A stretch of DNA of 64,000 nt from Mytilus californianus. Taxonomy: Eukaryota. A program made the position numbers and the translations under genes. This document shows, piece by piece, positions 1-64,000 of the stretch. The stretch is taken from assembly GCF_021869535.1 (NCBI RefSeq), contig NW_026262690.1:52886001-52950000 (forward strand), written 5' to 3'. The notes beneath the pieces were generated by a model. It did not search any database. It had not been told where the DNA came from and was given only the letters and a program-made list of their open reading frames with translations. The first letter of the stretch is position 1, and each line of letters begins with the position of its first letter.

Positions 1-95
1 AAACTTGCGTTTGATAACACGATACAGCTATTCCATAAAGATTTCTTTAAAATATCAATACTTAAATGTTTAGACATAATATAGGCAACATTATA

Positions 96-239
96 CATTT
101 ATTTCCCGTGCCAGAGGGAGATATGAAGATTTGTTCACCCAAGAATATTCATATTTCACGAGGGCTCTGCCCGAGGGAAATATGATTTTTCGAGGGTGAG
201 CAAATCTTCATATCTCCCGAGGCAAAGGGAAATGAATGT
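96..239. repeat. Long imperfect palindrome (~144 bp hairpin)
   Basis: Arms ACATTTATTTCCCGTGCC..GGGAGATATGAAGATTTGTTCACCC (96-140) and GGGTGAGCAAATCTTCATATCTCCC..GGCAAAGGGAAATGAATGT (194-239) are reverse complements, with an inner ATATTTC/GAAATAT pair. A partial arm copy occurs near 550-567. Confidence 0.85.
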
Positions 240-619
240 TTTATTCCACTGCCTATGCTTTGTTTACTATCAATACATTAAATATTATTTTGCATACATT
301 TTTTTTCTTATCCGCTTGTTTTTGTAAGTCAAACTAAACACGACATACCCATTGATAAACAGTAAGGATCAAAATCTAATTATTAGTCTTTTTGTTTTAT
401 CGTCTGAAATAAATTTGAACATGATAATGATTTTTGCTATCGCTATTTTAAGAAGAATAAGAAGTTCAAAACGTTATGTACATTAACCGCGCGTAAAGTC
501 GCACGAAGTAATCCCGACATTTCAGAGGGGAATATGATCCTCAGAATGGAATATGAAGATTTGTTCAATGACACGTGGGATAGTCTCAACCAATCAAATA
601 TTGATAAACTATCAATATG

Positions 620-1490
620 TTTAAACAGTGGAATAATACCAATTACATATGACATTGATACTATTTGTCCCACCAAAGAGGCAACCAACCTAGCGTGAAC
701 TTTCCGGTATTTTAATGTGTAATATTCAATGTCATCAATAGTTTTTAAAACCTTTTGAACTCTGTCATCCGGTATTTTTACTATTCCCTGGTAGTTGTCA
801 ATTTAATAACCCGAGAATACCAAATTTTTCATAGATGAACACTTAGATTTTTCATTTTTGGGAACAAACCACTCATAATTAAATCTTGTCTCACCTGTTC
901 AGAAACAGTTTTACAAATATCTTCGTCTGTGTGAGTACTGTAAAAAGAAATTTTGTAACCGTTCAAAATGGTGTCCAAAATAAAATCATAACATCCTATA
1001 CTCTTCCAAAATGGACAGTGTTTTTTTAGCCTGTCCTTTACAATAATGTTTGCCTGACCTTGTTCATACTCGTAATAATCATTGGTGAGATTATCAGATT
1101 CATTAATCGAAAAACCTGACGCAGTATTATCAGGTAAAAAATTCAAACTATACTCATCTTTTATGAAATCTGTCTTATTTTGGTTTCGATATGGTGCCAG
1201 GTCTTTGGTTGAAAGGACATTGGCTTCTCCAGTGCTGGAATGATCCACACCCATAACAAGCTCCTTATTGATTTCTTAGCTGATTACCGCTCGTGCTGGC
1301 TTGAGCACGGTACTTTGAGCTTGTCCGTTGTACCATGACTGGGAGTCACGAAAGGGCTGATTTTTTTCTGGAAAAGTAGCATTAAATTGAGAAGGAGCAC
1401 TCGATACATAATTATTGTTAGGCTTAGCAGCAACCTTTTTTTTCACTTTTGAATTGCGTTTACGTAACGCCCTGTTTTCTGCTTTATTAA
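620..1490 (-). mobile_element. DIRS/Ngaro-like tyrosine-recombinase retrotransposon relic, 3' part (gag C-terminus with CCHC knuckle overlapping a deleted RT ORF)
   Basis: Minus strand gives NKAENRALRKR, then the zinc knuckle CYGCGSFQHWRSQC (1217-1258, CX2CX4HX4C). An overlapping frame gives VKDRLKKHCPFWKSIG..FILDTILNGYKISF and RT thumb-like remnants (SEQVRQDLIMSGLFP; IVKIPDDRVQKV..ARLVASLVGQIVSMSYVIG). The RT catalytic core is missing. Confidence 0.75.
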
Positions 1491-2229
1491 CCGGATTTTC
1501 GAAGGAAATATCGGTTATTAAAATGGGGATGTACGGCGGGCGGCTGGGCGGGCTGACGGGCGGCTGCCAAACAGTGTCAGCACAATAACATGAAAACGCT
1601 TTAACAAATTTTTTTCAAATTTAAATATGTTGTTTCCTGGGACTTAATGAAGGTCTAGTTCAATTTTCAAGATTTTAGTATATCTCATTTGTGAGTTATC
1701 GCCATTTTTAATATCCAAAAGTGGAATTTTTAAATATTTTACTCTTGTTATCATGTTATGATTTGTCTTATCTCACAATAAAAATTGGAGTGACAGATTT
1801 ATTTGAAAATTATCTATTTCCTAAGTGGTAATGATTATAAGCTATATCATTAGACATTTTGAAGATTATTACATTATGAATTATTATATATGTAATGTTA
1901 GAGTACTATGTTAAACCATAGTTCTGTTCAATTAGATCTGGGAAATATTTTAGCATATGATAATGATTTATTTTCATTATTAATAAGTTGTGGGAAATAT
2001 CTTAGCATATGATAATCATTGGAGTGACAGATTTATTTGAAAATTTTCTGTTTCCTGATAAGATCTGTAGGACTGTATATATAAAGTTTAAAATTTACTA
2101 GAAGGGCTGTATAAATGAAGTTTGAAATTTACTTTCATTATTAGACATTTTTTAGATAACTAAGTCTTCCTAAATCATGTATATTCTTACCCCCCCCCCC
2201 CTCTCAATTTGAGAATTGAGAATGTGCTT

Positions 2230-3125
2230 TTATCTTGTAAACGGTCGAGATCCCCACCCCTAAACCATATATATTCTTGCATGGGAAAATAAAACAAATC
2301 AAATGAAATAAAAGACGAGTCCCCTGGGGTCACCCCCACCCCCTTCTGTCTGAGAACTTGTAAACGGTCGAGATCCCCACCCCTAAAACATATATATTCT
2401 TGTATGGGACAATAAAACAAATCAAATGAAATAAAAGGCGAGTCCCCTGGGGTCAACCCCACCCACTCCTGTTTAAGAACTTGTAAACGGTCGAGATCCC
2501 CACCCCTAAACCATATATATTCTTGTATGGGAAAATAAAACAAATCACATGAAATATAGGGGAAGTCCATGAGGGTAACCCCCACCCCCCCCCCCCTTCT
2601 TTTTGATAACTTGTTAACGGTCAAGATCCCCACCCTGAAACCATATATATTCTTGTATGGGACAATAAAACAAATCAAATGAAATTTAGGGGAAGTCCAT
2701 GGGGGTAACCCCCATCCCCTTCTTTTTGAAAACTTGTAAACGGTAGAGATCCCCACCCCTAAACCGTATAAATTTTTGTATGGGACAATAAAACAAATCA
2801 AATGAAATTTAGGGGAAGTTCCCTGGGGAAACCCCCACCCCACTTCTTTTTGATAACTTGTAAACGGTCAAGATCCCCACCCCGAAACCAATTATATTCT
2901 TGTATGGGACAATGAAACAAATCAAATGAAATAAAAGGCGAGTACCCTGGGGTCACCCCATCCCCTCCTGTTTAAGAACTTGTAAACGGTCGCGATCCCC
3001 ACCCCTAAACCATATATTTTCTTGTATGGGACAAAAAAAACAAATCATATGAAATTTAGGGGGAGTCCACTGGGGATCACCCCCCCCCCCCTTTTGAGAA
3101 CTTGTAAACGGTCGAGATCTCCACC
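2230..3125. repeat. Tandem satellite array, ~120-130 bp monomer, ~7.5 copies, inside the HINE element
   Basis: Repeated AACTTGTAAACGGTCGAGATCCCCACCCCTAAACCATATATATTCTTGTATGGGA..., with monomers starting near 2235, 2355, 2478, 2608, 2729, 2855, 2976 and 3097. Confidence 0.9.
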
Positions 3126-3301
3126 AAAAAAAATAGGCAGAACAAGAGTTTTGAGTAAAAAAAAAAGGCAGGATGACAATTTATGTAAAAAAAAGTCAGG
3201 ATAAACTAAAAAAAAAAGGCAGGACCGAATAGAGTGAAAAATAAAAAGGCAGGACAGGGACTACAACTAAAAAAAATGCAGGACAATATTTTTCATCCTA
3301 G

Positions 3302-3341
<40 letters not shown>

Positions 3342-3365
3342 ATAAAAATCAAATGGCAGCTCCCT
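3123..3365. repeat. Short repeat fragment with a poly-C tract nested in the satellite
   Basis: AAAAAAGGCAGGAC subrepeats, a ~40-nt C run (3302-3341) and AAAATCAAATGGCAGCTCCCT; the satellite monomer (AACCATATATATTC) resumes afterwards. Confidence 0.55.
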
Positions 3366-4670
3366 AAACAACCATATATATTCCTGTTCGTCATTTCAAG
3401 AAGATTTGAATGACATACAGGGTCAATCCATAGGCGTCACTTATGCATATCACAAACCAATTTGTACTGGACTTTGGCCAATGTCAGGTGACCATGGGAA
3501 TGACGAATTATTGGAGCTTTGTTTGGGAGACTTCGTAACAGCATCCTGTTACAATTATTTCTTGTTACTGATAAGTTTTATAGATTTTGAAAAGACATTG
3601 TATTAATGATAAATGAGATTTTGGATTTTTTTCTTCTTTTCTTTGGTAAATTGTTTGAAGAATTTTTGTTTATTAATAAATATATATTTAGATTTCTGAT
3701 GTTGGGCCCAGTTTTCAAGTTGGTCCAAATCGGGGTCCAAAATTAAACTGTGTTTGATTTCAAAATAAATTGAATAAATATAGGGTTCTTTGAAATGCTT
3801 AATCTAAACCTGTATTTCTTTTCATTATTAATAAGATAATACCACATTGAGGTCCAAAGGGTCCTAAATTAAACTTTTGTTTAATTTTATCAAAAAATTG
3901 AATTCTTTGGTTCTTTGATATACTGATTCTAACAATGTTTGAGTGTTAAATCATATCTAATTTTAGAGAACTTAGTCATCACTGGTTGTTGTTATTATAT
4001 TATTGATTATAATTTGAAAAATTGCATCATATCTTATTTTAGAAAAAATTTATCCAGTTTGAGTTATTTCCCTTTGCACAGAAAATAGTATTGATAAAAT
4101 TAACCTGTGTTTCATTTCAACATAAATTAAATATATATAGGGTTCTTTCAAATGCTGAATCTAAACTTGACTTTTGTATTTAAATATTAGATCTTTGGGC
4201 CCAGTTTTCAAGTTGGTCCAAATCAGGGTCCAAAATTAAACTTTGTTTGATTCAACGAAAATTGAATTTATGGGGTTCTTTGAAATGCTGAATCTAACCA
4301 TGTAGTGAGAAATTTTTGATTGTAGGCTCCTTTATCAAATTGGTCCACATTGAGGTCCAAAGGGTCCTAAATTAAACTTTTGTCTGATTTCATCAAAAAT
4401 TGAATTGTTGGGTTTTTGATATGCTGATTCTAATATGTACTTAGATTTTGGATATTGGACCATAATAGGTAAATGTCCAATTTCAAACATTTCAGTTCTT
4501 TGACCACATTCATTTTGTGTCACAAACCTATGCTGTGTCAAATATTCAATCACAATCCAAATTCAGAGCTGTTTTAAGCTTAAATGTAGTGTCCATACTT
4601 GCTCATCTGTTCAGGGTTCGACCTCTGCAGGAAAATCCGGTTTGCTGTCACTCTGACAGCCTCTTGTTAA

Positions 4671-5230
4671 TTTTGCTCTCGTCGTCAGAGTCTCTTGCTA
4701 CTTGATAAGTTTCATATTGTCGAGCAGTATCCCATCCCCCTTCGCTTCTATCAGCGATTTTGACTAGTTTGTTTCGCCTTTTGGTCTTGTCAATAACTTC
4801 CTTGATAGTATCTCGTGCGTAATCAACTTTTGAGTTATCAATTGCCCAAATGAATTGTGTGAGGTCTTCTAAAAATTCAGTGTTAAGAAGAAATTGAACC
4901 TTATTCCCCTCGTATTTCCAATTATACTGGGATTCAGTTTTTAACTGTTTAACAGAAACGGTAGCCTCGTGAAATTCTTGTTTTAAATCGGAAATGTCTT
5001 TCCTTAAACTAGCGTCAATTCACTTTGCGTTTTAACAGCTCGCATAACATCTCTAAGCAAAACATCATGGTAATGAATATCTAATTCCTCATTTTCAGCC
5101 ATTACAAAGAAATATTTGAACCGATCGCTTTGGCGCTGTCGTGCTGAATGACCGAAACCCCCGTTTCGGCGGGAAAACTGACCGCACGATAGGTACGACA
5201 CCTATACATCACGAAACAGACAAGAGAAAA
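4671..5230 (-). mobile_element. DIRS/Ngaro-like retrotransposon relic, 5' part (gag-like ORF1, frameshifted)
   Basis: ATG at 5102 (MAENEELDIHY..), a frameshift near 5010, then WKYEGNKVQFLLN..RRNKLVKIADRSEGGWDTARQYE..DSDDESKIN, a motif set typical of ORF1 of invertebrate DIRS-order elements. It joins 620-1490 once the HINE is removed. Confidence 0.75.
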
Positions 5231-5468
5231 TAATTTCACTATAATTCACTACGTTGAACCGTATAAAATTATATTAATAATGAGTAATAAGACACATATA
5301 TTTGATTTTATATATTATTTTATGCAATCATAACGAAGTAAACATGTCCGTCAGTCATGGTTTCCTTACCTTGACCTCTTTTGACCTTCTCTTGAAACAC
5401 GAAAAGAGGCCAAGGTCAGAGAAATCCTGCTTAATGGAAATGTTTACTTTGCAATTATTACTTATTTC

Positions 5469-5516
5469 GAGCGCCACTGATGAGTCTTTTGTAGACGAAA
5501 CGCGCGTCTGTCATAC
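5469..5516 (+). ncRNA. Minimal type I hammerhead ribozyme motif (3' strand of stem I degenerate)
   Basis: GAGCGCCA-CTGATGA-GTCT-TTTGT-AGAC-GAAA-CGCGCG-TC: both conserved core boxes, a perfect stem II, a palindromic minimal stem III, and a predicted cleavage site after C5508. The downstream TGTCAT pairs poorly with stem I. Confidence 0.8.
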
Positions 5517-5683
5517 CGATATACAAACCTCATATATTTGATGAGTTTCTACAGCAGTTGTAATTTCATCCTGTTGACAGTAACCTCGTGTACGCATTTT
5601 TTTCGACGCATTTTACATACATGTACATCCTGTACACTTATAGACTGATTTCACAAACATCTAACTAGCTGTAGGTATAAAAG

Positions 5684-5684
<1 letters not shown>

Positions 5685-5715
<31 letters not shown>
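5685..5715. repeat. (TA)n microsatellite
   Basis: About 15 consecutive TA units. Confidence 0.95.
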
Positions 5716-5717
<2 letters not shown>

Positions 5718-5949
5718 TTTTGTCCATTCATTCATCATCATACATTTATTCATTCGAGTCACGTCTCAGTCATTACAACTGAACGGACGTGCAGGGTCAG
5801 CTCTCCTTTACCCACTATCTTCGATGAGGGTTTACTGTTAGATGAATCAACGACTTACTACTTTCGATGACAGAAACCAATCCAACGCTGTACAGACTAC
5901 GATAGGCTATAATCCACGTAGGGCGAATTCCCGCGTCAACATACACTCC

Positions 5950-6042
5950 AAATAAAATTGAGAATGGAAATGGGGAATGTGTCAAAGAGACAACATCCCG
6001 ACCATAGAGCAGACAACAGCCGAAGGCCACCAATGGGTCTTA
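5950..6042 (-). mobile_element. Solo 3'-terminal fragment of the Naiad-type Penelope-like element
   Basis: ATAAAATTGAGAATGGAAATGGGGAATGTGTCAAAGAGACAAC..CCCGACCATAGAGCAGAC matches the element terminus at 22291-22380. Confidence 0.8.
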
Positions 6043-8176
6043 AAACCCATTATGGATGGGGGAGTGGTATGCCGACTGATGTCCGAGGGCTGTATCCTAG
6101 GTGTTAGATGATGGACCGCCATTTCACTGTCTCACGACTTTGGTCCTGATAATGCTTCCTGTCATCGTTATTACTATGTCTGAGACTCATCGACCAGTAC
6201 TCCATCATCGTGGTTAGCGGGCTGCCAAGCTAACCAACCTGGCCCTGAAAGCAGCCGTTGTGAAGTAAACAACAAAATAGTCAACAAACCAAACCAAAAC
6301 AACTCACCAAATCCAAGATGGCCGCCTACCAAAATGGCGAATTCCAACTGTTCCTGTCCAATGCTGTCCGACTGCAAAAATATTTAAACGCTCACCAAAA
6401 CGCCTTCGGGCACCGAGCCGACCGTGCGAGGGCTGAACAGCCAGTCAAGGTCGTTAAACACTTCCAGTAGTAGTATCATTTTGTCGATATTCAGATGCAG
6501 TTCAACGAGTTCTAAATAAAAATTTCAAATTTCGTGAAATACCGTCCAATTACGATATATACTTCGCCTTAAAATATAGCCTAATTTCTTTTAAAATAAC
6601 AAATAAATAAATTGTCTCAAAAATATTGATTGATGTCGGCTTGGTGTCTAAAGTCCAGTAGCAAATATATCAAGCATATCGAGAACATGTTGAAGTAGAG
6701 ATCGACAAGGTCACAGAGCCAGATTTTTAAGGTGTAAGTTTACATGGTATCATTACCTTAGTTTGGTCCGTGTGGGGAACGAACCCACAACCACTCGCAT
6801 TCGAAGAGAGCAGACTATCACGAGAATGTGCATTAACAAATTTGGTCTTTATATACGAGTCACTTAACTTTATAGGTATTGCGACGTATGGTAGTTCATA
6901 ATAATGTCCCTCCTTTCCAACAGAAGCCGACTCAAGGTCGTTTTATATCTTGTCCCTGTTTTGAAGCCAGCCCAATGTCTGAAATTCCTTATGACCTAGG
7001 CTGGCAAGAAATATACTAGTAGCTGTAAACGAACGGTCTCCATAGCAATAAAAGAAGCATGTTGATTGGTGAACCAATGATGAGCACAGCAACACTAATA
7101 TCATATGAATGAAACAGGAAAATAAAATAAAGAACCACTCCGAATTGATGATTATCGATCTTCCAGTAAAATGTAAATCTTTTTTACATGTCATTGTTAA
7201 AACGGCGGAAACAGAGATGAATAAATATATATGCACAATTAAAAAAGGGCGTGAGGTTAATACTTTAAATCTAATGGCCCATCTTCATCTAAAGAAAACA
7301 AAACGTAATGAATTCTTCATTTAAACCCAGATGCCTGCTTGAATACCATAAAAAAATCTACATAACGAATTAATTTTCTTGTTTCGGTATTCGGTTGCCA
7401 ATTGTCTGGATACCACATGAGATTTTCGAGGAAAAACAATATAATCATTATGAGTGAACAGAGATGTGAGGTATACGTCCATAAAACAGCAATACAACGA
7501 CACAAATACACGTATGTCAGTATACGTTCCTAAACAATAACAGCTCTAAATCGCTCTAATCTAAAACCAGTGCAAACAATTTGACAAAGACTATATAAAA
7601 GATGCTATGAAAGATCTGCAATGAACACCAAATTCCCTAAATGAAAAAAAAGTGATACAAATAAAGAGAGCAACGAACAAGGTTCCTAGCGTTGATCACT
7701 GAATTTATATGCTCATGACGGGTGTTGTATGCATGACAGGAGACGCTTACCCTATCGACGCACCCTGTCTAGCTACTTTTCGAAATCATGCGATTCCCTC
7801 AGTTTTAGTTTGTTTCCTTGATTTTTTATCTTGAGCAATTTGTGAGAGTTAAACATCAGTAATCCATTGTTGCCTATACTTATACGATACATTTGTAAAT
7901 AAGGTTATTAAAGGGTTATTCCATGAATATTGCTGAGTATTGTTCATAACAGAATATCTGATGCATCAGTTGTGACACTTCGAAAACAAAGCATTACATG
8001 TATGCTTATTGTACAACTATGTTTTAAGTTGACAATTCTACAACCATTTCCTAACACGATAGACTGATCTTAAGATTCGACAAGATATATACAAACTAAC
8101 ACAACTAAAAAATCAAATATAATATATAAACAAAAAACGAACCCTCAATAACATTTATTTTGTTATCTAATACTCA

Positions 8177-8622
8177 TTATATTTTCCATCCAGCAAATGT
8201 TGATCTTCCATAAGCATCGCTCCATATGTCGCCAACATGCTTGTCCATTTTGATACGCACGTAGATATCATCACCATTGTTCGCATGAACTACAACAATT
8301 CCTGTGTTGTGTTGGTCGTCGTCATTATGTGAATATGAATACATTGACGAATAAACATCGCTGTTAACTACAAGTTCAGTGGAATGTCTTTCGGTTATTC
8401 TTGTCCGTAAACTCCAAGCCATGACGTAAATACCCGAAGTTGGTGGATTAAAAACTCCAGTGTGTAGATGGTAGGCGTTTCCAACATTAAGCTTTAAAAC
8501 ATCAAATTTTAAAATATGTTGTCCACTTGGGTTTTTCAAGGGTTGTGACATGTAGGCGAAAAATGCTACTTCGGAAATTGTAGTCGCTGGTGTCAGTGTA
8601 GACAGTGGTAATAAGAGTCGTT
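8177..8622 (-). CDS. C1q domain-containing secreted protein, exon 2 (globular C1q domain)
   Basis: Acceptor ctttttag at 8623-8630, phase 1. ERLLL..VAFFAYMSQ..HILKFDVLKLNVGNAYHLHTGVFNPPTSGIYVMAW..GDDIYVRI..RSTFAGWKI* carries the C1q F..V..N.G..Y....G.F..P..G.Y and STFAGW hallmarks. AATAAA lies at 8154-8159. Confidence 0.9.
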
Positions 8623-9044
8623 CTAAAAAGAAAGCGTTTAATTAGTACGTTTTGTAATGTCACCAGATACAAATGTATTGTGGTTGATTTACGGACTGAT
8701 AAAATAATACCCTGTCATCAATGGCATAAATTATAACAAGAATGTCATCAGTTATCAGCCCGCACATTTAATGAGCAAATATTTTATAAAAAGATGAAAT
8801 ACAATTAGCAAAAATACAATTTTAAGAAATTTTGCCATTCCTAATTCCTTGTCAGCTAACAGCATTGTATCGGACAAAATGTAATGATATACTAAAAAGA
8901 GACGATAAGGACCCCGATTGAATCGGTTTAAGTTTATAGTTATCATATAATTAGTTAAAAGTGTCTTTGAAGTGTATGTTGTACGTTTCACGTCAGAGTA
9001 TCTGTAACGTTTTATTCCTTTTTTTAAATTATGATTGAGGTTAA

Positions 9045-9255
9045 AGGTGCGTTTACACGGCACGATTTTCCTTTTGATTTTCCTTCAAAGTTTCCTATGT
9101 ACCTGCTTTTGACTAAAATCACACCGTGTGGACACTAAAATCGGACGTATATGGCTAATCGAATGGAAAATCGTGACGTGTGAAAAGAATGCTGTACAAT
9201 TTACCTGGACATCGGTATCAAATCGGATGGAAAATGGTACCGTGTAAACGAACCT
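9045..9255. mobile_element. PIF/Harbinger-type MITE (211 bp) in the C1q gene intron
   Basis: 16-bp TIRs AGGTGCGTTTACACGG / CCGTGTAAACGAACCT (1 mismatch) flanked by a TAA target-site duplication (9042-9044, 9256-9258). Confidence 0.85.
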
Positions 9256-11934
9256 TAATATAATACAACAACAATAGCGACCTTCATGTTAAATACAAAC
9301 AGAATATGAAAGGGAAAACCACCATCTGTTGTCGTTAGAATAAATCATAAATATGCTTAATTTTACACTTAATTTGCACGGGCTACATGTAAAACTGTTA
9401 TCCTTTATTTTGTTCCTAGTTTATGTAATATATATATATATATTTGTTAAATCAACAAGAAACAAAAGAAATCCATAACAAAATGAATTAATTTATATTT
9501 AAAGACGACATATTACCTACGAAAGATGTTTGGTTTTGTTACAGAAGTGTAAATGTAAGGAAAGATTAAAAGATTTCTGAAAATGTTCCAATTATAAAAT
9601 AAAATTTAGGGGGAAATGGACATTGTAATGCGTGCAACCTGTTAAGCATAAAGAACCTGTTATTTGTGGTTATTTATACGTTGTTTGCAATAGTTGCATA
9701 TAAATCAAAAATATTTAGAGTTAAAAATAATGTTTTATGTTGTCATGACCTCAGCAACTGTTGTAATTGTGTAAGTGATGGCAGTAGAATTATGTAACAA
9801 ATAAGTGTTTCAGTGTTCCAGTGTTTTATTGTATGTTATATAATGCCGCTTAAACCCAAGAAGATGATATGCAGCATGATATTCAAACATAAGGTAAAGA
9901 TAAAACATTCTACATAATACCATCCCTAACGTGTGTACATGATTTTTTCTGAGACTATAAAATTGTAACAACTCCATATGCAATTTACAACGATTGTCGT
10001 GGTACTAGAGGTCTTCATTTGAATAGTCATTCCCTACGATCATTGTAAATACGGTAGGAATACAGAAAATTGATGATAAGGAAATAAGACAGGAAATACG
10101 TATCTTGTTGGGTGATTATTCGTGTATTTTTTGTTAATAATTTGTTCTGATCAAAACTCACCAAAGATGGCTTATACATTTGTACTCCAGACTCAAATAA
10201 GCGTTTACGGATACAGAAATGAAGTGCACGGAAATCTACATTCTCGACATGGAATTCCCCAAAAAATAAAATTTGAACTATACAGTACCTGGACCCTGGA
10301 GTTGGAAGGTCGGGTAATGGGACATCGTTTTTGAGTAGACCAAATCTGATCTAACAGTTAAAATATGTATACGAACAGATCTCTTTTGTTTTCTAAGACC
10401 TGACGTAGAATACATGTGTATTGGATATTCTGCTAAATATATCTTTTCGAGGCTAGTCGGCGTAAATTACGTGCAATACATTGATTTCAAATCCAGATGA
10501 AAAATATGCATCATGGTTTATTAACATCAATACGGCATCCTTCACAAAAAATCAATAGTTGAAAATATTTTGGAATTGAAGGGAAGGAATTTGTTTAACA
10601 TAAAAATAATGAACATGCAATAGTTGTTATACTACTTCTATATGGGTTAAACGAATTATTATAATATAATAGCATGGACTAAACAAAATATACTATAGAA
10701 TAAAAGCATAATACTGATTACGATGCGTACGACAAGTTTTTCAAAAATAGCCTTCATGAGGTTCGCTCAATGTAGTGAAAAAGTAGGGCAAATTTTCCCT
10801 GAAATTTTTTTTCACACAATAGGCCATGTTCAAATTGTTAAGAGATTTTGGCAACTTTTCGAGTGTACAATGTGTCAACAAATGTACAGAGAAGACATCC
10901 TTAAAGTCATTTGATACCTCAAATTTAAAAAATCAGTTGACTATATTGTATATACTTGAATGGCTAAGTTTTACTATAAAGTGTACGTGGACTTTTTTGT
11001 AAAAGAAAATCCTTTATCGGATCAAAATCTTCAGAAATGTACCGCTATGGAATTATTATCTTCCCGTACTCTAATTCATCGATATTTTGTTTAGTAAGCA
11101 GTGACCTTAACTTCAAGACCTCTCGATAGAACGCTAGTGCGAGGAAATAACCGTGTTGAAAGAATGAAAACAAACCCACACTGGAAGGTAAATAGTAATA
11201 ATTGATTCTTAAAGAACGAATAAAATACACCAAATCATTGAACAAATTGTTGATTGTTTTTCAATATTTTGCTAATCATCGGAACCCAACTCGAAAGTTA
11301 TTTAGCTTGCGATCAACTATCAACGAAATATTATTTGTCGATAATCCGTTATAGATTCGTAAAAAAAGTTTTTAAAAATGTGCATAGAGTACTTAGTTTA
11401 TTATATATGGCTCAATAATTTCCTTAACATTATAATTACAAGCAACTCGTTTCATATGACTTTAACCAATATCAAAAGTGTGTTGGAAGAAAATTTATGT
11501 ATTGTCTTTCGGATACAAATCAATTAATTTTGTAAGCGATGTCCTCAATTCAAAATTTAATAAAAACATGTAAAATGTGTATGAAAATGTCTCCAGCAGC
11601 AAATATAACACAGAATAACTTTTTGAATTTTTTTCATATTATGTAAATTTGTGAAACACTATTTTAAGAATATGAGATAGACTCTAATAATCAATAGGAT
11701 TTGATAACCTTTAGATTTTGACCTTGTGAATGAAAGAAATACATGGGGAAATTGGCTATATCTTTTAAAAATCCAGAACATAACTGTTGCACTATTGGAA
11801 TTCATGTCATTCTTTACACAAAGTTATTATTTCGACATGCTTGATTTGTTTTGAAATTTAACGACATGACTGTACACAAATACTCTATTCATAATTGCAG
11901 TCTTTTATCAGTGCAGTATATGAAAACTTATTAC

Positions 11935-12331
11935 CTTTTCTGACTGCCGATAGTGAACTTCGCTCTTTGCTTACTTTATGTTTCTGACGTTTTGTAAATT
12001 GACCGCTATTTTCGAAGAACACTTCTACAGACCGACGACTTTGGTCTATCCTTTTGCACTTTTTAAGATCATATTGAATTTTTGAAAGTCGAAGTTCCAG
12101 TTCTGCTCTATGCTGTTCGGATTCTTTCTGTTCCATGAGCAAACGGTTTTCGGTTAAAGATAGTGATGTCTCAAGATTTTTTATTCGCAAATTTTGATGT
12201 TTCAATGCATTTTGCATTTCCAGTACTATATTTTTTAAAGACAATCCGTCATCAACATCAGTAATTTCACTGCTAGAAACATACAACACTAATAAAATAA
12301 CAACAAAACCTAAACACTTAAACCAATGCAT
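11935..12331 (-). CDS. C1q domain-containing secreted protein, exon 1 (signal peptide + coiled coil)
   Basis: ATG at 12331, hydrophobic leader MHWFKCLGFVVILLVLYVSS, heptad-rich segment, and donor G|gtaata at 11934 (phase 1). It splices in frame to 8622: 397+446 nt = 280 aa plus stop. Confidence 0.85.
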
Positions 12332-12739
12332 TGTCTTGTAATGTACTACTCGGCATGAGATTATTCAATCAGTTGGTGTCATCTTATCGGTATAATTGGT
12401 ATCTATATACAATGTATACGTAAACGTTCCTTATCATATCAATTCAAACCAAAGTTCGAACTCTTTCATGGTAATTTGACCTACGTAGACTATTCGAATA
12501 TTCTATATATACATAAAAAAAAATCTTATCAAAGATACGAGCATTATAATTATAACATGTTTTCCCATAATACATAAAACTTTAAGGATAACAGAAATCA
12601 CCAAATTATTTGATAATATAACACACCAGTCACAAATACCTGACTTCTCCTAAAACAGACATACAGAGAAAAGCAAACGCAAATGAACAACACATGGTCC
12701 AGATAACCTGACTGAAAAAGAACACAATATAAAAAATAA

Positions 12740-13090
12740 TAAGATAAGGTATGATTGCCAATGAGACAACTGTCCATCAGAGTTCATATGAAGTTGGTGT
12801 AAGCCATTAAAGACAACCGTACGGCCTTCAGCAAGAGAAAAACCTATATCGTATAGTCGGCTATAAAAGCCTCCGACATGAAAATTGTGAAACAATTCAA
12901 ACGAGAAAACCAACGGTCTAAATTATAAAAAAACGATTTACAAAAAAAAAAAAAAAAATATGACAGACATGAAGTAACTACAACCATTGAATTCAAGGCT
13001 CCTAACTTGGGTCAGGCACATACAGATTGTGGCGGGGTTAAACATGTATTTCAGCGCTTAACCCTCCCTAAACTGGGACAATTGTACAAA
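12740..13090 (-). mobile_element. Abundant short interspersed (SINE-like) repeat, copy 1
   Basis: GGTATGATTGCCAATGAGACAACT..CCGTACGGCCTTCA..TATAAAAGCC..AAACAATTCAAACGAGAAAA..GGCTCCTAACTTGGGTCAGGC..GGCGGGGTTAAACATG. Related pieces occur at ~26335-26520, 28100-28240, 31225-31489, 38335-38520, 40085-40225, 43125-43533, 43590-43645 and 60370-60665. Confidence 0.75.
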
Positions 13091-13817
13091 CCGTAAGAAG
13101 AGACAGAAAGAACATTACCGTCTAAAAAGGGTTAACAATGGGGAACGAAAAATCGTCTCTTTTGTCGTAAAATTTTATAGAGAATTTCCTGTGTGAAAAT
13201 TAAAATATCCAAATCTCGAAAAGGACAATTATTGCTGTCTGTATTATATCTATTTAAAGTCAGTTCCTTCCTTCAATGTGACGGTAAGTGTTTTTGAATT
13301 TATCATTTAAATGTAATTTAGACGGATCTTTACTGAGTTTGGCCATAGACTGTGATTCATAACAGTATAGAAACAAGTATACATGTACTATTAAAGGGGC
13401 GCAATTGGTGCCCATAGGAATACCTACAACTTTTGATAAACTTTATTGCCGAAACTTACATAAATGTTGTCAAGAAGAAAACTTAAAGCTTTAATCATCT
13501 AATCACAGTTCCAGTAGGTATATCTAGCATATTTCCCTTTAACATTACAGAAGAAGGCTGAATTATAGACCTCCTTAACAAAGAATTGTCCAGTGTTTGA
13601 GTTAGAGCTAGTAGACCTTTCTATATGGATATAATGTGTCCCAAAACTAGTACACTACACTGTAAAAATCTTTTGGAGATTGAGCATGAGCGATTAGTTT
13701 AATGGAATTTACTTTCTACAAAAAATCACTACTGTTTTTATTAGAATTCTTCAACTGCTTTACCTATTGTCTATTCATTCCTTAATTATGATCCCAATAC
13801 AAAGCTTTCACTTTCGG

Positions 13818-16050
13818 CCTCTTATAACATGAACAAAACCGAAATGGGTAGGATTCAATATGTAGGGCAAACTGGACGTGATTTTTTCATACGAACACAA
13901 GACCATCTATACCGCTTCCGCAGACCTAAGAAATTCAAAAGTTTAATTTACCTATATTTAAAAAAACACAAACACAATATCAAATTTATAAAATTCCGAC
14001 CACTTCAAACCGCCAAGAAACAACCAGGACAACAACATAATCAATTTGAAAATTCCTGTAAAATTTGCGAACTGTCTTGGATTAAACGACTACTGACAGC
14101 GTATCCCCATGTCGAAATGACAATATCATGGGCCAACGGAACATATCTAAAACTTCTTCTATTGATATCATGAATATTGCTGATAAAAGACAACGTAATA
14201 ATAGGTCTCATGGCAAACGTATCAATCAAAATCAACGAATTAAACATATAATAAATTAAAAACTTGACGATCTCCTATCTATATTCAAAAATAATGATAG
14301 ACATCAATTATTATGTAAACTGGCTCAAATACCAATAGTAAATTACACGATATTTTCAAGGAGTGTGACCCAATCTCGTTTTTCAGCACACTATATAAAT
14401 GTACCGTATAATTAAAGCTTTTTGTCGCCATAGGCTGTTACCGTGTATCAATAAACCTGAAGATCATAAAGGGCATTTTCTGAAAATTAAATATATTAAC
14501 AGAGGTAATGATTTTATCAACTTATCTAGAATATATAATGACTGGTCCATAATGACTCTACCACTCAAAACTTTATACCTCCCTACTTTGATAACACAGA
14601 ACCACATATATACATAAAAAAAACCCAACCAAAGTTCAATTTTTAATTATACGTCCGTAACATCAGATGTCAGTGTAGAAATAATACTTCTCTAACTTGA
14701 GACTGTGAATCGTCGAATTTTAGATATGGTCCCTATGGCAATGTTATTACGGGGGACCTCAATATCGTTTCAAGACCGAGAGGTCAAAAACTTTTTGAAA
14801 AAGGACCAAAATATCGTCCTCCATCTAAAATAGATTAGAAACAGTGTCGTCAGGTCATAAAAACACCCTTTCACCGTATTGTAAAAAAATGGTGTAAACG
14901 GGAAAAATCTGATAAAAAAAATCTCTTGATTTTTATCTAAATAAATGTATGAATGTAGTAAATGTTCGAATATCACATTTTGAAAATAATTTAGAAATAA
15001 ATAAAAGAGTACATAATACGCATATTTCTAGAATAAGAAACATCTTCAAGTACTCGCAAAGCAGCCAACAATATGGTGGTGGTATGACGTAATTACTACA
15101 CGAAGTTCTTAAGAATGAAAATAAATTCTTCTGCATTCAGGTCCGTGCGCTCCACAGAGAGTCATATAGTTAACAATCATATCATAACCACATCACAGCT
15201 TAATGCCCCTTCTGAGCATTTGAAGGTCCCTACTATGTATTGGTTACCTTTACTACACAAAAAACCTGTAAAATATCGTTTTATCTCTGCCTCTAGTAAG
15301 TGTTCTTAAACTTATCTTTCAGTGCTTTTAACTAGTTTCTAAACTACTATCAAAGAACTTATCATTAACTTTTGTAATAAAACATAGGCAAAAAATAGAA
15401 TTAACTATTTTTGGAGTGTAAATTTTTTTTGGATGTTTAAGATAAATTACGTGCCTTTGATGGTCCTTTTGATTCTGTTGACAGTTTTGATTTTTCAACT
15501 CTTTACGCTACACTTCCACACAATATAATCAAACAAAAGTTTTCCTATTTAATGGTCATTTGAAATATTCGTTTGCAAATATGTTCGTGCAACTCATTTA
15601 AACCATTCCTCTCTAAAGAGAAAGGTAAATATGCTTTATATACTTACTGGAGGTGTGATGAGATGATTGAAGCTGTCAATTTTCTCCTTGACAACATTTA
15701 CGTACGTTTCGGAAATAAAGTGTATCGACAGGATGTATGTATTCCTATGGGTACCAATTACACCCTTTAATAGCAGACTTGTTATTGTACTGTTATTAAT
15801 CACTGTTTATAGCCAAACTCAGTAAAGACCCATCTAAATTGCATTGAATTGATAAGTTCGACAACACTCAACGTTATCTTGATGATATTTTTCGTTAAAT
15901 AATGAAGAATTTTCTAAATATACTGCCGAAATTTACCCAAAGAAACTTACTTTAAATAAATCAAACATAAACGGTAATAACTGTCCTTTTCTATATTCAG
16001 ATATTTCAGTTTTACACGGGAAACGCTAGACAAAAATTTACAACAAGATC
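13818..16050 (+). mobile_element. Degenerate Naiad-type Penelope-like retroelement (second family; N-terminal GIY-YIG + RT)
   Basis: Frameshifted remnants in order: LIT(TGA)TKP..IQYVGQTGR..RTQDHLYRF..ELSWIKRL; [11 protein letters not shown]; AANNMVVV(TGA)RNYY; KVPTMYWLPLLHKKPVKYRFISAS; DFSTLY; FLLDNIYVRFG..IPMGTN; RYLDDIF; EIYPKELTLNK. Confidence 0.85.
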
Positions 16051-16051
16051 A

Positions 16052-17162
16052 AGGACGAGTATTTTATTTGCAAGCGACATTTCTATAGGCGACGCTTTTA
16101 AAGCCGCGAATAACTTCAAAGCAAAATCGGAAATTGCTCAAAAGTTGAAAGAGGGTGGTGTTATCATCTCTCCGACTTTATGTTGTAACCATGAAGAGGC
16201 AGATACCACCACGATTTTCCATGCTTATCACGTCGATGCTATGTTTGGTGGTAAAAGGATAGAATTGTTATCAAATCAGATGATACTGATGTTCTTGTTC
16301 TGGCTGTCCATTTATACCTGATGCTTAAAATAACAAAAGAAGTATTGGTGCAGACTGGTTCAATTGAAAGCTTGAAGGATAACAGACAATTTATCCCAGT
16401 TCACGCCACTGTATCGTCTTTTGACCCAGTTGTCACCAAAATCTGCAATCATTCGTGCTTTGAGTGGATGGGATTCCACTTCAGGTTTTTGAGGAACCGG
16501 TAAAAAATCGGTATGCAACCTCCTTAGGACGAAAACGATCCCATCCAGTAATCTTGTAGCATTAGCACACGATGATGTTGCTGGTGCTATAGATGATGCT
16601 AGGGTGTTTGTTACTGCGTTGTACGACTCAAAATACAAGTCCAATAAACCGCATAACAATTCAAATGTGCTAAGATAACAATTGGCTATATTCAAAGATA
16701 AAAGTATAAAAAAGCTTTCACCATGTTAGTGTTTAAGCAACACGTACTACATTTGTACGTGCAATATGGCAAAGCAAAGTTTTGGTGTAGGCAAAATTAT
16801 GTTGCCAACCCAAATAATGGCAGCCCATGAAAGTTTGGTTGGAAAATTTAGCAAAATGACAGTTTCCTTTAGAAGACAAAAGTCATCAGACTGTCTACAA
16901 GACCTTGTTTGTTCGCGGAAGGGGGAAAGAATGTGGCGGCAGCATGCGTTTATAAGGAGGATCGACTCATTTCTAAAACAATATTACGAGAACAAATAAG
17001 TTATGAACATTTAATTAACTTACGATCAATTTTAGTCGTTTAATTTTTTGTTAAAAGAGTCGTAGGTGGCCTGTTGCAAGGGAAAAGTTTTGTCCCTATA
17101 CAATATACCCTCATATTTAGTGGCAGTCCAAAGGCCCCAGCCTTCATTCCGGACGGCCTCTG
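16052..17162 (+). mobile_element. Decayed transposon-like ORF with PIN/FEN1-XPG-like nuclease motifs and a C-terminal Cys cluster (copy 1)
   Basis: Frameshifted motifs CNHEEADTTIFHA, RIVIKSDDTDVLVL, FIPVH, ALSGWDSTSGF.GTGKK, ARVFVTALY and LQDLVCS.KG. It may end at ..TTCCGGACGGCCTCTG (~17162). Confidence 0.6.
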
Positions 17163-18396
17163 TTACAGGACCTACCTTTTGTATTTATTGTTACTGTGTT
17201 CTCGTCCTGAACATGCATGAAATAATTGCCACTGAACGTTAAGTAACCAGCAATCAATCATTAAATCAATCAATCTTTCTTGCACAAATTGTGTTTTGTC
17301 AAAATGTAGGTAGTTGTAACAATGTCCAGGCCGTATCAGCCGACATAGCTGATGACACAGATGAAATATCATGAACATTATTTATTGAAAATATTTTTAA
17401 ACGGATGTTCCTCGTTCATTTCGTATGTAAATTTTAACTTTCCATAATTATTTCGATGTTTCATTTTGTATTTGAAAACGGTCATGTCTTACTTTTGGAA
17501 TTTGTCATAAAACTCGCTTGCATTCATTACAGTAGCGTCGACTGAAAGTTAATCGTAGTTGTTACTTCGATAACGCACGCTTCTTATATTATCATCTGAT
17601 CAATTATCGTGTATTGAGACTTACAGTGGCATTTATTTCAAGAAAACTCAGTGACATGTCGAATCCTGGAAAACTGAAAAATTTAACCTGCAAATGCTGT
17701 TGTAATTTATCCACCAATGTATTTCGGATACTCTTTTAATACCTATTACTAGTATTCTCAAATGTATGTTTATCTTGTCCAGAAATGTTATTTATCGAGG
17801 TCGAAGATCAAGGTAATTCTGTTGCTGTTGTTGTTAGGCTTTGAAATTTCCATCAAACATGTTACCTTCGAAAAAGTTAAATAATGCGTTATTCTGACAT
17901 CATATGCAAATATGAAACACATCTAAGTCGGAACTTTAGCATTGGTAAATAACTCTACTTGTATAATTCATTGAATGGATTATTGAGTTCGAAAAAGATC
18001 TGCGGTTTGTTTCTCTAGATGAAAAAAGGATGTTTTTTAGTGATGACCTTTGACCTTGATTTAAGGCATGATGGCACCAGCTTTCATTTTTACCACACAT
18101 ATTTTTAAAAAATACACGATTTAAGCTTCCAAAATGATCTATTATACACCCAACATCATGACAGTGGTTACAAAGCAACTTGTCGAAATCAATTTTATTT
18201 TTGAACCAGTAGTCCACAGCTTCTACAATAAAGTACATTTATTATTTACCTTTTGATGTTGATGTAACTGTGTCCTATAACTATTACAATGTCTTATATA
18301 AATAACATTGTTTCAACTACTGTAACAATCGCACGCCAATCTTTATCATAAAAGACAGTTGATTGGATAAAGTGATGGATTGCCACGCCTATTTTA

Positions 18397-18714
18397 TGCT
18401 GCGTTCACACGTAATTCGAATTCGATTCGCATCAACTAATTCGAATTAGTTTAATTCGCATTCGAAACGTTTTACGTCCAAACGTAAATTCTAATTCGAA
18501 TTGCAATGCGCGTCAAATTCGCTTTACTGTCCGAACGACGTTAACTTTTAATTCGTATTAACAAAAACGCATTTCTAATGCGAATTGGATAATGCGATTT
18601 AGCCAATTCGAATCAATTCGAATTAAAAAAGAAGAGTGTGTGAACGCGATTAGCGAATTCGATTCGCATTCGATTCGAATTCAATTCGAATTAAATGTAC
18701 GTGTGAACGAGGCA
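18397..18714. mobile_element. Harbinger-like MITE rich in internal TTCGAA/AATTCGAATT palindromes (copy 1)
   Basis: TIRs TGCTGCGTTCACACGTA / TACGTGTGAACGAGGCA; flanks TTA and TGA form an imperfect 3-bp TSD. Confidence 0.7.
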
Positions 18715-21436
18715 TGAAACTCTGACTTCAGATAGCTGTCAATATGGGGGGAAAATATTCCAAACGGATATATTTAGAGATTTAGATTGTGTTCGATATT
18801 TGAAAAAAGTTTACATAGCACCTAAAGAAATACAAAAATCTGCAAGAATTGCAAATATTTAACAAACTCAAATTCTCAAACAGAATGATTTTTTTTTTTT
18901 TTTTTTTCTCTCTCAACATTGTCTGTTGAAGAGAGAGAGAGGGGATAGCAGGGGTGTAATCCCGAACTTCCTGAAAAAGTGCTGAATACCGAAATCCCGA
19001 AAAAAATAAAGCATTCTTTCCCGAATCCCGAAAAAATTAATCAATGATTCCCGAGTTCCAATAATTGAAAATCCCGAATTTCCACAAAAATAAAGGCCCA
19101 ACCCGACGTCCCGAAAAGCTCTATTTTAGAGTTCAGTTCATTTGAATTTTCAGTAATCAAAATAAAAAAAATATACTTTACACAAATTCGTCTTCAGACA
19201 CATAAATTGAAAAAGGTTTCTGGATTTTGATAGAAAACAGCCAATGAAATACATAAATATCTTGTGTCATGGGTCACGCTCGGACTGTCTTACTTAGTAG
19301 GGATGCTTATGCGGCACATTAAAGATAGAATTTATTTTTAACTAGACATCTACCCATTATACATTAGAATGTACCACAGAATTTGAATGCACTTGATTAC
19401 ATTGACCTCTTATCTTGTCGACTTTGAAGCCCATCAGACAGCTGGCTTAAATCCACGGAAAAGACTTTAATAAAATTTGTAATATCAATAACTCTTTAAT
19501 TTTCACGGGAACGAAGATTTTGCAAGTACGCAGTAGTGATTAGATCACCAATGAAGTAATTTTAAAAATTAGACGCCAAGGCCGAAACTAGCTCTATCTC
19601 ATAATAAAGTAATGTAAACCGTCTTGAAGCAAGAAGGTCTCCTCATGTATCCGAAGTTTTGTTTGTGGACAGATGATGCTGGTGGATAAAGTCGCACCGA
19701 CTTTATGCAATGTAGGGTCTACAGAGAAATGACGATCTAAGGGTTTGAGGTATGTATTATTTGAATTAAAATATTATCTATGTAGAATATTTGCTGTCAT
19801 TTCAACTTTATTCAAACTCACTTATGTATATTTTATTTTTTTTTTATATTTTTTTCCACTTCCCCTCCTGAAATTAACTATTCTTTTAAGAATTTAGAAC
19901 CAATAAAAATATTTTAAAAACGTGACAAACTATTGTAAAAAAAAATATATACTTTGCACTGTTCTGTTGTTCTATCAACAATTTATTCCCGGGTCGTCAT
20001 ATTTTAGCCATGATTTGGAAGGACTCTGAAAGAAAAGAGATTATGAAATGTCCATCTACCGAGTGCAGAAAAACCTCCACCAAATTTAATAAAATATGCA
20101 AATTGCTAGATACAATATTTGGTTTCTTTCCAATTCTAGCATTTTCGTTGTGTTAGAGATAAATTTAATAATATATTTTGCAAGAAATTAAAATTCATTT
20201 TTTTAGGGTGAGGAAGATGTCATTTCTCCTTTACTGCACAAACCACCACTGTACTGGGGAGATTGACCTGTTAGTTATTGTTGATAGGTGTCAACGTTTA
20301 TGAATCGACATGTCCAACACTTGCAAGAGTAATTACGGCAGTGTTTGTGAAACTAATTTCATCTTTTGTGAAAAATCATCATTCGCTGCTGTCCGATAAT
20401 TCAATCTTAAAGTGATTTACAGCAAAATTAATGCACAGAGAGGAGAAGCATATCCTGTATTTCGGAACAGAAAGGAGCTTAGAACATTTCCTGAATAAGT
20501 GATAATTTTTAAAGCCCGTGATATACATGTGTACATCAAATTAATTTGATTATAAAAATAGAAAATTGTGCACTCAGAATTGTGCATAGCAGAAAGTGAT
20601 GATATCAAAACTTTTCATTGTTTAAAGACAAATTTTCTAATGGTATGAAATCGGAAAGCGGCATTGGCGATAACTTGAAATATAAATTCAGATTTTGTAT
20701 CTTCTTCAAGAGCAATTTCAATGTATATTTGAATAATATCAACGATTAATTTATGTAGAAAATACACAAATGAAAGAATTTGGCTAATGTAATAATTCTG
20801 TTTTAAGTTGTTTTCTATTGCAAATTGTTTTTCCACGAAAAAATAGTTTTGGAAAGGCGAAATCTTCAAAATTTTTCTAGGAATTCAGTATTTTTGTGAT
20901 TTATCTTTCTACTACATAATCACATTGTGTAATCTTAATTCAAAATAAAGTTGAAATTGACAAGTAAGCTTTGCAAACACGGTAATGATGTTGGGTGTAA
21001 TGCCATGAGGTATTCAGGTAATTTAAATTTTTAAACTTGTCCTCTCCGCCGCTCCACTAATGTCAGTTGGGTTATGGTGTCGTTGATTTGCTGTCATTGG
21101 CGTATGTTTTCCAAATGCTTTATATAGCAATAATTATTGTATGGATTTATAAGCTTCAAGACGAATTGGAAAACATAACTAGAGACTCTAAATAGCCTAT
21201 GTCGCTCACCCAGGTTTTTGTGCATTTTAGACAATGGACGCTCTTCAAGATTGTAGAATAGAACTTAATTCATGGACTTTATCTTTATTGTTGATCTTGT
21301 TTTGCACATGATATTTTCTGTCTACAGTTTCTCTCTATCTTCTAGTTTTCCCCAAAACACAAAGAATTGTAAAATTCGTCACATAAAGACAATGACTCAT
21401 ATAAGAAGAAAAATGAGAATTTCATCTATGCTGATA

Positions 21437-22292
21437 ATAAAATTGAGAATGGAAACGGGGAAAGTGTCAAAGAGACAACAACCCGACCAAAGAGCAGAAA
21501 ACAGCCCAAGGCCACCAATGGGTCTTCAACACAGCGAGAAAATCCCGCACCCGGAGGTGGGTTTCAGCTGGCCCTAAACAAAAATGTGTACCAGTTCAGT
21601 GAAAATGGACGACACACTAAACTCCGAAACAACAAAAATTAAAAAACATACAAGACTAACAAAGGCCAGAGGTTCCTGACTTGGGACAGGCGCAAATATG
21701 CGGCGGGGTTAAACATGTTTTGTGAGATCTCTACCCTCCCCCTATACCTTTAGCCAATGTAGAATAAACAAACACATGGCAATACGCACAGTAACACTCA
21801 GTTTAAAGGAAGTCCGAGTTCGATATTAGTATAGGTAACAGAAGAAACTAAGCAAAATGACAATGATAACATAAATTAACAAAGGACTACTTTAATGTAG
21901 CAGTTACTGATATGCCAGCTCAAAACCTCAGTTAAACTGATTGAAAGATTGTCTTTATCATATGAAAATTAAGCACAATCCCTCCCGTTAGGGGTTTAGT
22001 ATCATTCCATCATAAAATATATGAGAAGAACATAACCCGTATCATGCCAACAACTTGTTTTAGAGTAAATGTGTTTATTTCCGATGCAAAGACCTTACAT
22101 GTATGAGTGAATCAATATTAATTCAAAAAAATGCCATCTTTAATGATCTGACAACAGTATCGTAACTATATCCCTTCTGAATAAGTCAGTTTAAAGGTTT
22201 GGTTAGATTTTGAGGTGAATGACGACATTTTTGTGCTTTGTATATAATATTACCGTAAAAGATTGGATGTGAAATACTTGAACGTATAAGAT
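21437..22292 (-). mobile_element. Older 5'-truncated Naiad 3' fragment, split by the younger insertion (continues at 25865-25962)
   Basis: Homologous to 22293-23250 (3' UTR, SECIS, ORF end) but diverged. The intact counterpart is 37007-37960. Confidence 0.9.
21958..22024 (-). promoter_or_regulatory. SECIS homolog in the older Naiad fragment (3' quartet mutated TGA->TAA)
   Basis: ATGAtggaatgatactAAAcccctaacgggagggattgtgctTAA: same fold, with the quartet broken. Confidence 0.65.
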
Positions 22293-22814
22293 AAAATTGA
22301 GAATGGAAATGGGGAATGTGTCAAAGAGACAACAACCCGACCATAGAACAGACACCAGCAGAAGGTCACCAACAGGTCTTCAATGCAGCGAGAAATTCCC
22401 GCACCCGGAGGCGTCCTTCAGCTGGCCCCTAAACAAATATATATACTAGTTCAGTGATAATGAACGTCATACTAAACTCCAAATTGTACACAAGAAACTA
22501 AAATTAAAAATAATACAACACTGACAAAGGCTAGAGGCTCCTGACTTGGGACAGGCGCAAAAATGCGGCGGGGTTAAACATGTTTATGAGATCTCAACCC
22601 TCCCCCTATACCTCTAGCCAATGTAGAAAAGTAAACGCATAACAATACGTACGTTAAAATTCAGTTCAAGAGAAGTCCGAGTCTGATGTCAGAAGATGTA
22701 ACCGAAGAAAATAAACAAAATGACAATAATACATAAATAACAACAGACTACTAGCAGTTAACTGACATGCCAGCTCCAGACTTCAATTAAACTGATTGAA
22801 AGATTATGTCTTCA

Positions 22815-22881
22815 TCATATGAATATCAGGCACAATCCTTCCCGTAAGGGGTTTAGTATCATACCATCATAACATATATGA
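22815..22881 (-). promoter_or_regulatory. SECIS element (type II-like) in the Naiad 3' UTR
   Basis: Minus strand: tcatatatgtt ATGA t ggtatgat act AAA ccc cttac ggg aagg attgtgcc TGA t attc atatga. It has the ATGA/TGA quartet, 12 nt from ATGA to AAA, helix II ggtatgat/attgtgcc, an apical mini-stem and helix I tcatat/atatga, and lies ~50 nt after the stop codon. Confidence 0.85.
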
Positions 22882-22931
22882 GAAGAACATAACCCGTGTC
22901 ATGCCAACAACTGGTTTTTAAATAAATGTGT

Positions 22932-25857
22932 TTAGTGCCGATGCAAAGACCCTATAAGTGAATCAATATTAACGCAAAAATATGCAATCTTTAATGACCT
23001 GACAACAGTATCGTAACTATATCCCTTCTTAATAAGTCTATTTAAAGGTTTTGTTAGCTTCAGAGGTAAATACTGACATTTTTGTGCTTTATAAAGAATA
23101 TTTCCATAAAAAATTGGATGTGAAATACCTGAACGTATAAGAAGTCTGCATGTTGAGCTATATTTACGAATGATGTCCTTATACCGATGATAACATTTAG
23201 TAAATGTTTTGACTAGTTTGTGATATCGAAAACCCTGGAGTAATAATTTTTCAGTAATACATAGATTTCTCTCGTTAAAATCTAAAAAATTGTTACATAC
23301 ACGAGCGAATCGTACAAGTTGAGATATATAAACACCGCAAGATGGTGACAAGGGAACGTCACCATCTAAAAATGGATAATTAACGATAGGAAATGAAAAA
23401 TCATCTCTTTTATCATATATTTTAGTATTAAGCTTTCCGTTAATGATATAGATATCAAGATCGAGGAAAGGGCAGTGGTCATTGTTAGTATTAGCTTTAT
23501 TTAAAGTAAGTTCAACAGGATAAATTTCTTAAGTATACATACTGAAGTCGTCATTATTGAGAGCCAAAATATCATCCAAATATCTAAAAGTATTATTAAA
23601 TTTGTGTATCAGATGTTGTTTCGATGGTTCTTTGCTGATTTTTGTCATAAATTGTAACTCATAGCAATACAAAAAAAGGTCCGCAATAAGTGGTGCACAG
23701 TTAGTCCCCATTGGAATTCCGATAACCTGACGATATACGGAATCTCCAAATCGAACAAAAATGTTATCTAGTAAAAATTCAAGGGCATATATAGTATCAA
23801 AGCATGTCCAATTGACATAGTTTTTTTGTTTATTGCTACTAAAAAATGACCTAAAAGAGTTTGAACATATATATTCACATTCTGACTTTTTAAATGCCCA
23901 TTTAATTAGGTGTGTGAATTTTTTCTTAATGAGAATGTGAGGCAATGTGGTATATAGGGTAGAAAAATCAAAACTTTGAACAGATTCAAAATCACCAATA
24001 TATGCATGCAATTTATCAAGCACTTCCAACGAGTTCTTGACACTCCAAAAGTAATTATTTCCACTATTTTCGAAGGCCTTATTTGAACAATTTATTATCA
24101 GGTTTTTGATTGTACCAAGTGTACTGGTAAGAAGAATAGACAATTAATAGTGGAACAATGGCTTGAAGACGAAATGAATCTATATTTGTAAGGTGTTTTG
24201 TGTAGCTTCGGAAGCCAATACATAGTTGGGACTTTCATTGTATTTGGTTCTGCTTGTAAAGCGGTAGCTAAAAGTTTATGTTTGTTACAGATGTCGTTTT
24301 CTGAAAATGGAGTCAGTTGGAATGTTGGTGTATTAGTGATTTCTTTTTTCAGAACCTCAATGTCAAATTTACGTCAAACAATAATAATATTATTAGCAGC
24401 TTTATCGGCCGGGACAAAAACAAATTCCTTGGCTAGTTCTTTTAGTTTATGTTTGATACGAGAAATAGGTTTATTGTGGTTATTGTTAAGAGTAAAATGT
24501 TCTTTAAAATGTTGAATACGTATATCAACTATGTTCATTACTGATTTAAAAAAAGAGTCCAAAGATTTTTTGTCAGCTTTTTCCCGTTTTATCCATTTCA
24601 AACAGTAAGTATGGAGTGAGTCGTGGATGATATCACGACACTCATTCCAATTAATAATTGACGGGGGACGATATTTAGGTCCTTTACTGAGGAATGATTT
24701 TAACTCTCGGTCTTGAACGATGTTAAGATCTCCTGTTATAACATGGGAAATGGGTCCATAAATGTATTCGGAATTACTGCAATTACATGAAGTAGGTGTA
24801 TTTTCACTGATATTAACATCTTTACACAATTGGCTATAATTAAACACAAATTTCCGGGTAGATTTCTTGTAAATATAACAAATAAGAGGGAGCTCAGTAT
24901 TATCAAAATATCCCGGAATTTGTTCTTTAACAGGATGGTCGTTAAAAATACCGGTAATATTTACAAAATCAAAACCTTTATTGACATACTTTATTTTAAT
25001 AAACTGTTTTTTATGATCTTCAGGGCGATCAATTTTGGGAAACAGTTTAGAATAACAATATGCCATTATAATTTGAACGATTTCATACTTAGGACTGCTA
25101 TATGAAATTGTGTTGCAATCCTCTAAAATTTTATTTAACTTATTAACCGGTAATGAACAGAGCTTTGTTAACAGATAATGTCTGCCGTTGTTTTTTGAAA
25201 TAGAAATTAGGTCCGAAATATTGGTATGATTGGTCCGAAATTTTCTTTGATTGCGATTTTTTCTACGACCATGAGAACGGTTTTTACGAACAGTTTTAGA
25301 ACCTATATCCAAAATGATAACAGAATCGGTTCTTGATATATTACCAATTCCCATGATATTATCATTAAGACCGAGAGGGTAGACTGTCTGTAATTTTTTA
25401 ATCCAATTTAATTCAATTATTTTCCGCGATCGTACAAACTTTGAATGAGATTCACCAGGCTGCTTATTTACTACTTCTAAAGGTTGAACTGCTAAATATT
25501 TAATAGGATGATTGTGCTTCTTAAGGTGTTGATAAATGATACTTTTGAATTTATTGGGTCTTTTAAAACGATACAGATGTTCCTGAGTGCGTTTAGATAA
25601 ATATCGTCCAGTTTCACCTACGTACTGAATACCGCATCCCGGTTTGTTTCATGTGAGTAAATAAATTATACTGTTTGTTTTTCAAGTTATATCAGTTTCA
25701 AAATTTAAAGAAAATGTGCGACCATTAAACGTGGACCTTACCGTATTGTTGGTGGAAAGACGGGGACATGTAAGTCATTTTTTGGCATGACACTTATCGA
25801 TAGAAGGGTAACCACGATTTTTATTGTTAAAAATGTTAGCGATGGTAGTATTTTTAG
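22932..25857 (-). pseudogene. Naiad EN-RT polyprotein (~975 codons) with four in-frame TGA (putative Sec), one frameshift (~24145) and one TAA (23529-23531)
   Basis: ..KCHAKK*LTCP..DIT*KTNSIIYLLT*NKPGCGIQYVGETGRYLSKRTQEH..YQH..IELNWIKKLQTVYPLGLND (GIY-YIG, CCHH-type); ..VPADKAANNIIIV*RKF..PTMYWLPKLHK..DFSTLYT..GIPMGTNCAP..RYLDD..FLDLDI..IYDKRDDF..GVYISQLVRFAR (RT). TGA positions: 25775-77, 25682-84, 25649-51, 24374-76. Confidence 0.9.
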
Positions 25858-28800
25858 ATAAGATGTCTATTTACGAATAAATGTCCTTATACCGATGATA
25901 AAATTAAGTAAATGTTTTGACAAGTTTGTGATATCGAAAACCCTGGTGTAATAATTTTTTACCTGTTTGCAGATTTTGCTTTGCTGATCATTTTAGCTTT
26001 TTAAAGTTTCTATTTATCTACTATAGTTTTCAAACTAATAGGCAAAGTTTTTAACACGTAAAATGGTAAGAATTGTCATTTAACGGCAACGAAGAGTTGA
26101 ATGACGATTTCAGCAATATTGACTTATATGTATAGATCTTGTCTTGCTAATCACTTTTGCTATTTATAGTTTCTATAATTTTCAAAATAATTGGCAAAAA
26201 CGCAAAAAATTGGTAAAAATCGTCATTAAAGGACAATAACTCCAATAAAGAGTCAACTAACAATTCTTGACTTATTTGTAGATCTTGTTTTATGACAATT
26301 TTTGCCATTTAATATTTCTATCTATCTTTTATTGGTCACCGTACGGTCTTCAACAATAAACAAAACACATACCATATAGCATGATATACAAGGCCCCTAT
26401 ATGAGAAATGTAAAAACAATTCAAACAAGAAAACAAACGGCCTCATTTATGTAAAAACAATAGACAAAAACAAGTTTGCTATACAGTAACAAACACCAAC
26501 AACTAAATAACAGGCTCCAAAATATAAAAATCAGTTGAAAAGGATCGATACAAATCACACAAACGGTAGTATTTATTCTTCCATAGGCGACAATACTAAC
26601 ATTTTCTAAATTTTACTACTTTTGATAATAAAAACCTGGAAAAAACAGTTTTGTATACTTTATTACTCTGTTTTAGAAATTGAAGTCAAATAGTATCATA
26701 ACCATCTTCCAACGGAGCTTAAATTGTTTGTGGTATCCATGCCAACCGTCATTTTACATCAAATTTATGAAAGTTTGGAAGTCTCTTCGAATAATTCTCA
26801 AGAAAATATTTCTAAGGGTTTCAAAATTTATATTGTGAATATACACACTGTAGTTATTCATGAATAAAAAAATATATATATTATACCCTTACACCAAATC
26901 ACAGCGCTCCTAAGTTGACTTCCTTCGCCTGCCTTGGATACACAAAAGGCCAACTTAAAGCTGGGAAAATGTATCTTACTTTTTTCCCTAAAAGATAGTT
27001 AAAATCCAATAAAAACTCATAAAAACATCATGTATCCAAGACTAAAATATCAATCAGTACACAACCAATGGATTTAGTGTAAACACGTCATAAACCGGCA
27101 GAGAAAAACATGATCTTGTGCAATGCGAAAATATAAGTATCGACAAAGGACCGTAAATATCCATAGGTGTAAAGCAATAACATTTAGTATTTATTTATTT
27201 ATTGCTAACAAAACCAATGTTTGTACATATAAAAAACGATATTCACAAATGTTCTTACAGTGTTAAATTGACAACCTTAAAGTGCCAAAACGAGTTAGAT
27301 TATCTTGGCAAAATATCGATCTGAATGTTTAGGTTTCTACGTCACCATATATGACTAAGACATCAGCAAAATCAACGTCTGCAAAAGAACCATGATATAT
27401 TACATTCAAATATTTTCTACTAGTACTTTGTTAGTTCGGTATGTTCTAACTGCTATTTATCATTTAATTTAGTTATTTTATTTTATTTGTTTACACTTAA
27501 CGCATTGGTACTTTCCAACAAGCATGTACCGAATATTGATTAACACTCTTTGAGTCTATGCTAGAAGTTGTAATTCAAAATGCATGCAGTTTGTCAGTGC
27601 ATTGTTGAAGATATTCAATCGACTGTCGTGACGGATAGTAGCAAGAAAGGCTGTTCTATTGATATGTTACTGTTTTGGTACTGTATAGGTATTTTGAAAA
27701 GGTTGACTTGTATGTTAGAGCCTAGGCGGTTTTGATATTAATGATATTTAAGCTCTGACACAATACCAAAATGGGTCTTTTTCTGTAATATTCTGATATT
27801 TCTGTTTAACCATGATTCAGTTAGTGTAGAATCTAACACGATACGAATTGTATAATTTCATTTTCTTATGCATAGTTAAGGACTTTCCACAAATTATTTA
27901 CATTCTTAATTCACTTCTTGCTTTACTTGTTTTGCAATTTTGGCTTTGCCTCTAGAAACTTTATGTCAAATGAAATAATCATGTCAATAAAGGAGGTAAT
28001 GATATTAATTTGCCTGTTTTGTCAGATCTTTTATTTAAGTAAATTTAGTCGGCATCAAAATTATTGTTAATTGTTAATATCTTAGATGTAACATTTTCCA
28101 AAATAAGCGGACTATGTGGTATGGGTTTTGCTCATTGTTGAAGGCCGTACGGTGACCTATAGCTGATAATTTCTGTGTCATTTGGTCTCTTGTGGGGAGT
28201 TGTCTCATTGGCAATCATACCATATCTTCTTATTTTTATAGTAGTCTACCCCTTTTTAGATTTTTATTTTTAGACTTGATCTTAAGTTACCTTATATCCG
28301 ACATTTTTATAGATGTTCTATCTATGTTGATGTTGGCAATACTGTTTGTCGGATTGGGACACGGGATATAAGTTTGAATAAAAACACTGGTATCTTATGG
28401 ATTGATTAATCATTTTTTAAATGGGTTTCAGCTGTTTTCAAAAACTAAAGTACAGAGTTTGATGACCAAAAAACCGAAAAACGGCAGTTTTGTAACACTG
28501 GATGTTTAAGTCGAGGAGCTACAAAAATTCAGATTTTACAGAAATATTGGTTGTAAAGCTAATCAAATTTAAATTTTTTTTTCCTACTAGTTAATAGGGC
28601 GATGTTTTAATTTTTTGAATAGTGTTGTCTATACAACATTGTTGTTTTATTAGCAAATTAGATATATGCAAACATAAAAGTACAAATGTATAAGAACACA
28701 CGTAAATATCACAAAAGGATCCAAAATTGTATTTTCAATTATGATTTCTCGAATTCTTGTTCTACGAATTTTCTTAAATTATGATATGTTAATGCGCTCA

Positions 28801-29574
28801 AATTTCTGTTTCGTTGATATGAAATTGATAGTGGTGACCAAATTCTTTTTCTCTCTCTCTCTCTCTCATTGTTCGTATAAATAGTTGTCTTTGAACAGCG
28901 ATGACAAAAGTTAGCGCGAAGTGCTGACTGCATTGTGCATAGAAATATTAAATGTGAAATTTGAGAGGCAATAAAATATTGGTTTAAGAAAAATACGTAA
29001 AACAGGTTTTATTTGATTAAGAAAAGGCAATATAAAGTAGAATTTGCAAATTTTAAAACAGCGTCTGAGGGCATTCATTTAAAAAATGTAAGGTTCGCAC
29101 AAAACGAAAAAGGAAAAACACCAGAAAAGAAATAAAAGCATGGAAATATATTTTCCTCTGTGTCTGTTTCCAAGCCATATATAGTGTTTACATATTAGTA
29201 GTAAAAGTGGTTCTGTAGTTATATAGTAATAGTGAAATATACCTCCAGGAGTGTTCGCATGTGTGCCTTTAGTCGAATACACGAAAAATGGCGCATCTAA
29301 ATTTGGAATCTTAAAGCAATTCTGGTTCCGAACACGACCTACATCAGTAAAATCGACAATCATAAACCACATTTGTGTACAGTTGTTATACGTTGTAACG
29401 TCAAACTTATGTTTACCAACATCGGCATACCTGTAATATACGGATATAATATATGAAGTCAGTAAAGACAATAGATCTGATATTGTTTTGAAATGAACAA
29501 AATGTACATGGACTATTCACATAAATCAATACAATAAAATTAAAGCAATAGATGAATAAAAATTTCTTTGGATG

Positions 29575-30620
29575 TTTTACAAAATGTAGATCAATGATGT
29601 GCTTGTTAATGTCATTTGGTTGACAGTTACAGTGTATGACTTTTCAACTCTATACACTACGCTTGTACACAATATTATCAAACAGAAGTGTTCTTATTCA
29701 ATTATGTGGACTGATTACAATTTTATTTGCTGCAGCTCATATAAAGCCCTCTTTTGTAATGAAAAAGGTAAATATGCTAGATAATCATATACTTACTGGA
29801 ACTTTGATGAGATTATAAATGCTGTTAATTTTCTCCTTGACAACTTCTGTTTACTTTTCGAAAATAATATTTATTTAGATGGTACATATATGTATTGCTT
29901 CAGGTATTATTTAAATAGCAGACTTGTTCTTGTGTTGGTAGTAATTACAGTTTATGGCCAAACTAAAAAGCAACAACTGTCCCCTTCTAGATTAGGATAT
30001 TTTAGTTTTACATGTGAAACACCATATACAAATTTACGACAAAAGATTTGTCGTTCCATACTGTTCATTTTCATGTTTTGATAGGTGACGTTCCTGTGGC
30101 CCATTCTTATCTATACTACTAAAATAACGAGGTCCAATTTGTTACCCGACATGACGTAAAAACGACGAAATCAACGAATTCAACTTTAAATATAACTAAC
30201 ATAGGACAATGGTGTGGATTGAAAATTACACCATTCCAGGCCCTTTTGTTTATCACATAATTAAAATTAACAATAATTAACAAGTTCCGGGTCGAATCCG
30301 ATACCGATACCAATAGTACCTGTTACCTGTTACCTAATCTGTACGTTCCGCCTCTGTCAGGCGCATCACCAAACGGTGTATTTGGGATTTGCTATATACA
30401 CGGGTCATAATCACACCTGAACTTCGTCATTATACAGGGATTGACACTTCTAAATTCGTTCATTGACCAAACAAATATGTCTACAAGTAGTTTCCGGTTC
30501 CACTGAGTACGTCGCGGGTGTGTTCTAGTGGTGTGTATGTTTCCGGTTCCACTGAGTACGTCGCGGGTGTGTTCTAGTGGTGTGTATGTTTCCTTACTCT
30601 TTCGCTATGTTTCTGTTTGT
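29575..30620 (+). mobile_element. Degenerate Penelope-like RT fragment interrupted by a Helitron (duplicate at ~41520-42500)
   Basis: DFSTLYTTLVHNIIKQK, AVNFLLDN, IADLFL and a IYDK..GDVP.AHSY|GVYVS-like C-terminal motif. Confidence 0.7.
30110..30528 (+). mobile_element. Short non-autonomous Helitron (419 bp)
   Basis: Begins TCTATACTACT after an A, ends CTAG before a T, has a GC-rich remnant hairpin (GTCGCGGG) before the 3' end, and has no TSD. Removing it restores the host codons CAT TCT TAT GGT GTG TAT (HSYGVY). Confidence 0.8.
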
Positions 30621-31641
30621 AGTTATGAGTTCGTTTCAATGAACATAATCTATGTATATGAAGTAAATGATTAAGTCGGGAATTTTTTTTCCAGAAATTT
30701 CTTTCTTTACCTTTACTAAATTCTTTCATAGATAACAATATTTAGTTTCAAAGTTTGGCTGCATCTGTAAAAACCTTACTACAAACAGGAGATCACATTC
30801 TGATCTTTACAGTGAGGATCTTAATATAGAGATCTTACATTTATATAATATCCGTGTAAATTTACTTACCCTTTGAATACGTAGTCAATTTTACACTTTA
30901 GAAAGATCTTTGACTATTGCCTTGATGGGTACTAAGATTTAAATCACAACTAAACATTTATAGCTATACAGCTATGAATACGTATGGTCTTAAATCAGTA
31001 TATTTTGGGATTGCAAAAGGTCACGCTTTTCCCAGATTGTTTATGACGTCATTACACTAAATCTGTAGGATCTGCACTGATCGATATTTTTAGCCTGGGA
31101 ATCATGATGTATTTATTAGTTGTAATTGGCTTTGAACTCGCTTTCAGTATTTGTGATTACTTTTAGATAGGTGTTGTATATCTTTTGTTTTTTGTCAGTT
31201 TTTTTTTTATTATGCTTCGTGTCGATTTGATGTGTCAAGCCCTTTCCAACTGATTTTTACAGTTTGTTCAGATGATGTGCTGTTACACCACTGTCCCATG
31301 TTTGGGAAGGATACAAACGTGTTTAACGCCATCACATTCTGTATGTACCTGTATTTTAGATGTTGTCGTTGGTTACTGTCTGACAAATTTGCTTTCCGTT
31401 TATTGCTTTATCATAAATTAGGCCGTTTATTGCTTTATCTTAAATTATGCCGTTGGATTTTCTCTCGTTTGAATGGCTTTTCATTTTGTAAATAATGAAG
31501 AATTTTCTAAATATACTGCCGAAATTTACCCAAAGAAACTTACTTTAAATAAATTAAACATAAACGGTAATAACTGTCCTTTTCTATATTCAGATATTTC
31601 AGTTTTACACGGGAAACGCTAGACAAAAATTTACAACAAGA

Positions 31642-32763
31642 TCAAGGACGAGTATTTTATTTGCAAGCGACATTTCTATAGGCGACGCTTTTAAAGCCGC
31701 GAATAACATCAAAGCAAAATCGGAAATTGCTCAAAAGTTGAAAGAGGGTGGTGTTATCATCTCTCCGACTTTATGTTGTAACCATGAAGAGGCAGATACC
31801 ACCACGCTTTTCCATGCTTATCACGTCGATGCAATTTTTTGGTGGTAAAGACAGTAAGGATAGAATTGTTATAAAATCAGATGATACTGATGTTCTTGTT
31901 CTGGCTGTCCATTTATACCTGATGCTTAAAATAACAAAAGAAGTATTGGTGCAGACTGGTTCAATTGAAAGCTTGAAGGATAACAGACAATTTATCCCAG
32001 TTCACGCTACTGTATCGTCTTTTGACCCCAGTTGTCACCAAAATCTGCAATCATTCGTGCTTTGAGTGGATGGGATTCCACTTCAAGTTTTTGAGGAACC
32101 GGTAAAAAATCGGTATGCAACCTTCTTAAGACGAAAACGATCCCATTCAGTAATCTTGTAGCATTAGCACACGATGATGTTGCTGGTGCTATAGATGATG
32201 CTAGGGTGTTTGTTACTGCGTTGTACGACTCAAAATACAAGTCCAATAAACCGCATAACAATTCAAATGTGCTAGGATAACAGTTGGCTATATTCAAAGA
32301 TAAAAGTATAAAAAAGCTTTCACCATGTTAGTGTTTAAGCAACACGTACTACATTTGTACGTGCAATATGGCAAAGCAAAGTTTTGGTGTAGGCAAAATT
32401 ATGTTGCCAACCCAAATAATGGCAGCCCATGAAAGTTTGGTTGGAAAATTTAGCAAAATGACAGTTTCCTTTAGAAGACAAAAGGCATCAGACTATCTAC
32501 AAGACCTTGTTTGTTCGCGGAAGGGGGAAAGAATGTGGAGGCAGCATGTGTTTATAAGGAGGATCGACTCATTTCTAAAACGATATTACGAGAACAAATA
32601 AGTCATGAACATTTAATTAACTTACGATCAATTTTAGTCGTTTAATTTTTTGTTAAAAGAGTCGTAGGTGGCCTGTTGCAAGGGAAAAGTTTTGTCCCTA
32701 TCCAATATACCCTCATATTTAGTGGCAGTCCAAAGGCTCAGCCTTCATTCCGGACGGCCTCTG
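31642..32763 (+). mobile_element. Decayed PIN-like nuclease/Cys-cluster transposon-like ORF (duplicate copy)
   Basis: Same motifs as 16052-17162 (HEEADT, SDDTDVLVL, SGWDSTS), inside duplication unit 2. Confidence 0.6.
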
Positions 32764-33977
32764 TTACAGAACATACCTTTTGTATTTATTGTTACTGTGT
32801 TCTCGTCCTGAACATGCATGAAATAATTGCCACTGAACGTTAAGTAACCAGCAATCAATCATTAAATCTTTCTTGCACAAATTGTGTTTTGTCAAAATGT
32901 AGGTAGTTGTAACAATGTCCAGGCCGTATCAGCCGACATAGCTGATGACACAGATGAAATATCATGAACATTATTTATTGAAAATATTTTTAAACGGATG
33001 TTCCTCGTTCATTTCGTATGTAAATTTCAACTTTCCATAATTATTTCGATGTTTCATTTTGTATTTGAAAACGGTCATGTCATACTTTTGGAATTTGTCA
33101 TAAAACTCGCTTGCATTCATTACAGTAGCGTCGACTGAAAGTTAATCGTAGTTGTTACTTCGATAACGCACGCTTCTTATATTATCATCTGATCAATTAT
33201 CGTGTATTGAGACTTACAGTGGCATTTATTTCAAGAAAACTCAGTGACATGTCGAATCCTGGAAAACTGAAAAATTTAACCTGCAAATGCTGTTGTAATT
33301 TATCCACCAATGTATTTCGGATACTCTTTTAATACCTATTACTAGTATTCTCAAATATGTATATATAGTCCAGAAATGTTATTTATCGAGGTCGAAGATC
33401 AAGGTAATTCTGTTGCTGTTGTTGTTAGGCTTTGAAATTTCCACCAAACATGTTACCTTCGAAAAAGTTAAATAATGCGTTATTCTGACGTCATATGCAA
33501 ATATGAAACACATCTAAGTCGGAACTTTAGCATTGGCAAATAACTCTACTTGTATAATTCATTGAATGGATTATTGAGTTCGAAAAAGATCTGCGGTTTG
33601 TTTCTCTAGATGAAAAAAGGATGTTTTTTAGTGATGACCTTTGACCTTGATTTAAGGCATGATGGCACCAGCTTTCACACATATTTTTAAAAAATACACG
33701 ATTTAAGCTTCCAAATGATCTATTATACACCCAACATCATGAAAGTGGTTACAAAGCAACTTGTCGAAATCAATTTTATTTTTGAACCAGTAGTCCACAG
33801 CTTCTACAATAAAGTACATTTATTATTTACCTTTTGATGTTGATGTAACTGTGTCCTAAAACTATTACAATGTCTTATATAAATTACATTGTTTCAACTA
33901 CTGTAACAATCGCACGCCAATCTTTATCATAAAAGACAGTTGATTGGATAAAGTGATGGATTGCCACGCCTATATTA

Positions 33978-34289
33978 TGCTGCGTTCACACGTAATTCGA
34001 ATTCGATTCGCATCAACTAATTCGAATTAGTTTAAATCGCATTCGAAACGTTTTACGTCCAAACGTAAATTCTAATTCGAATTGCAATTGCGTTCGCTTT
34101 ACTGTCCGAACGACGTTAACTTTTAATTCGTATTAACAAAAACGCATTTCTAATGCGAATTGGATAATGCGATTTAGCCAATTCAAATCAATTCGAATTA
34201 AAAAAGAAGAGTGTGTGAACGCGATTAGCGAATTCGATTCGCATTCGATTCGAATTCAATTCGAATTAAATGTACGTGTGAACGAGGCA
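33978..34289. mobile_element. Harbinger-like MITE (duplicate copy)
   Basis: Same TIRs and internal palindromes as 18397-18714. Confidence 0.7.
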
Positions 34290-37006
34290 TGAAACTCTGA
34301 CTTCAAATAGCTGTCAATATGGGGGAAAAATATTCTTAACGGATATATTTAGAGATTTAGATTGTGTTCGATATTTGAAAAAAGTTTACATAGCACCTAA
34401 AGAAATACAAAAATCTGCAAGAATTGCAAATATTGAACAAACTCAAATTCTCAAACAGAATGATTTTTTTTGGATTTTTTTCTCTCTCAACATTGTCTGT
34501 TGAAGAGAGAGAGATGGGATAGGAGGGGTGTAATCCCGAACTTCATGAAAAAGTGCTGAATACCGAAATCCCAAAAAAAATAAAGCATTCTTTCCCGAAT
34601 CCCGAAAAATTAATCAATGATTCCCGAGTTCCAATAATTGAAAATCCCGAATTTCCGCAAAAATAAAGGCCCAACCCGACGTCCCGAAAAGCTCTATTTT
34701 AGAGTTCAGTTTATTTGAATTTTCAGTAATCAAAATAAAAAAAAAATATTTTACACAAATTCGTCTTCAGACACATAAATTGAAAAAGGTTTCTGGATTT
34801 TGATAGAAAACAGCCAATGAAATGCATAAATATCTTGTGTCATGGGTCACGCACGAACTGTCTTACTTAATAGGGATGCTTATGCGGCACATTAAAGATC
34901 AAATTTATTTTTAACTAGACATCTACCCATTATACATTAGAATGTACCACAGAACTTGAATGCACTTGATTACATTGACCTCTTATCTTGTCGACTTTGA
35001 AGCCCATCAGACAGCTGGCTTAAATCCACGGAAAAGACTTTAATAAAATTTGTAATATCAATAACTCTTTAATTTTCACGGGAACGAAGATTTTGCAAGT
35101 ACGCAGTAGTGATTAGATCACCAATAAGAAATTTTAAAAATTAGACGCCAAGGCCGAAACTAGCTCTATCTCATAATAAAGTAATGTAAACCGTCTTGAA
35201 GCAAGAAGGTCTCCTCATGTAACCGAAGTTTTGTTTGTAGACAGATGATGCTGGTGGATAAAGTCGCACCGACTTTATGCAATGTAGGGTCTACAGAGAA
35301 ATGACGATCTAAGGGTTTGAGGTATGTATTATTTGAATAAAAATATTATCTATGTAGAATATTTGCTGTCATTTCAACTTTATTCAAACTCACTTAATAT
35401 GTATATTTTATTTTTTTTTATATTTTTTTCCACTTCCCCTCCTGAAATTAACTATTCTTTTAAGAATTTAGAACTAATAAAAATATTTTAAAAACGTGAC
35501 AAACTATTGTAAAAAAAATATACTTTGCAGTGTTCTGTTGTTCTATCAACAATTTATTCCCGGGTCGTCATATTTTAGCCATGATTTGGAAGGACTCTGA
35601 AAGAAAAGAGATTATGAAATGTCCATCTACCGAGTGCAGAAAAACCTCCACCAAATTTAATAAAATATGCAAATTGCTAGATACAATATTTGGTTTCTTT
35701 CCAATTCTAGCATTTTCGTTGTGTTAGAGATAAATTTAATGATATATTTTGCAAGAAATTAAAATTCATATTTTTAGGGTGAAGAAGATGTCATTTCTCC
35801 TTTATTGCACAAACCACCACTATACTGGAGAGATTGACCTGTTAGTTATTGCTGATAGGTGTCAACGTTTATGAATCGACATGTCCAACACTTGCAAGAG
35901 TAATTACGGCAGTGTTTGTGAAACTAATTTCATCTTTTGTGAAAAATCATCATTCGCTGCTGTCCGATAATTCAATCTTAAAGTGATTTACAGCAAAATT
36001 AATGCACATAGAGGAGAAGCATATCCTGTATTTCGGAACAGAAAGGAGCTTAGAACATTTCCTGAATAAGTGATAATTTTTAAAGCCCGTGATATACATG
36101 TGTACATCAAATTAATTTGATTATAAAAATAGAAAATTGTGCACCTAGAATTGTGCATAGCAGATAGTGATGATATCAGAACTTTTCATTGTTTAAAGAC
36201 AAATTTTCTAATGGTATGAAATCGGAAAGCGGCATTGGCGATAACTTGAAATATAAATTCAGATTTTGTATCTTCTTCAAGAGCAATTTCAATGTATATT
36301 TGAGTAATATCAACGATTAATTTATGTAGAAAATACACAAATGAAAGAATTTGGCTAATGTAATAATTTTGTTTTAAGTTGTTTTCTATTGCAAATTGTT
36401 TTTCCACGAAAAAATAGTTTTGGAAAGGCGAAATCTTCAAAATTTTTCTAGGAATTCAGTATTTTTGTGATTTATCTTTCTACTACATAATCACATTGTG
36501 TAATCTTAATTCAAAATAAAGTTGAAATTGACAAGTAAGCTTTGCAACCACGGTAATGATGTTGGGTGTAATGCCATGAGGTATTCAGGTAATTTAAATT
36601 TTTAAACTTGTCCTCTCCGCCGCTCCACTAATGTCAGTTGTGTTATGGTGTCGTTGATTTGCTGTCATTGGCGTATGTTTTCCAAATGCTTTATATAGCA
36701 ATAATTATTGTATGGATTTATAAGCTTCAAGACGAAGTGGAAAACATAACTAGAGACTCTAAATAGCCTATGTCGCTCACCCAGGTTTTTGTGCATTTTA
36801 GACAATGGACGCTCTTCAAGATTGTAGAATAGAACTTAATTCATGGACTTTATCTTTATTGTTGATCTTGTTTTGCACATGATATTTTCTGTCTACAGTT
36901 TCTCTCTATCTTTTAGTTTTCCCAAAACACAAAGAATTGTAAAATTCGTCACATAAAGACAATGACTCATATAAGAAGAAAAATGAGAATTTCATCTATG
37001 CTGATA

Positions 37007-37960
37007 ATAAAATTGAGAATGGAAACGGGGAAAGTGTCAAAGAGACAACAACCCGACCAAAGAGCAGAAAACAGCCCAATGCCACCAATGGGTCTTCAAC
37101 ACAGCGAGAAAATCCCGCACCCGGAGGCGGGTTTCAGCTGGCCCCTAAACAAAAAGGTGTACTAGTTCAGTGAAAACGGACGACACACTAAACTCCGAAA
37201 CATCAAAATTAAAAAACATACAAGACTAACAAAGGCCAGAGGTTCCTGACTTGGGACAGGCGCAAATATGCGGCGGGGTTAAACATGTTTTGTGAGATCT
37301 CTACCCTCCCCCTATACCTTTAGCCAATGTAGAATAAACAAACACATGGCAATACGCACAGTAACACTCAGTTTAAAGGAAGTCCGAGTTCGATATTAGT
37401 TTAGGTAACAGAAGAAACTAAGCAAAATAACAATGATAACATAAATTAACAAAGGACTACTATAATGTAGCAGTTACTGATATGCCAGCTCCAAACCTCA
37501 GTTAAACTGATTGAAAGATTGTCTTTATCATATGAAAATCAAGCACAATCCCTCCCGTTAGGGGCTTAGTATCATTCCATCATAAAATATATGAGAAGAA
37601 CATAACCCGTATCATGCCAACAACTTGTTTTAGAGTAAATGTGTTTATTTCCGATGCAAAGACCTTACATGTATGAGTGAATCAATATTAATTCAAAAAA
37701 ATGCCATCTTTAATGATCTGACAACAGTATCGTAACTATATCCCTTCTGAATAAGTCAGTTTAAAGGTTTGGTTAGATTTTGAGGTGAATGACGACATTT
37801 TTGTGCTTTGTATATAATATTACCATAAAAGATTGGATGTGAAATACTTGAACGTATAAGATGTCTATTTACGAATAAATGTCCTTATACCGATGATAAA
37901 ATTAAGTAAATGTTTTGACAAGTTTGTGATATCGAAAACCCTGGTGTAATAATTTTTTAC
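37007..37960 (-). mobile_element. Uninterrupted older Naiad 3' fragment (empty-site allele)
   Basis: Contiguous ..AACGTATAAGATGTCTATTT.. at ~37851-37870, with a single ATAAGAT where unit 1 carries the 3,572-bp insertion. Confidence 0.9.
37528..37594 (-). promoter_or_regulatory. SECIS homolog in the older Naiad fragment, unit 2 (quartet intact, apical AAG)
   Basis: ATGAtggaatgatactAAGcccctaacgggagggattgtgctTGA. Confidence 0.7.
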
Positions 37961-40900
37961 CTGTTTGCAGATTTTGCTTTGCTGATCATTTTAGCTTTTA
38001 AAGTTTCTATTTATCTACTATAGTTTTCAAACTAATAGGCAAAGTTTTTTAACACGTAAAATGGTAAGAATTGTCATTTAACGGCAACGAAGAGTTGAAT
38101 GACGATTTCAGCAATATTGACTTATATGTATAGATCTTGTCTTGCTAATCACTTTTGCTATTTATAGTTTCTATAATTTTCAAAATAATTGGCAAACACG
38201 CAAAAATTGGTAAAAATCGTCATTAAAGGACAATAACTCCAATAAAGAGTCAACTAACAACTGTTGACTTATTTGTAGAACTTGTTTTATGACAATTTTT
38301 GCCATTTAATATTTCTATCTATCTTTTATTGGTCACCGTACGGTCTTCAACAATAAACAAAACACATACCGTATAGCATGATATACAAGGCCCCTATATG
38401 AGAATTGTAAAAACAATTCAAACAAGAAAACAAACGGCCTCATTTATGTAAAAACAATAGACAAAAACAAGTTTGCTATACAGTAACAAACACCAACAAC
38501 TAAATAACAGGCTCCAAAATATAAAAATCAGTTGAAAAGGATCGATACAAATCACACAAACGGTAGTATTTATTCTTCCATAGGCGACAATACTAACATT
38601 TTCTAAATTTTACTACTTTTGATAATAAAAACCTGGAAAAAACAGTTTTGTATACTTTATTACTCTGTTTTAGAAATTGAAGTCAAATAGTATCATGACC
38701 ATCTTCCAACGGAGCTTAAATTGTTTGTGGTATCCATGCCAACCGTCATTTTACATCAAATTTATGACAGTTTGGAAGTCTCTTCGAATAATTCTCAAGA
38801 AAATATTTCTAAGGGTTTCAAAATTTACATTGTAAATATACACACTGTAGTTATTCATGAATAAAAAAATATATATATTATACCCTTACACCAAATCACA
38901 GCGCTCCTAAGTTGACTTCCTTCGCCTGCCTTGGATACACACAAGGCCAACTTAAAGCTGGGAAAATGTATCTTACTTTTTTCCCTAAAAGATAGTTAAA
39001 ATCCAATAAAAACTCATAAAAACATCATGTATCCAAGACTAAAATATCAATCAGTACACAACCAATGGATTTAGTGTAAACACGTCATAAACCGGCAGAG
39101 AAAAACATGATCTTGTGCAATGCGAAAATATAAGTATCGACAAAGGACCGTAAATATCCATAGGTGTAAAGCAATAACATTTAGTATTTATTTATTTATT
39201 GCTAACAAAACCAATGTTTGTATATATAAAAAACGATATTCACAAATGTTCTTACAGTGTTAAATTGACAACCTTAAAGTGCCAAAACGAGTTAGATTAT
39301 CTTGGCAAAATATCGATCTGAATGTTTAGGTTTCTACGTCACCATATATGACTAAGACATCAGCAAAATCAACGTCTGCAAAAGAACCATGATATATTAC
39401 ATTCAAATATTTTCTACTAGTACTTTGTTAGTTCGGTATGTTCTAACTGCTATTTATCATTTAATTTAGTTATTTCATTTTATTTGTTTACACTTAACGC
39501 ATTGGTACTTTCCAACAAGTATGTACCGGATATTGATTAACACTGAGTCTATGCTAGAAGTTGTAATTCAAAATGCATGCAGTTCGTCAGTGCATTGTTG
39601 AAGATATTCAATCGACTGTCGTGACGGATAGTAGCAAGAAAGGCTGTTCTATTGATATGTTACTGTTTTGGTACTGTATAGATAATTTGAAAAGGTTGAC
39701 TTGTATGTGAGAGCCTAGGTGGTTTTGATATTAATGATATTTAAGCTCTGACACAATACCAAAATGGGTCTTTTTCTGAAATATTCTGATATTTCTGTTG
39801 AACGATGATTCAGTTAGGGTTGAATCTAACACGATACGAATTGTATAATTTCATTTTCTTATGCAAAGTTAAGGACTTTCCACAAATTATTTACATTCTT
39901 AATTCACTTCTTGCTTTACTTGTTTTGCAATTTTGGCTTTGCCTCTAGAAACTTTATGTCAAATGAAATAATCATGTCAATAAAGGAGGTAATGATATTA
40001 ATTTGCCTGTTTTGTCAGATCTTTTATTTAAGTAAATTTAGTCGGCATCAAAATTATTGTTAATTGTTAATATCTTAGATGTAACATTTTCCAAAATAAG
40101 CGGACTATGTGGTATGGGTTTTGCTCATTGTTGAAGGCCGTACGGTGACCTATAGCTGATAATTTCTGTGTCATTTGGTCTTTTGTGGGGAGTTGTCTCA
40201 TTGGCAATCATACCATATCTTCTTATTTTTATAGTAGTCTACCCCTTTTTAGATTTTTATTTTTAGACTTGATCTTAAGTTACCTTATATCCTACATTTT
40301 TATAGATGTTCTATCTATGTTGATGTTGGCAATACTGTTTGTCGGATTGGGACACGGGATATAAGTTTGAATAAAAACACTGGTATCTTATAAATTGATT
40401 AATCTTTTTTTAAATGGGTTTCAGCTGTTTTCAAAAACTAAAGTACAGAGTTTGATGACCAAAAAACCGAAAAACGGCAGTTTTGTAACACTAGATGTTT
40501 AAGTCGAGGAGCTACAAAAATTCAGATTTTACAGAAATATTGGTTGTGAAGCTAATTAAATTTAAATCTTTTTTTCCTACTAGTTAATAGGGCGATGTTT
40601 TAATTTTTTGAATAGTGTTGTCTAGTACAAATGTATAAGAACACACGTAAATATCACAAAAGGATCCAAAATTGTATTTTCAATTATGATTTCTCGAAAT
40701 CTTGTTCTACGAATTTTCTTAAATTATGATATGTTAATGCGCTCAAATTTCTGTTTCGTTGATATGAAATTGATAGTGGTGACCAAATTCTTTTTTTTTT
40801 CTCTCTCTCTCATTGTTCGTATAAATAGTTGTCTTTGAACAGCGATGACAAAAGTTAGCGCGAAGTGCTGACTGCATTGTGCATAGAAATATTAAATGTG

Positions 40901-42053
40901 AAATTTGAGAGGCAATAAAATATTGGTTTAAGAAAAATATGTAAAACAGGTTTTATTTGATTAAGAATAGGCAATATAAAGTAGAATTTGAAAATTTTAA
41001 AACAGCGTCTGAGGGCATTCATTTGAAAAATGTAAGGTTCGCACAAAACGAAAAAGGAAAAACACCAGAAAAGAAATAAAAGCATGGAAATATATTTTCC
41101 TCTGTGTCTGTTTCCAAGCCATATATAGTGTTTACATATTAGTAGTAAAAGTGGTTCTGTAGTTATATAGTAATAGTGAAATATACCTCCAGGAGTGTTC
41201 GCATGTGTGCCTTTAGTCGAATACACGAAAAATGGCGCATCTAAATTTGGAATCTTAAAGCAATTCTGGTTCCGAACACGACCTACATCAGTAAAATCGA
41301 CAATCATAAACCACATTTGTGTACAGTTGTTATACGTTGTAACGTCAAACTTATGTTTACCAACATCGGCATACCTGTAATATACGGATATAATATATGA
41401 AGTCAGTAAAGACAATAGATCTGATATTGTTTTGAAATGAACAAAATGTACATGGACTATTCACATAAATCAATACAATAAAATTAAAGCAATAGATGAA
41501 TAAAAATTTCTTTGGATGTTTTACAAAATGTAGATCAATGATGTGCTTGTTAATGTCATTTGGTTGACAGTTACAGTGTGTGACTTTTCAACTCTATACA
41601 CTACGCTTGTACACAATATTATCAAACAGAAGTGTTCTTATTCAATTATGTGGACTGATTACAATTTTATTTGCTGCAGCTCAGATAAAGCCCTCTTTTA
41701 TAATGAAAAAGGTAAATATGCTAGATAATCATATACTTACTGGAACTTTGATGAGATTATAAATGCTGTTAATTTTCTCCTTGACAACTTCTGTTTACTT
41801 TTCGAAAATAATATTTATTTAGATGGTACATATATGTATTGCTTCAAGTATTATTTAAATAGCAGACTTGTTCTTGTGTTGGTAGTAATTAGAGTTTATG
41901 GCCAAACTAAAAAGCAACAACTGTCCCCTTCTAGATTAGGATATTTTAGTTTTACATGTGAAACTCCATATACAAATTTACGACAAAAGATTTGTCGTTC
42001 CATACTGTTCATTTTCAAGTTTTGATAGGTGACGTTCCTGTGGCCCATTCTTA

Positions 42054-42472
42054 TCTATACTACTAAAATAACGAGGTCCAATTTGTTACCCGACATGACG
42101 TAAAAACGACGAAATCAACGAATTCAACTTTAAATATAACTAACATAGGACAATGGTGTGGATTGAAAATTACACCATTCCAGGCCCTTTTGTTTATCAC
42201 ATAATTAGAATTAACAATATTTAACAAGTTCCGGGTCGAATCCGATACCGATACCAATAGTACCTGTTACCTGTTACCTAATCTGTACGTTCCGCCTCTG
42301 TCAGGCGCATCACCAAACGGTGTATTTGGGATTTGCTATATACACGGGTCATAATCACACCTGAACTTCGTCATTATACAGGGATTGACACTTCTAAATT
42401 CGTTCATTGACCAAACAAATATGTCTACAAGTAGTTTCCGGTTCCACTGAGTACGTCGCGGGTGTGTTCTAG
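42054..42472 (+). mobile_element. Short non-autonomous Helitron (duplicate copy)
   Basis: Same TC...CTAG termini at an A|T site. Confidence 0.8.
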
Positions 42473-43924
42473 TGGTGTGTATGTTTCCTTACTCTATCGC
42501 TATGTTTCTGTTTGTAGTTATGAGTTCGTTTCAATGAACATAATCTATGTATATGAAGTAAATGATTAAGTCGGGAATTTTGTTTCCAGAAATTTCTTTC
42601 TTTACCTTTACTAAATTCTTTCATAGATAACAATATTTAGTTTCAAAGTTTGGCTGCATCTGTAAAAACCTTACTACAAACAGGAGATCACATTCTGATC
42701 TTTACAGTGAGGATCTTAATATAGAGATCTTACATTTATATAATATCCGTGTAAATTTACTTACCCTTTGAATACGTAGTCAATTTTACACTTTAGAAAG
42801 ATCTTTGACTATTGCCTTGATGGGTACTAAGATTTAAATCACAACTAAACATTTATAGCTATACAGCTATGAATACGTATGGTCTTAAATCAGTATATTT
42901 TGGGATTGCAAAAGGTCACGCTTTTCCCAGATTGTTTATGACGTCATTACACTAAATCTGTAGGATCTGCACTGATCGATATTTTTAGCCTGGGAATCAT
43001 GATGTATTTATTAGTTGTAATTGGCTTTGAACTCGCTTTCAGTATTTGTGATTACTTTTAGATAGGTTTTGTATATCTTTAGTCTTTTGTCAGTTTTTTT
43101 TTATTATGCTGCGTGTCAATTTGATGTGTCAAGCCCTTTCCAACTGATTTTTACAGTTTGTTCAGATGATGTGCTGTTACACCACTGTCCCATGTTTGGG
43201 AAGGATACAAACGTGTTGAACGCCATCACATTCTGTATGTACCTGTATTTTAGATGTTGTCGTTGGTTACTGTCTGACAAATTTGCTTTCCGTTTATTGC
43301 TTTATCATAAATTAGGCCGTTTATTGCTTTATCTTAAATTATGCCGTTGGATTTTCTCTCGTTTGAATGGCTTTTCATTTTGTCATGTCGGGGCCTTTTA
43401 TAGCTAAGTATATTGTTTGGGGTTTGCATATTGTTGAAATCCGAATGTAGACCTAAAGTTGCTTACATCCACGTCATGTGGTCTTGGTGGATAGTTGTCT
43501 CATTGGCAATCATACAACACCTCCTTTTTATATTCTTTGTGTGCATGTCATTGGTTTTTTTCCTTGGTTAAGACAGAACAGTGAGCTATAGTGAACATCT
43601 ACATCTTTTGATCTCTGGTGGATAGCGGTCTCAATGGTAATCATATCACATCTAATTTTATATACATATATTGCTTCAATAAAATTCTGCTGGCCACTTG
43701 ACCACACGGAACCATTCGAGTTACTGGAATGATATTGCAGATCGATGGCAGCTTAACGTTCACCCAAAAAATAAAGCATGCTTACTAAGGACGATAAGAT
43801 GTTAAGAATAATATACACTGCTTTGTAATTCAATAACTCCGATTTGAATGCCCCTTTGGTATCCTTCGCCGTTCTGTCACCGAGTTCTTGCATCTTTTAT
43901 ATCACAGTCAAGTAAAAATTAAGA

Positions 43925-44060
43925 ATAATATCGAAACTGAGTCTCCATCATATCTCGATAGTTTGCTCGATACAGATGGACGACTAGAATCTATGACAAA
44001 CGTAAATATTTCAACTTTCCAATTGTCAACTTCCAATTTTCAGCAGGAACAAACAAACAG
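43925..44060 (+). mobile_element. Small Penelope-like RT C-terminal fragment
   Basis: ETESPSYLDSLLDTDGRL..TFQLSTSN resembles the ET.SS.SYLDL...DG.L.T..YDK..F.F.I.NFP region of PLE reverse transcriptases. Confidence 0.5.
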
Positions 44061-44171
44061 ATCCATCGTTTGTCATGTACATATCTCAATCGAGATCTCA
44101 TTTTTTAACATCGTACCTTATGTTGACTTTTAACTTTTTTGATTTGAGCATCCTTTATAGACGTTACAGTA

Positions 44172-44553
44172 ACGCGCGTCTGGCGTTAACAATTCTAATC
44201 CTGGTTTCTATGATATTTGTTATTAACAACCACTGGGTCGATGACACTGCTGGTAAAGGTTTCCTCCCCATGGGTATCACCAGCCCAGGAGTTAGCACTT
44301 TTGTGTTGACATGAACTATCATTGATATGGTCATAATTGTAAATTAACTATTTCAAAACATGGAATTTTTAGAAATACTAAGGATTCTCTACCCAAAAAA
44401 AGATTACCTTAGCTGTATTTGGGAAAATCTTTCGAAGTTTTTGGTCAACAATGCTCTTCAACTTCGTACTTTAATTGGCCGGTTTTTTTTTTACTTTTTT
44501 TGAATCGAGCGTTACTGATGAGTCTTTTGTAGACGAAACGCGTGTCCGGCGTA
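44172..44553 (+). mobile_element. Retrozyme-like unit: 366-nt monomer between two hammerhead cleavage sites
   Basis: 5' half-site ACGCGCGTC|TGGCGT (cut after 44180) and a full motif GAGCGTTA-CTGATGA-GTCTTTTGTAGAC-GAAA-CGCGTG-TC|CGGCGT (cut after 44546). Confidence 0.75.
44507..44553 (+). ncRNA. Minimal type I hammerhead ribozyme motif
   Basis: CTGATGA at 44515-21, stem II GTCT/AGAC, GAAA at 44535-38 and a GTC cleavage triplet. Stems I and III carry substitutions. Confidence 0.75.
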
Positions 44554-47292
44554 CAAAAATTTGATCCTGGTACACATGTATCTATGATGAATTTATTTAA
44601 TACCTTACGCTCGTGCATGTTCTTGTTAAAGAGTACGGACTTTATTAACAGGGTTATGCTCCATGCAAAAAAAATGCTCAATGCAAAAAAAAAAAACTGT
44701 AATGAGAAGGAAAGACTGAAATGTTTTGTTCAATATAGAAAATAATAAATTTAAAAAAAAAATCTTTAAACAAGTTTTCAATTATCTATGTTTTTTAAAC
44801 CAAAAAGTTAATTACCTGTGTGTTTTACATTCTATACTCAACACTGGTAGTTTGTATTTTAATTCTATATATTTATTCAGCAGCTTATTTTTAGATAACA
44901 ATTAATGTAGGTTTTTTCTTCTTCTTTTAGAAGCATATTTCATTTATGGTCATGTTCACATAGTAAGTAACAAGACGTTGTGATGTTGTTTTAATGAACT
45001 TTTCAGGTAATCAAAATAAATCGCTGGGGATTTTTTTTTTTTTTTTTATAAAGCCTTGTTTTGACACCAAAAGACTTGACCTCGACGTTTAAAACATACC
45101 ATGTATCATACATTTGTTTCACTAATGAACGAATCAAAAATCAATCAGTGACAAATATAGTAGAAATAATTGACAATTTGGCAGAACGCTACATACTGCA
45201 GGCACGTGTAAACTCACCCGTGTAAAGTTGAACTGTTGATATGCTTATTCAAATCATTCCACGAACTGTCTTGTAGAAATTCTGGCTTAAACCAAGTAGA
45301 CTTGCTAACATTGTCATAGTTTGGGAAACCACCAAATTTCAAATAAGCCACTTTTTTCCCATTTCTATACATTTCAACCTTGACCTATTAATATACATTA
45401 TAATTCAGTAAGCATAAACCGTCAGTAAATTAACATTAAAAACGTTAACACAGAGCAAACAAGTAACAAAACAGGCTGCTGTCCTTTTGTGCCAATTGTT
45501 ATTTTTAAGATGTATCATTTGTGCCAAATAATATTTTTCAAAGGGATCAATTGCGCCAATATACGGAATTCTTTGCTCAAATTTACATGTACAAATATTT
45601 CTCGTACATAATAATCCTTAATAAATTTAGGTTCCTTGAAAATAATTTATAAAATAATTGTGAATACTGTTGCTTAAGAATGAAATCACTTTAACTCCGT
45701 CAGTTTAAAGGTCCAAAAAGCCAGGATTAAGTAGAAGGATTTTGTTTTAAATTGGCGCAACCGTATACTTTATTTATGGCGCAAATGATACTAAATAATC
45801 AAATGAGTTGTGGCACAAAAGAATACCTTTTGGCGCAAACGGGTTTCTCCAACAAATTATTTGGATGATCTATCACACAGTCAACTACTGAATGATATAA
45901 ATACGAGGAGATTTTATTTAACAAAATTGTGGAAAGATGATAAAGTTTCGAACTTTTCAATTTATTGTATGTCTTAAGAATTGAAATGCTTATATACCTG
46001 TCAAATAAATAAAAAAAAAAAGGTACACTAACACATATATTAACTTACTTGAAAGATCGCGAGTTGTTTCCATTTATCCACTAAAGGACTTCGATAATGA
46101 GACTTGCAATTTGTTGTCTGGATACTCTGACATTCAACATCTTGTTTATTCAATTTATCCTGCATAAACAATGAATGAACAGGAAGAAAGACATTCTTTG
46201 TACCTCTAAATAGCATAACCCACTTTGGATTTCTGAAGTCATGTTTCCCTGAAGAAAAAGAATAAAATATAAGTAAAAATAATAAAATTTTAAAACCGAG
46301 TACATGAATTTAAAAAATTTGGCTCAAAGCAGGCATAGGCTTTACAGTTTTTAATGACAATAATAATTAAAAAGCAAACACATTTTGAGTAAGGGACAAT
46401 ATAGCAAAAAAAACCTACAGATCCTTCAGAGAATTGTTTTGTATATTTCTAAAACAAATAACTAGAAGGAAAATGAGAAAAAAATTTGTTTGTTTCTACT
46501 GAAAATCAAATAGAATATAAAAATACATTGACTTCCAAATTTTTTTTTTCTGTTCATATTTGGAAAAAATTGTCATTGATCGCTGAACATGTTCCTGAAG
46601 ACAATGACTATGAAGTTCTTGTACATCAACAGGAAACATGAACTTAATTGATAATTTTTATACCAATACTTAAGCATTGTAAGGTCGTTTGCTTTTACTA
46701 TTAAAAATAACAATGGACAAGACATAAGTTATCAATACAAAAAGATAACAGTTTAAAGTTCATACTCTCCATTTAATACATATATATGTTTTATGGTTGA
46801 TTGATTGAAGAAAAAAAATTAATTTTCGCATATTATATCTTCACATGTGTTTATATAGTTCCGATTATACAAACATACGAATGTTGATGGGTTGCTGTTT
46901 CACTGACGTTTATGACACATGTCTAATTTTGAGATTAGAATTTTGCTCTGGACGTGCGAGTCGTATCAACAATAATCCTTGACTGGCCAAAGTCTACTTT
47001 GACTATTTTATCAATACTAATTTACAAAAGGTGTCTTCGATCAGCATTTGGATACACAACTGGACCCAAGTTCCAATGTAAGTCTGATGCACCAACGGCA
47101 CTCTCTTATTCCACCACCTCTTTAAAGTTGGCTCTGTCGTTAATTGGTTTCGAATTTCGGTATTATACAGCACCTTGTTTTAGAATAAAGACTTCTGTTG
47201 CAGCTAACGGATGGAATTCCCCTCTTCGTGATTCAAGGATTGAAGTCGAATGCGTTTATGGAATTTTAAAAGATAAAAAGGATTAAATTAGT

Positions 47293-47484
47293 AATAAAAT
47301 TCTATGCTTCAGCTGTTTTGGGTCAGTATTGCCTGCCAAAACGTTTATGATCTTTATCAATAAAATGTTATGCTTCTGTTTTGGGTCAGTATTGCCTGCC
47401 AAAACGTTTATATTATCTTAAGTAATAAAATGCTATGCTTCTGTTTTGGTCAGTATTGCCTGCCAACACGTTTATGATCTTTAT
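47293..47484. repeat. Tandem repeat, ~65 bp x3
   Basis: AATAAAAT..TATGCTTCTGTTTTGGGTCAGTATTGCCTGCCAAAACGTTTAT at 47293, 47359 and 47424; partial copy near 47657. Confidence 0.9.
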
Positions 47485-49802
47485 TTCATACAATTAAAAC
47501 TATCTGTTGATTTGTCGAGGAAGAAACATTGTTCTTTGGTTTACGTTCAATATTGTAATGAGAAATGGTATTCTCAATTTAATTATGATTATTGTCGAGT
47601 TTATAAATATATAGCTTTGCCTTTGGTAAATGTAAATTGTATATATGTGTCTTGGTGGGGTCAGTATTGCCTACCCTCCTGATGTTTTTACACATTATTA
47701 AGACTGTCAATGTTAAAGTTTGATAGGATACTATTGTATTTTATTGTTTTTGTTTAATTTTATGACTCAGTTTAACTTCTTGTAAGTATACATGAATTGT
47801 TTTTAGATCATGTTATGGTTTTCAGCGTTGCCTATTTAATTGAAATTTCAATTTTTCAAATTATATATATATAAAACGACATGATGGTTTATCCCAATAA
47901 AAAGTCCTCTAGCTTAGCTGTGTTAAGCACATTTGGTCGATTCCCGTTATATTTTATAGTGGTATTATCAATATGAAATATTAATATTAATATCAAATGC
48001 TGGTATTCATCCATTCATTAAATTTCTAAAAAGCTGAATATTCAAAATTCAGATGTAAAGCTTAACTTTTTTATAAAGTCATCAGTTAAGCAAAAACTTT
48101 GTAAAAGTTTTATATCAATTGGGAACACAACAACAATTAAAGAGTAAAAAGTACTAAATTAGATACTTGTTTACTTATTTTAAACTAAAAACGTGTTTTC
48201 CTTCAGAAATTTATCTATCTTTTTACAATGGCAAATGTAACATGAGAATCAGTGCCCATGATCTCTTAATAGAAAGAGTCAGATATAAAACTTCATATAT
48301 AGAAAGAAGTCAGGGCATTGTAAAAATGTAGTTTTATTTTGTTTGAAGATTAAAGATGAACAACATTTTATTATTAGTTGTCCAGTATACAATGATAATG
48401 GAGAGATATTGCAGATCTCTCAAGTGGGGCAAAAATGATTTTGGTTAATTACTACTAATAAAACTGTTTGTTCTAAAATATTTAGGGGATTATGTTATTA
48501 AATGTCTAGATGTAAGACGAAATGTGAATAGATATACTTAATGATGATTATTGTAACTTGAATTGCTGTGGTCCTGTCTGGAATAAGATTTTACATCATT
48601 TATCATGTTTATCAGCAAGAGATAATTTAAAAGTAATATATGTAGGTTTACAATTATATGAACTCTAATATTTCATTTCAATGTGGAAAAGTTTTACAAA
48701 AATATAGTATTGTTTGTTTTGTGTATCTGATTGTCATGCTTCCAAATTCTAACAAGTTATATATAAATAGTATTCACGTCGCCAGAGTCCTCGGGTGGGG
48801 GTTTTCACTCTTTCAACCTAAGAGTGGATTTGTGGCAGATTTTTCTACCCACCTTTGCTATTTTTTGTCATTTATTCAATTGATATGATTTATTTGATGT
48901 AATTGCGTATTAATTATGTATTATAATTTCATATTAGTTATAAACTTTTATGTCAAATATTTTATTTGCAAAATGTATTTTTTTGCATTTTTCATTTTGA
49001 ATAAATGACCTTTTTTCGTCAATTTAGATTCTATATCATATAGCAAAACAAGCTCAGACTCTGGTCTGTGTATACATTAATATGTTTATGGTATCTGTCT
49101 GTATGTCTTAAACATGTATCTTCTCTCTATAAATGAACGTGACACGTGAGTAACGAGTAATTGATAATAAGATTATGTTAAGGTATGATTATGAGTATAA
49201 AGTGCAATTATTGTTTTTCCTAATATTATCGATGGTATTGTATTTTTTATGAACAAGCAGTCAATAGGAGCAGGGATAGCTCTGTAAACAATGGTTTACC
49301 TATCCTGTATTATTCCATGCCAATAATGATGCATTTACTTCACTAGATACATCGCGTAGAATGCAAAATGCGGGGTGTTGGAAATGTATGACACTGGGTG
49401 GCGTCGTCGAGAAAAGATTCTGATACTTTAGATGCTAGTTGTAAGATAAAAACTCATTTAGAGGGATCTGTTACTGTATATTTTTATGTAAAAATAAATT
49501 CATCGCCTATAGAATGAGACCTATTGTCAAAATTAAAGCTTTTAAAGTTATTTTTTCCTCGAAATGTAATGTGTCGCACAAAGTGACAAATTTCATATTT
49601 CATGGCGATGAAATGTGTATAAGAAAAAAAAAAGATTTTTTAAATAAGTGTCTTCATCTCATTTCTCACGGAATCATGGCTCAATTTACAACAATATCGA
49701 ATAATAGTTAACGTTTGCACTATTTATTTACCGTAATTTTGCCATAGAACTCTTACTGGTAAACAGAAACTTTAAATTATTATTCCATGTACACAATATG
49801 CT

Positions 49803-50010
49803 TGATTGATTGATTGTTGGAATTCAACGCCACTTTCCGCACTCGTGGCGGCCAGTTTTTATTGATGGAAGAAGCCCTAGTGCCGAAAGAAAATCACTGA
49901 TCTTAGGCAACTAAAATAGCAATGCTAGTCAATTAAGATCAGAGTCGAACGCACCCGTTGCGGGGTTCGAACTCACAACCGCAGTGTTGACAGGCTAGTG
50001 ATTGCTATAG
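49803..50010 (-). mobile_element. tRNA-derived SINE relic
   Basis: B-box-like GTGAGTTCGAACCCC on the minus strand near 49960-49975 and a (TCAA)n-type tail at 49803-49815. Confidence 0.6.
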
Positions 50011-50378
50011 ACATTATGCCTATTTGGCCATATGGCAATTATTATTCTGTATTAGAAAACGAATACTATATATTGTTACATGCTTATTTTGAAGTCAATG
50101 AGCGTTCTCTCTTATAATTTTTACAGTCTCAATCTCATACCGCAAACTCTAAAAATACAGATCATGTGTCCACACTTATAAACGAAGCATGGACACACGA
50201 GACCTGTTTTTTTTAAATTTTTAATCCGAATGCAGACTCTAGTTAGTGATAAATTTATTTCTCAAATTGGGTTTTCACGGATATTTACATTGATTAGAAA
50301 TCTCTCTTTTGCGGTAATTTCTAAAATCATCTTTCATCAACCTTCTTTTGCCTAAATTTTTTATTAAGTTCTTGATGC

Positions 50379-50536
50379 TTAATAGTTTTTTGTTTTCTCT
50401 TGTGTGAAATTTTGCTTATCTTTTCGAATTTTGCTTTTAGTAACATTATGTCTAGATATGTCTTCAAACACCAGAGTTGAAGAGAGTCTGTCTTCAAATT
50501 CCATAGTTGAAGAGTGTCTGTCTCCAAACTCCAGAG
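50379..50536 (-). CDS. Secreted PAN/apple-domain protein, probable exon 2 (10-aa repeats, basic tail)
   Basis: Acceptor ttcttgttcttcag at 50537-50550 in phase 1. It reads ALEFGDRHSS TMEFEDRLSS TLVFEDISR..KNY*, with AATAAA ~120 nt downstream; total 166 aa. Confidence 0.55.
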
Positions 50537-51170
50537 CTGAAGAACAAGAAAACTAAAAATTGTATTTTATAGTTTAAATGAACGTTTACACATACACACA
50601 AATTACTGGCATTATTTCATCACACAGTGAACGTTCTTAATGTGCAACTGGTATTCCAAAAGGACCGTTTCGTACAAACGAAAGATATAACAAACATTAG
50701 GTCAAAATTATCATGTTGTACGAAAATGTTTAATAACAATTAAATGTTACATGTTTGTGGAAAAAGAGAAATGCATAATTAAAACCATAATCATTGATTC
50801 GATGGAAAGAAATATATTTCTCCTTTGTTCAAGATATATTTAAAGGGGACCAGTGAATAATTTTGGTGACGCTTGCGACCTCCGTGTAATTGTGTCATAT
50901 TTGAATATATTTTCAATTACTGGTCCATGCCGCAGTGTGTTTTTGTCTGCTTGAAATTGACAAATATATTTATGTATGAAAATGACTTAAAGATGAAACA
51001 AGTTTAATTCAAAGGTTAACAAATTGCTCTGTTTTTCTCTTTTAAATTGACAGTTTTAAACTGCGTCTCCAATATTTTGTTTGTCATCTGCACAAACTGA
51101 AAGCTAGGATACACATACCTAATATACGACAGTATAATTTATCTGAAATAGTCCTATCCTATATACAAAC

Positions 51171-51513
51171 CATTTGATTTCCACATTAATGTACACATTT
51201 CACACGTCATAATTTTTGACCTCATATTCTTTTGACCACTGAAAGTCATAGAACATGTTTTTTTATCAGCATTGTAACACACAGCAGTACATTCAGGATC
51301 TTGTAAACAAAACATGGTGCACTGTTGAAATACGTCATGGTCTAAGATAATAGACTTGTTCTGTATTGAAGAATCAAAACACTTTTTGGAAGCTGTCTCA
51401 AACATCTGCGAACGTGCTATTTGATGAATTGTCTCTGTCTTTGTAAACACAGGTAAAAATACAAAAACTTGAAATAATGTAAAAGTCGGCATGATACTAC
51501 CTTTACTCTCCAT
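51171..51513 (-). CDS. Secreted PAN/apple-domain protein, exon 1
   Basis: Hydrophobic leader (MPTFTLFQVFVFLPVFTKT) and Cys pattern C..(18)..CTMFCLQDPECTAVCYNADKKTC typical of PAN_1; donor G|gtttgt at 51170, phase 1. Confidence 0.75.
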
Positions 51514-51839
51514 GATTTCCCTTTGGTGAGTTCAATTACAGAATATAGATTCATTTTATACGATACAGGATTAGTAGTTAATTCAAGAGCCAAAACTGGA
51601 CATACATATCAAATGTAAAAGTATTAATAAAGTAAAGCTAACTAAATATTCAATTGTTTATTTATATACAAATTATCGTATTTGGAGTGTAAAGAAAACA
51701 TCAATTATTGTCAATGTTAATATGTTGAGGTGACTATCGGAACCGAAGGAATGGAGGAAACGTATCTTTTAATATTATAGCCAATCAACAGTATTATAAA
51801 AAAAATCAAACAACGTCATTTGTTTACACATCATGACTG

Positions 51840-54800
51840 CACACTGTAAATTATTATATGTGACTTCCTTCGATTGTCCGGATTGCTGCTATCCTTTTAA
51901 TTTTAATCTAATTAATGCCTGCTGTTAAGCAGGACACACTGTTAAGTTAGTGAGAGACATTTTGTATGTGGATGGTGAAATATATAACGACCAAATGTCG
52001 GACATTGAACCCACTGACAGTCTTACGTCTCACATGCGCACACCAGACCACCATCAAGAACGCAAACGACGCCGACGTATATTTTGCGACTCCTACACCA
52101 CACAGTTAGGAATTCCATGGAGATTCTAATTGTTTGAAGAATCAAGGGTGTTTGAATAGCCGAAACGCAAGTTATGACAACAATACCTGTAAAAATGTTA
52201 ACAGTTCATTAGACTTAAATATATTGTCGCTCAATTGATGTGGGATTATGAACAGAATGCAATATCCTGAATTTATAAAACTAATTAAATGTTATGACTT
52301 TATCTGCTTGAAAGAAACAAAAACTGATCATTTTGATAATGTTGATAATCATATACCAGGTTATACTTTTAAATTGAAAAATAGAAAAACTAAATCAAAA
52401 GTCAAATCAGGTGGGATGGCATTTGGATATAAAAATGAATTAGAAAATTATGTGCAAACAATAGAATCAGAGAGTAATTTAGTATTTTGGGTTAAAATTT
52501 CAGCCAATTATTTAAAAACAGAACAAGATGTTATGATTGGTACAGTGTACATACCACCAGAAAATTCTAAAAATTTTCAGCTAACCATCAGTCTATTTTG
52601 CTTACAGGTGATTTTAACAGCAGAACTGCTGCCGATTTAGACTTCTATGAAATAACAAATACCAATCATGACACATCAGATAGTTTTAATATTGATTTTT
52701 CAAACGATTTACTCAAGTTTCATATGTCACGTATTAGAAATAGTTGCGACAAGACAAAAAACCTCTTTGGAAATCTACTTTTAGAAATGTGTAGAAATAA
52801 CTTTAAATGGTAGGGTTGATGGTGATAAAGACGGCTTATTTACTTGTCGCCAGTCTAGTGTGGTTGACTATTTTATATGTACATATAATTTGTTATCATG
52901 TGTTTTAAATATGTCTGTACATGATTTTTCTGTTCTTTTTCCGATGTTCATTCGCCTCTGAACTGTAGCTAGTCTTCAAATCGATTGATAATGTCGACGA
53001 ATGCGATGACATTTTAATAAACGATTTGGCATGCCATGAAAGAAAGGGCTTCAAAAAATGGGATCGTGAACAAGAAGCCGAATTTCTGAGAAATATCGAT
53101 GAAAAAAAAATCGATCAATTAAATAATGATTTAACTATGTTGAATACCAGTATACTGGCTCAAGAAAATATTAATAAAATAGTTGAATCTGTAAATGGTT
53201 TAGTGCTGGAATCATCCGAAAAGGTGTTTGAATCATTTTGTTATAAACGACATGAAAAAAAAAATGTCGAAGAAAAGTTATTAAACCTTGGTTTGACCAA
53301 ATATGTTGGGAAAAAAGGCGGTGCTTTTGAATAGCAAAAAGAAGATATATTAAATACAATAGAACATGTTTAAAAAGAGAGGAGATGAAGAATACAGAAC
53401 GTGAATATAAGAGGCAAATGAACATTTCTATTAATAAGCATAAAAAAGCCATGAGAAAAAAGATAAATGTTTTAAAAAATAGTAATTCTTAAGAATTTAG
53501 GAAGATATTGAACTCGTATAAAGAAAAAAAAAAGGAATGATATTCCTGTTGATATACTTTTTGAATTTTTCAAAAATTTAAATTCGTGAGATTCTGACGC
53601 TGGTGAAAAAACAATTCCAGATGAGAATAACGAACTTAATTCACTATTAAACAGTCCTATTACGGAAAATGAAATTTTTAAATGCATTAAAAATCTTCAG
53701 AATGGCAAAGCTTGTGGTGATGACTTCATTATTAATGAATATATTAAGAGCACCACCCAGATTTCCATGCCAATCTATGTAAAACTGTTCAATATTGTAT
53801 TTGATACTGGAAAAGTGCCTGAACTTTGGCTCGTTGGTAATGTTATACCTTTTTATAAAAACAAAGGTGACCAATCAGATCATCAAAACTACAGACCAAT
53901 AACTATATTAAGCTGTATGGGTAAACTTTTCACGTCAATTTTGAATTCAAGACTTAGTAATTTTTTGGAAGAATATTTGTTGTTAAATCAAAAAACCAGT
54001 TTGGTTTCAGAAAGGGCTATTCCACTATAGACAGCATATTTACTCTGGATATTTTATTTGAACTATTGAGACAATAAAAGTAAAACTTTTTTGTGCTTTT
54101 ATTGATTTTGCTAAAGCATTCGAAACAGTTTGGAGATCTGGTCTTTGGTCAAAACTCATTTTACATACAGTAAATGGGAAGATGTATAATACTATAGTTA
54201 ATATGTATATATAAAAATGTCAAATCACGAATTTTCAGTGATGGTGAATATTCAGATTACTTTCCATGTAATGTAGGTGTAAGACAGGGGGAACATTTAT
54301 CTCCTATACTTTTCTCTATTTATTTAAATGATTTGAAAAGTTTTTTTCAGAACAAAAATATAAATGGTTTGAAATCTTTATCAGATCAAATAGAGAACGA
54401 GCGAAATATGTATTTAAACTGTTTGTTGTATTGTACGCAGACGCCACTGTACTTATGTCAGAAACACAAGCAGATCTACAAAAACAATTAGACGCTTTAA
54501 AGGAATATTGTGATAAATGGAAATTGAAAGTCAATGTCCCAAAAAGCAAAATAGTAATTTTTTCTAAAGGTAGACCACTACAAAATGTTATTTTTAAATA
54601 TGCTGATATTGAGTTAGATATTGTTGAAGAATTTACATATCTTGGTGTATTATATTCTAGAACAGGAAGTTTCACAAAATCAAAAAGGCACAAGCTGAGA
54701 AAGCAATAAGGGCTATGTACGGTATTCTAAAAAAGGGGAGATTACATAATTTAAACATTAAATGACAACTAGAATTATTTGACAAAGTAGTTAAGCCGAT

Positions 54801-55205
54801 ATTATTGTACGGGTGTGAAGTCTGGGGAATGGGTAACACCTCTGTTGTAGAACGTGTTCATCTAAAATTTTGTAAACTACTGCTTAATCTTAAAAATCTA
54901 CTCCTGATTACATGATATATGGGGAACTTGGCCGATTCCAACTGGATATTTTTATTAAATTACGTACTATTAATTATTGGGCAAAGCTTGTAACTGGAGA
55001 AGAAAAGAAACTTCCTGTTATTCTATACAATCTTGTTACTGGTAGTTATAATGGAAATATAGCTTGGTGTAAGAATGTAAAATCTGTGCTTGATAATTGT
55101 GGACTATCAAATATATGGAACACTAAATATTTTATAAGTAAAAACTGGTTGTATGATACTGTTAAAATAGATTAACTGACCAGTTGGGACAAACATGGTA
55201 TGCTA
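51840..55205 (+). mobile_element. Decayed CR1-group (L2/Crack-like) LINE: ORF1 tail, APE endonuclease and RT
   Basis: LVRDILYVDG (ORF1 end); YDFICLKETK, KSGG, VYIPPENS, GDFNSRT, SVVDYF (APE); KACGDD.I.NE, NYRPITILSCMGKLFT, FIDFAKAF, GVRQGEHLSP, LYADATVL, FTYLGV (RT). Many frameshifts and stops; 3'-truncated. Confidence 0.9.
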
Positions 55206-56028
55206 CTTTTTTTTCTCTTTTAATGAGATTTTCTGAATGAATTGGCTATGTGCTAAGTGAAAACGTAATTGTTGACAATTTTAAATTGCTAAATGCTCAT
55301 TAATTACAATACATAAATTAGTCAAGAATTATCAGTCCGTATTTCATCTCTCGTTCAAGACTTGGATGCTTCTTATACTGTTAGCATCCATTACATTTAG
55401 CACAAGGACAAAAATGGGAAATGAGAAAAGAGACCAAATCAGTGGTTAGAAGAATATCGACAAAACACACTATTCAGGGTCAGAAGAATAACGAAAAACC
55501 AAAAACCAAAAAAATACTATACAAAAAACCCCAAATGATGGATAAGTTCAGTGGTAAGTTGTATTTTTTGTTGTCATAATCAAAGAAAAGAGGTCTGAGG
55601 AGGAAACAGAAGCCCATAGATATCGTATCAACTGAAATATCTGTAGGTGCTGCTTGAATGTTGCTAAACAGAAATGCACATTGGGAAAATTAAAATTATA
55701 TCTGTTGTCGTAAGGTTAGGTTCAACCGATGCTCATCTTTAGTTTTTATATGCAAGTCAAGTTTTGAAGCAAATTAAACTATTTTTGGTATTCTTTATTT
55801 CAACTTCAATGGGATAGATGCGATGAAAAGAGTCACCAAAGTTTAATTACTCTCAAAGAGGACATCATCTTTTTAAGAATATGAAATTGAAGGATAATGC
55901 TAGCTTTTTACTTTTTTCTGTACAGTCTCCAGTATGCCGAAAACGAATAAATGAAAAAATTGACAGGAAGAATGGCACAGTTAGTTATGCGTCAATGGTC
56001 TTTGCAAAAATGTCAACAAAACGTAGCA

Positions 56029-56184
56029 AATATGTAGAAAGGTTTTCCCAAAATAATATGTAGAAAGGTTTTCCCAAAGTAATATGTAGAAAAGTTTTCC
56101 CAAAGTAATATGTAGAAAGGTTTACCCAAAGTAATATGTAGAAAGGTTTTCCCAAAGTAATATGTAGAAAGGTTTTCGCAAAGT
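56029..56184. repeat. Minisatellite, 26 bp x6
   Basis: AATATGTAGAAAGGTTTTCCCAAAGT head-to-tail, with single substitutions and no spacers. Confidence 0.95.
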
Positions 56185-57062
56185 ATGCTTTGTCCTCATC
56201 TTAAACTAGATATTTGTATCCAACGTTTACAATTCGTTTTTATGAAACAATGTTGGCCTAGTTCGTTAATCTCTCTTTAAGTGTAGAATGAGGAAAATTT
56301 GTGTAAAGATACATAAATCAAAGTTTGTGTACTCTTGCTTAAGAAAAGGGACTTAATTGTTTGTAGCCTTAACAGATCTTTGGAAGTTTTTAGTATACGC
56401 ATCTGAATTTAACCGCTAGTTCGACATCTTTGGTGGAAAGTTAAAACGAACATTTAACAGACCTATGATTATTCATGATTTTCTCTTTAGTGTTAATCGT
56501 TATTTGTATGTGTACTTTTTTAATAGATCTTTGAAAGTTTTTAGTATCCGCATCCGATTCAAACCACCGAAGAATAGATAGCTGAACAGTTACTCAAAAG
56601 ACCGTTTGCTTACAAAAAGGAAGATAATAATTCCGAAAAGAAGTTTCGTGGAGCATTTGGCAGATCTAGCATTACAACGTTATTTTAAATAAAGACATTT
56701 ATGTAATGTGGGTATCCAGTAGGATGAAGGAAGATCCAGTTTGACATATTTGATTGAAATACCAAATTAATGTAAAACAGAATTCTAAGCCGTTGAAGTG
56801 TTATGGTAGTTTGTGTAAGGTTTCCAAATGAATTTATTAATACGTTATTCCCCAAAACGGTATTGTTCGGGGCTGCGTCTGTGGCCTTTTAAACCACTTA
56901 CATATTTGTCATGTAGATAGAACAGGTGTTTAGATAAATTCAGTTCTTTGAAGATAGATGCAACATGAATTTTTGAGACGCATTAAGTTTTTGAAATCCG
57001 ATTTGTATCAACATCAACCCATTTGGAATTAGTAACATCGTTCCCTTTTTCGTGCTTTGGTC

Positions 57063-57146
57063 ATTGTCTGGCATAACCCTAGATTGTCTGGCATAACCCT
57101 AGATTGTCTGGCATAACCCTAGATTGTCTGGCATAACCCTAGATTG
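57063..57146. repeat. Perfect minisatellite, 20 bp x4
   Basis: ATTGTCTGGCATAACCCTAG repeated four times identically, plus ATTG. Confidence 0.95.
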
Positions 57147-58025
57147 AATACTTTAGAATTGAAGATGCGTTTTCGGTTTATAAGGAGTTAAGTTCACGTT
57201 AGTAAGGCCCTTTGTTCAACTATTTTGGTCGAGATGTCAATGCTTTTACAAGCCTATAATATTTGGATCTTTTCATGACTTTGTCAGTTTATCTCAACTT
57301 AATGTCCCCTTGGTATACTTTTTTTCTAATAAACTACAAAGCAAAGCATTCCGTTCTTATAATTCCATAGTGTAATCAAGCTTTCCGTTAGTTTTGTTTT
57401 AAATATTCATACGCATTGTTATAACTTTGTCATGGAGAGCACGTGTAATCATGCATGTGACGTTTCAAATACCACGATATTGTTAAATTCCAATTAAAAA
57501 ATGATTGAATTCTTTTGAAATATCTATGTAATATGACTTGGTAAACAAACAAAAAAATATGTTGAGAATTAACCTACTTTTATCTACATCAACAAATAAA
57601 TTACAATGTAAAGACCGAAGTTTAGACTTCAAGCGACAATTTACCACTCAGTTTGGTATCACATGATGATGCTATCGACCTATAAATATTCATTTATACA
57701 TACTGCAGATGTATATTTTGTACGTTTGGTTTTAAAGGAAACTAAATATTAGACGATATCATATGAGTATCAATATAGTTTAATTCCCTTTAGATTTTAA
57801 AAGTCTCTTTTAATTACAAATGTAAGTTATTGTCAACCATGTCAATGTAAACCAAAATTTTAAATAACCTTTTTATGTTGTTGTCAAAACATTATCTATT
57901 ATCCAGATATACTCTTGAATAAGTGGAGACCATAGACAAGTAAGAGTTTAAAGTTAGTTATGAATTGACATTGGATTTAGAAACATTTTGCATTTTGGAA
58001 AGAAAGAGGCAAAAAGGTAGCTATA

Positions 58026-58028
58026 ATG
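58026..58028 (+). CDS. Calmodulin-like gene, initiator ATG at the end of an exon
   Basis: ..CTATAATG|gtaagt; calmodulin genes typically have an intron right after the ATG. A possible acceptor at 57980 would give a 48-nt exon. Confidence 0.6.
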
Positions 58029-61000
58029 GTAAGTATTATCGTAAAAAATCTTGTAAACATATATTTTTTGTGGCTTTCATTTATTTCTGTATTCAATACA
58101 ACATTTTGTCTGGTGTTAAACTCAATTTACATTTACGATATATACATTTGCAAAACGAATTCAAAGACAGATGAAAATTAGATAAATTTAAATGTTAAAC
58201 TTAAATATGTGGATAGTGGGTTAGATGTTATAAATTTTAAACTATCTGCAGGACATTTCAAGCTTTTTATGCATTCCATTTATCCTGAGAATGAAAATAA
58301 ATACATTTGACTGTTTCCATTTTTCATTTTTATTTCAAAACATAAACAGTCACTTTTATGAAATAAAAGCAGCAATAAAATAGTCTTGGTGTTAGCAAGT
58401 TAATTTTATGATATTTCAATACACTTGTGTTCGCTATTGATAACATCGGGCTGTAAGCAAACGCCAACATTAAGATCAAGGGGAGTAATATACTGCATTG
58501 GTAGCATGTATCACTGCTGGTGGACTTTTATTTCCATGAGTGTATCATATTTCCCATAGGCATTTCGGCACTGGTTTTAATCATAATATATGTTTTGATC
58601 ATTTCTCAGTTTAATATGTTTGAAAATTTTACTGAACACGCTGAAGAAACTAAGGTGAAAAGCTTTTAGAACATGTAGAACAAAAGGGACATACAAATCT
58701 TCGGTAAACTTTGGATTCAAGTTGGAACCTTTAAAGCATATTAAGAAAATTTCCATTTACTATAACATGTTAAAGTACTGATTGAACATGTTATATTTCC
58801 AGCTGAACGACAAACTGCCGTCAATCGCTCAATTACAAGTTTGAATTTGTACAAAATAAGAGATATATAAAATGATATAAATGTTTCATAATTTTATAAT
58901 GAGGTCCATAAAGTTAATTCTGTGCATTCATTTTCTATTATGGTTAACCTGAGTAGTTTAGATGCTGCTTCATTCACGTTTTCTCCAAAATTTATTGTAT
59001 CGTTATAACATGAAGAATATCAAATGAAGAAACGTTTTCAGATATCTTTCACAAATGACAATAAAACCAAAGAGCAAGTTATTTTCGGACATAGATTTCA
59101 GTATTTAAGATACAAAATAAAACCCAAATTTCATGCGTATACACCTTGCGGGATTTCTGCACATAATCTACATAAAACAAAGCGTTCATCCAGCATGAAC
59201 ACTTAGGTAAAACTTAATATCGCGATCGCTTTAAATAATATAATATGCAAAAAATCAACAGCTTCATTATTTTCTAGTACAAGCTCAGTGTAAAGAATAA
59301 GAATAATTAGTATTCTAATTCACCACTTGGCCTTATCAAAAAGTTCAGAATACGTCAATTCCAAAGGGAAACATGACTTTAAATCAACTTTCGCACCAGT
59401 AAATTTTAACAAAACATGTCTTCAGCTAATTGTTGAAATAATTATTTTTAAATGTAACAACAAGGTAATTGCATTCAACAAGGGAAATGTAAATATTGTA
59501 AATTTTAGGAGCGATTATTTGTATAAAACAAGTTATAAAAAATTACAATATGTTATAGTTAAGCTTTGTTTTCATGTCAAAATAAAGTACTTGAAATAAG
59601 GGCAAAAGTTGATACATGTAAGAGAGATAGTTGATTTGAATGTGGATTAGCCCAAATCCTAACAAAAAAACCCATCATGTATGCTATGTAATTACAAAGG
59701 CTTATTAAACTTACTCATTCTCACGGTAAAAAAATCCTTTATACAAACAAATTATTCATGTTATGATGCTTGACCTAACACTACAACAGTCTGTAATGTG
59801 AATTTTAGAAAGGTTGTTCTTATGCTTTTTGATTTTTTAAAACAATTATATATAAGCTAAATTCCTTAAGATGAACTTGCGCACTATAGGGAAATAATTA
59901 TTTGTACTTTTTTTTTTATTAATAAACAGTATGCAAAGGGTTTATCGGGAATTCCTGGTTAAAATATTGCAATTTTTATTTGAAAATGAGGATTTTTAGC
60001 CTTTTAGCTTTTGCCCATATCTAAACAACAAATTTGCGGTAGGAATTTAGCTTATATATAATTGTTTTAAAAAATCAAAAAGCATATAAACAGCCTTTTC
60101 TAAAATTTTGAATTTACATCAAACGCTTAGGTTATTACATTTGGCATGTCATCAAAACGTAGTTGTGCTTGTAATGTATCAGAAAAGCCTATATAGAAAG
60201 GTGATATCCAATTCTAATTACATGTACATATATCTTTTTTGCAGAGTTTTTAGATCTAACTGATTATATAAAATTTTGGCAAAAAAAAATATCTCACAAT
60301 CGTCTGCATAAACCTTCTAGAAGACATTAAAACAATAAAATTCAGTTTGATTTGGATCACATGGTATAGAGATATAAGATAAGCACATGCGGTATGATTG
60401 CCAAAGAGACAACTAACCAACAGAGTTCAAATCAAATGGATATTAGCATTTATAGGACACCACGCTACTGACTTCAACAATAAGCAAAACCCCATACAGT
60501 ATAGTCAGCTATACAAGGCCCCCAACATGACATGATGTGAACCTTTTCGAATCAAAACAAACCAAAGGCCTAATTCATGACAAAACAATAATCAAAAAAA
60601 AATAATATGAAAGACAGCAACCGACGAAAACCACTGATTACAGATTCCTGACTTGGGACAGGAACATATAAAACACTTTCTCTAATTCTAAACCGATTTA
60701 TCCTTTTCCTGGCCTGTTAATTATTTTTATTTAATCAACGTGTGGTACGTTTGATCTCAGTTCTTCATTGGACAAAATTCAATTATAGCGTCAAATTTTC
60801 CTGCGTTCCTCTGAATGATTGTGACGACACGAAAAAAAGGCGACCATGTCTGATGACGTTATATAAAAAGAACACATATTTTTGCAGATCATTGGAAAAA
60901 ACTTCTACATATCGTCTAAAAATCATTAGAGAAACAGATTCTACCGCCAAATCTTGTGCAATACTATATTTATCCGCTTTCCACAGTTAAATTTTAAATA

Positions 61001-61160
61001 TTTAAAATGCGAGGCTCGAAGTACTAAACACAACTAACATAAAGACAAAAGACACAAAGTACTGATCTTAGTCTTAGACTACTCGCAGGTACTGAAAGTT
61101 AATTCAAAGCCAATGACAAGTTCTAACAATACTTATTTTGAATTAAATTGTTTTGTGCAG

Positions 61161-61200
61161 GCTGATGGAAAATCAAAACTAACGAAAGCCCAAGTGCAAG
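61161..61200 (+). CDS. Calmodulin-like gene, second coding exon (ADGKSKLTKAQVQ)
   Basis: ttttgtgcag|GCTGAT..GTGCAAG|gtaaga, phase 0 to 1; equivalent to the calmodulin ADQLTEEQIA exon. Confidence 0.8.
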
Positions 61201-63005
61201 GTAAGAACTAATTATTTAACTGCACAGGTATACAAGTTTCACGATTTTTTCAACATATTAAAATGCATATGTACTTTCAGTTATTGAATTTTGTCACGTA
61301 CTTAGGACCAATGATTCGATAATATACATTACCGTTCTTTCAGTTATATAATCCCATTTAGTCAAAAAAACTACAGAAGTTTCTTGACCCAAGCAGTACA
61401 TATTACTACATTGGATCGTTAACCAATTTAACGAAACTTAAAACCTTTATAGCCTTTTTCATCCGAAATTATTGTATACTGCATTTACTAAAATCATTTA
61501 CAATTATGTTTTGATATATAATTGCGAGCTACGAGCATTGCAAACTGCACTTCTTATTGTGAAGGACTGTCACAGTGATTCAATAGATTTTCTTCCAAGT
61601 GGTTTTGGAACAGAAATAAATGAATGTCTACATTTTTGGGTATTTTTACGCGCATTCTGTGGTTAGTTTTATGTGCATTCCTTTTAAACAAGAACTACTT
61701 TATATACAATTTTCACTTATCTTTTAAATTCGTTAGCATCTCCTTGTACGTTTGAAGAAAGACTGATCATTTTGAATGAAGCTGTCGGGCAATTAATGAC
61801 TGTAATTGTTATCTCTCTTTGCCCGTTATAATATTTATTTCGTTGATGCTACCGAACACATACTATATGTTCTTCAATATATGTATGTACATGGTGTCCG
61901 TATACACTTGATTAAACTGGGTCTAGTAGCTTACAGTACTAGTTGATGTGAGCTTTTGCATACAATTGAAGGCATCACGGACTAAAAGATAACAAAAATC
62001 ACCAACAGCAATGTCTTGCTTTTGGTTTGTTAAGAGTGTGCAAGGATTTATTCTTACGAATAATTAGGCATTATTTATTCTTCAAAATATAGAAATAAGA
62101 ATAATCTATAATAGACCAGACATTTTCCTGGGAACGAGACAAAAGAGGATCTGTTCATTTCACGCTTTAGAAATGAGAATGTTTCAGACAATATGTCCAG
62201 AAAAACTGCAGAATTTTATATTCATTTCATTATACCATCTGTACGTACCAGCATGTCAATTTTAGCTGAATGGAGAAAAAAAAAGAATATAGTTCTGATG
62301 TTTTATGGAACAATGTGCAAATGCATTATACATAAAGACACAAAATCATCAACATACTCCAGAAACACCACATTCATCTCGGTAATTGATGGCAGGTCTA
62401 CAACGGTGACTTAAAAACAGTCAGAACATAACAATGATCCCATGAGAAGATCTAATTTTGGTTATGTATCAACAATCGCTTCGAAAGTGCATATTCTATA
62501 TCAAAATTAAACGACAACATTTAAAAAAATCCAACTCGTACAAATATTAAATATAAACACAGGAATAGAAATATTAAACAAAATTGTGTGGCATTTTGGC
62601 AACCTAAATGGTAAAAATAAAATAATTTATAACAAATGCGTCATCTATGAATTACAAATGTGCAACCCATCTATTATATATTGTCATCAATTTGAATGTT
62701 CTGTTCCTGATTGTAAATTATAGATCATTAAAACACTTCAGCAGTTAACAAAAAGAGGTGGAAGATAGAAGAAAGGTCAACCAAAACTAATAAGTCGAAG
62801 ATATCGGCACAAAAAAACAAGGAGCTTTTAACACTTTCAAAATCTCAGAACGATAATGGGAAATTTAAATCATCTTTTTTATTCTTTCAATGATAGCAGC
62901 ACTAAGTAATACCATATGTGAAAATTTTTTATGTTTTAGTTGGATATGGGCTTTACCGATATACGTTTAATTGCTTTGATATCAATTATAATAATGTATT
63001 TACAG

Positions 63006-63149
63006 AATTTAAAGAAGCATTTAAGAACTTCGATAAAAATGGGGATGGGAAAATATCTTGTAAAGAACTAAGGACGTTTCTGAAATCTGTAGGACAAGAT
63101 TCATCTGATGCTGAAGTACAAAGAATAATGATCAGGGTAGATCACGATA
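63006..63149 (+). CDS. Calmodulin-like gene, 144-nt EF-hand exon
   Basis: tttacag|AATTTAAAGAAGC..GATCACGATA|gtatgt encodes EFKEAFKNFDKNGDGKISCKELRTFLKSVGQDSSDAEVQRIMIRVDHD, with a canonical EF loop DKNGDGKISCKE. Exon size and phases match calmodulin. Confidence 0.9.
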
Positions 63150-64000
63150 GTATGTATAAATTGTTAGAAAAATGAACACAAAACATTTTTTAACGTGTAA
63201 AAGATCTTTTCAGAGTACCTACAGCGTATCAAAGTATGCTCATTTAGTGCGAGGAAAAAGCTACATATGTTTAAAACAGAAAGAGCAAGTATTTTATGAA
63301 CATAACAATATACATGTAATATAAAAAATCTTACTCTGAAGTAGATGAAAACTCAAGTACATTTTTAAAATGACAGATATAATAATACTAAGATTTCAAT
63401 TTCAATGTATTTTGCAGGTAATGTTACCAAAACATAAGATAATTTGATTCTAGGCGAACAGATTTGTGTAATAAAATAATTATCCACTTATTTATTTTTG
63501 GGGGAGGGAGTAACGTTTAGTGACCTTTTGTATCGGCCATTTTGAACCGTACATTATAACTGTAGGTGATTATAGAAACCGAAAATCACTTTGTACAGTT
63601 GTATGCTGTTACAGTTTCATAGTCAGCTTTTGAAATAAAATTCATATAATATTTGAGGAAAAAAACATTATTACGATAAAAAAAAAAGAGGACAATAAAA
63701 TAAGTTTAACAATGTAAGACAGCACTATGGTCTAAAGACTACAGGCAACATCCAACAAAAACTCAACATAGAGTATAAAAGACTGAGCAATTGGAATCAG
63801 ACCAACTATCGAGGGTTAGCTCGTATACTCTGGTTGCTACACTCTTGCCATTGGTCGTGCTACTAGATAAATTCGATTATTTCATAAATGCTATAAAAAA
63901 AAGGCACCTCCGAAGAATGAACAAAAGGGAAAGTTTTGACGAATATACATAGTTATAAGTCAGTAATATATAAGGATAGAAAACAAACTACGACTTATGA

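Follow-up and report, generated by a model that had tools for sequence, protein, structure and literature searches.

A Naiad retroelement copy on the minus strand

The window, the whole 64-kb stretch of DNA analysed, is AT-rich, repeat-filled eukaryotic DNA. A 3565-bp, 5'-truncated retroelement copy lies on its minus strand between the two halves of a 7-bp target-site duplication (Table 1). The ORF is in three pieces from 25857 to 22932, separated by a frameshift and a premature TAA. About 28 codons, including the start, are missing when the copy is measured against P0011, a homologue with 94% identity. As read from its sequence, this copy is a young but dead insertion, with the start codon lost, a frameshift and a premature UAA; conceivably the frameshift and the TAA are assembly errors. 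The copy is unable to make protein, and function is therefore assigned to the source element of the family.

The 3565-bp element is nested in another copy from its family, which is older and consists of a 3' end. An uninterrupted version of that older copy, with a single copy of the 7-bp sequence at 37856–37862, represents the empty target site and is found in a segmental duplicate (31489–43383). A pseudo-LTR reading of the apparent tandem was dropped in favor of nested insertion because of the target-site duplication and the empty site, and the young copy has no pseudo-LTR of its own. The segmental duplication is a tandem of ~12 kb (15896–31489 and 31489–43383; 97–98% identical), which has the 3565-bp Naiad in the first unit only. 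It may represent a genuine duplication, or an assembly in which two haplotypes were placed one after the other.

Naiads are a clade of Penelope-like elements that have a GIY-YIG domain at the N-terminus, and their diagnostic motifs are described by Craig et al. 2021 (PMC8557442). All of these motifs are legible in ORF segment 1 (P0001), i.e., CX2-5CxxC (here CX4CxxC), CCHH, a KR-rich block, CxC, GxKF/Y (here GPKY) and DKA. The GIY-YIG domain is N-terminal to the reverse transcriptase (RT) and the family has a single ORF, as in Naiads. By these features the element is a Naiad, a Penelope-like retroelement. A Foldseek search with the predicted P0001 model (pLDDT 91) yields nothing with an E value of 0.001 or lower; the fold that ranks first for the endonuclease is that of the I-TevI catalytic domain (probability 0.99, E 0.1). 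The catalytic endonuclease residues R94, H98, E153 and N169 are nearly invariant in 116 aligned rows, and homologues carry PF01541. Pfam finds no significant family in the three ORF segments, with nothing in P0001 and a weak RVT_1 match only in P0002. RT motifs A and B, the borders of the insertion in fingers (IFD) expected of a Naiad, are 83 residues apart, compared with 85 in the related locus L002 and 83–87 in other homologues, these being the sequences compared. No hammerhead ribozyme match is present within 22293–25857 at E values up to 10, which agrees with a Naiad, as these have no canonical hammerhead.

A host gene that could use the hairpin described below was looked for with Pfam in 31 of the 36 ORFs that measure at least 100 aa from stop to stop. 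This reveals an exon with a complete C1q domain (8177–8641, minus strand, E 1e-17) and a weak PAN/apple domain match (51154–51531, minus strand, E 1e-3), neither of which is linked to the hairpin. Other features of the window are a decayed non-LTR retrotransposon with endonuclease-like and RVT_1 pieces (52239–55175, plus strand) and a ~123-bp tandem repeat at 2231–3125 with copies 83–87% identical. There are also two type I hammerhead-like matches on the plus strand at 5471–5514 and 44509–44552 (27.5 and 25.7 bits; gathering 34). They probably represent termini of canonical Penelope-like elements or retrozymes.

Table 1. Positions of the retroelement copy, its predicted SECIS and related sequences in the window
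Feature	Position	Strand	Remarks
Target-site duplication, left	22286–22292		7 bp
Naiad retroelement copy	22293–25857	-	3565 bp, 5'-truncated
Target-site duplication, right	25858–25864		7 bp
ORF segment 1 (P0001)	24150–25857	-	Zn-finger-like motif, GIY-YIG endonuclease, KR-rich block, CxC, GPKY, DKA
TGA 1	25775–25777	-	second Cys of CX4CxxC; Cys in 54/55 Cys-type homologues
TGA 2	25682–25684	-	first Cys of CCHH motif; Cys in 58/61
TGA 3	25649–25651	-	Cys ahead of GIY-YIG core; Cys in 62/65
TGA 4	24374–24376	-	eight residues past DKA (DKA+8); Cys in 76/80
Frameshift	24144–24150	-	near 24147; breaks the copy
ORF segment 2 (P0002)	23532–24143	-	RT motifs A, B, YLDD
Premature TAA	23529–23531	-
ORF segment 3 (P0003)	22932–23528	-	RT C-terminus and natural stop TAA
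Predicted SECIS element	22815–22881	-	helix I, internal loop, UGAU/UGAU quartet, helix II, AAA, 3-bp mini-stem
Helix I	22881–22876 with 22820–22815	-	6 bp
Unpaired A and 5' quartet side (UGAN)	22866–22870	-	A = 22870, UGAU = 22869–22866
Helix II, 5' arm	22865–22855	-	11 nt
Apical AAA	22852–22854	-
Apical mini-stem (helix III)	22841–22851	-	three C-G pairs, 22851–22849 with 22843–22841; same in L001
Helix II, 3' arm	22839–22829	-
3' quartet side (KGAW)	22825–22828	-	UGAU
Older 3'-end copy, same family	21437–22285 and 25865–25959	-	84% identical; host of the young insertion
SECIS homologue of older copy	21958–22024	-	3' quartet GA lost; 17.1 bits
Uninterrupted duplicate of older copy	37007–37957	-	empty site; SECIS homologue 37594–37528, quartet kept, AAG
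Decayed copy, second divergent family	13830–16065	+	~65% DNA identity; 3' end missing; TGA at 13830 (site 3), 14698 (CxC), 15085 (DKA+8)
Decayed SECIS-like remnant, weak	31043–31085	+	~220 nt past decayed Naiad RT tail; duplicate 42938–42980
Second decayed SECIS-like remnant, weak	27049–27091	-	73% like the 31043–31085 region; duplicate 39088–39046
Further decayed Naiad fragments	5951–6044; 12996–13558 (-); 29559–31489 (+); 41503–43383 (+)		3' ends from at least two families abound in the window

UGA codons at conserved cysteines

All four in-frame TGA codons of segment 1 are on alignment columns with at least 90% Cys. The probability of this under random placement is 1e-4, based on the 65 segment 1 codons that are TGA or one step away from it, eight of which are on such columns. 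The ORF has 28 TGY and 7 TGG codons, and TGA is found at conserved Cys only.

Protein searches returned 290 homologues, which are protein records and in which a stop is presumed to be TGA. The protein ends exactly before TGA 4 in 44 of the 92 homologues with identities of 39% or more and in none of the 198 below that value. Trp is present at sites 1–4 in 2, 5, 5 and 2 proteins, respectively, and at none of the neighboring Cys 27, 35 and 79; P0011 and P0054 have W at TGA 1–3. W at these sites is most simply explained as TGA in a gene call that presumed UGA to be Trp. There are exceptions, with Cys at the fourth site in 8 of the 92 close proteins and at the third site in P0037, and thus no site is universal. 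Among the proteins returned, no full-length homologue has an identity above 37%, as gene callers truncate UGA-bearing ORFs. The M. edulis sulfotransferase 1A1-like model P0005 includes a 55-residue piece of Naiad endonuclease as an exon (residues 259–313, 84% identical), which is probably a mis-annotation. Judged from this one named match and from the C1q exon of the window, the host is probably a Mytilus mussel.

The CxC motif appears to represent a fifth UGA site in relatives. Immediately before its first Cys 15 proteins stop, and 12 have W at this position; the corresponding numbers for the second Cys, two residues on, are 0 and 1. The second Naiad family of the window has TGA at the CxC (14698), where the young copy has TGT. 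P0080, P0082 and P0087 (56–76% identical) have Cys at DKA+8 and predicted starts just past the CxC, which suggests a UGA at the CxC in place of DKA+8. In a 61-row tree the state of this site changes at least 8 times, 7 of which are forced by starred branches, i.e., there are at least 7–8 changes, and a single origin is rejected (p-AU 1.5e-6). The CxC is absent from the UGA positions listed in the available text of PMC8557442, and the site would be new relative to that account.

A FastTree phylogeny was made from 134 rows (147 aligned, less 7 that were too short and 6 that were poor). One branch of 55 rows with support 100 consists of the window element and 54 database proteins. At a conserved Cys site, 53 of these 54 have either a stop or W; the remaining one is cut short.

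The hairpin downstream of the stop codon

A eukaryotic SECIS is defined by a UGAN/KGAW quartet and an unpaired A on the 5' side (PMC2647825, PMC3753652). It also has a helix II of 11–16 bp, a helix I beneath an internal loop and unpaired A residues in a row at the apex. The hairpin at 22881–22815 has the arrangement A-UGAU/UGAU, which fits this definition. Its helix II consists of eight successive pairs, one mismatch and two more pairs on top of the four-pair quartet, in keeping with a SECIS. Helix II is imperfect in that three of its pairs are G-U and its one mismatch is A-G. Helix III is predicted to consist of three C-G pairs, which are identical in L001 and, as they never vary, give no covariation signal. 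With the mini-stem kept in L001, the hairpin is tentatively read as type II. The initial annotation had described an ATGA, a 12-nt spacer, AAA, a mini-stem, a TGA quartet and helices I and II, and all are present on the minus strand.

The position of the hairpin is as had been described, i.e., in the 3' UTR, on the ORF strand and 50 nt past the stop, with the natural UAA at 22934–22932 and the SECIS start at 22881. The four UGAs are all upstream, at distances of 2893, 2800, 2767 and 1492 nt. The 639-nt 3' UTR, whose length is taken from the element end, has one SECIS-like pattern only, at 22881–22815. The earlier statement that one SECIS would have to serve several UGAs up to ~2.9 kb away is consistent with this lone pattern and with the number and distances of the UGAs.

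In an Rfam search of the whole window the hairpin matches SECIS_1 (RF00031) over the full model with 32.2 bits, the top bit score of 12 matches. The E value is 0.019 for 64 kb, two strands and 4227 families, which by division is ~4.5e-6 for the single family, and it is 5.8e-4 when 2 kb are scanned. At the gathering threshold Rfam lists nothing in the window, the SECIS being 2.8 bits below the cut-off of 35. The covariance-model support asked for in the initial annotation is thus found as a match, but the match does not reach the gathering score. Folding of the hairpin is modest, with a z of -2.36 and 4 of 200 shuffles equally good. An approximate SECIS descriptor of our own finds six places in the window where 8 or more of 10 helix II pairs can form, and 22881–22815 alone has 9 of 10. 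With 30 shuffles as a control, there are 0.47 such sites per shuffled window, or 7e-4 per 200 nt. At this frequency the pattern by itself is weak, and the case is carried by its position near the stop.

The window has seven SECIS-like copies, which come from four independent insertions. The two older copies of the same family differ from the young SECIS at 7–8 positions, mostly in the loop or with wobble pairing preserved, and one of the 7 differences between young and older SECIS breaks a pair. There is no double change among these three copies, and the comparison is uninformative with respect to covariation. The SECIS does not diverge more slowly than its flanks between young and older copy (10.4% vs 10–14%). 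The four weak remnants come from two insertions, both present in duplicate, and retain AUGA, AAA, GA and 7 of 10 pairs. Rfam does not score these second-family remnants as SECIS in 26900–31300; our own SECIS model finds one at E 2.6 and misses the other.

Naiad DNA is also present in bacterial assemblies, a scan of which gave four loci (L001, positions 1–2000; L002, positions 1–4324; L003; L004) that are evidently stray animal DNA, i.e., contamination. The RT tail of L001 is 53% identical to that of the window at the protein level and groups with it (SH-aLRT 99, 48 rows). L001 has a SECIS_1 match of 29.2 bits (gathering 35) that starts at its stop codon; its sequence ends upstream before any UGA site is reached, so that any UGAs would be outside the locus. 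The core has the same length and spacing as in the window, and the quartet GA, the AA and the mini-stem are kept. The AA of the apical run is unchanged in all four aligned rows.

In a comparison of L001 with the window, five of nine helix II pairs differ on both sides, a number reached in 0 of 500 shuffles. In slid controls 40–54% of positions are paired vs 87.5%, and a slide of +3 gives four double changes vs five, at 50% paired. This covariation is between two independent lineages only, and L001 was found with a model that rewards pairing. The covariation that the initial annotation had proposed as a check across family copies is absent among the three copies of the window and present in L001, where the expected retention of quartet and AAA is also seen in the GA and AA, despite the changed stem.

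L002 is a full-length Cys-type Naiad with an uninterrupted 1015-codon ORF that has no TGA, and it branches apart. No SECIS match is present in 1099 nt of 3' sequence of L002 or in ~750 nt of L003. L004 lacks 3' sequence, and the test of Cys-type Naiads consists of L002 and L003.

By its sequence, predicted fold and position near the stop, the 22881–22815 hairpin is a eukaryotic SECIS at a Naiad tail. The SECIS architecture originally proposed is backed by the Rfam match, the conservation of quartet and AAA, the covariation and the co-occurrence with UGA-at-Cys codons.

Proposed recoding, its alternatives and the published Naiads

In SECIS recoding, SBP2 binds the GA/GA kink-turn, and with eEFSec and Sec-tRNA selenocysteine is inserted at UGA. 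The hairpin is very probably the SECIS of a selenoprotein-coding Naiad whose source mRNA would use this single element to recode four UGAs; we infer recoding and SBP2 binding from what is known of SECIS elements (PMC2647825, PMC3753652). An intact source element would produce one mRNA with one ORF, endonuclease followed by reverse transcriptase, with the four UGAs at conserved Cys. Host SBP2, eEFSec and Sec-tRNA would be recruited by the lone SECIS, which starts in the 3' UTR 50 nt past the stop. Selenocysteine placed at each UGA would give a single endonuclease-RT selenoprotein, and full-length RT would require the recoding of all four UGAs. At three of the four sites Sec would take the place of presumed metal ligands in two Zn-finger-like motifs that putatively bind metal. 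The SECIS in the dead copy of the window would be an intact passenger.

A different emphasis, which is compatible with recoding and to which we give a rather low probability, is that the UGAs serve chiefly as genuine stops. The SECIS would then be a leaky, selenium-dependent throttle, and truncated products would matter, e.g., an endonuclease that ends past DKA. The position of all four UGAs ahead of the RT core is in line with this, as is the precedent of SELENOP, where two SECIS elements are needed for 10 UGAs and shorter isoforms are made (PMC5133445). The repeated switching of the CxC site, at least 7–8 times, would be expected if the number of UGAs outweighs Sec chemistry. However, UGAs are found on the five conserved Cys only and never at neighboring Cys 27, 35, 79 and 364, whereas a pure throttle could be at any tolerant position. 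Three of the UGAs are also within the first 75 residues, which makes an endonuclease-only product impossible without recoding.

It is improbable that the UGAs are translated as Cys or Trp, whether through leaky, near-cognate readthrough or under a variant code, with the hairpin incidental or a general aid to readthrough. All sites are Cys in relatives and the states switch frequently, which implies that Cys works there. However, TGA is confined to conserved Cys beside the many TGY and TGG codons of the ORF. Quartet and AAA are kept while the stem covaries, and the hairpin is absent from both Cys-type loci that have 3' sequence. Four leaky events in series would presumably give almost no RT.

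Chance nonsense mutations in a dead copy together with a chance hairpin, a reading that both the L001 hairpin and the shared stops refute, have a negligible probability: the copy is dead (frameshift, TAA), TGY is one step from TGA, W is at a Cys site in 2 of 79 rows outside the 55-row branch and the loose pattern is not rare in shuffled windows, but against this stand the 1e-4 for four positions, the 44 proteins that end at the same residue, the same-site TGAs in the 65%-identical copy and the L001 SECIS at the same place with a different sequence.

The phenomenon itself has been known since 2021. Craig et al. (PMC8557442) describe selenoprotein Naiads of two spiders and two clams, each of which carries three or four UGAs; a SECIS is predicted immediately past the stop, and the four SECISes were graded type I. 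In the open literature searched, as distinct from subscription papers, Repbase and Dfam, there is no further report on selenoprotein Naiads.

The clam elements Naiad_Mmer (Mercenaria mercenaria) and Naiad_Scon (Sinonovacula constricta) are like the window element in that they have the N-terminal GIY-YIG and UGA at the first CCHH Cys, the Cys before GIY-YIG and DKA+8 (PMC8557442). Both have one SECIS right behind the stop, starting 1–21 nt past it vs 50 nt in the window. Compared by eye, their SECIS cores consist of quartet, 11 nt, AAA, 11 nt, a further stretch of 12 nt in Scon and of 11 nt in Mmer, and quartet, which is the spacing of the window with other stems, and their N-terminal sequences resemble that of the window. 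The window family differs in having an extra UGA in CX4CxxC, where both clams have Cys, and in a clear C-G mini-stem, vs the type I grading of the clam SECISes.

The spider elements Naiad_Sdum and Naiad_Smim (Stegodyphus; PMC8557442) share with the window the UGA before GIY-YIG and at DKA+8, and in Naiad_Sdum the second Cys of CX2-5CxxC is a UGA as well. They differ in having Cys at the first CCHH position and a reduced IFD, and according to PMC8557442 they are on another branch. The mussel elements Naiad_Mcor, Naiad_Mgal, Naiad_Bpla and Naiad_Mphi have clade and domain order, and probably host group, in common with the window element. Unlike it, they are Cys-type, have no selenoprotein annotation in the available text of PMC8557442 and have a longer Zn-finger spacing; L002 resembles them. 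Compared with RF00031 and type II SECISes, the window SECIS has the same A-UGAN/KGAW core, helix II and AAA run and a predicted helix III, but it is below the gathering threshold, is located in a mobile multi-copy element and would serve several UGAs.

The window element probably represents an undescribed mussel family of the clam-like lineage, the Mytilus Naiads in the accessible published account being Cys-type and of another lineage. What appears to be new is the mix of UGA sites, the fifth site, the clade of 55 clusters and the covariation support. There is evidence from the homologues that the lineage is large and that its UGA sites are labile. More tentatively, and with a rather low probability, the selenoprotein Naiads may form one large clade (55 or more protein clusters at a 90% identity cut-off) whose SECIS was gained once and in which Cys and Sec flip freely at five sites, one of them in the CxC motif. 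With all UGAs ahead of the RT core, the selenium supply of the host would gate transposition, and SECIS copies would be spread through the host genome by 5'-truncated insertions.

In the literature searched, Naiads are the only transposons reported as selenoprotein-coding, by prediction alone and in four families. The covarying stem, the SECIS-free Cys-type relatives and the site-specific stops in dozens of homologues offer comparative support beyond the available text of PMC8557442. The repeated Cys/Sec switching at the CxC offers a natural experiment on whether Sec is selected because of its chemistry or simply tolerated once a SECIS is present. One SECIS for four distant UGAs would be a compact model of multi-UGA recoding.

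What the first reader, a model, noticed from the sequence alone, without database searches (positions are those of the whole stretch)
22932..25857. Retroelement whose endonuclease-RT protein appears to be a selenoprotein (four TGA at cysteine positions)
Seen: the ORF-track fragments are one minus-strand frame. Four of its five in-frame stops are TGA, at KCHAKK*LTC (25775-77), DIT*KT (25682-84), IIYLLT*NKPGC (25649-51) and DKAANNIIIV*RK (24374-76). Trp is encoded by TGG elsewhere in the ORF. Established: PLE GIY-YIG domains normally have Cys at C-x2-C, xTCKxxNVIY and LITC..C, and the Naiad/Chlamys clade has the endonuclease N-terminal to RT; Sec-recoding Naiads with SECIS were reported by Craig and colleagues (2021, recalled, not checked here). 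Inference: this mussel family uses selenocysteine in its Zn-binding endonuclease region and RT N-terminus, so its mobility would depend on host selenium and Sec machinery. This copy is itself damaged (frameshift ~24145, TAA 23529).
Basis: partly seen in the sequence, partly recalled or inferred. Interest (0 to 1): 0.92.

Follow-up and report, generated by a model that had tools for sequence, protein, structure and literature searches.

The report
Selenocysteine-coding Naiad retroelement in a mussel
This is a broken copy of a young, very abundant mussel retrotransposon whose endonuclease and reverse transcriptase protein almost certainly uses four selenocysteines in place of conserved cysteines, a trick reported before only in clam and spider relatives.

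Summary
The minus-strand frame carries TGA at 25775-77, 25682-84, 25649-51 and 24374-76.

- **Fixed in the family.** All four are present in 29 of 29 other genomic copies. In 25 of those they are the only interruptions of a 1002-codon ORF. The window's frameshift (~24143), its TAA (23529-31) and its missing start are private damage.
- **Cysteine positions.** In 52 cysteine-type homologues the four columns are 100% Cys. They are four of only nine such columns.
- **Old and conserved.** Four diverged relatives (about 40-60% amino-acid identity, synonymous sites saturated) keep TGA at three or four of the same columns. With this family they form one well-supported clade.
- **SECIS.** A SECIS_1 match (32.2 bits, E 0.0015) lies 52 nt after the TAA stop. 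Two of three testable relatives have weaker matches at the same place.
- **Host and expression.** The host has two tRNA-Sec genes and SepSecS. Myticin genes mark it as a Mytilus-type mussel. RNA reads cover the element.

Verdict: a selenoprotein-coding Naiad Penelope-like element, as Craig et al. 2021 described for clams and spiders. It is a new member of that kind in mussels, with a later fourth Sec. No protein-level proof exists.

The parts
22291..25862 (-). Young, 5'-truncated copy of the Naiad family. It lacks the ATG and the first 26 codons, and keeps the constant 3' end.
   Evidence: 98.9% identical over 3573 bp to full-length genomic copies whose unit is about 4020-4048 bp. Other copies show variable 5' ends and a shared 3' end.
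25775..25777 (-). TGA U1: second Cys of the upstream C-x4-C-x2-C zinc-knuckle-like motif
   Evidence: 38/38 homologues have Cys. 92 of the 100 listed genomic matches carry TGA. TGA also in relative L033; TGT or TGC in L031, L034 and L035.
25682..25684 (-). TGA U2: the Cys just before the GIY motif
   Evidence: 43/43 Cys. TGA in 29/29 other copies and in L031-L035.
25649..25651 (-). TGA U3: first Cys of the CCHH motif inside the GIY-YIG core
   Evidence: 44/44 Cys. TGA in 29/29 other copies, in L031-L035 and in the old window copy at 13830-32.
24374..24376 (-). TGA U4: Cys 8 residues after the DKA motif, at the N-terminal part of the RT
   Evidence: 52/52 Cys. 100 of the 100 listed genomic matches carry TGA, out of 1026 in all. 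TGA in all five diverged families and in the old window copy at 15085-87.
25358..25792 (-). N-terminal endonuclease region: zinc knuckle, GIY (25652-25672), YIG (25610-25630), and on to LGLNDN
   Evidence: Motif coordinates. Cys-type homologues hit Pfam GIY-YIG PF01541 at their N-terminus at 32.9 and 32.6 bits.
24662..25288 (-). Naiad linker: KR-rich block (25235-25288), CxC (24776-24790), GPKY (24662-24682)
   Evidence: These are the motifs listed as diagnostic in PMC8557442.
22935..24373 (-). Reverse transcriptase part. It is broken here by a private 1-nt deletion near 24143 and a private TAA at 23529-23531. RT motifs: FDFSTLY 23937-23972, PMGTNCAP 23688-23720, YLDD 23565-23585.
22932..22934 (-). 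Terminal TAA stop of the ORF
22816..22880 (-). SECIS-like element in the 3'UTR, with AUGA, an AA bulge, a mini-stem and a GA quartet, 52 nt after the stop
   Evidence: Rfam SECIS_1 at 32.2 bits, E 0.0015, below the gathering score of 35. Fold z-score -3.9. 31.7 bits in a full-length copy. 3959 near-identical copies in the genome.
22291..22815 (-). 3' tail of the element, downstream of the SECIS
   Evidence: Shared by all copies up to a common 3' end. RNA depth is highest here.
21436..22291 (-). 3' part of an older (~84% identical) copy of the family, into which the young copy inserted. Its other flank is at 25868-25959.
   Evidence: The GA of its SECIS quartet is mutated.
13827..15992 (+). Old, diverged (65-70% nt identity) Naiad fragment that keeps TGA at the U3 (13830-13832) and U4 (15085-15087) columns

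Best explanation
The stretch is a dead copy of a recently active Naiad-type Penelope-like retrotransposon of a Mytilus-type mussel. It is 5'-truncated and carries one frameshift and one private TAA.

The intact family ORF has 1002 codons: an N-terminal GIY-YIG endonuclease, a KR/CxC/GPKY linker and a reverse transcriptase. It contains four UGA codons. These are most likely read as selenocysteine by the host Sec machinery (tRNA-Sec, SECIS-binding protein, the Sec elongation factor), directed by a SECIS stem-loop 52 nt after the TAA stop.

The four Sec replace invariant cysteines: one in the upstream zinc knuckle, the Cys before GIY, the first Cys of the CCHH finger, and the Cys 8 residues after DKA. 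Three of these Sec positions are inherited from an old Sec-Naiad clade. The zinc-knuckle one was added later, on the branch that leads to this family and its nearest relative.

Shown here: the TGA positions, their fixation, the Cys homology, conservation across diverged families, the SECIS-like structure, the host machinery genes, and RNA presence. Inferred: actual Sec insertion, and dependence of transposition on selenium.
For: 1. Four TGA at the stated coordinates.
2. 29/29 other copies carry all four. 25/29 have no other stop or frameshift between ATG and TAA. Genome-wide, 100/100 listed U4 sites and 92/100 listed U1 sites are TGA.
3. The four columns are 100% Cys in 52 full-length Cys-type homologues, and are 4 of only 9 columns with at least 90% Cys. 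A co-resident Cys-type Naiad with an intact 998-aa ORF has Cys at all four.
4. Diverged relatives L031/L032, L033, L034 and L035 (39-63% aa identity) have TGA at U2, U3 and U4. L033 also has it at U1. They show no TAA or TAG at these columns and no in-frame TGA elsewhere before the ORF's end.
5. dN/dS is 0.14-0.37 where it can be computed, with saturated dS, in the segments downstream of the TGA.
6. The five Sec-type rows form one clade (SH-aLRT 100), with the TGA columns treated as gaps.
7. SECIS_1 matches on the sense strand just after the stop: 32.2 bits (window), 31.7 (L005), 26.5 (L031/L032), 22.8 (L035). Helix sequences differ but keep pairing. Fold z-score -3.9.
8. The host has two tRNA-Sec genes (79.6 and 77 bits, anticodon TCA) and SepSecS exons.
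9. RNA-seq reads of organism A cover the whole element, about 5:1 sense-biased in one run. Among the listed differences none falls on 24374-76, although 234 rows were not shown.
10. The same three positions are Sec in the published clam Naiads (PMC8557442).
Against: - There is no protein-level evidence: no Sec peptide, no 75Se label, no ribosome footprints.
- All SECIS matches are below Rfam's gathering score of 35 bits. The closest relative, L033, gave no SECIS match at E<=1. SECISearch3 could not be run.
- Four UGA per mRNA require processive recoding, which is usually inefficient.
- Cys-type Naiads with intact ORFs coexist in the genome and could in principle mobilise others in trans.
- 8 of the 100 listed U1 sites are not TGA: 5 TTA, 2 TAA, 1 TGC.
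- RNA in a library does not prove translation, and one run showed little strand bias.
- The fetched copies were the best-scoring matches to the window copy, so that sample is biased towards its near kin.
Confidence: 0.87

Rival explanations
1. The TGA are ordinary stop codons in a non-autonomous or dead lineage. Its copies were made in trans by the proteins of cysteine-type Naiads in the same genome.
For: Intact Cys-type Naiad ORFs (998 aa, no stops) coexist in the genome, with tens of thousands of first-look candidates. Every young copy inherits the TGA from a common source, so fixation among 99%-identical copies alone proves little.
Against: The same TGA columns are kept in five families separated by saturated synonymous divergence. 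Their ORFs are otherwise open, and dN/dS is well below 1 downstream of the TGA. The stops are always TGA, never TAA or TAG, and always on invariant Cys columns. A SECIS-like element is kept after the stop in three of four families whose 3'UTR could be searched.
Confidence: 0.05
2. The UGA codons are read through, but not as selenocysteine. Near-cognate tRNAs would insert Cys, Trp or Arg, or the Sec machinery would insert Cys. The UGA would then serve mainly to throttle production of the full-length protein.
For: Leaky UGA read-through is a common way for retroelements to set protein ratios (general knowledge). The SECIS matches are sub-threshold. Four UGA in one ORF would strongly attenuate output.
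Against: All UGA sit on invariant metal-binding-type Cys columns rather than at a domain boundary. A SECIS-shaped structure with AUGA, AA and GA is kept at the right place, with compensatory helix changes between families. The host has the Sec machinery. The published clam and spider cases scored as grade A SECIS (PMC8557442).
Confidence: 0.07
3. The TGA are assembly or sequencing artefacts, or are removed at the RNA level by editing.
For: None found.
Against: The TGA occur in hundreds of independent genomic sites and in contigs from unrelated public samples. RNA reads show no listed difference at 24374-76, while neighbouring private differences are listed.
Confidence: 0.01

Closest known systems
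Naiad_Mmer and Naiad_Scon, selenoprotein-coding Naiad PLEs of the clams Mercenaria mercenaria and Sinonovacula constricta (Craig et al. 2021, PMC8557442)
   Same: Same architecture. UGA falls at the same three conserved cysteines: the Cys before GIY-YIG, the first Cys of CCHH, and the Cys 8 aa after DKA. There is a SECIS just after a non-UGA stop. The host is a bivalve and copy number is high.
   Different: The host is a mussel, which the paper does not list among Sec cases. A fourth UGA sits at the second Cys of the upstream zinc knuckle, whereas the fourth UGA of Naiad_Scon is at an unconstrained RT6 residue. By Rfam's alignment the SECIS has a mini-stem (type II-like), whereas the paper reports type I. 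Direct sequence comparison was not possible, because the paper's supplement is not held.
Naiad_Sdum and Naiad_Smim, selenoprotein-coding Naiads of Stegodyphus spiders (same paper)
   Same: UGA occurs in the CX2-5CxxC zinc-finger-like motif as well as before GIY-YIG and after DKA. There are three or four Sec per protein.
   Different: The spiders lack Sec at the CCHH cysteine and are said to have arisen independently. In the mussel family the zinc-knuckle Sec is an addition on top of the clam-type trio, which suggests convergence at that site.
Cysteine-type Naiads of bivalves, including those in this same genome
   Same: Same domain order and the same motifs (KR-rich, CxC, GxKY, DKA), with tandem or partial-tandem insertions and 5' truncation.
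   Different: They have TGT/TGC at all four columns and need no SECIS. Amino-acid identity is 26-39%.
Selenoprotein P of bivalves (Baclaocos et al. 2019, cited in PMC8557442)
   Same: A host mRNA with many UGA decoded processively as Sec. It shows that bivalve ribosomes can read multiple UGA in one message.
   Different: It is a host gene with dedicated SECIS elements, not a mobile element. This comparison rests on the paper's discussion and was not tested here.

Membership tests
Naiad clade of Penelope-like elements | N-terminal GIY-YIG endonuclease followed by a C-terminal reverse transcriptase in one ORF | tested here: met
   GIY and YIG motifs lie at ORF residues ~90-110, and the RT motifs (FDFSTLY, PMGTNCAP, YLDD) at ~655-790. 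Cys-type homologues hit PF01541 N-terminally and RVT_1 weakly C-terminally. The element's own pieces gave no Pfam hit.
Naiad clade of Penelope-like elements | Linker with a KR-rich block, a CxC motif and a GxKF/Y motif | tested here: met
   RKNRSHGRRKNRNQRKFR, SCNCS and GPKY were found in that order. The CxC columns are 98-100% Cys in homologues.
Naiad clade of Penelope-like elements | Upstream CX2-5CxxC motif and a CCHH motif inside GIY-YIG | tested here: met
   C-x4-U-x2-C and U-x4-C align with the homologues' C...CxxC and CxxC. The His partners were not mapped individually.
Naiad clade of Penelope-like elements | Tandem or partial-tandem (pseudo-LTR) insertions with variable 5' truncation and a constant 3' end | tested here: met
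   Head-to-tail copies at a 4020-bp period, upstream partial copies, and 5' ends at many different positions with a shared 3' end. Counts fall from 3959 (SECIS) to 1026 (U4) to 456 (U1).
Naiad clade of Penelope-like elements | No canonical hammerhead ribozyme | tested here: met
   No hammerhead family among Rfam matches at E<=10 on window 21500-26500 or at E<=1 on a full-length copy.
Naiad clade of Penelope-like elements | Insertion-in-fingers domain in the RT, and placement with named Naiad references in a tree | not testable with these tools
Eukaryotic selenoprotein gene | In-frame UGA aligned with Cys (or Sec) in homologues | tested here: met
   The four columns are 100% Cys in 52 homologues and TGA in the Sec-type relatives.
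Eukaryotic selenoprotein gene | SECIS element in the 3'UTR | tested here: inconclusive
   SECIS_1 at 32.2 bits, E 0.0015, on the right strand, 52 nt after the stop, with AUGA, AA and GA present. This is below Rfam's gathering score of 35. Relatives score 26.5 and 22.8, and one gave no match. SECISearch3 is not available here.
Eukaryotic selenoprotein gene | Coding sequence downstream of the UGA under purifying selection | tested here: met
   dN/dS is 0.14-0.37 where computable. Amino-acid identity after U4 is 48-63%, with saturated dS.
Eukaryotic selenoprotein gene | Host has the Sec machinery | tested here: met
   Two tRNA-Sec genes over the cut-off, anticodon TCA. SepSecS exons are colinear on one contig. 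SBP2 and eEFSec were not searched.
Eukaryotic selenoprotein gene | Selenium shown in the protein | not testable with these tools
   This needs 75Se labelling or mass spectrometry.

The most novel reading that the evidence does not exclude
Sec-coding Naiads are not scattered curiosities. They form one old, diverse clade in which conserved cysteines are converted to selenocysteine step by step: three shared sites, then a fourth zinc-knuckle site on the mussel branch, convergent with spiders. The currently active mussel family makes transposition selenium-dependent. It has also spread about 4,000 SECIS-bearing 3' ends through the genome, and some of these supply SECIS elements to host transcripts or compete for the Sec machinery.
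Probability: 0.2. Interest if true: 0.8.

Novelty: new member of a known kind. Interest (0 to 1): 0.55.

Why it matters
Selenoprotein-coding transposons are known from only four families (Craig et al. 2021). This case adds a mussel family that is young (copies about 99% alike), abundant (about 4,000 3' ends) and present in RNA libraries. That makes it a practical system for asking why a mobile element would prefer Sec to Cys, and whether its activity follows selenium supply.

The comparison also suggests that the three clam-type Sec sites share one origin in a deep clade, with a fourth site gained later. That would be a rare view of stepwise Cys-to-Sec evolution.

There is a practical point as well. 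Gene callers split these ORFs at each UGA: the database holds 325-420-aa and 475-484-aa halves ending or starting at U4. Such elements are therefore mis-annotated as fragments. Thousands of dispersed SECIS copies may also confuse selenoprotein prediction in bivalve genomes.

Tried and rejected
- **Pfam on the element's own pieces.** The 424-aa piece between U3 and U4, the 480-aa RT piece and two 30-aa pieces gave no meaningful family. Domain identity therefore rests on motifs and on Pfam hits of Cys-type homologues.
- **Longer patterns.** U2 and U3 were therefore counted only in the 30 fetched copies, not genome-wide.
- **Older copy's SECIS.** The older copy flanking the insertion (21436-22291) was examined as an independent SECIS witness. 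The GA of its quartet is mutated and Rfam did not report it. It is a decayed copy and uninformative.
- **L033.** It gave no SECIS match at E<=1, and my own motif scan found only a poor GUGA candidate.
- **dS.** It was too saturated for many pairs, so dN/dS is only a rough bound.
- **Paper supplement.** The Naiad protein sequences of the paper are not held, so direct placement against Naiad_Mmer, Naiad_Scon or the published Mytilus family was impossible.
- **Database names.** None of the homologue clusters carried informative names.
- **Read table.** It was cut to the best-supported rows, so RNA confirmation of U1-U3 could not be read off.
- **Literature.** Searches found no report of a mussel Sec-Naiad. 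That is absence in the held library only.
- **Family consensus.** Per-column codon tallies across copies replaced it.
Full report
**1. The observation**

Reading the minus strand in the frame anchored on 24374 gives TGA at 25775-77 (KCHAKK*LTC), 25682-84 (DIT*KT), 25649-51 (IIYLLT*NKPGC) and 24374-76 (DKAANNIIIV*RK), as reported. Beyond a one-base deletion near 24143 the protein continues in another frame. It meets TAA at 23529-31 and ends at TAA 22932-34.

**2. What the stretch is**

- A DNA search of the window's own 1.65-Gb genome found 4466 first-look candidates. The 40 scored were nearly all 98-99% identical.
- Comparing 29 fetched copies defines a unit of about 4020-4048 bp. Its 3' end is constant and its 5' ends vary. 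Head-to-tail tandems and upstream partial copies are frequent.
- The window copy runs from 25862 to 22291. It is 5'-truncated and lacks the ATG and 26 codons.
- It sits inside an older, ~84% identical copy, whose flanks are 25868-25959 and 21436-22291. An uninterrupted counterpart of that older sequence lies at 37006-37957.
- Exact-word counts fall from 3959 (SECIS region) to 1026 (U4 region) to 456 (U1 region). This is the 5'-truncation gradient expected from target-primed reverse transcription.

Motifs in the intact ORF of 1002 codons follow the Naiad plan described in PMC8557442. In order they are: a C-x4-C-x2-C knuckle, GIY...YIG with an internal Cys pair, a KR-rich block, CxC, GPKY, DKA, then the RT motifs ending in YLDD. 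Cys-type homologues hit Pfam GIY-YIG at their N-terminus. No hammerhead ribozyme was found. A full-length copy served only as a coordinate ruler.

**3. Are the TGA a family feature?**

- All 29 other copies have all four TGA. In 25 of them these are the only interruptions between ATG and TAA. The other four each have private damage.
- The window's own frameshift and TAA are private. RNA reads carry the other letter at 23531 in 36/36 and 87/87 reads in the sense direction (first mate on +; 15/15 and 28/38 in the other). They carry an extra T behind 24143 in 14/19 and 29/39 reads.
- Genome-wide, all 100 listed U4 sites are TGA. Of the 100 listed U1 sites, 92 are TGA, 5 TTA, 2 TAA and 1 TGC.

**4. 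Do the TGA sit on cysteines?**

An exhaustive HMMER search with the 424-aa piece between U3 and U4 found 2672 relatives. In an alignment with the 52 full-length ones (at least 800 aa), the four columns are Cys in 38/38, 43/43, 44/44 and 52/52 sequences. Only nine of the 1002 positions align with columns that are at least 90% Cys, and the four TGA are among them. Random placement would give about 6.5e-9. A Cys-type Naiad in the same genome, with an open 998-aa frame and 39% identity, has Cys at all four.

**5. Are the TGA kept over evolutionary time?**

Many of the best database hits end exactly at query residue 424, which is at U4. I fetched the contigs behind four of them.

| Family | Identity to this family | U1 | U2 | U3 | U4 |
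|---|---|---|---|---|---|
| L033 | about 60% | TGA | TGA | TGA | TGA |
| L031/L032 | 42-55% | TGT | TGA | TGA | TGA |
| L034 | 43-48% | TGC | TGA | TGA | TGA |
| L035 | 39-53% | TGT | TGA | TGA | TGA |

- In all four relatives the ORFs are otherwise open, apart from one frameshift each in L033 and L035.
- An old fragment in the window itself (13827-15992, 65-70% nt identity) also keeps TGA at U3 and U4.
- Synonymous sites between these families are saturated, and dN/dS is 0.14-0.37 where it can be computed. The sequence after the TGA has therefore been translated and selected throughout.
- In a maximum-likelihood tree with the TGA columns treated as gaps, the five Sec-type rows form one clade (SH-aLRT 100) nested among Cys-type Naiads. 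The window family pairs with L033 (99). The U1 TGA occurs only in that pair, so it is a later addition to an older trio.
- Caveat: the rows were chosen from search hits, and the hosts of the relatives are unknown.

**6. SECIS and host machinery**

- Rfam finds SECIS_1 on the sense strand at 22816-22880, 52 nt after the stop. The score is 32.2 bits and E 0.0015, against a gathering score of 35. The AUGA, AA and GA elements are all present.
- The region folds better than all 200 shuffles, z-score -3.9.
- The family-typical version scores 31.7 bits. L031/L032 score 26.5 bits, overlapping their terminal TGA. L035 scores 22.8 bits. L033 gave no match.
- The helices differ in sequence between families but keep pairing. 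For helix 1: CAUAU/AUAUG, GGGAC/GUCCU and AAGAC/GUCUU.
- The genome has two tRNA-Sec genes (79.6 and 77 bits, anticodon TCA) and a multi-exon SepSecS gene.
- Seventeen Myticin-prepro matches indicate a Mytilus-type mussel.

**7. Expression**

The stretch is held at about 0.8 word share in runs under four coded organism labels, and at about 0.4 in six RNA runs. Raw RNA reads of organism A cover all 30 bins. In one run the 5' coding part is about 5:1 in the direction expected for sense RNA; the other run shows little bias. This shows RNA presence, not translation.

**8. Comparison with what is known**

Craig et al. 2021 (PMC8557442) describe four Sec-coding Naiads, two in clams and two in spiders. 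In clams the UGA fall at exactly the U2, U3 and U4 positions. In spiders they fall in the upstream zinc finger. Each family has a SECIS just after the stop. The authors predicted that more would be found in bivalves. Mussels are mentioned only for a Naiad not flagged as Sec. I found no later report of a mussel case. The finding is therefore a new member of a known kind. Its added points are the fourth, later Sec, the evidence for one deep Sec clade, and a very young, abundant family whose RNA is present.

**9. Verdict**

My confidence in Sec recoding is about 0.87. It is limited by sub-threshold SECIS scores and the absence of any protein-level evidence.

Noticed in passing
window 21436-22291, 25868-25959 and 37006-37957: The young copy is nested in an older, ~84% identical copy of the same family. 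A similar older 3' fragment without the insertion lies at 37006-37957, which looks like a filled and an empty site in one window.
   Followed up: partly
window 12996-15992: An old, diverged Naiad (65-80% nt identity) is present as an inverted pair: a minus-strand part at 12996-13480 and a plus-strand part at 13827-15992. This is typical of the tandem or inverted insertions of PLEs.
   Followed up: partly
window 22291-22410: The last ~120 nt of the element have far higher RNA depth (340-600 reads, against 10-50 in the ORF), with many loose ends at 22292 and 22334-22348. The 3' end may be shared with other repeats or embedded in many host transcripts.
   Followed up: no
G000:C154:27755505-27807263: A tandem array at a 728-bp period, with about 50 listed units, of a tRNA-like sequence. 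Each unit scores 42.8 bits to tRNA-Sec, below the cut-off of 47, so it is probably another tRNA type or a tRNA-derived repeat.
   Followed up: no
G000, U1 sites listed (e.g. C57:11180333, C57:11780409, C57:26194092, C24:31696692, C86:10367882): Five of the 100 listed U1 sites read TTA instead of TGA. The same change recurring suggests a sub-lineage or duplicated segments rather than independent hits.
   Followed up: no
G000:C46:18078142-18080916 and about 45 other places: Cys-type Naiad families with open ~998-aa frames coexist with the Sec-type family. There were 74,626 first-look candidates, so Naiads as a whole are very abundant in this genome.
   Followed up: partly
G000:C101:1697753-1973863: A cluster of at least 12 Myticin-prepro matches (antimicrobial peptide genes) lies on one contig. 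I used it only to identify the host as a Mytilus-type mussel.
   Followed up: no
L031 6731-6798 (metagenome contig): In this relative the terminal TGA of the ORF is the UGA of the SECIS AUGA core itself, with a TAA 27 nt later. This resembles the arrangement the paper describes for Naiad_Mmer.
   Followed up: partly
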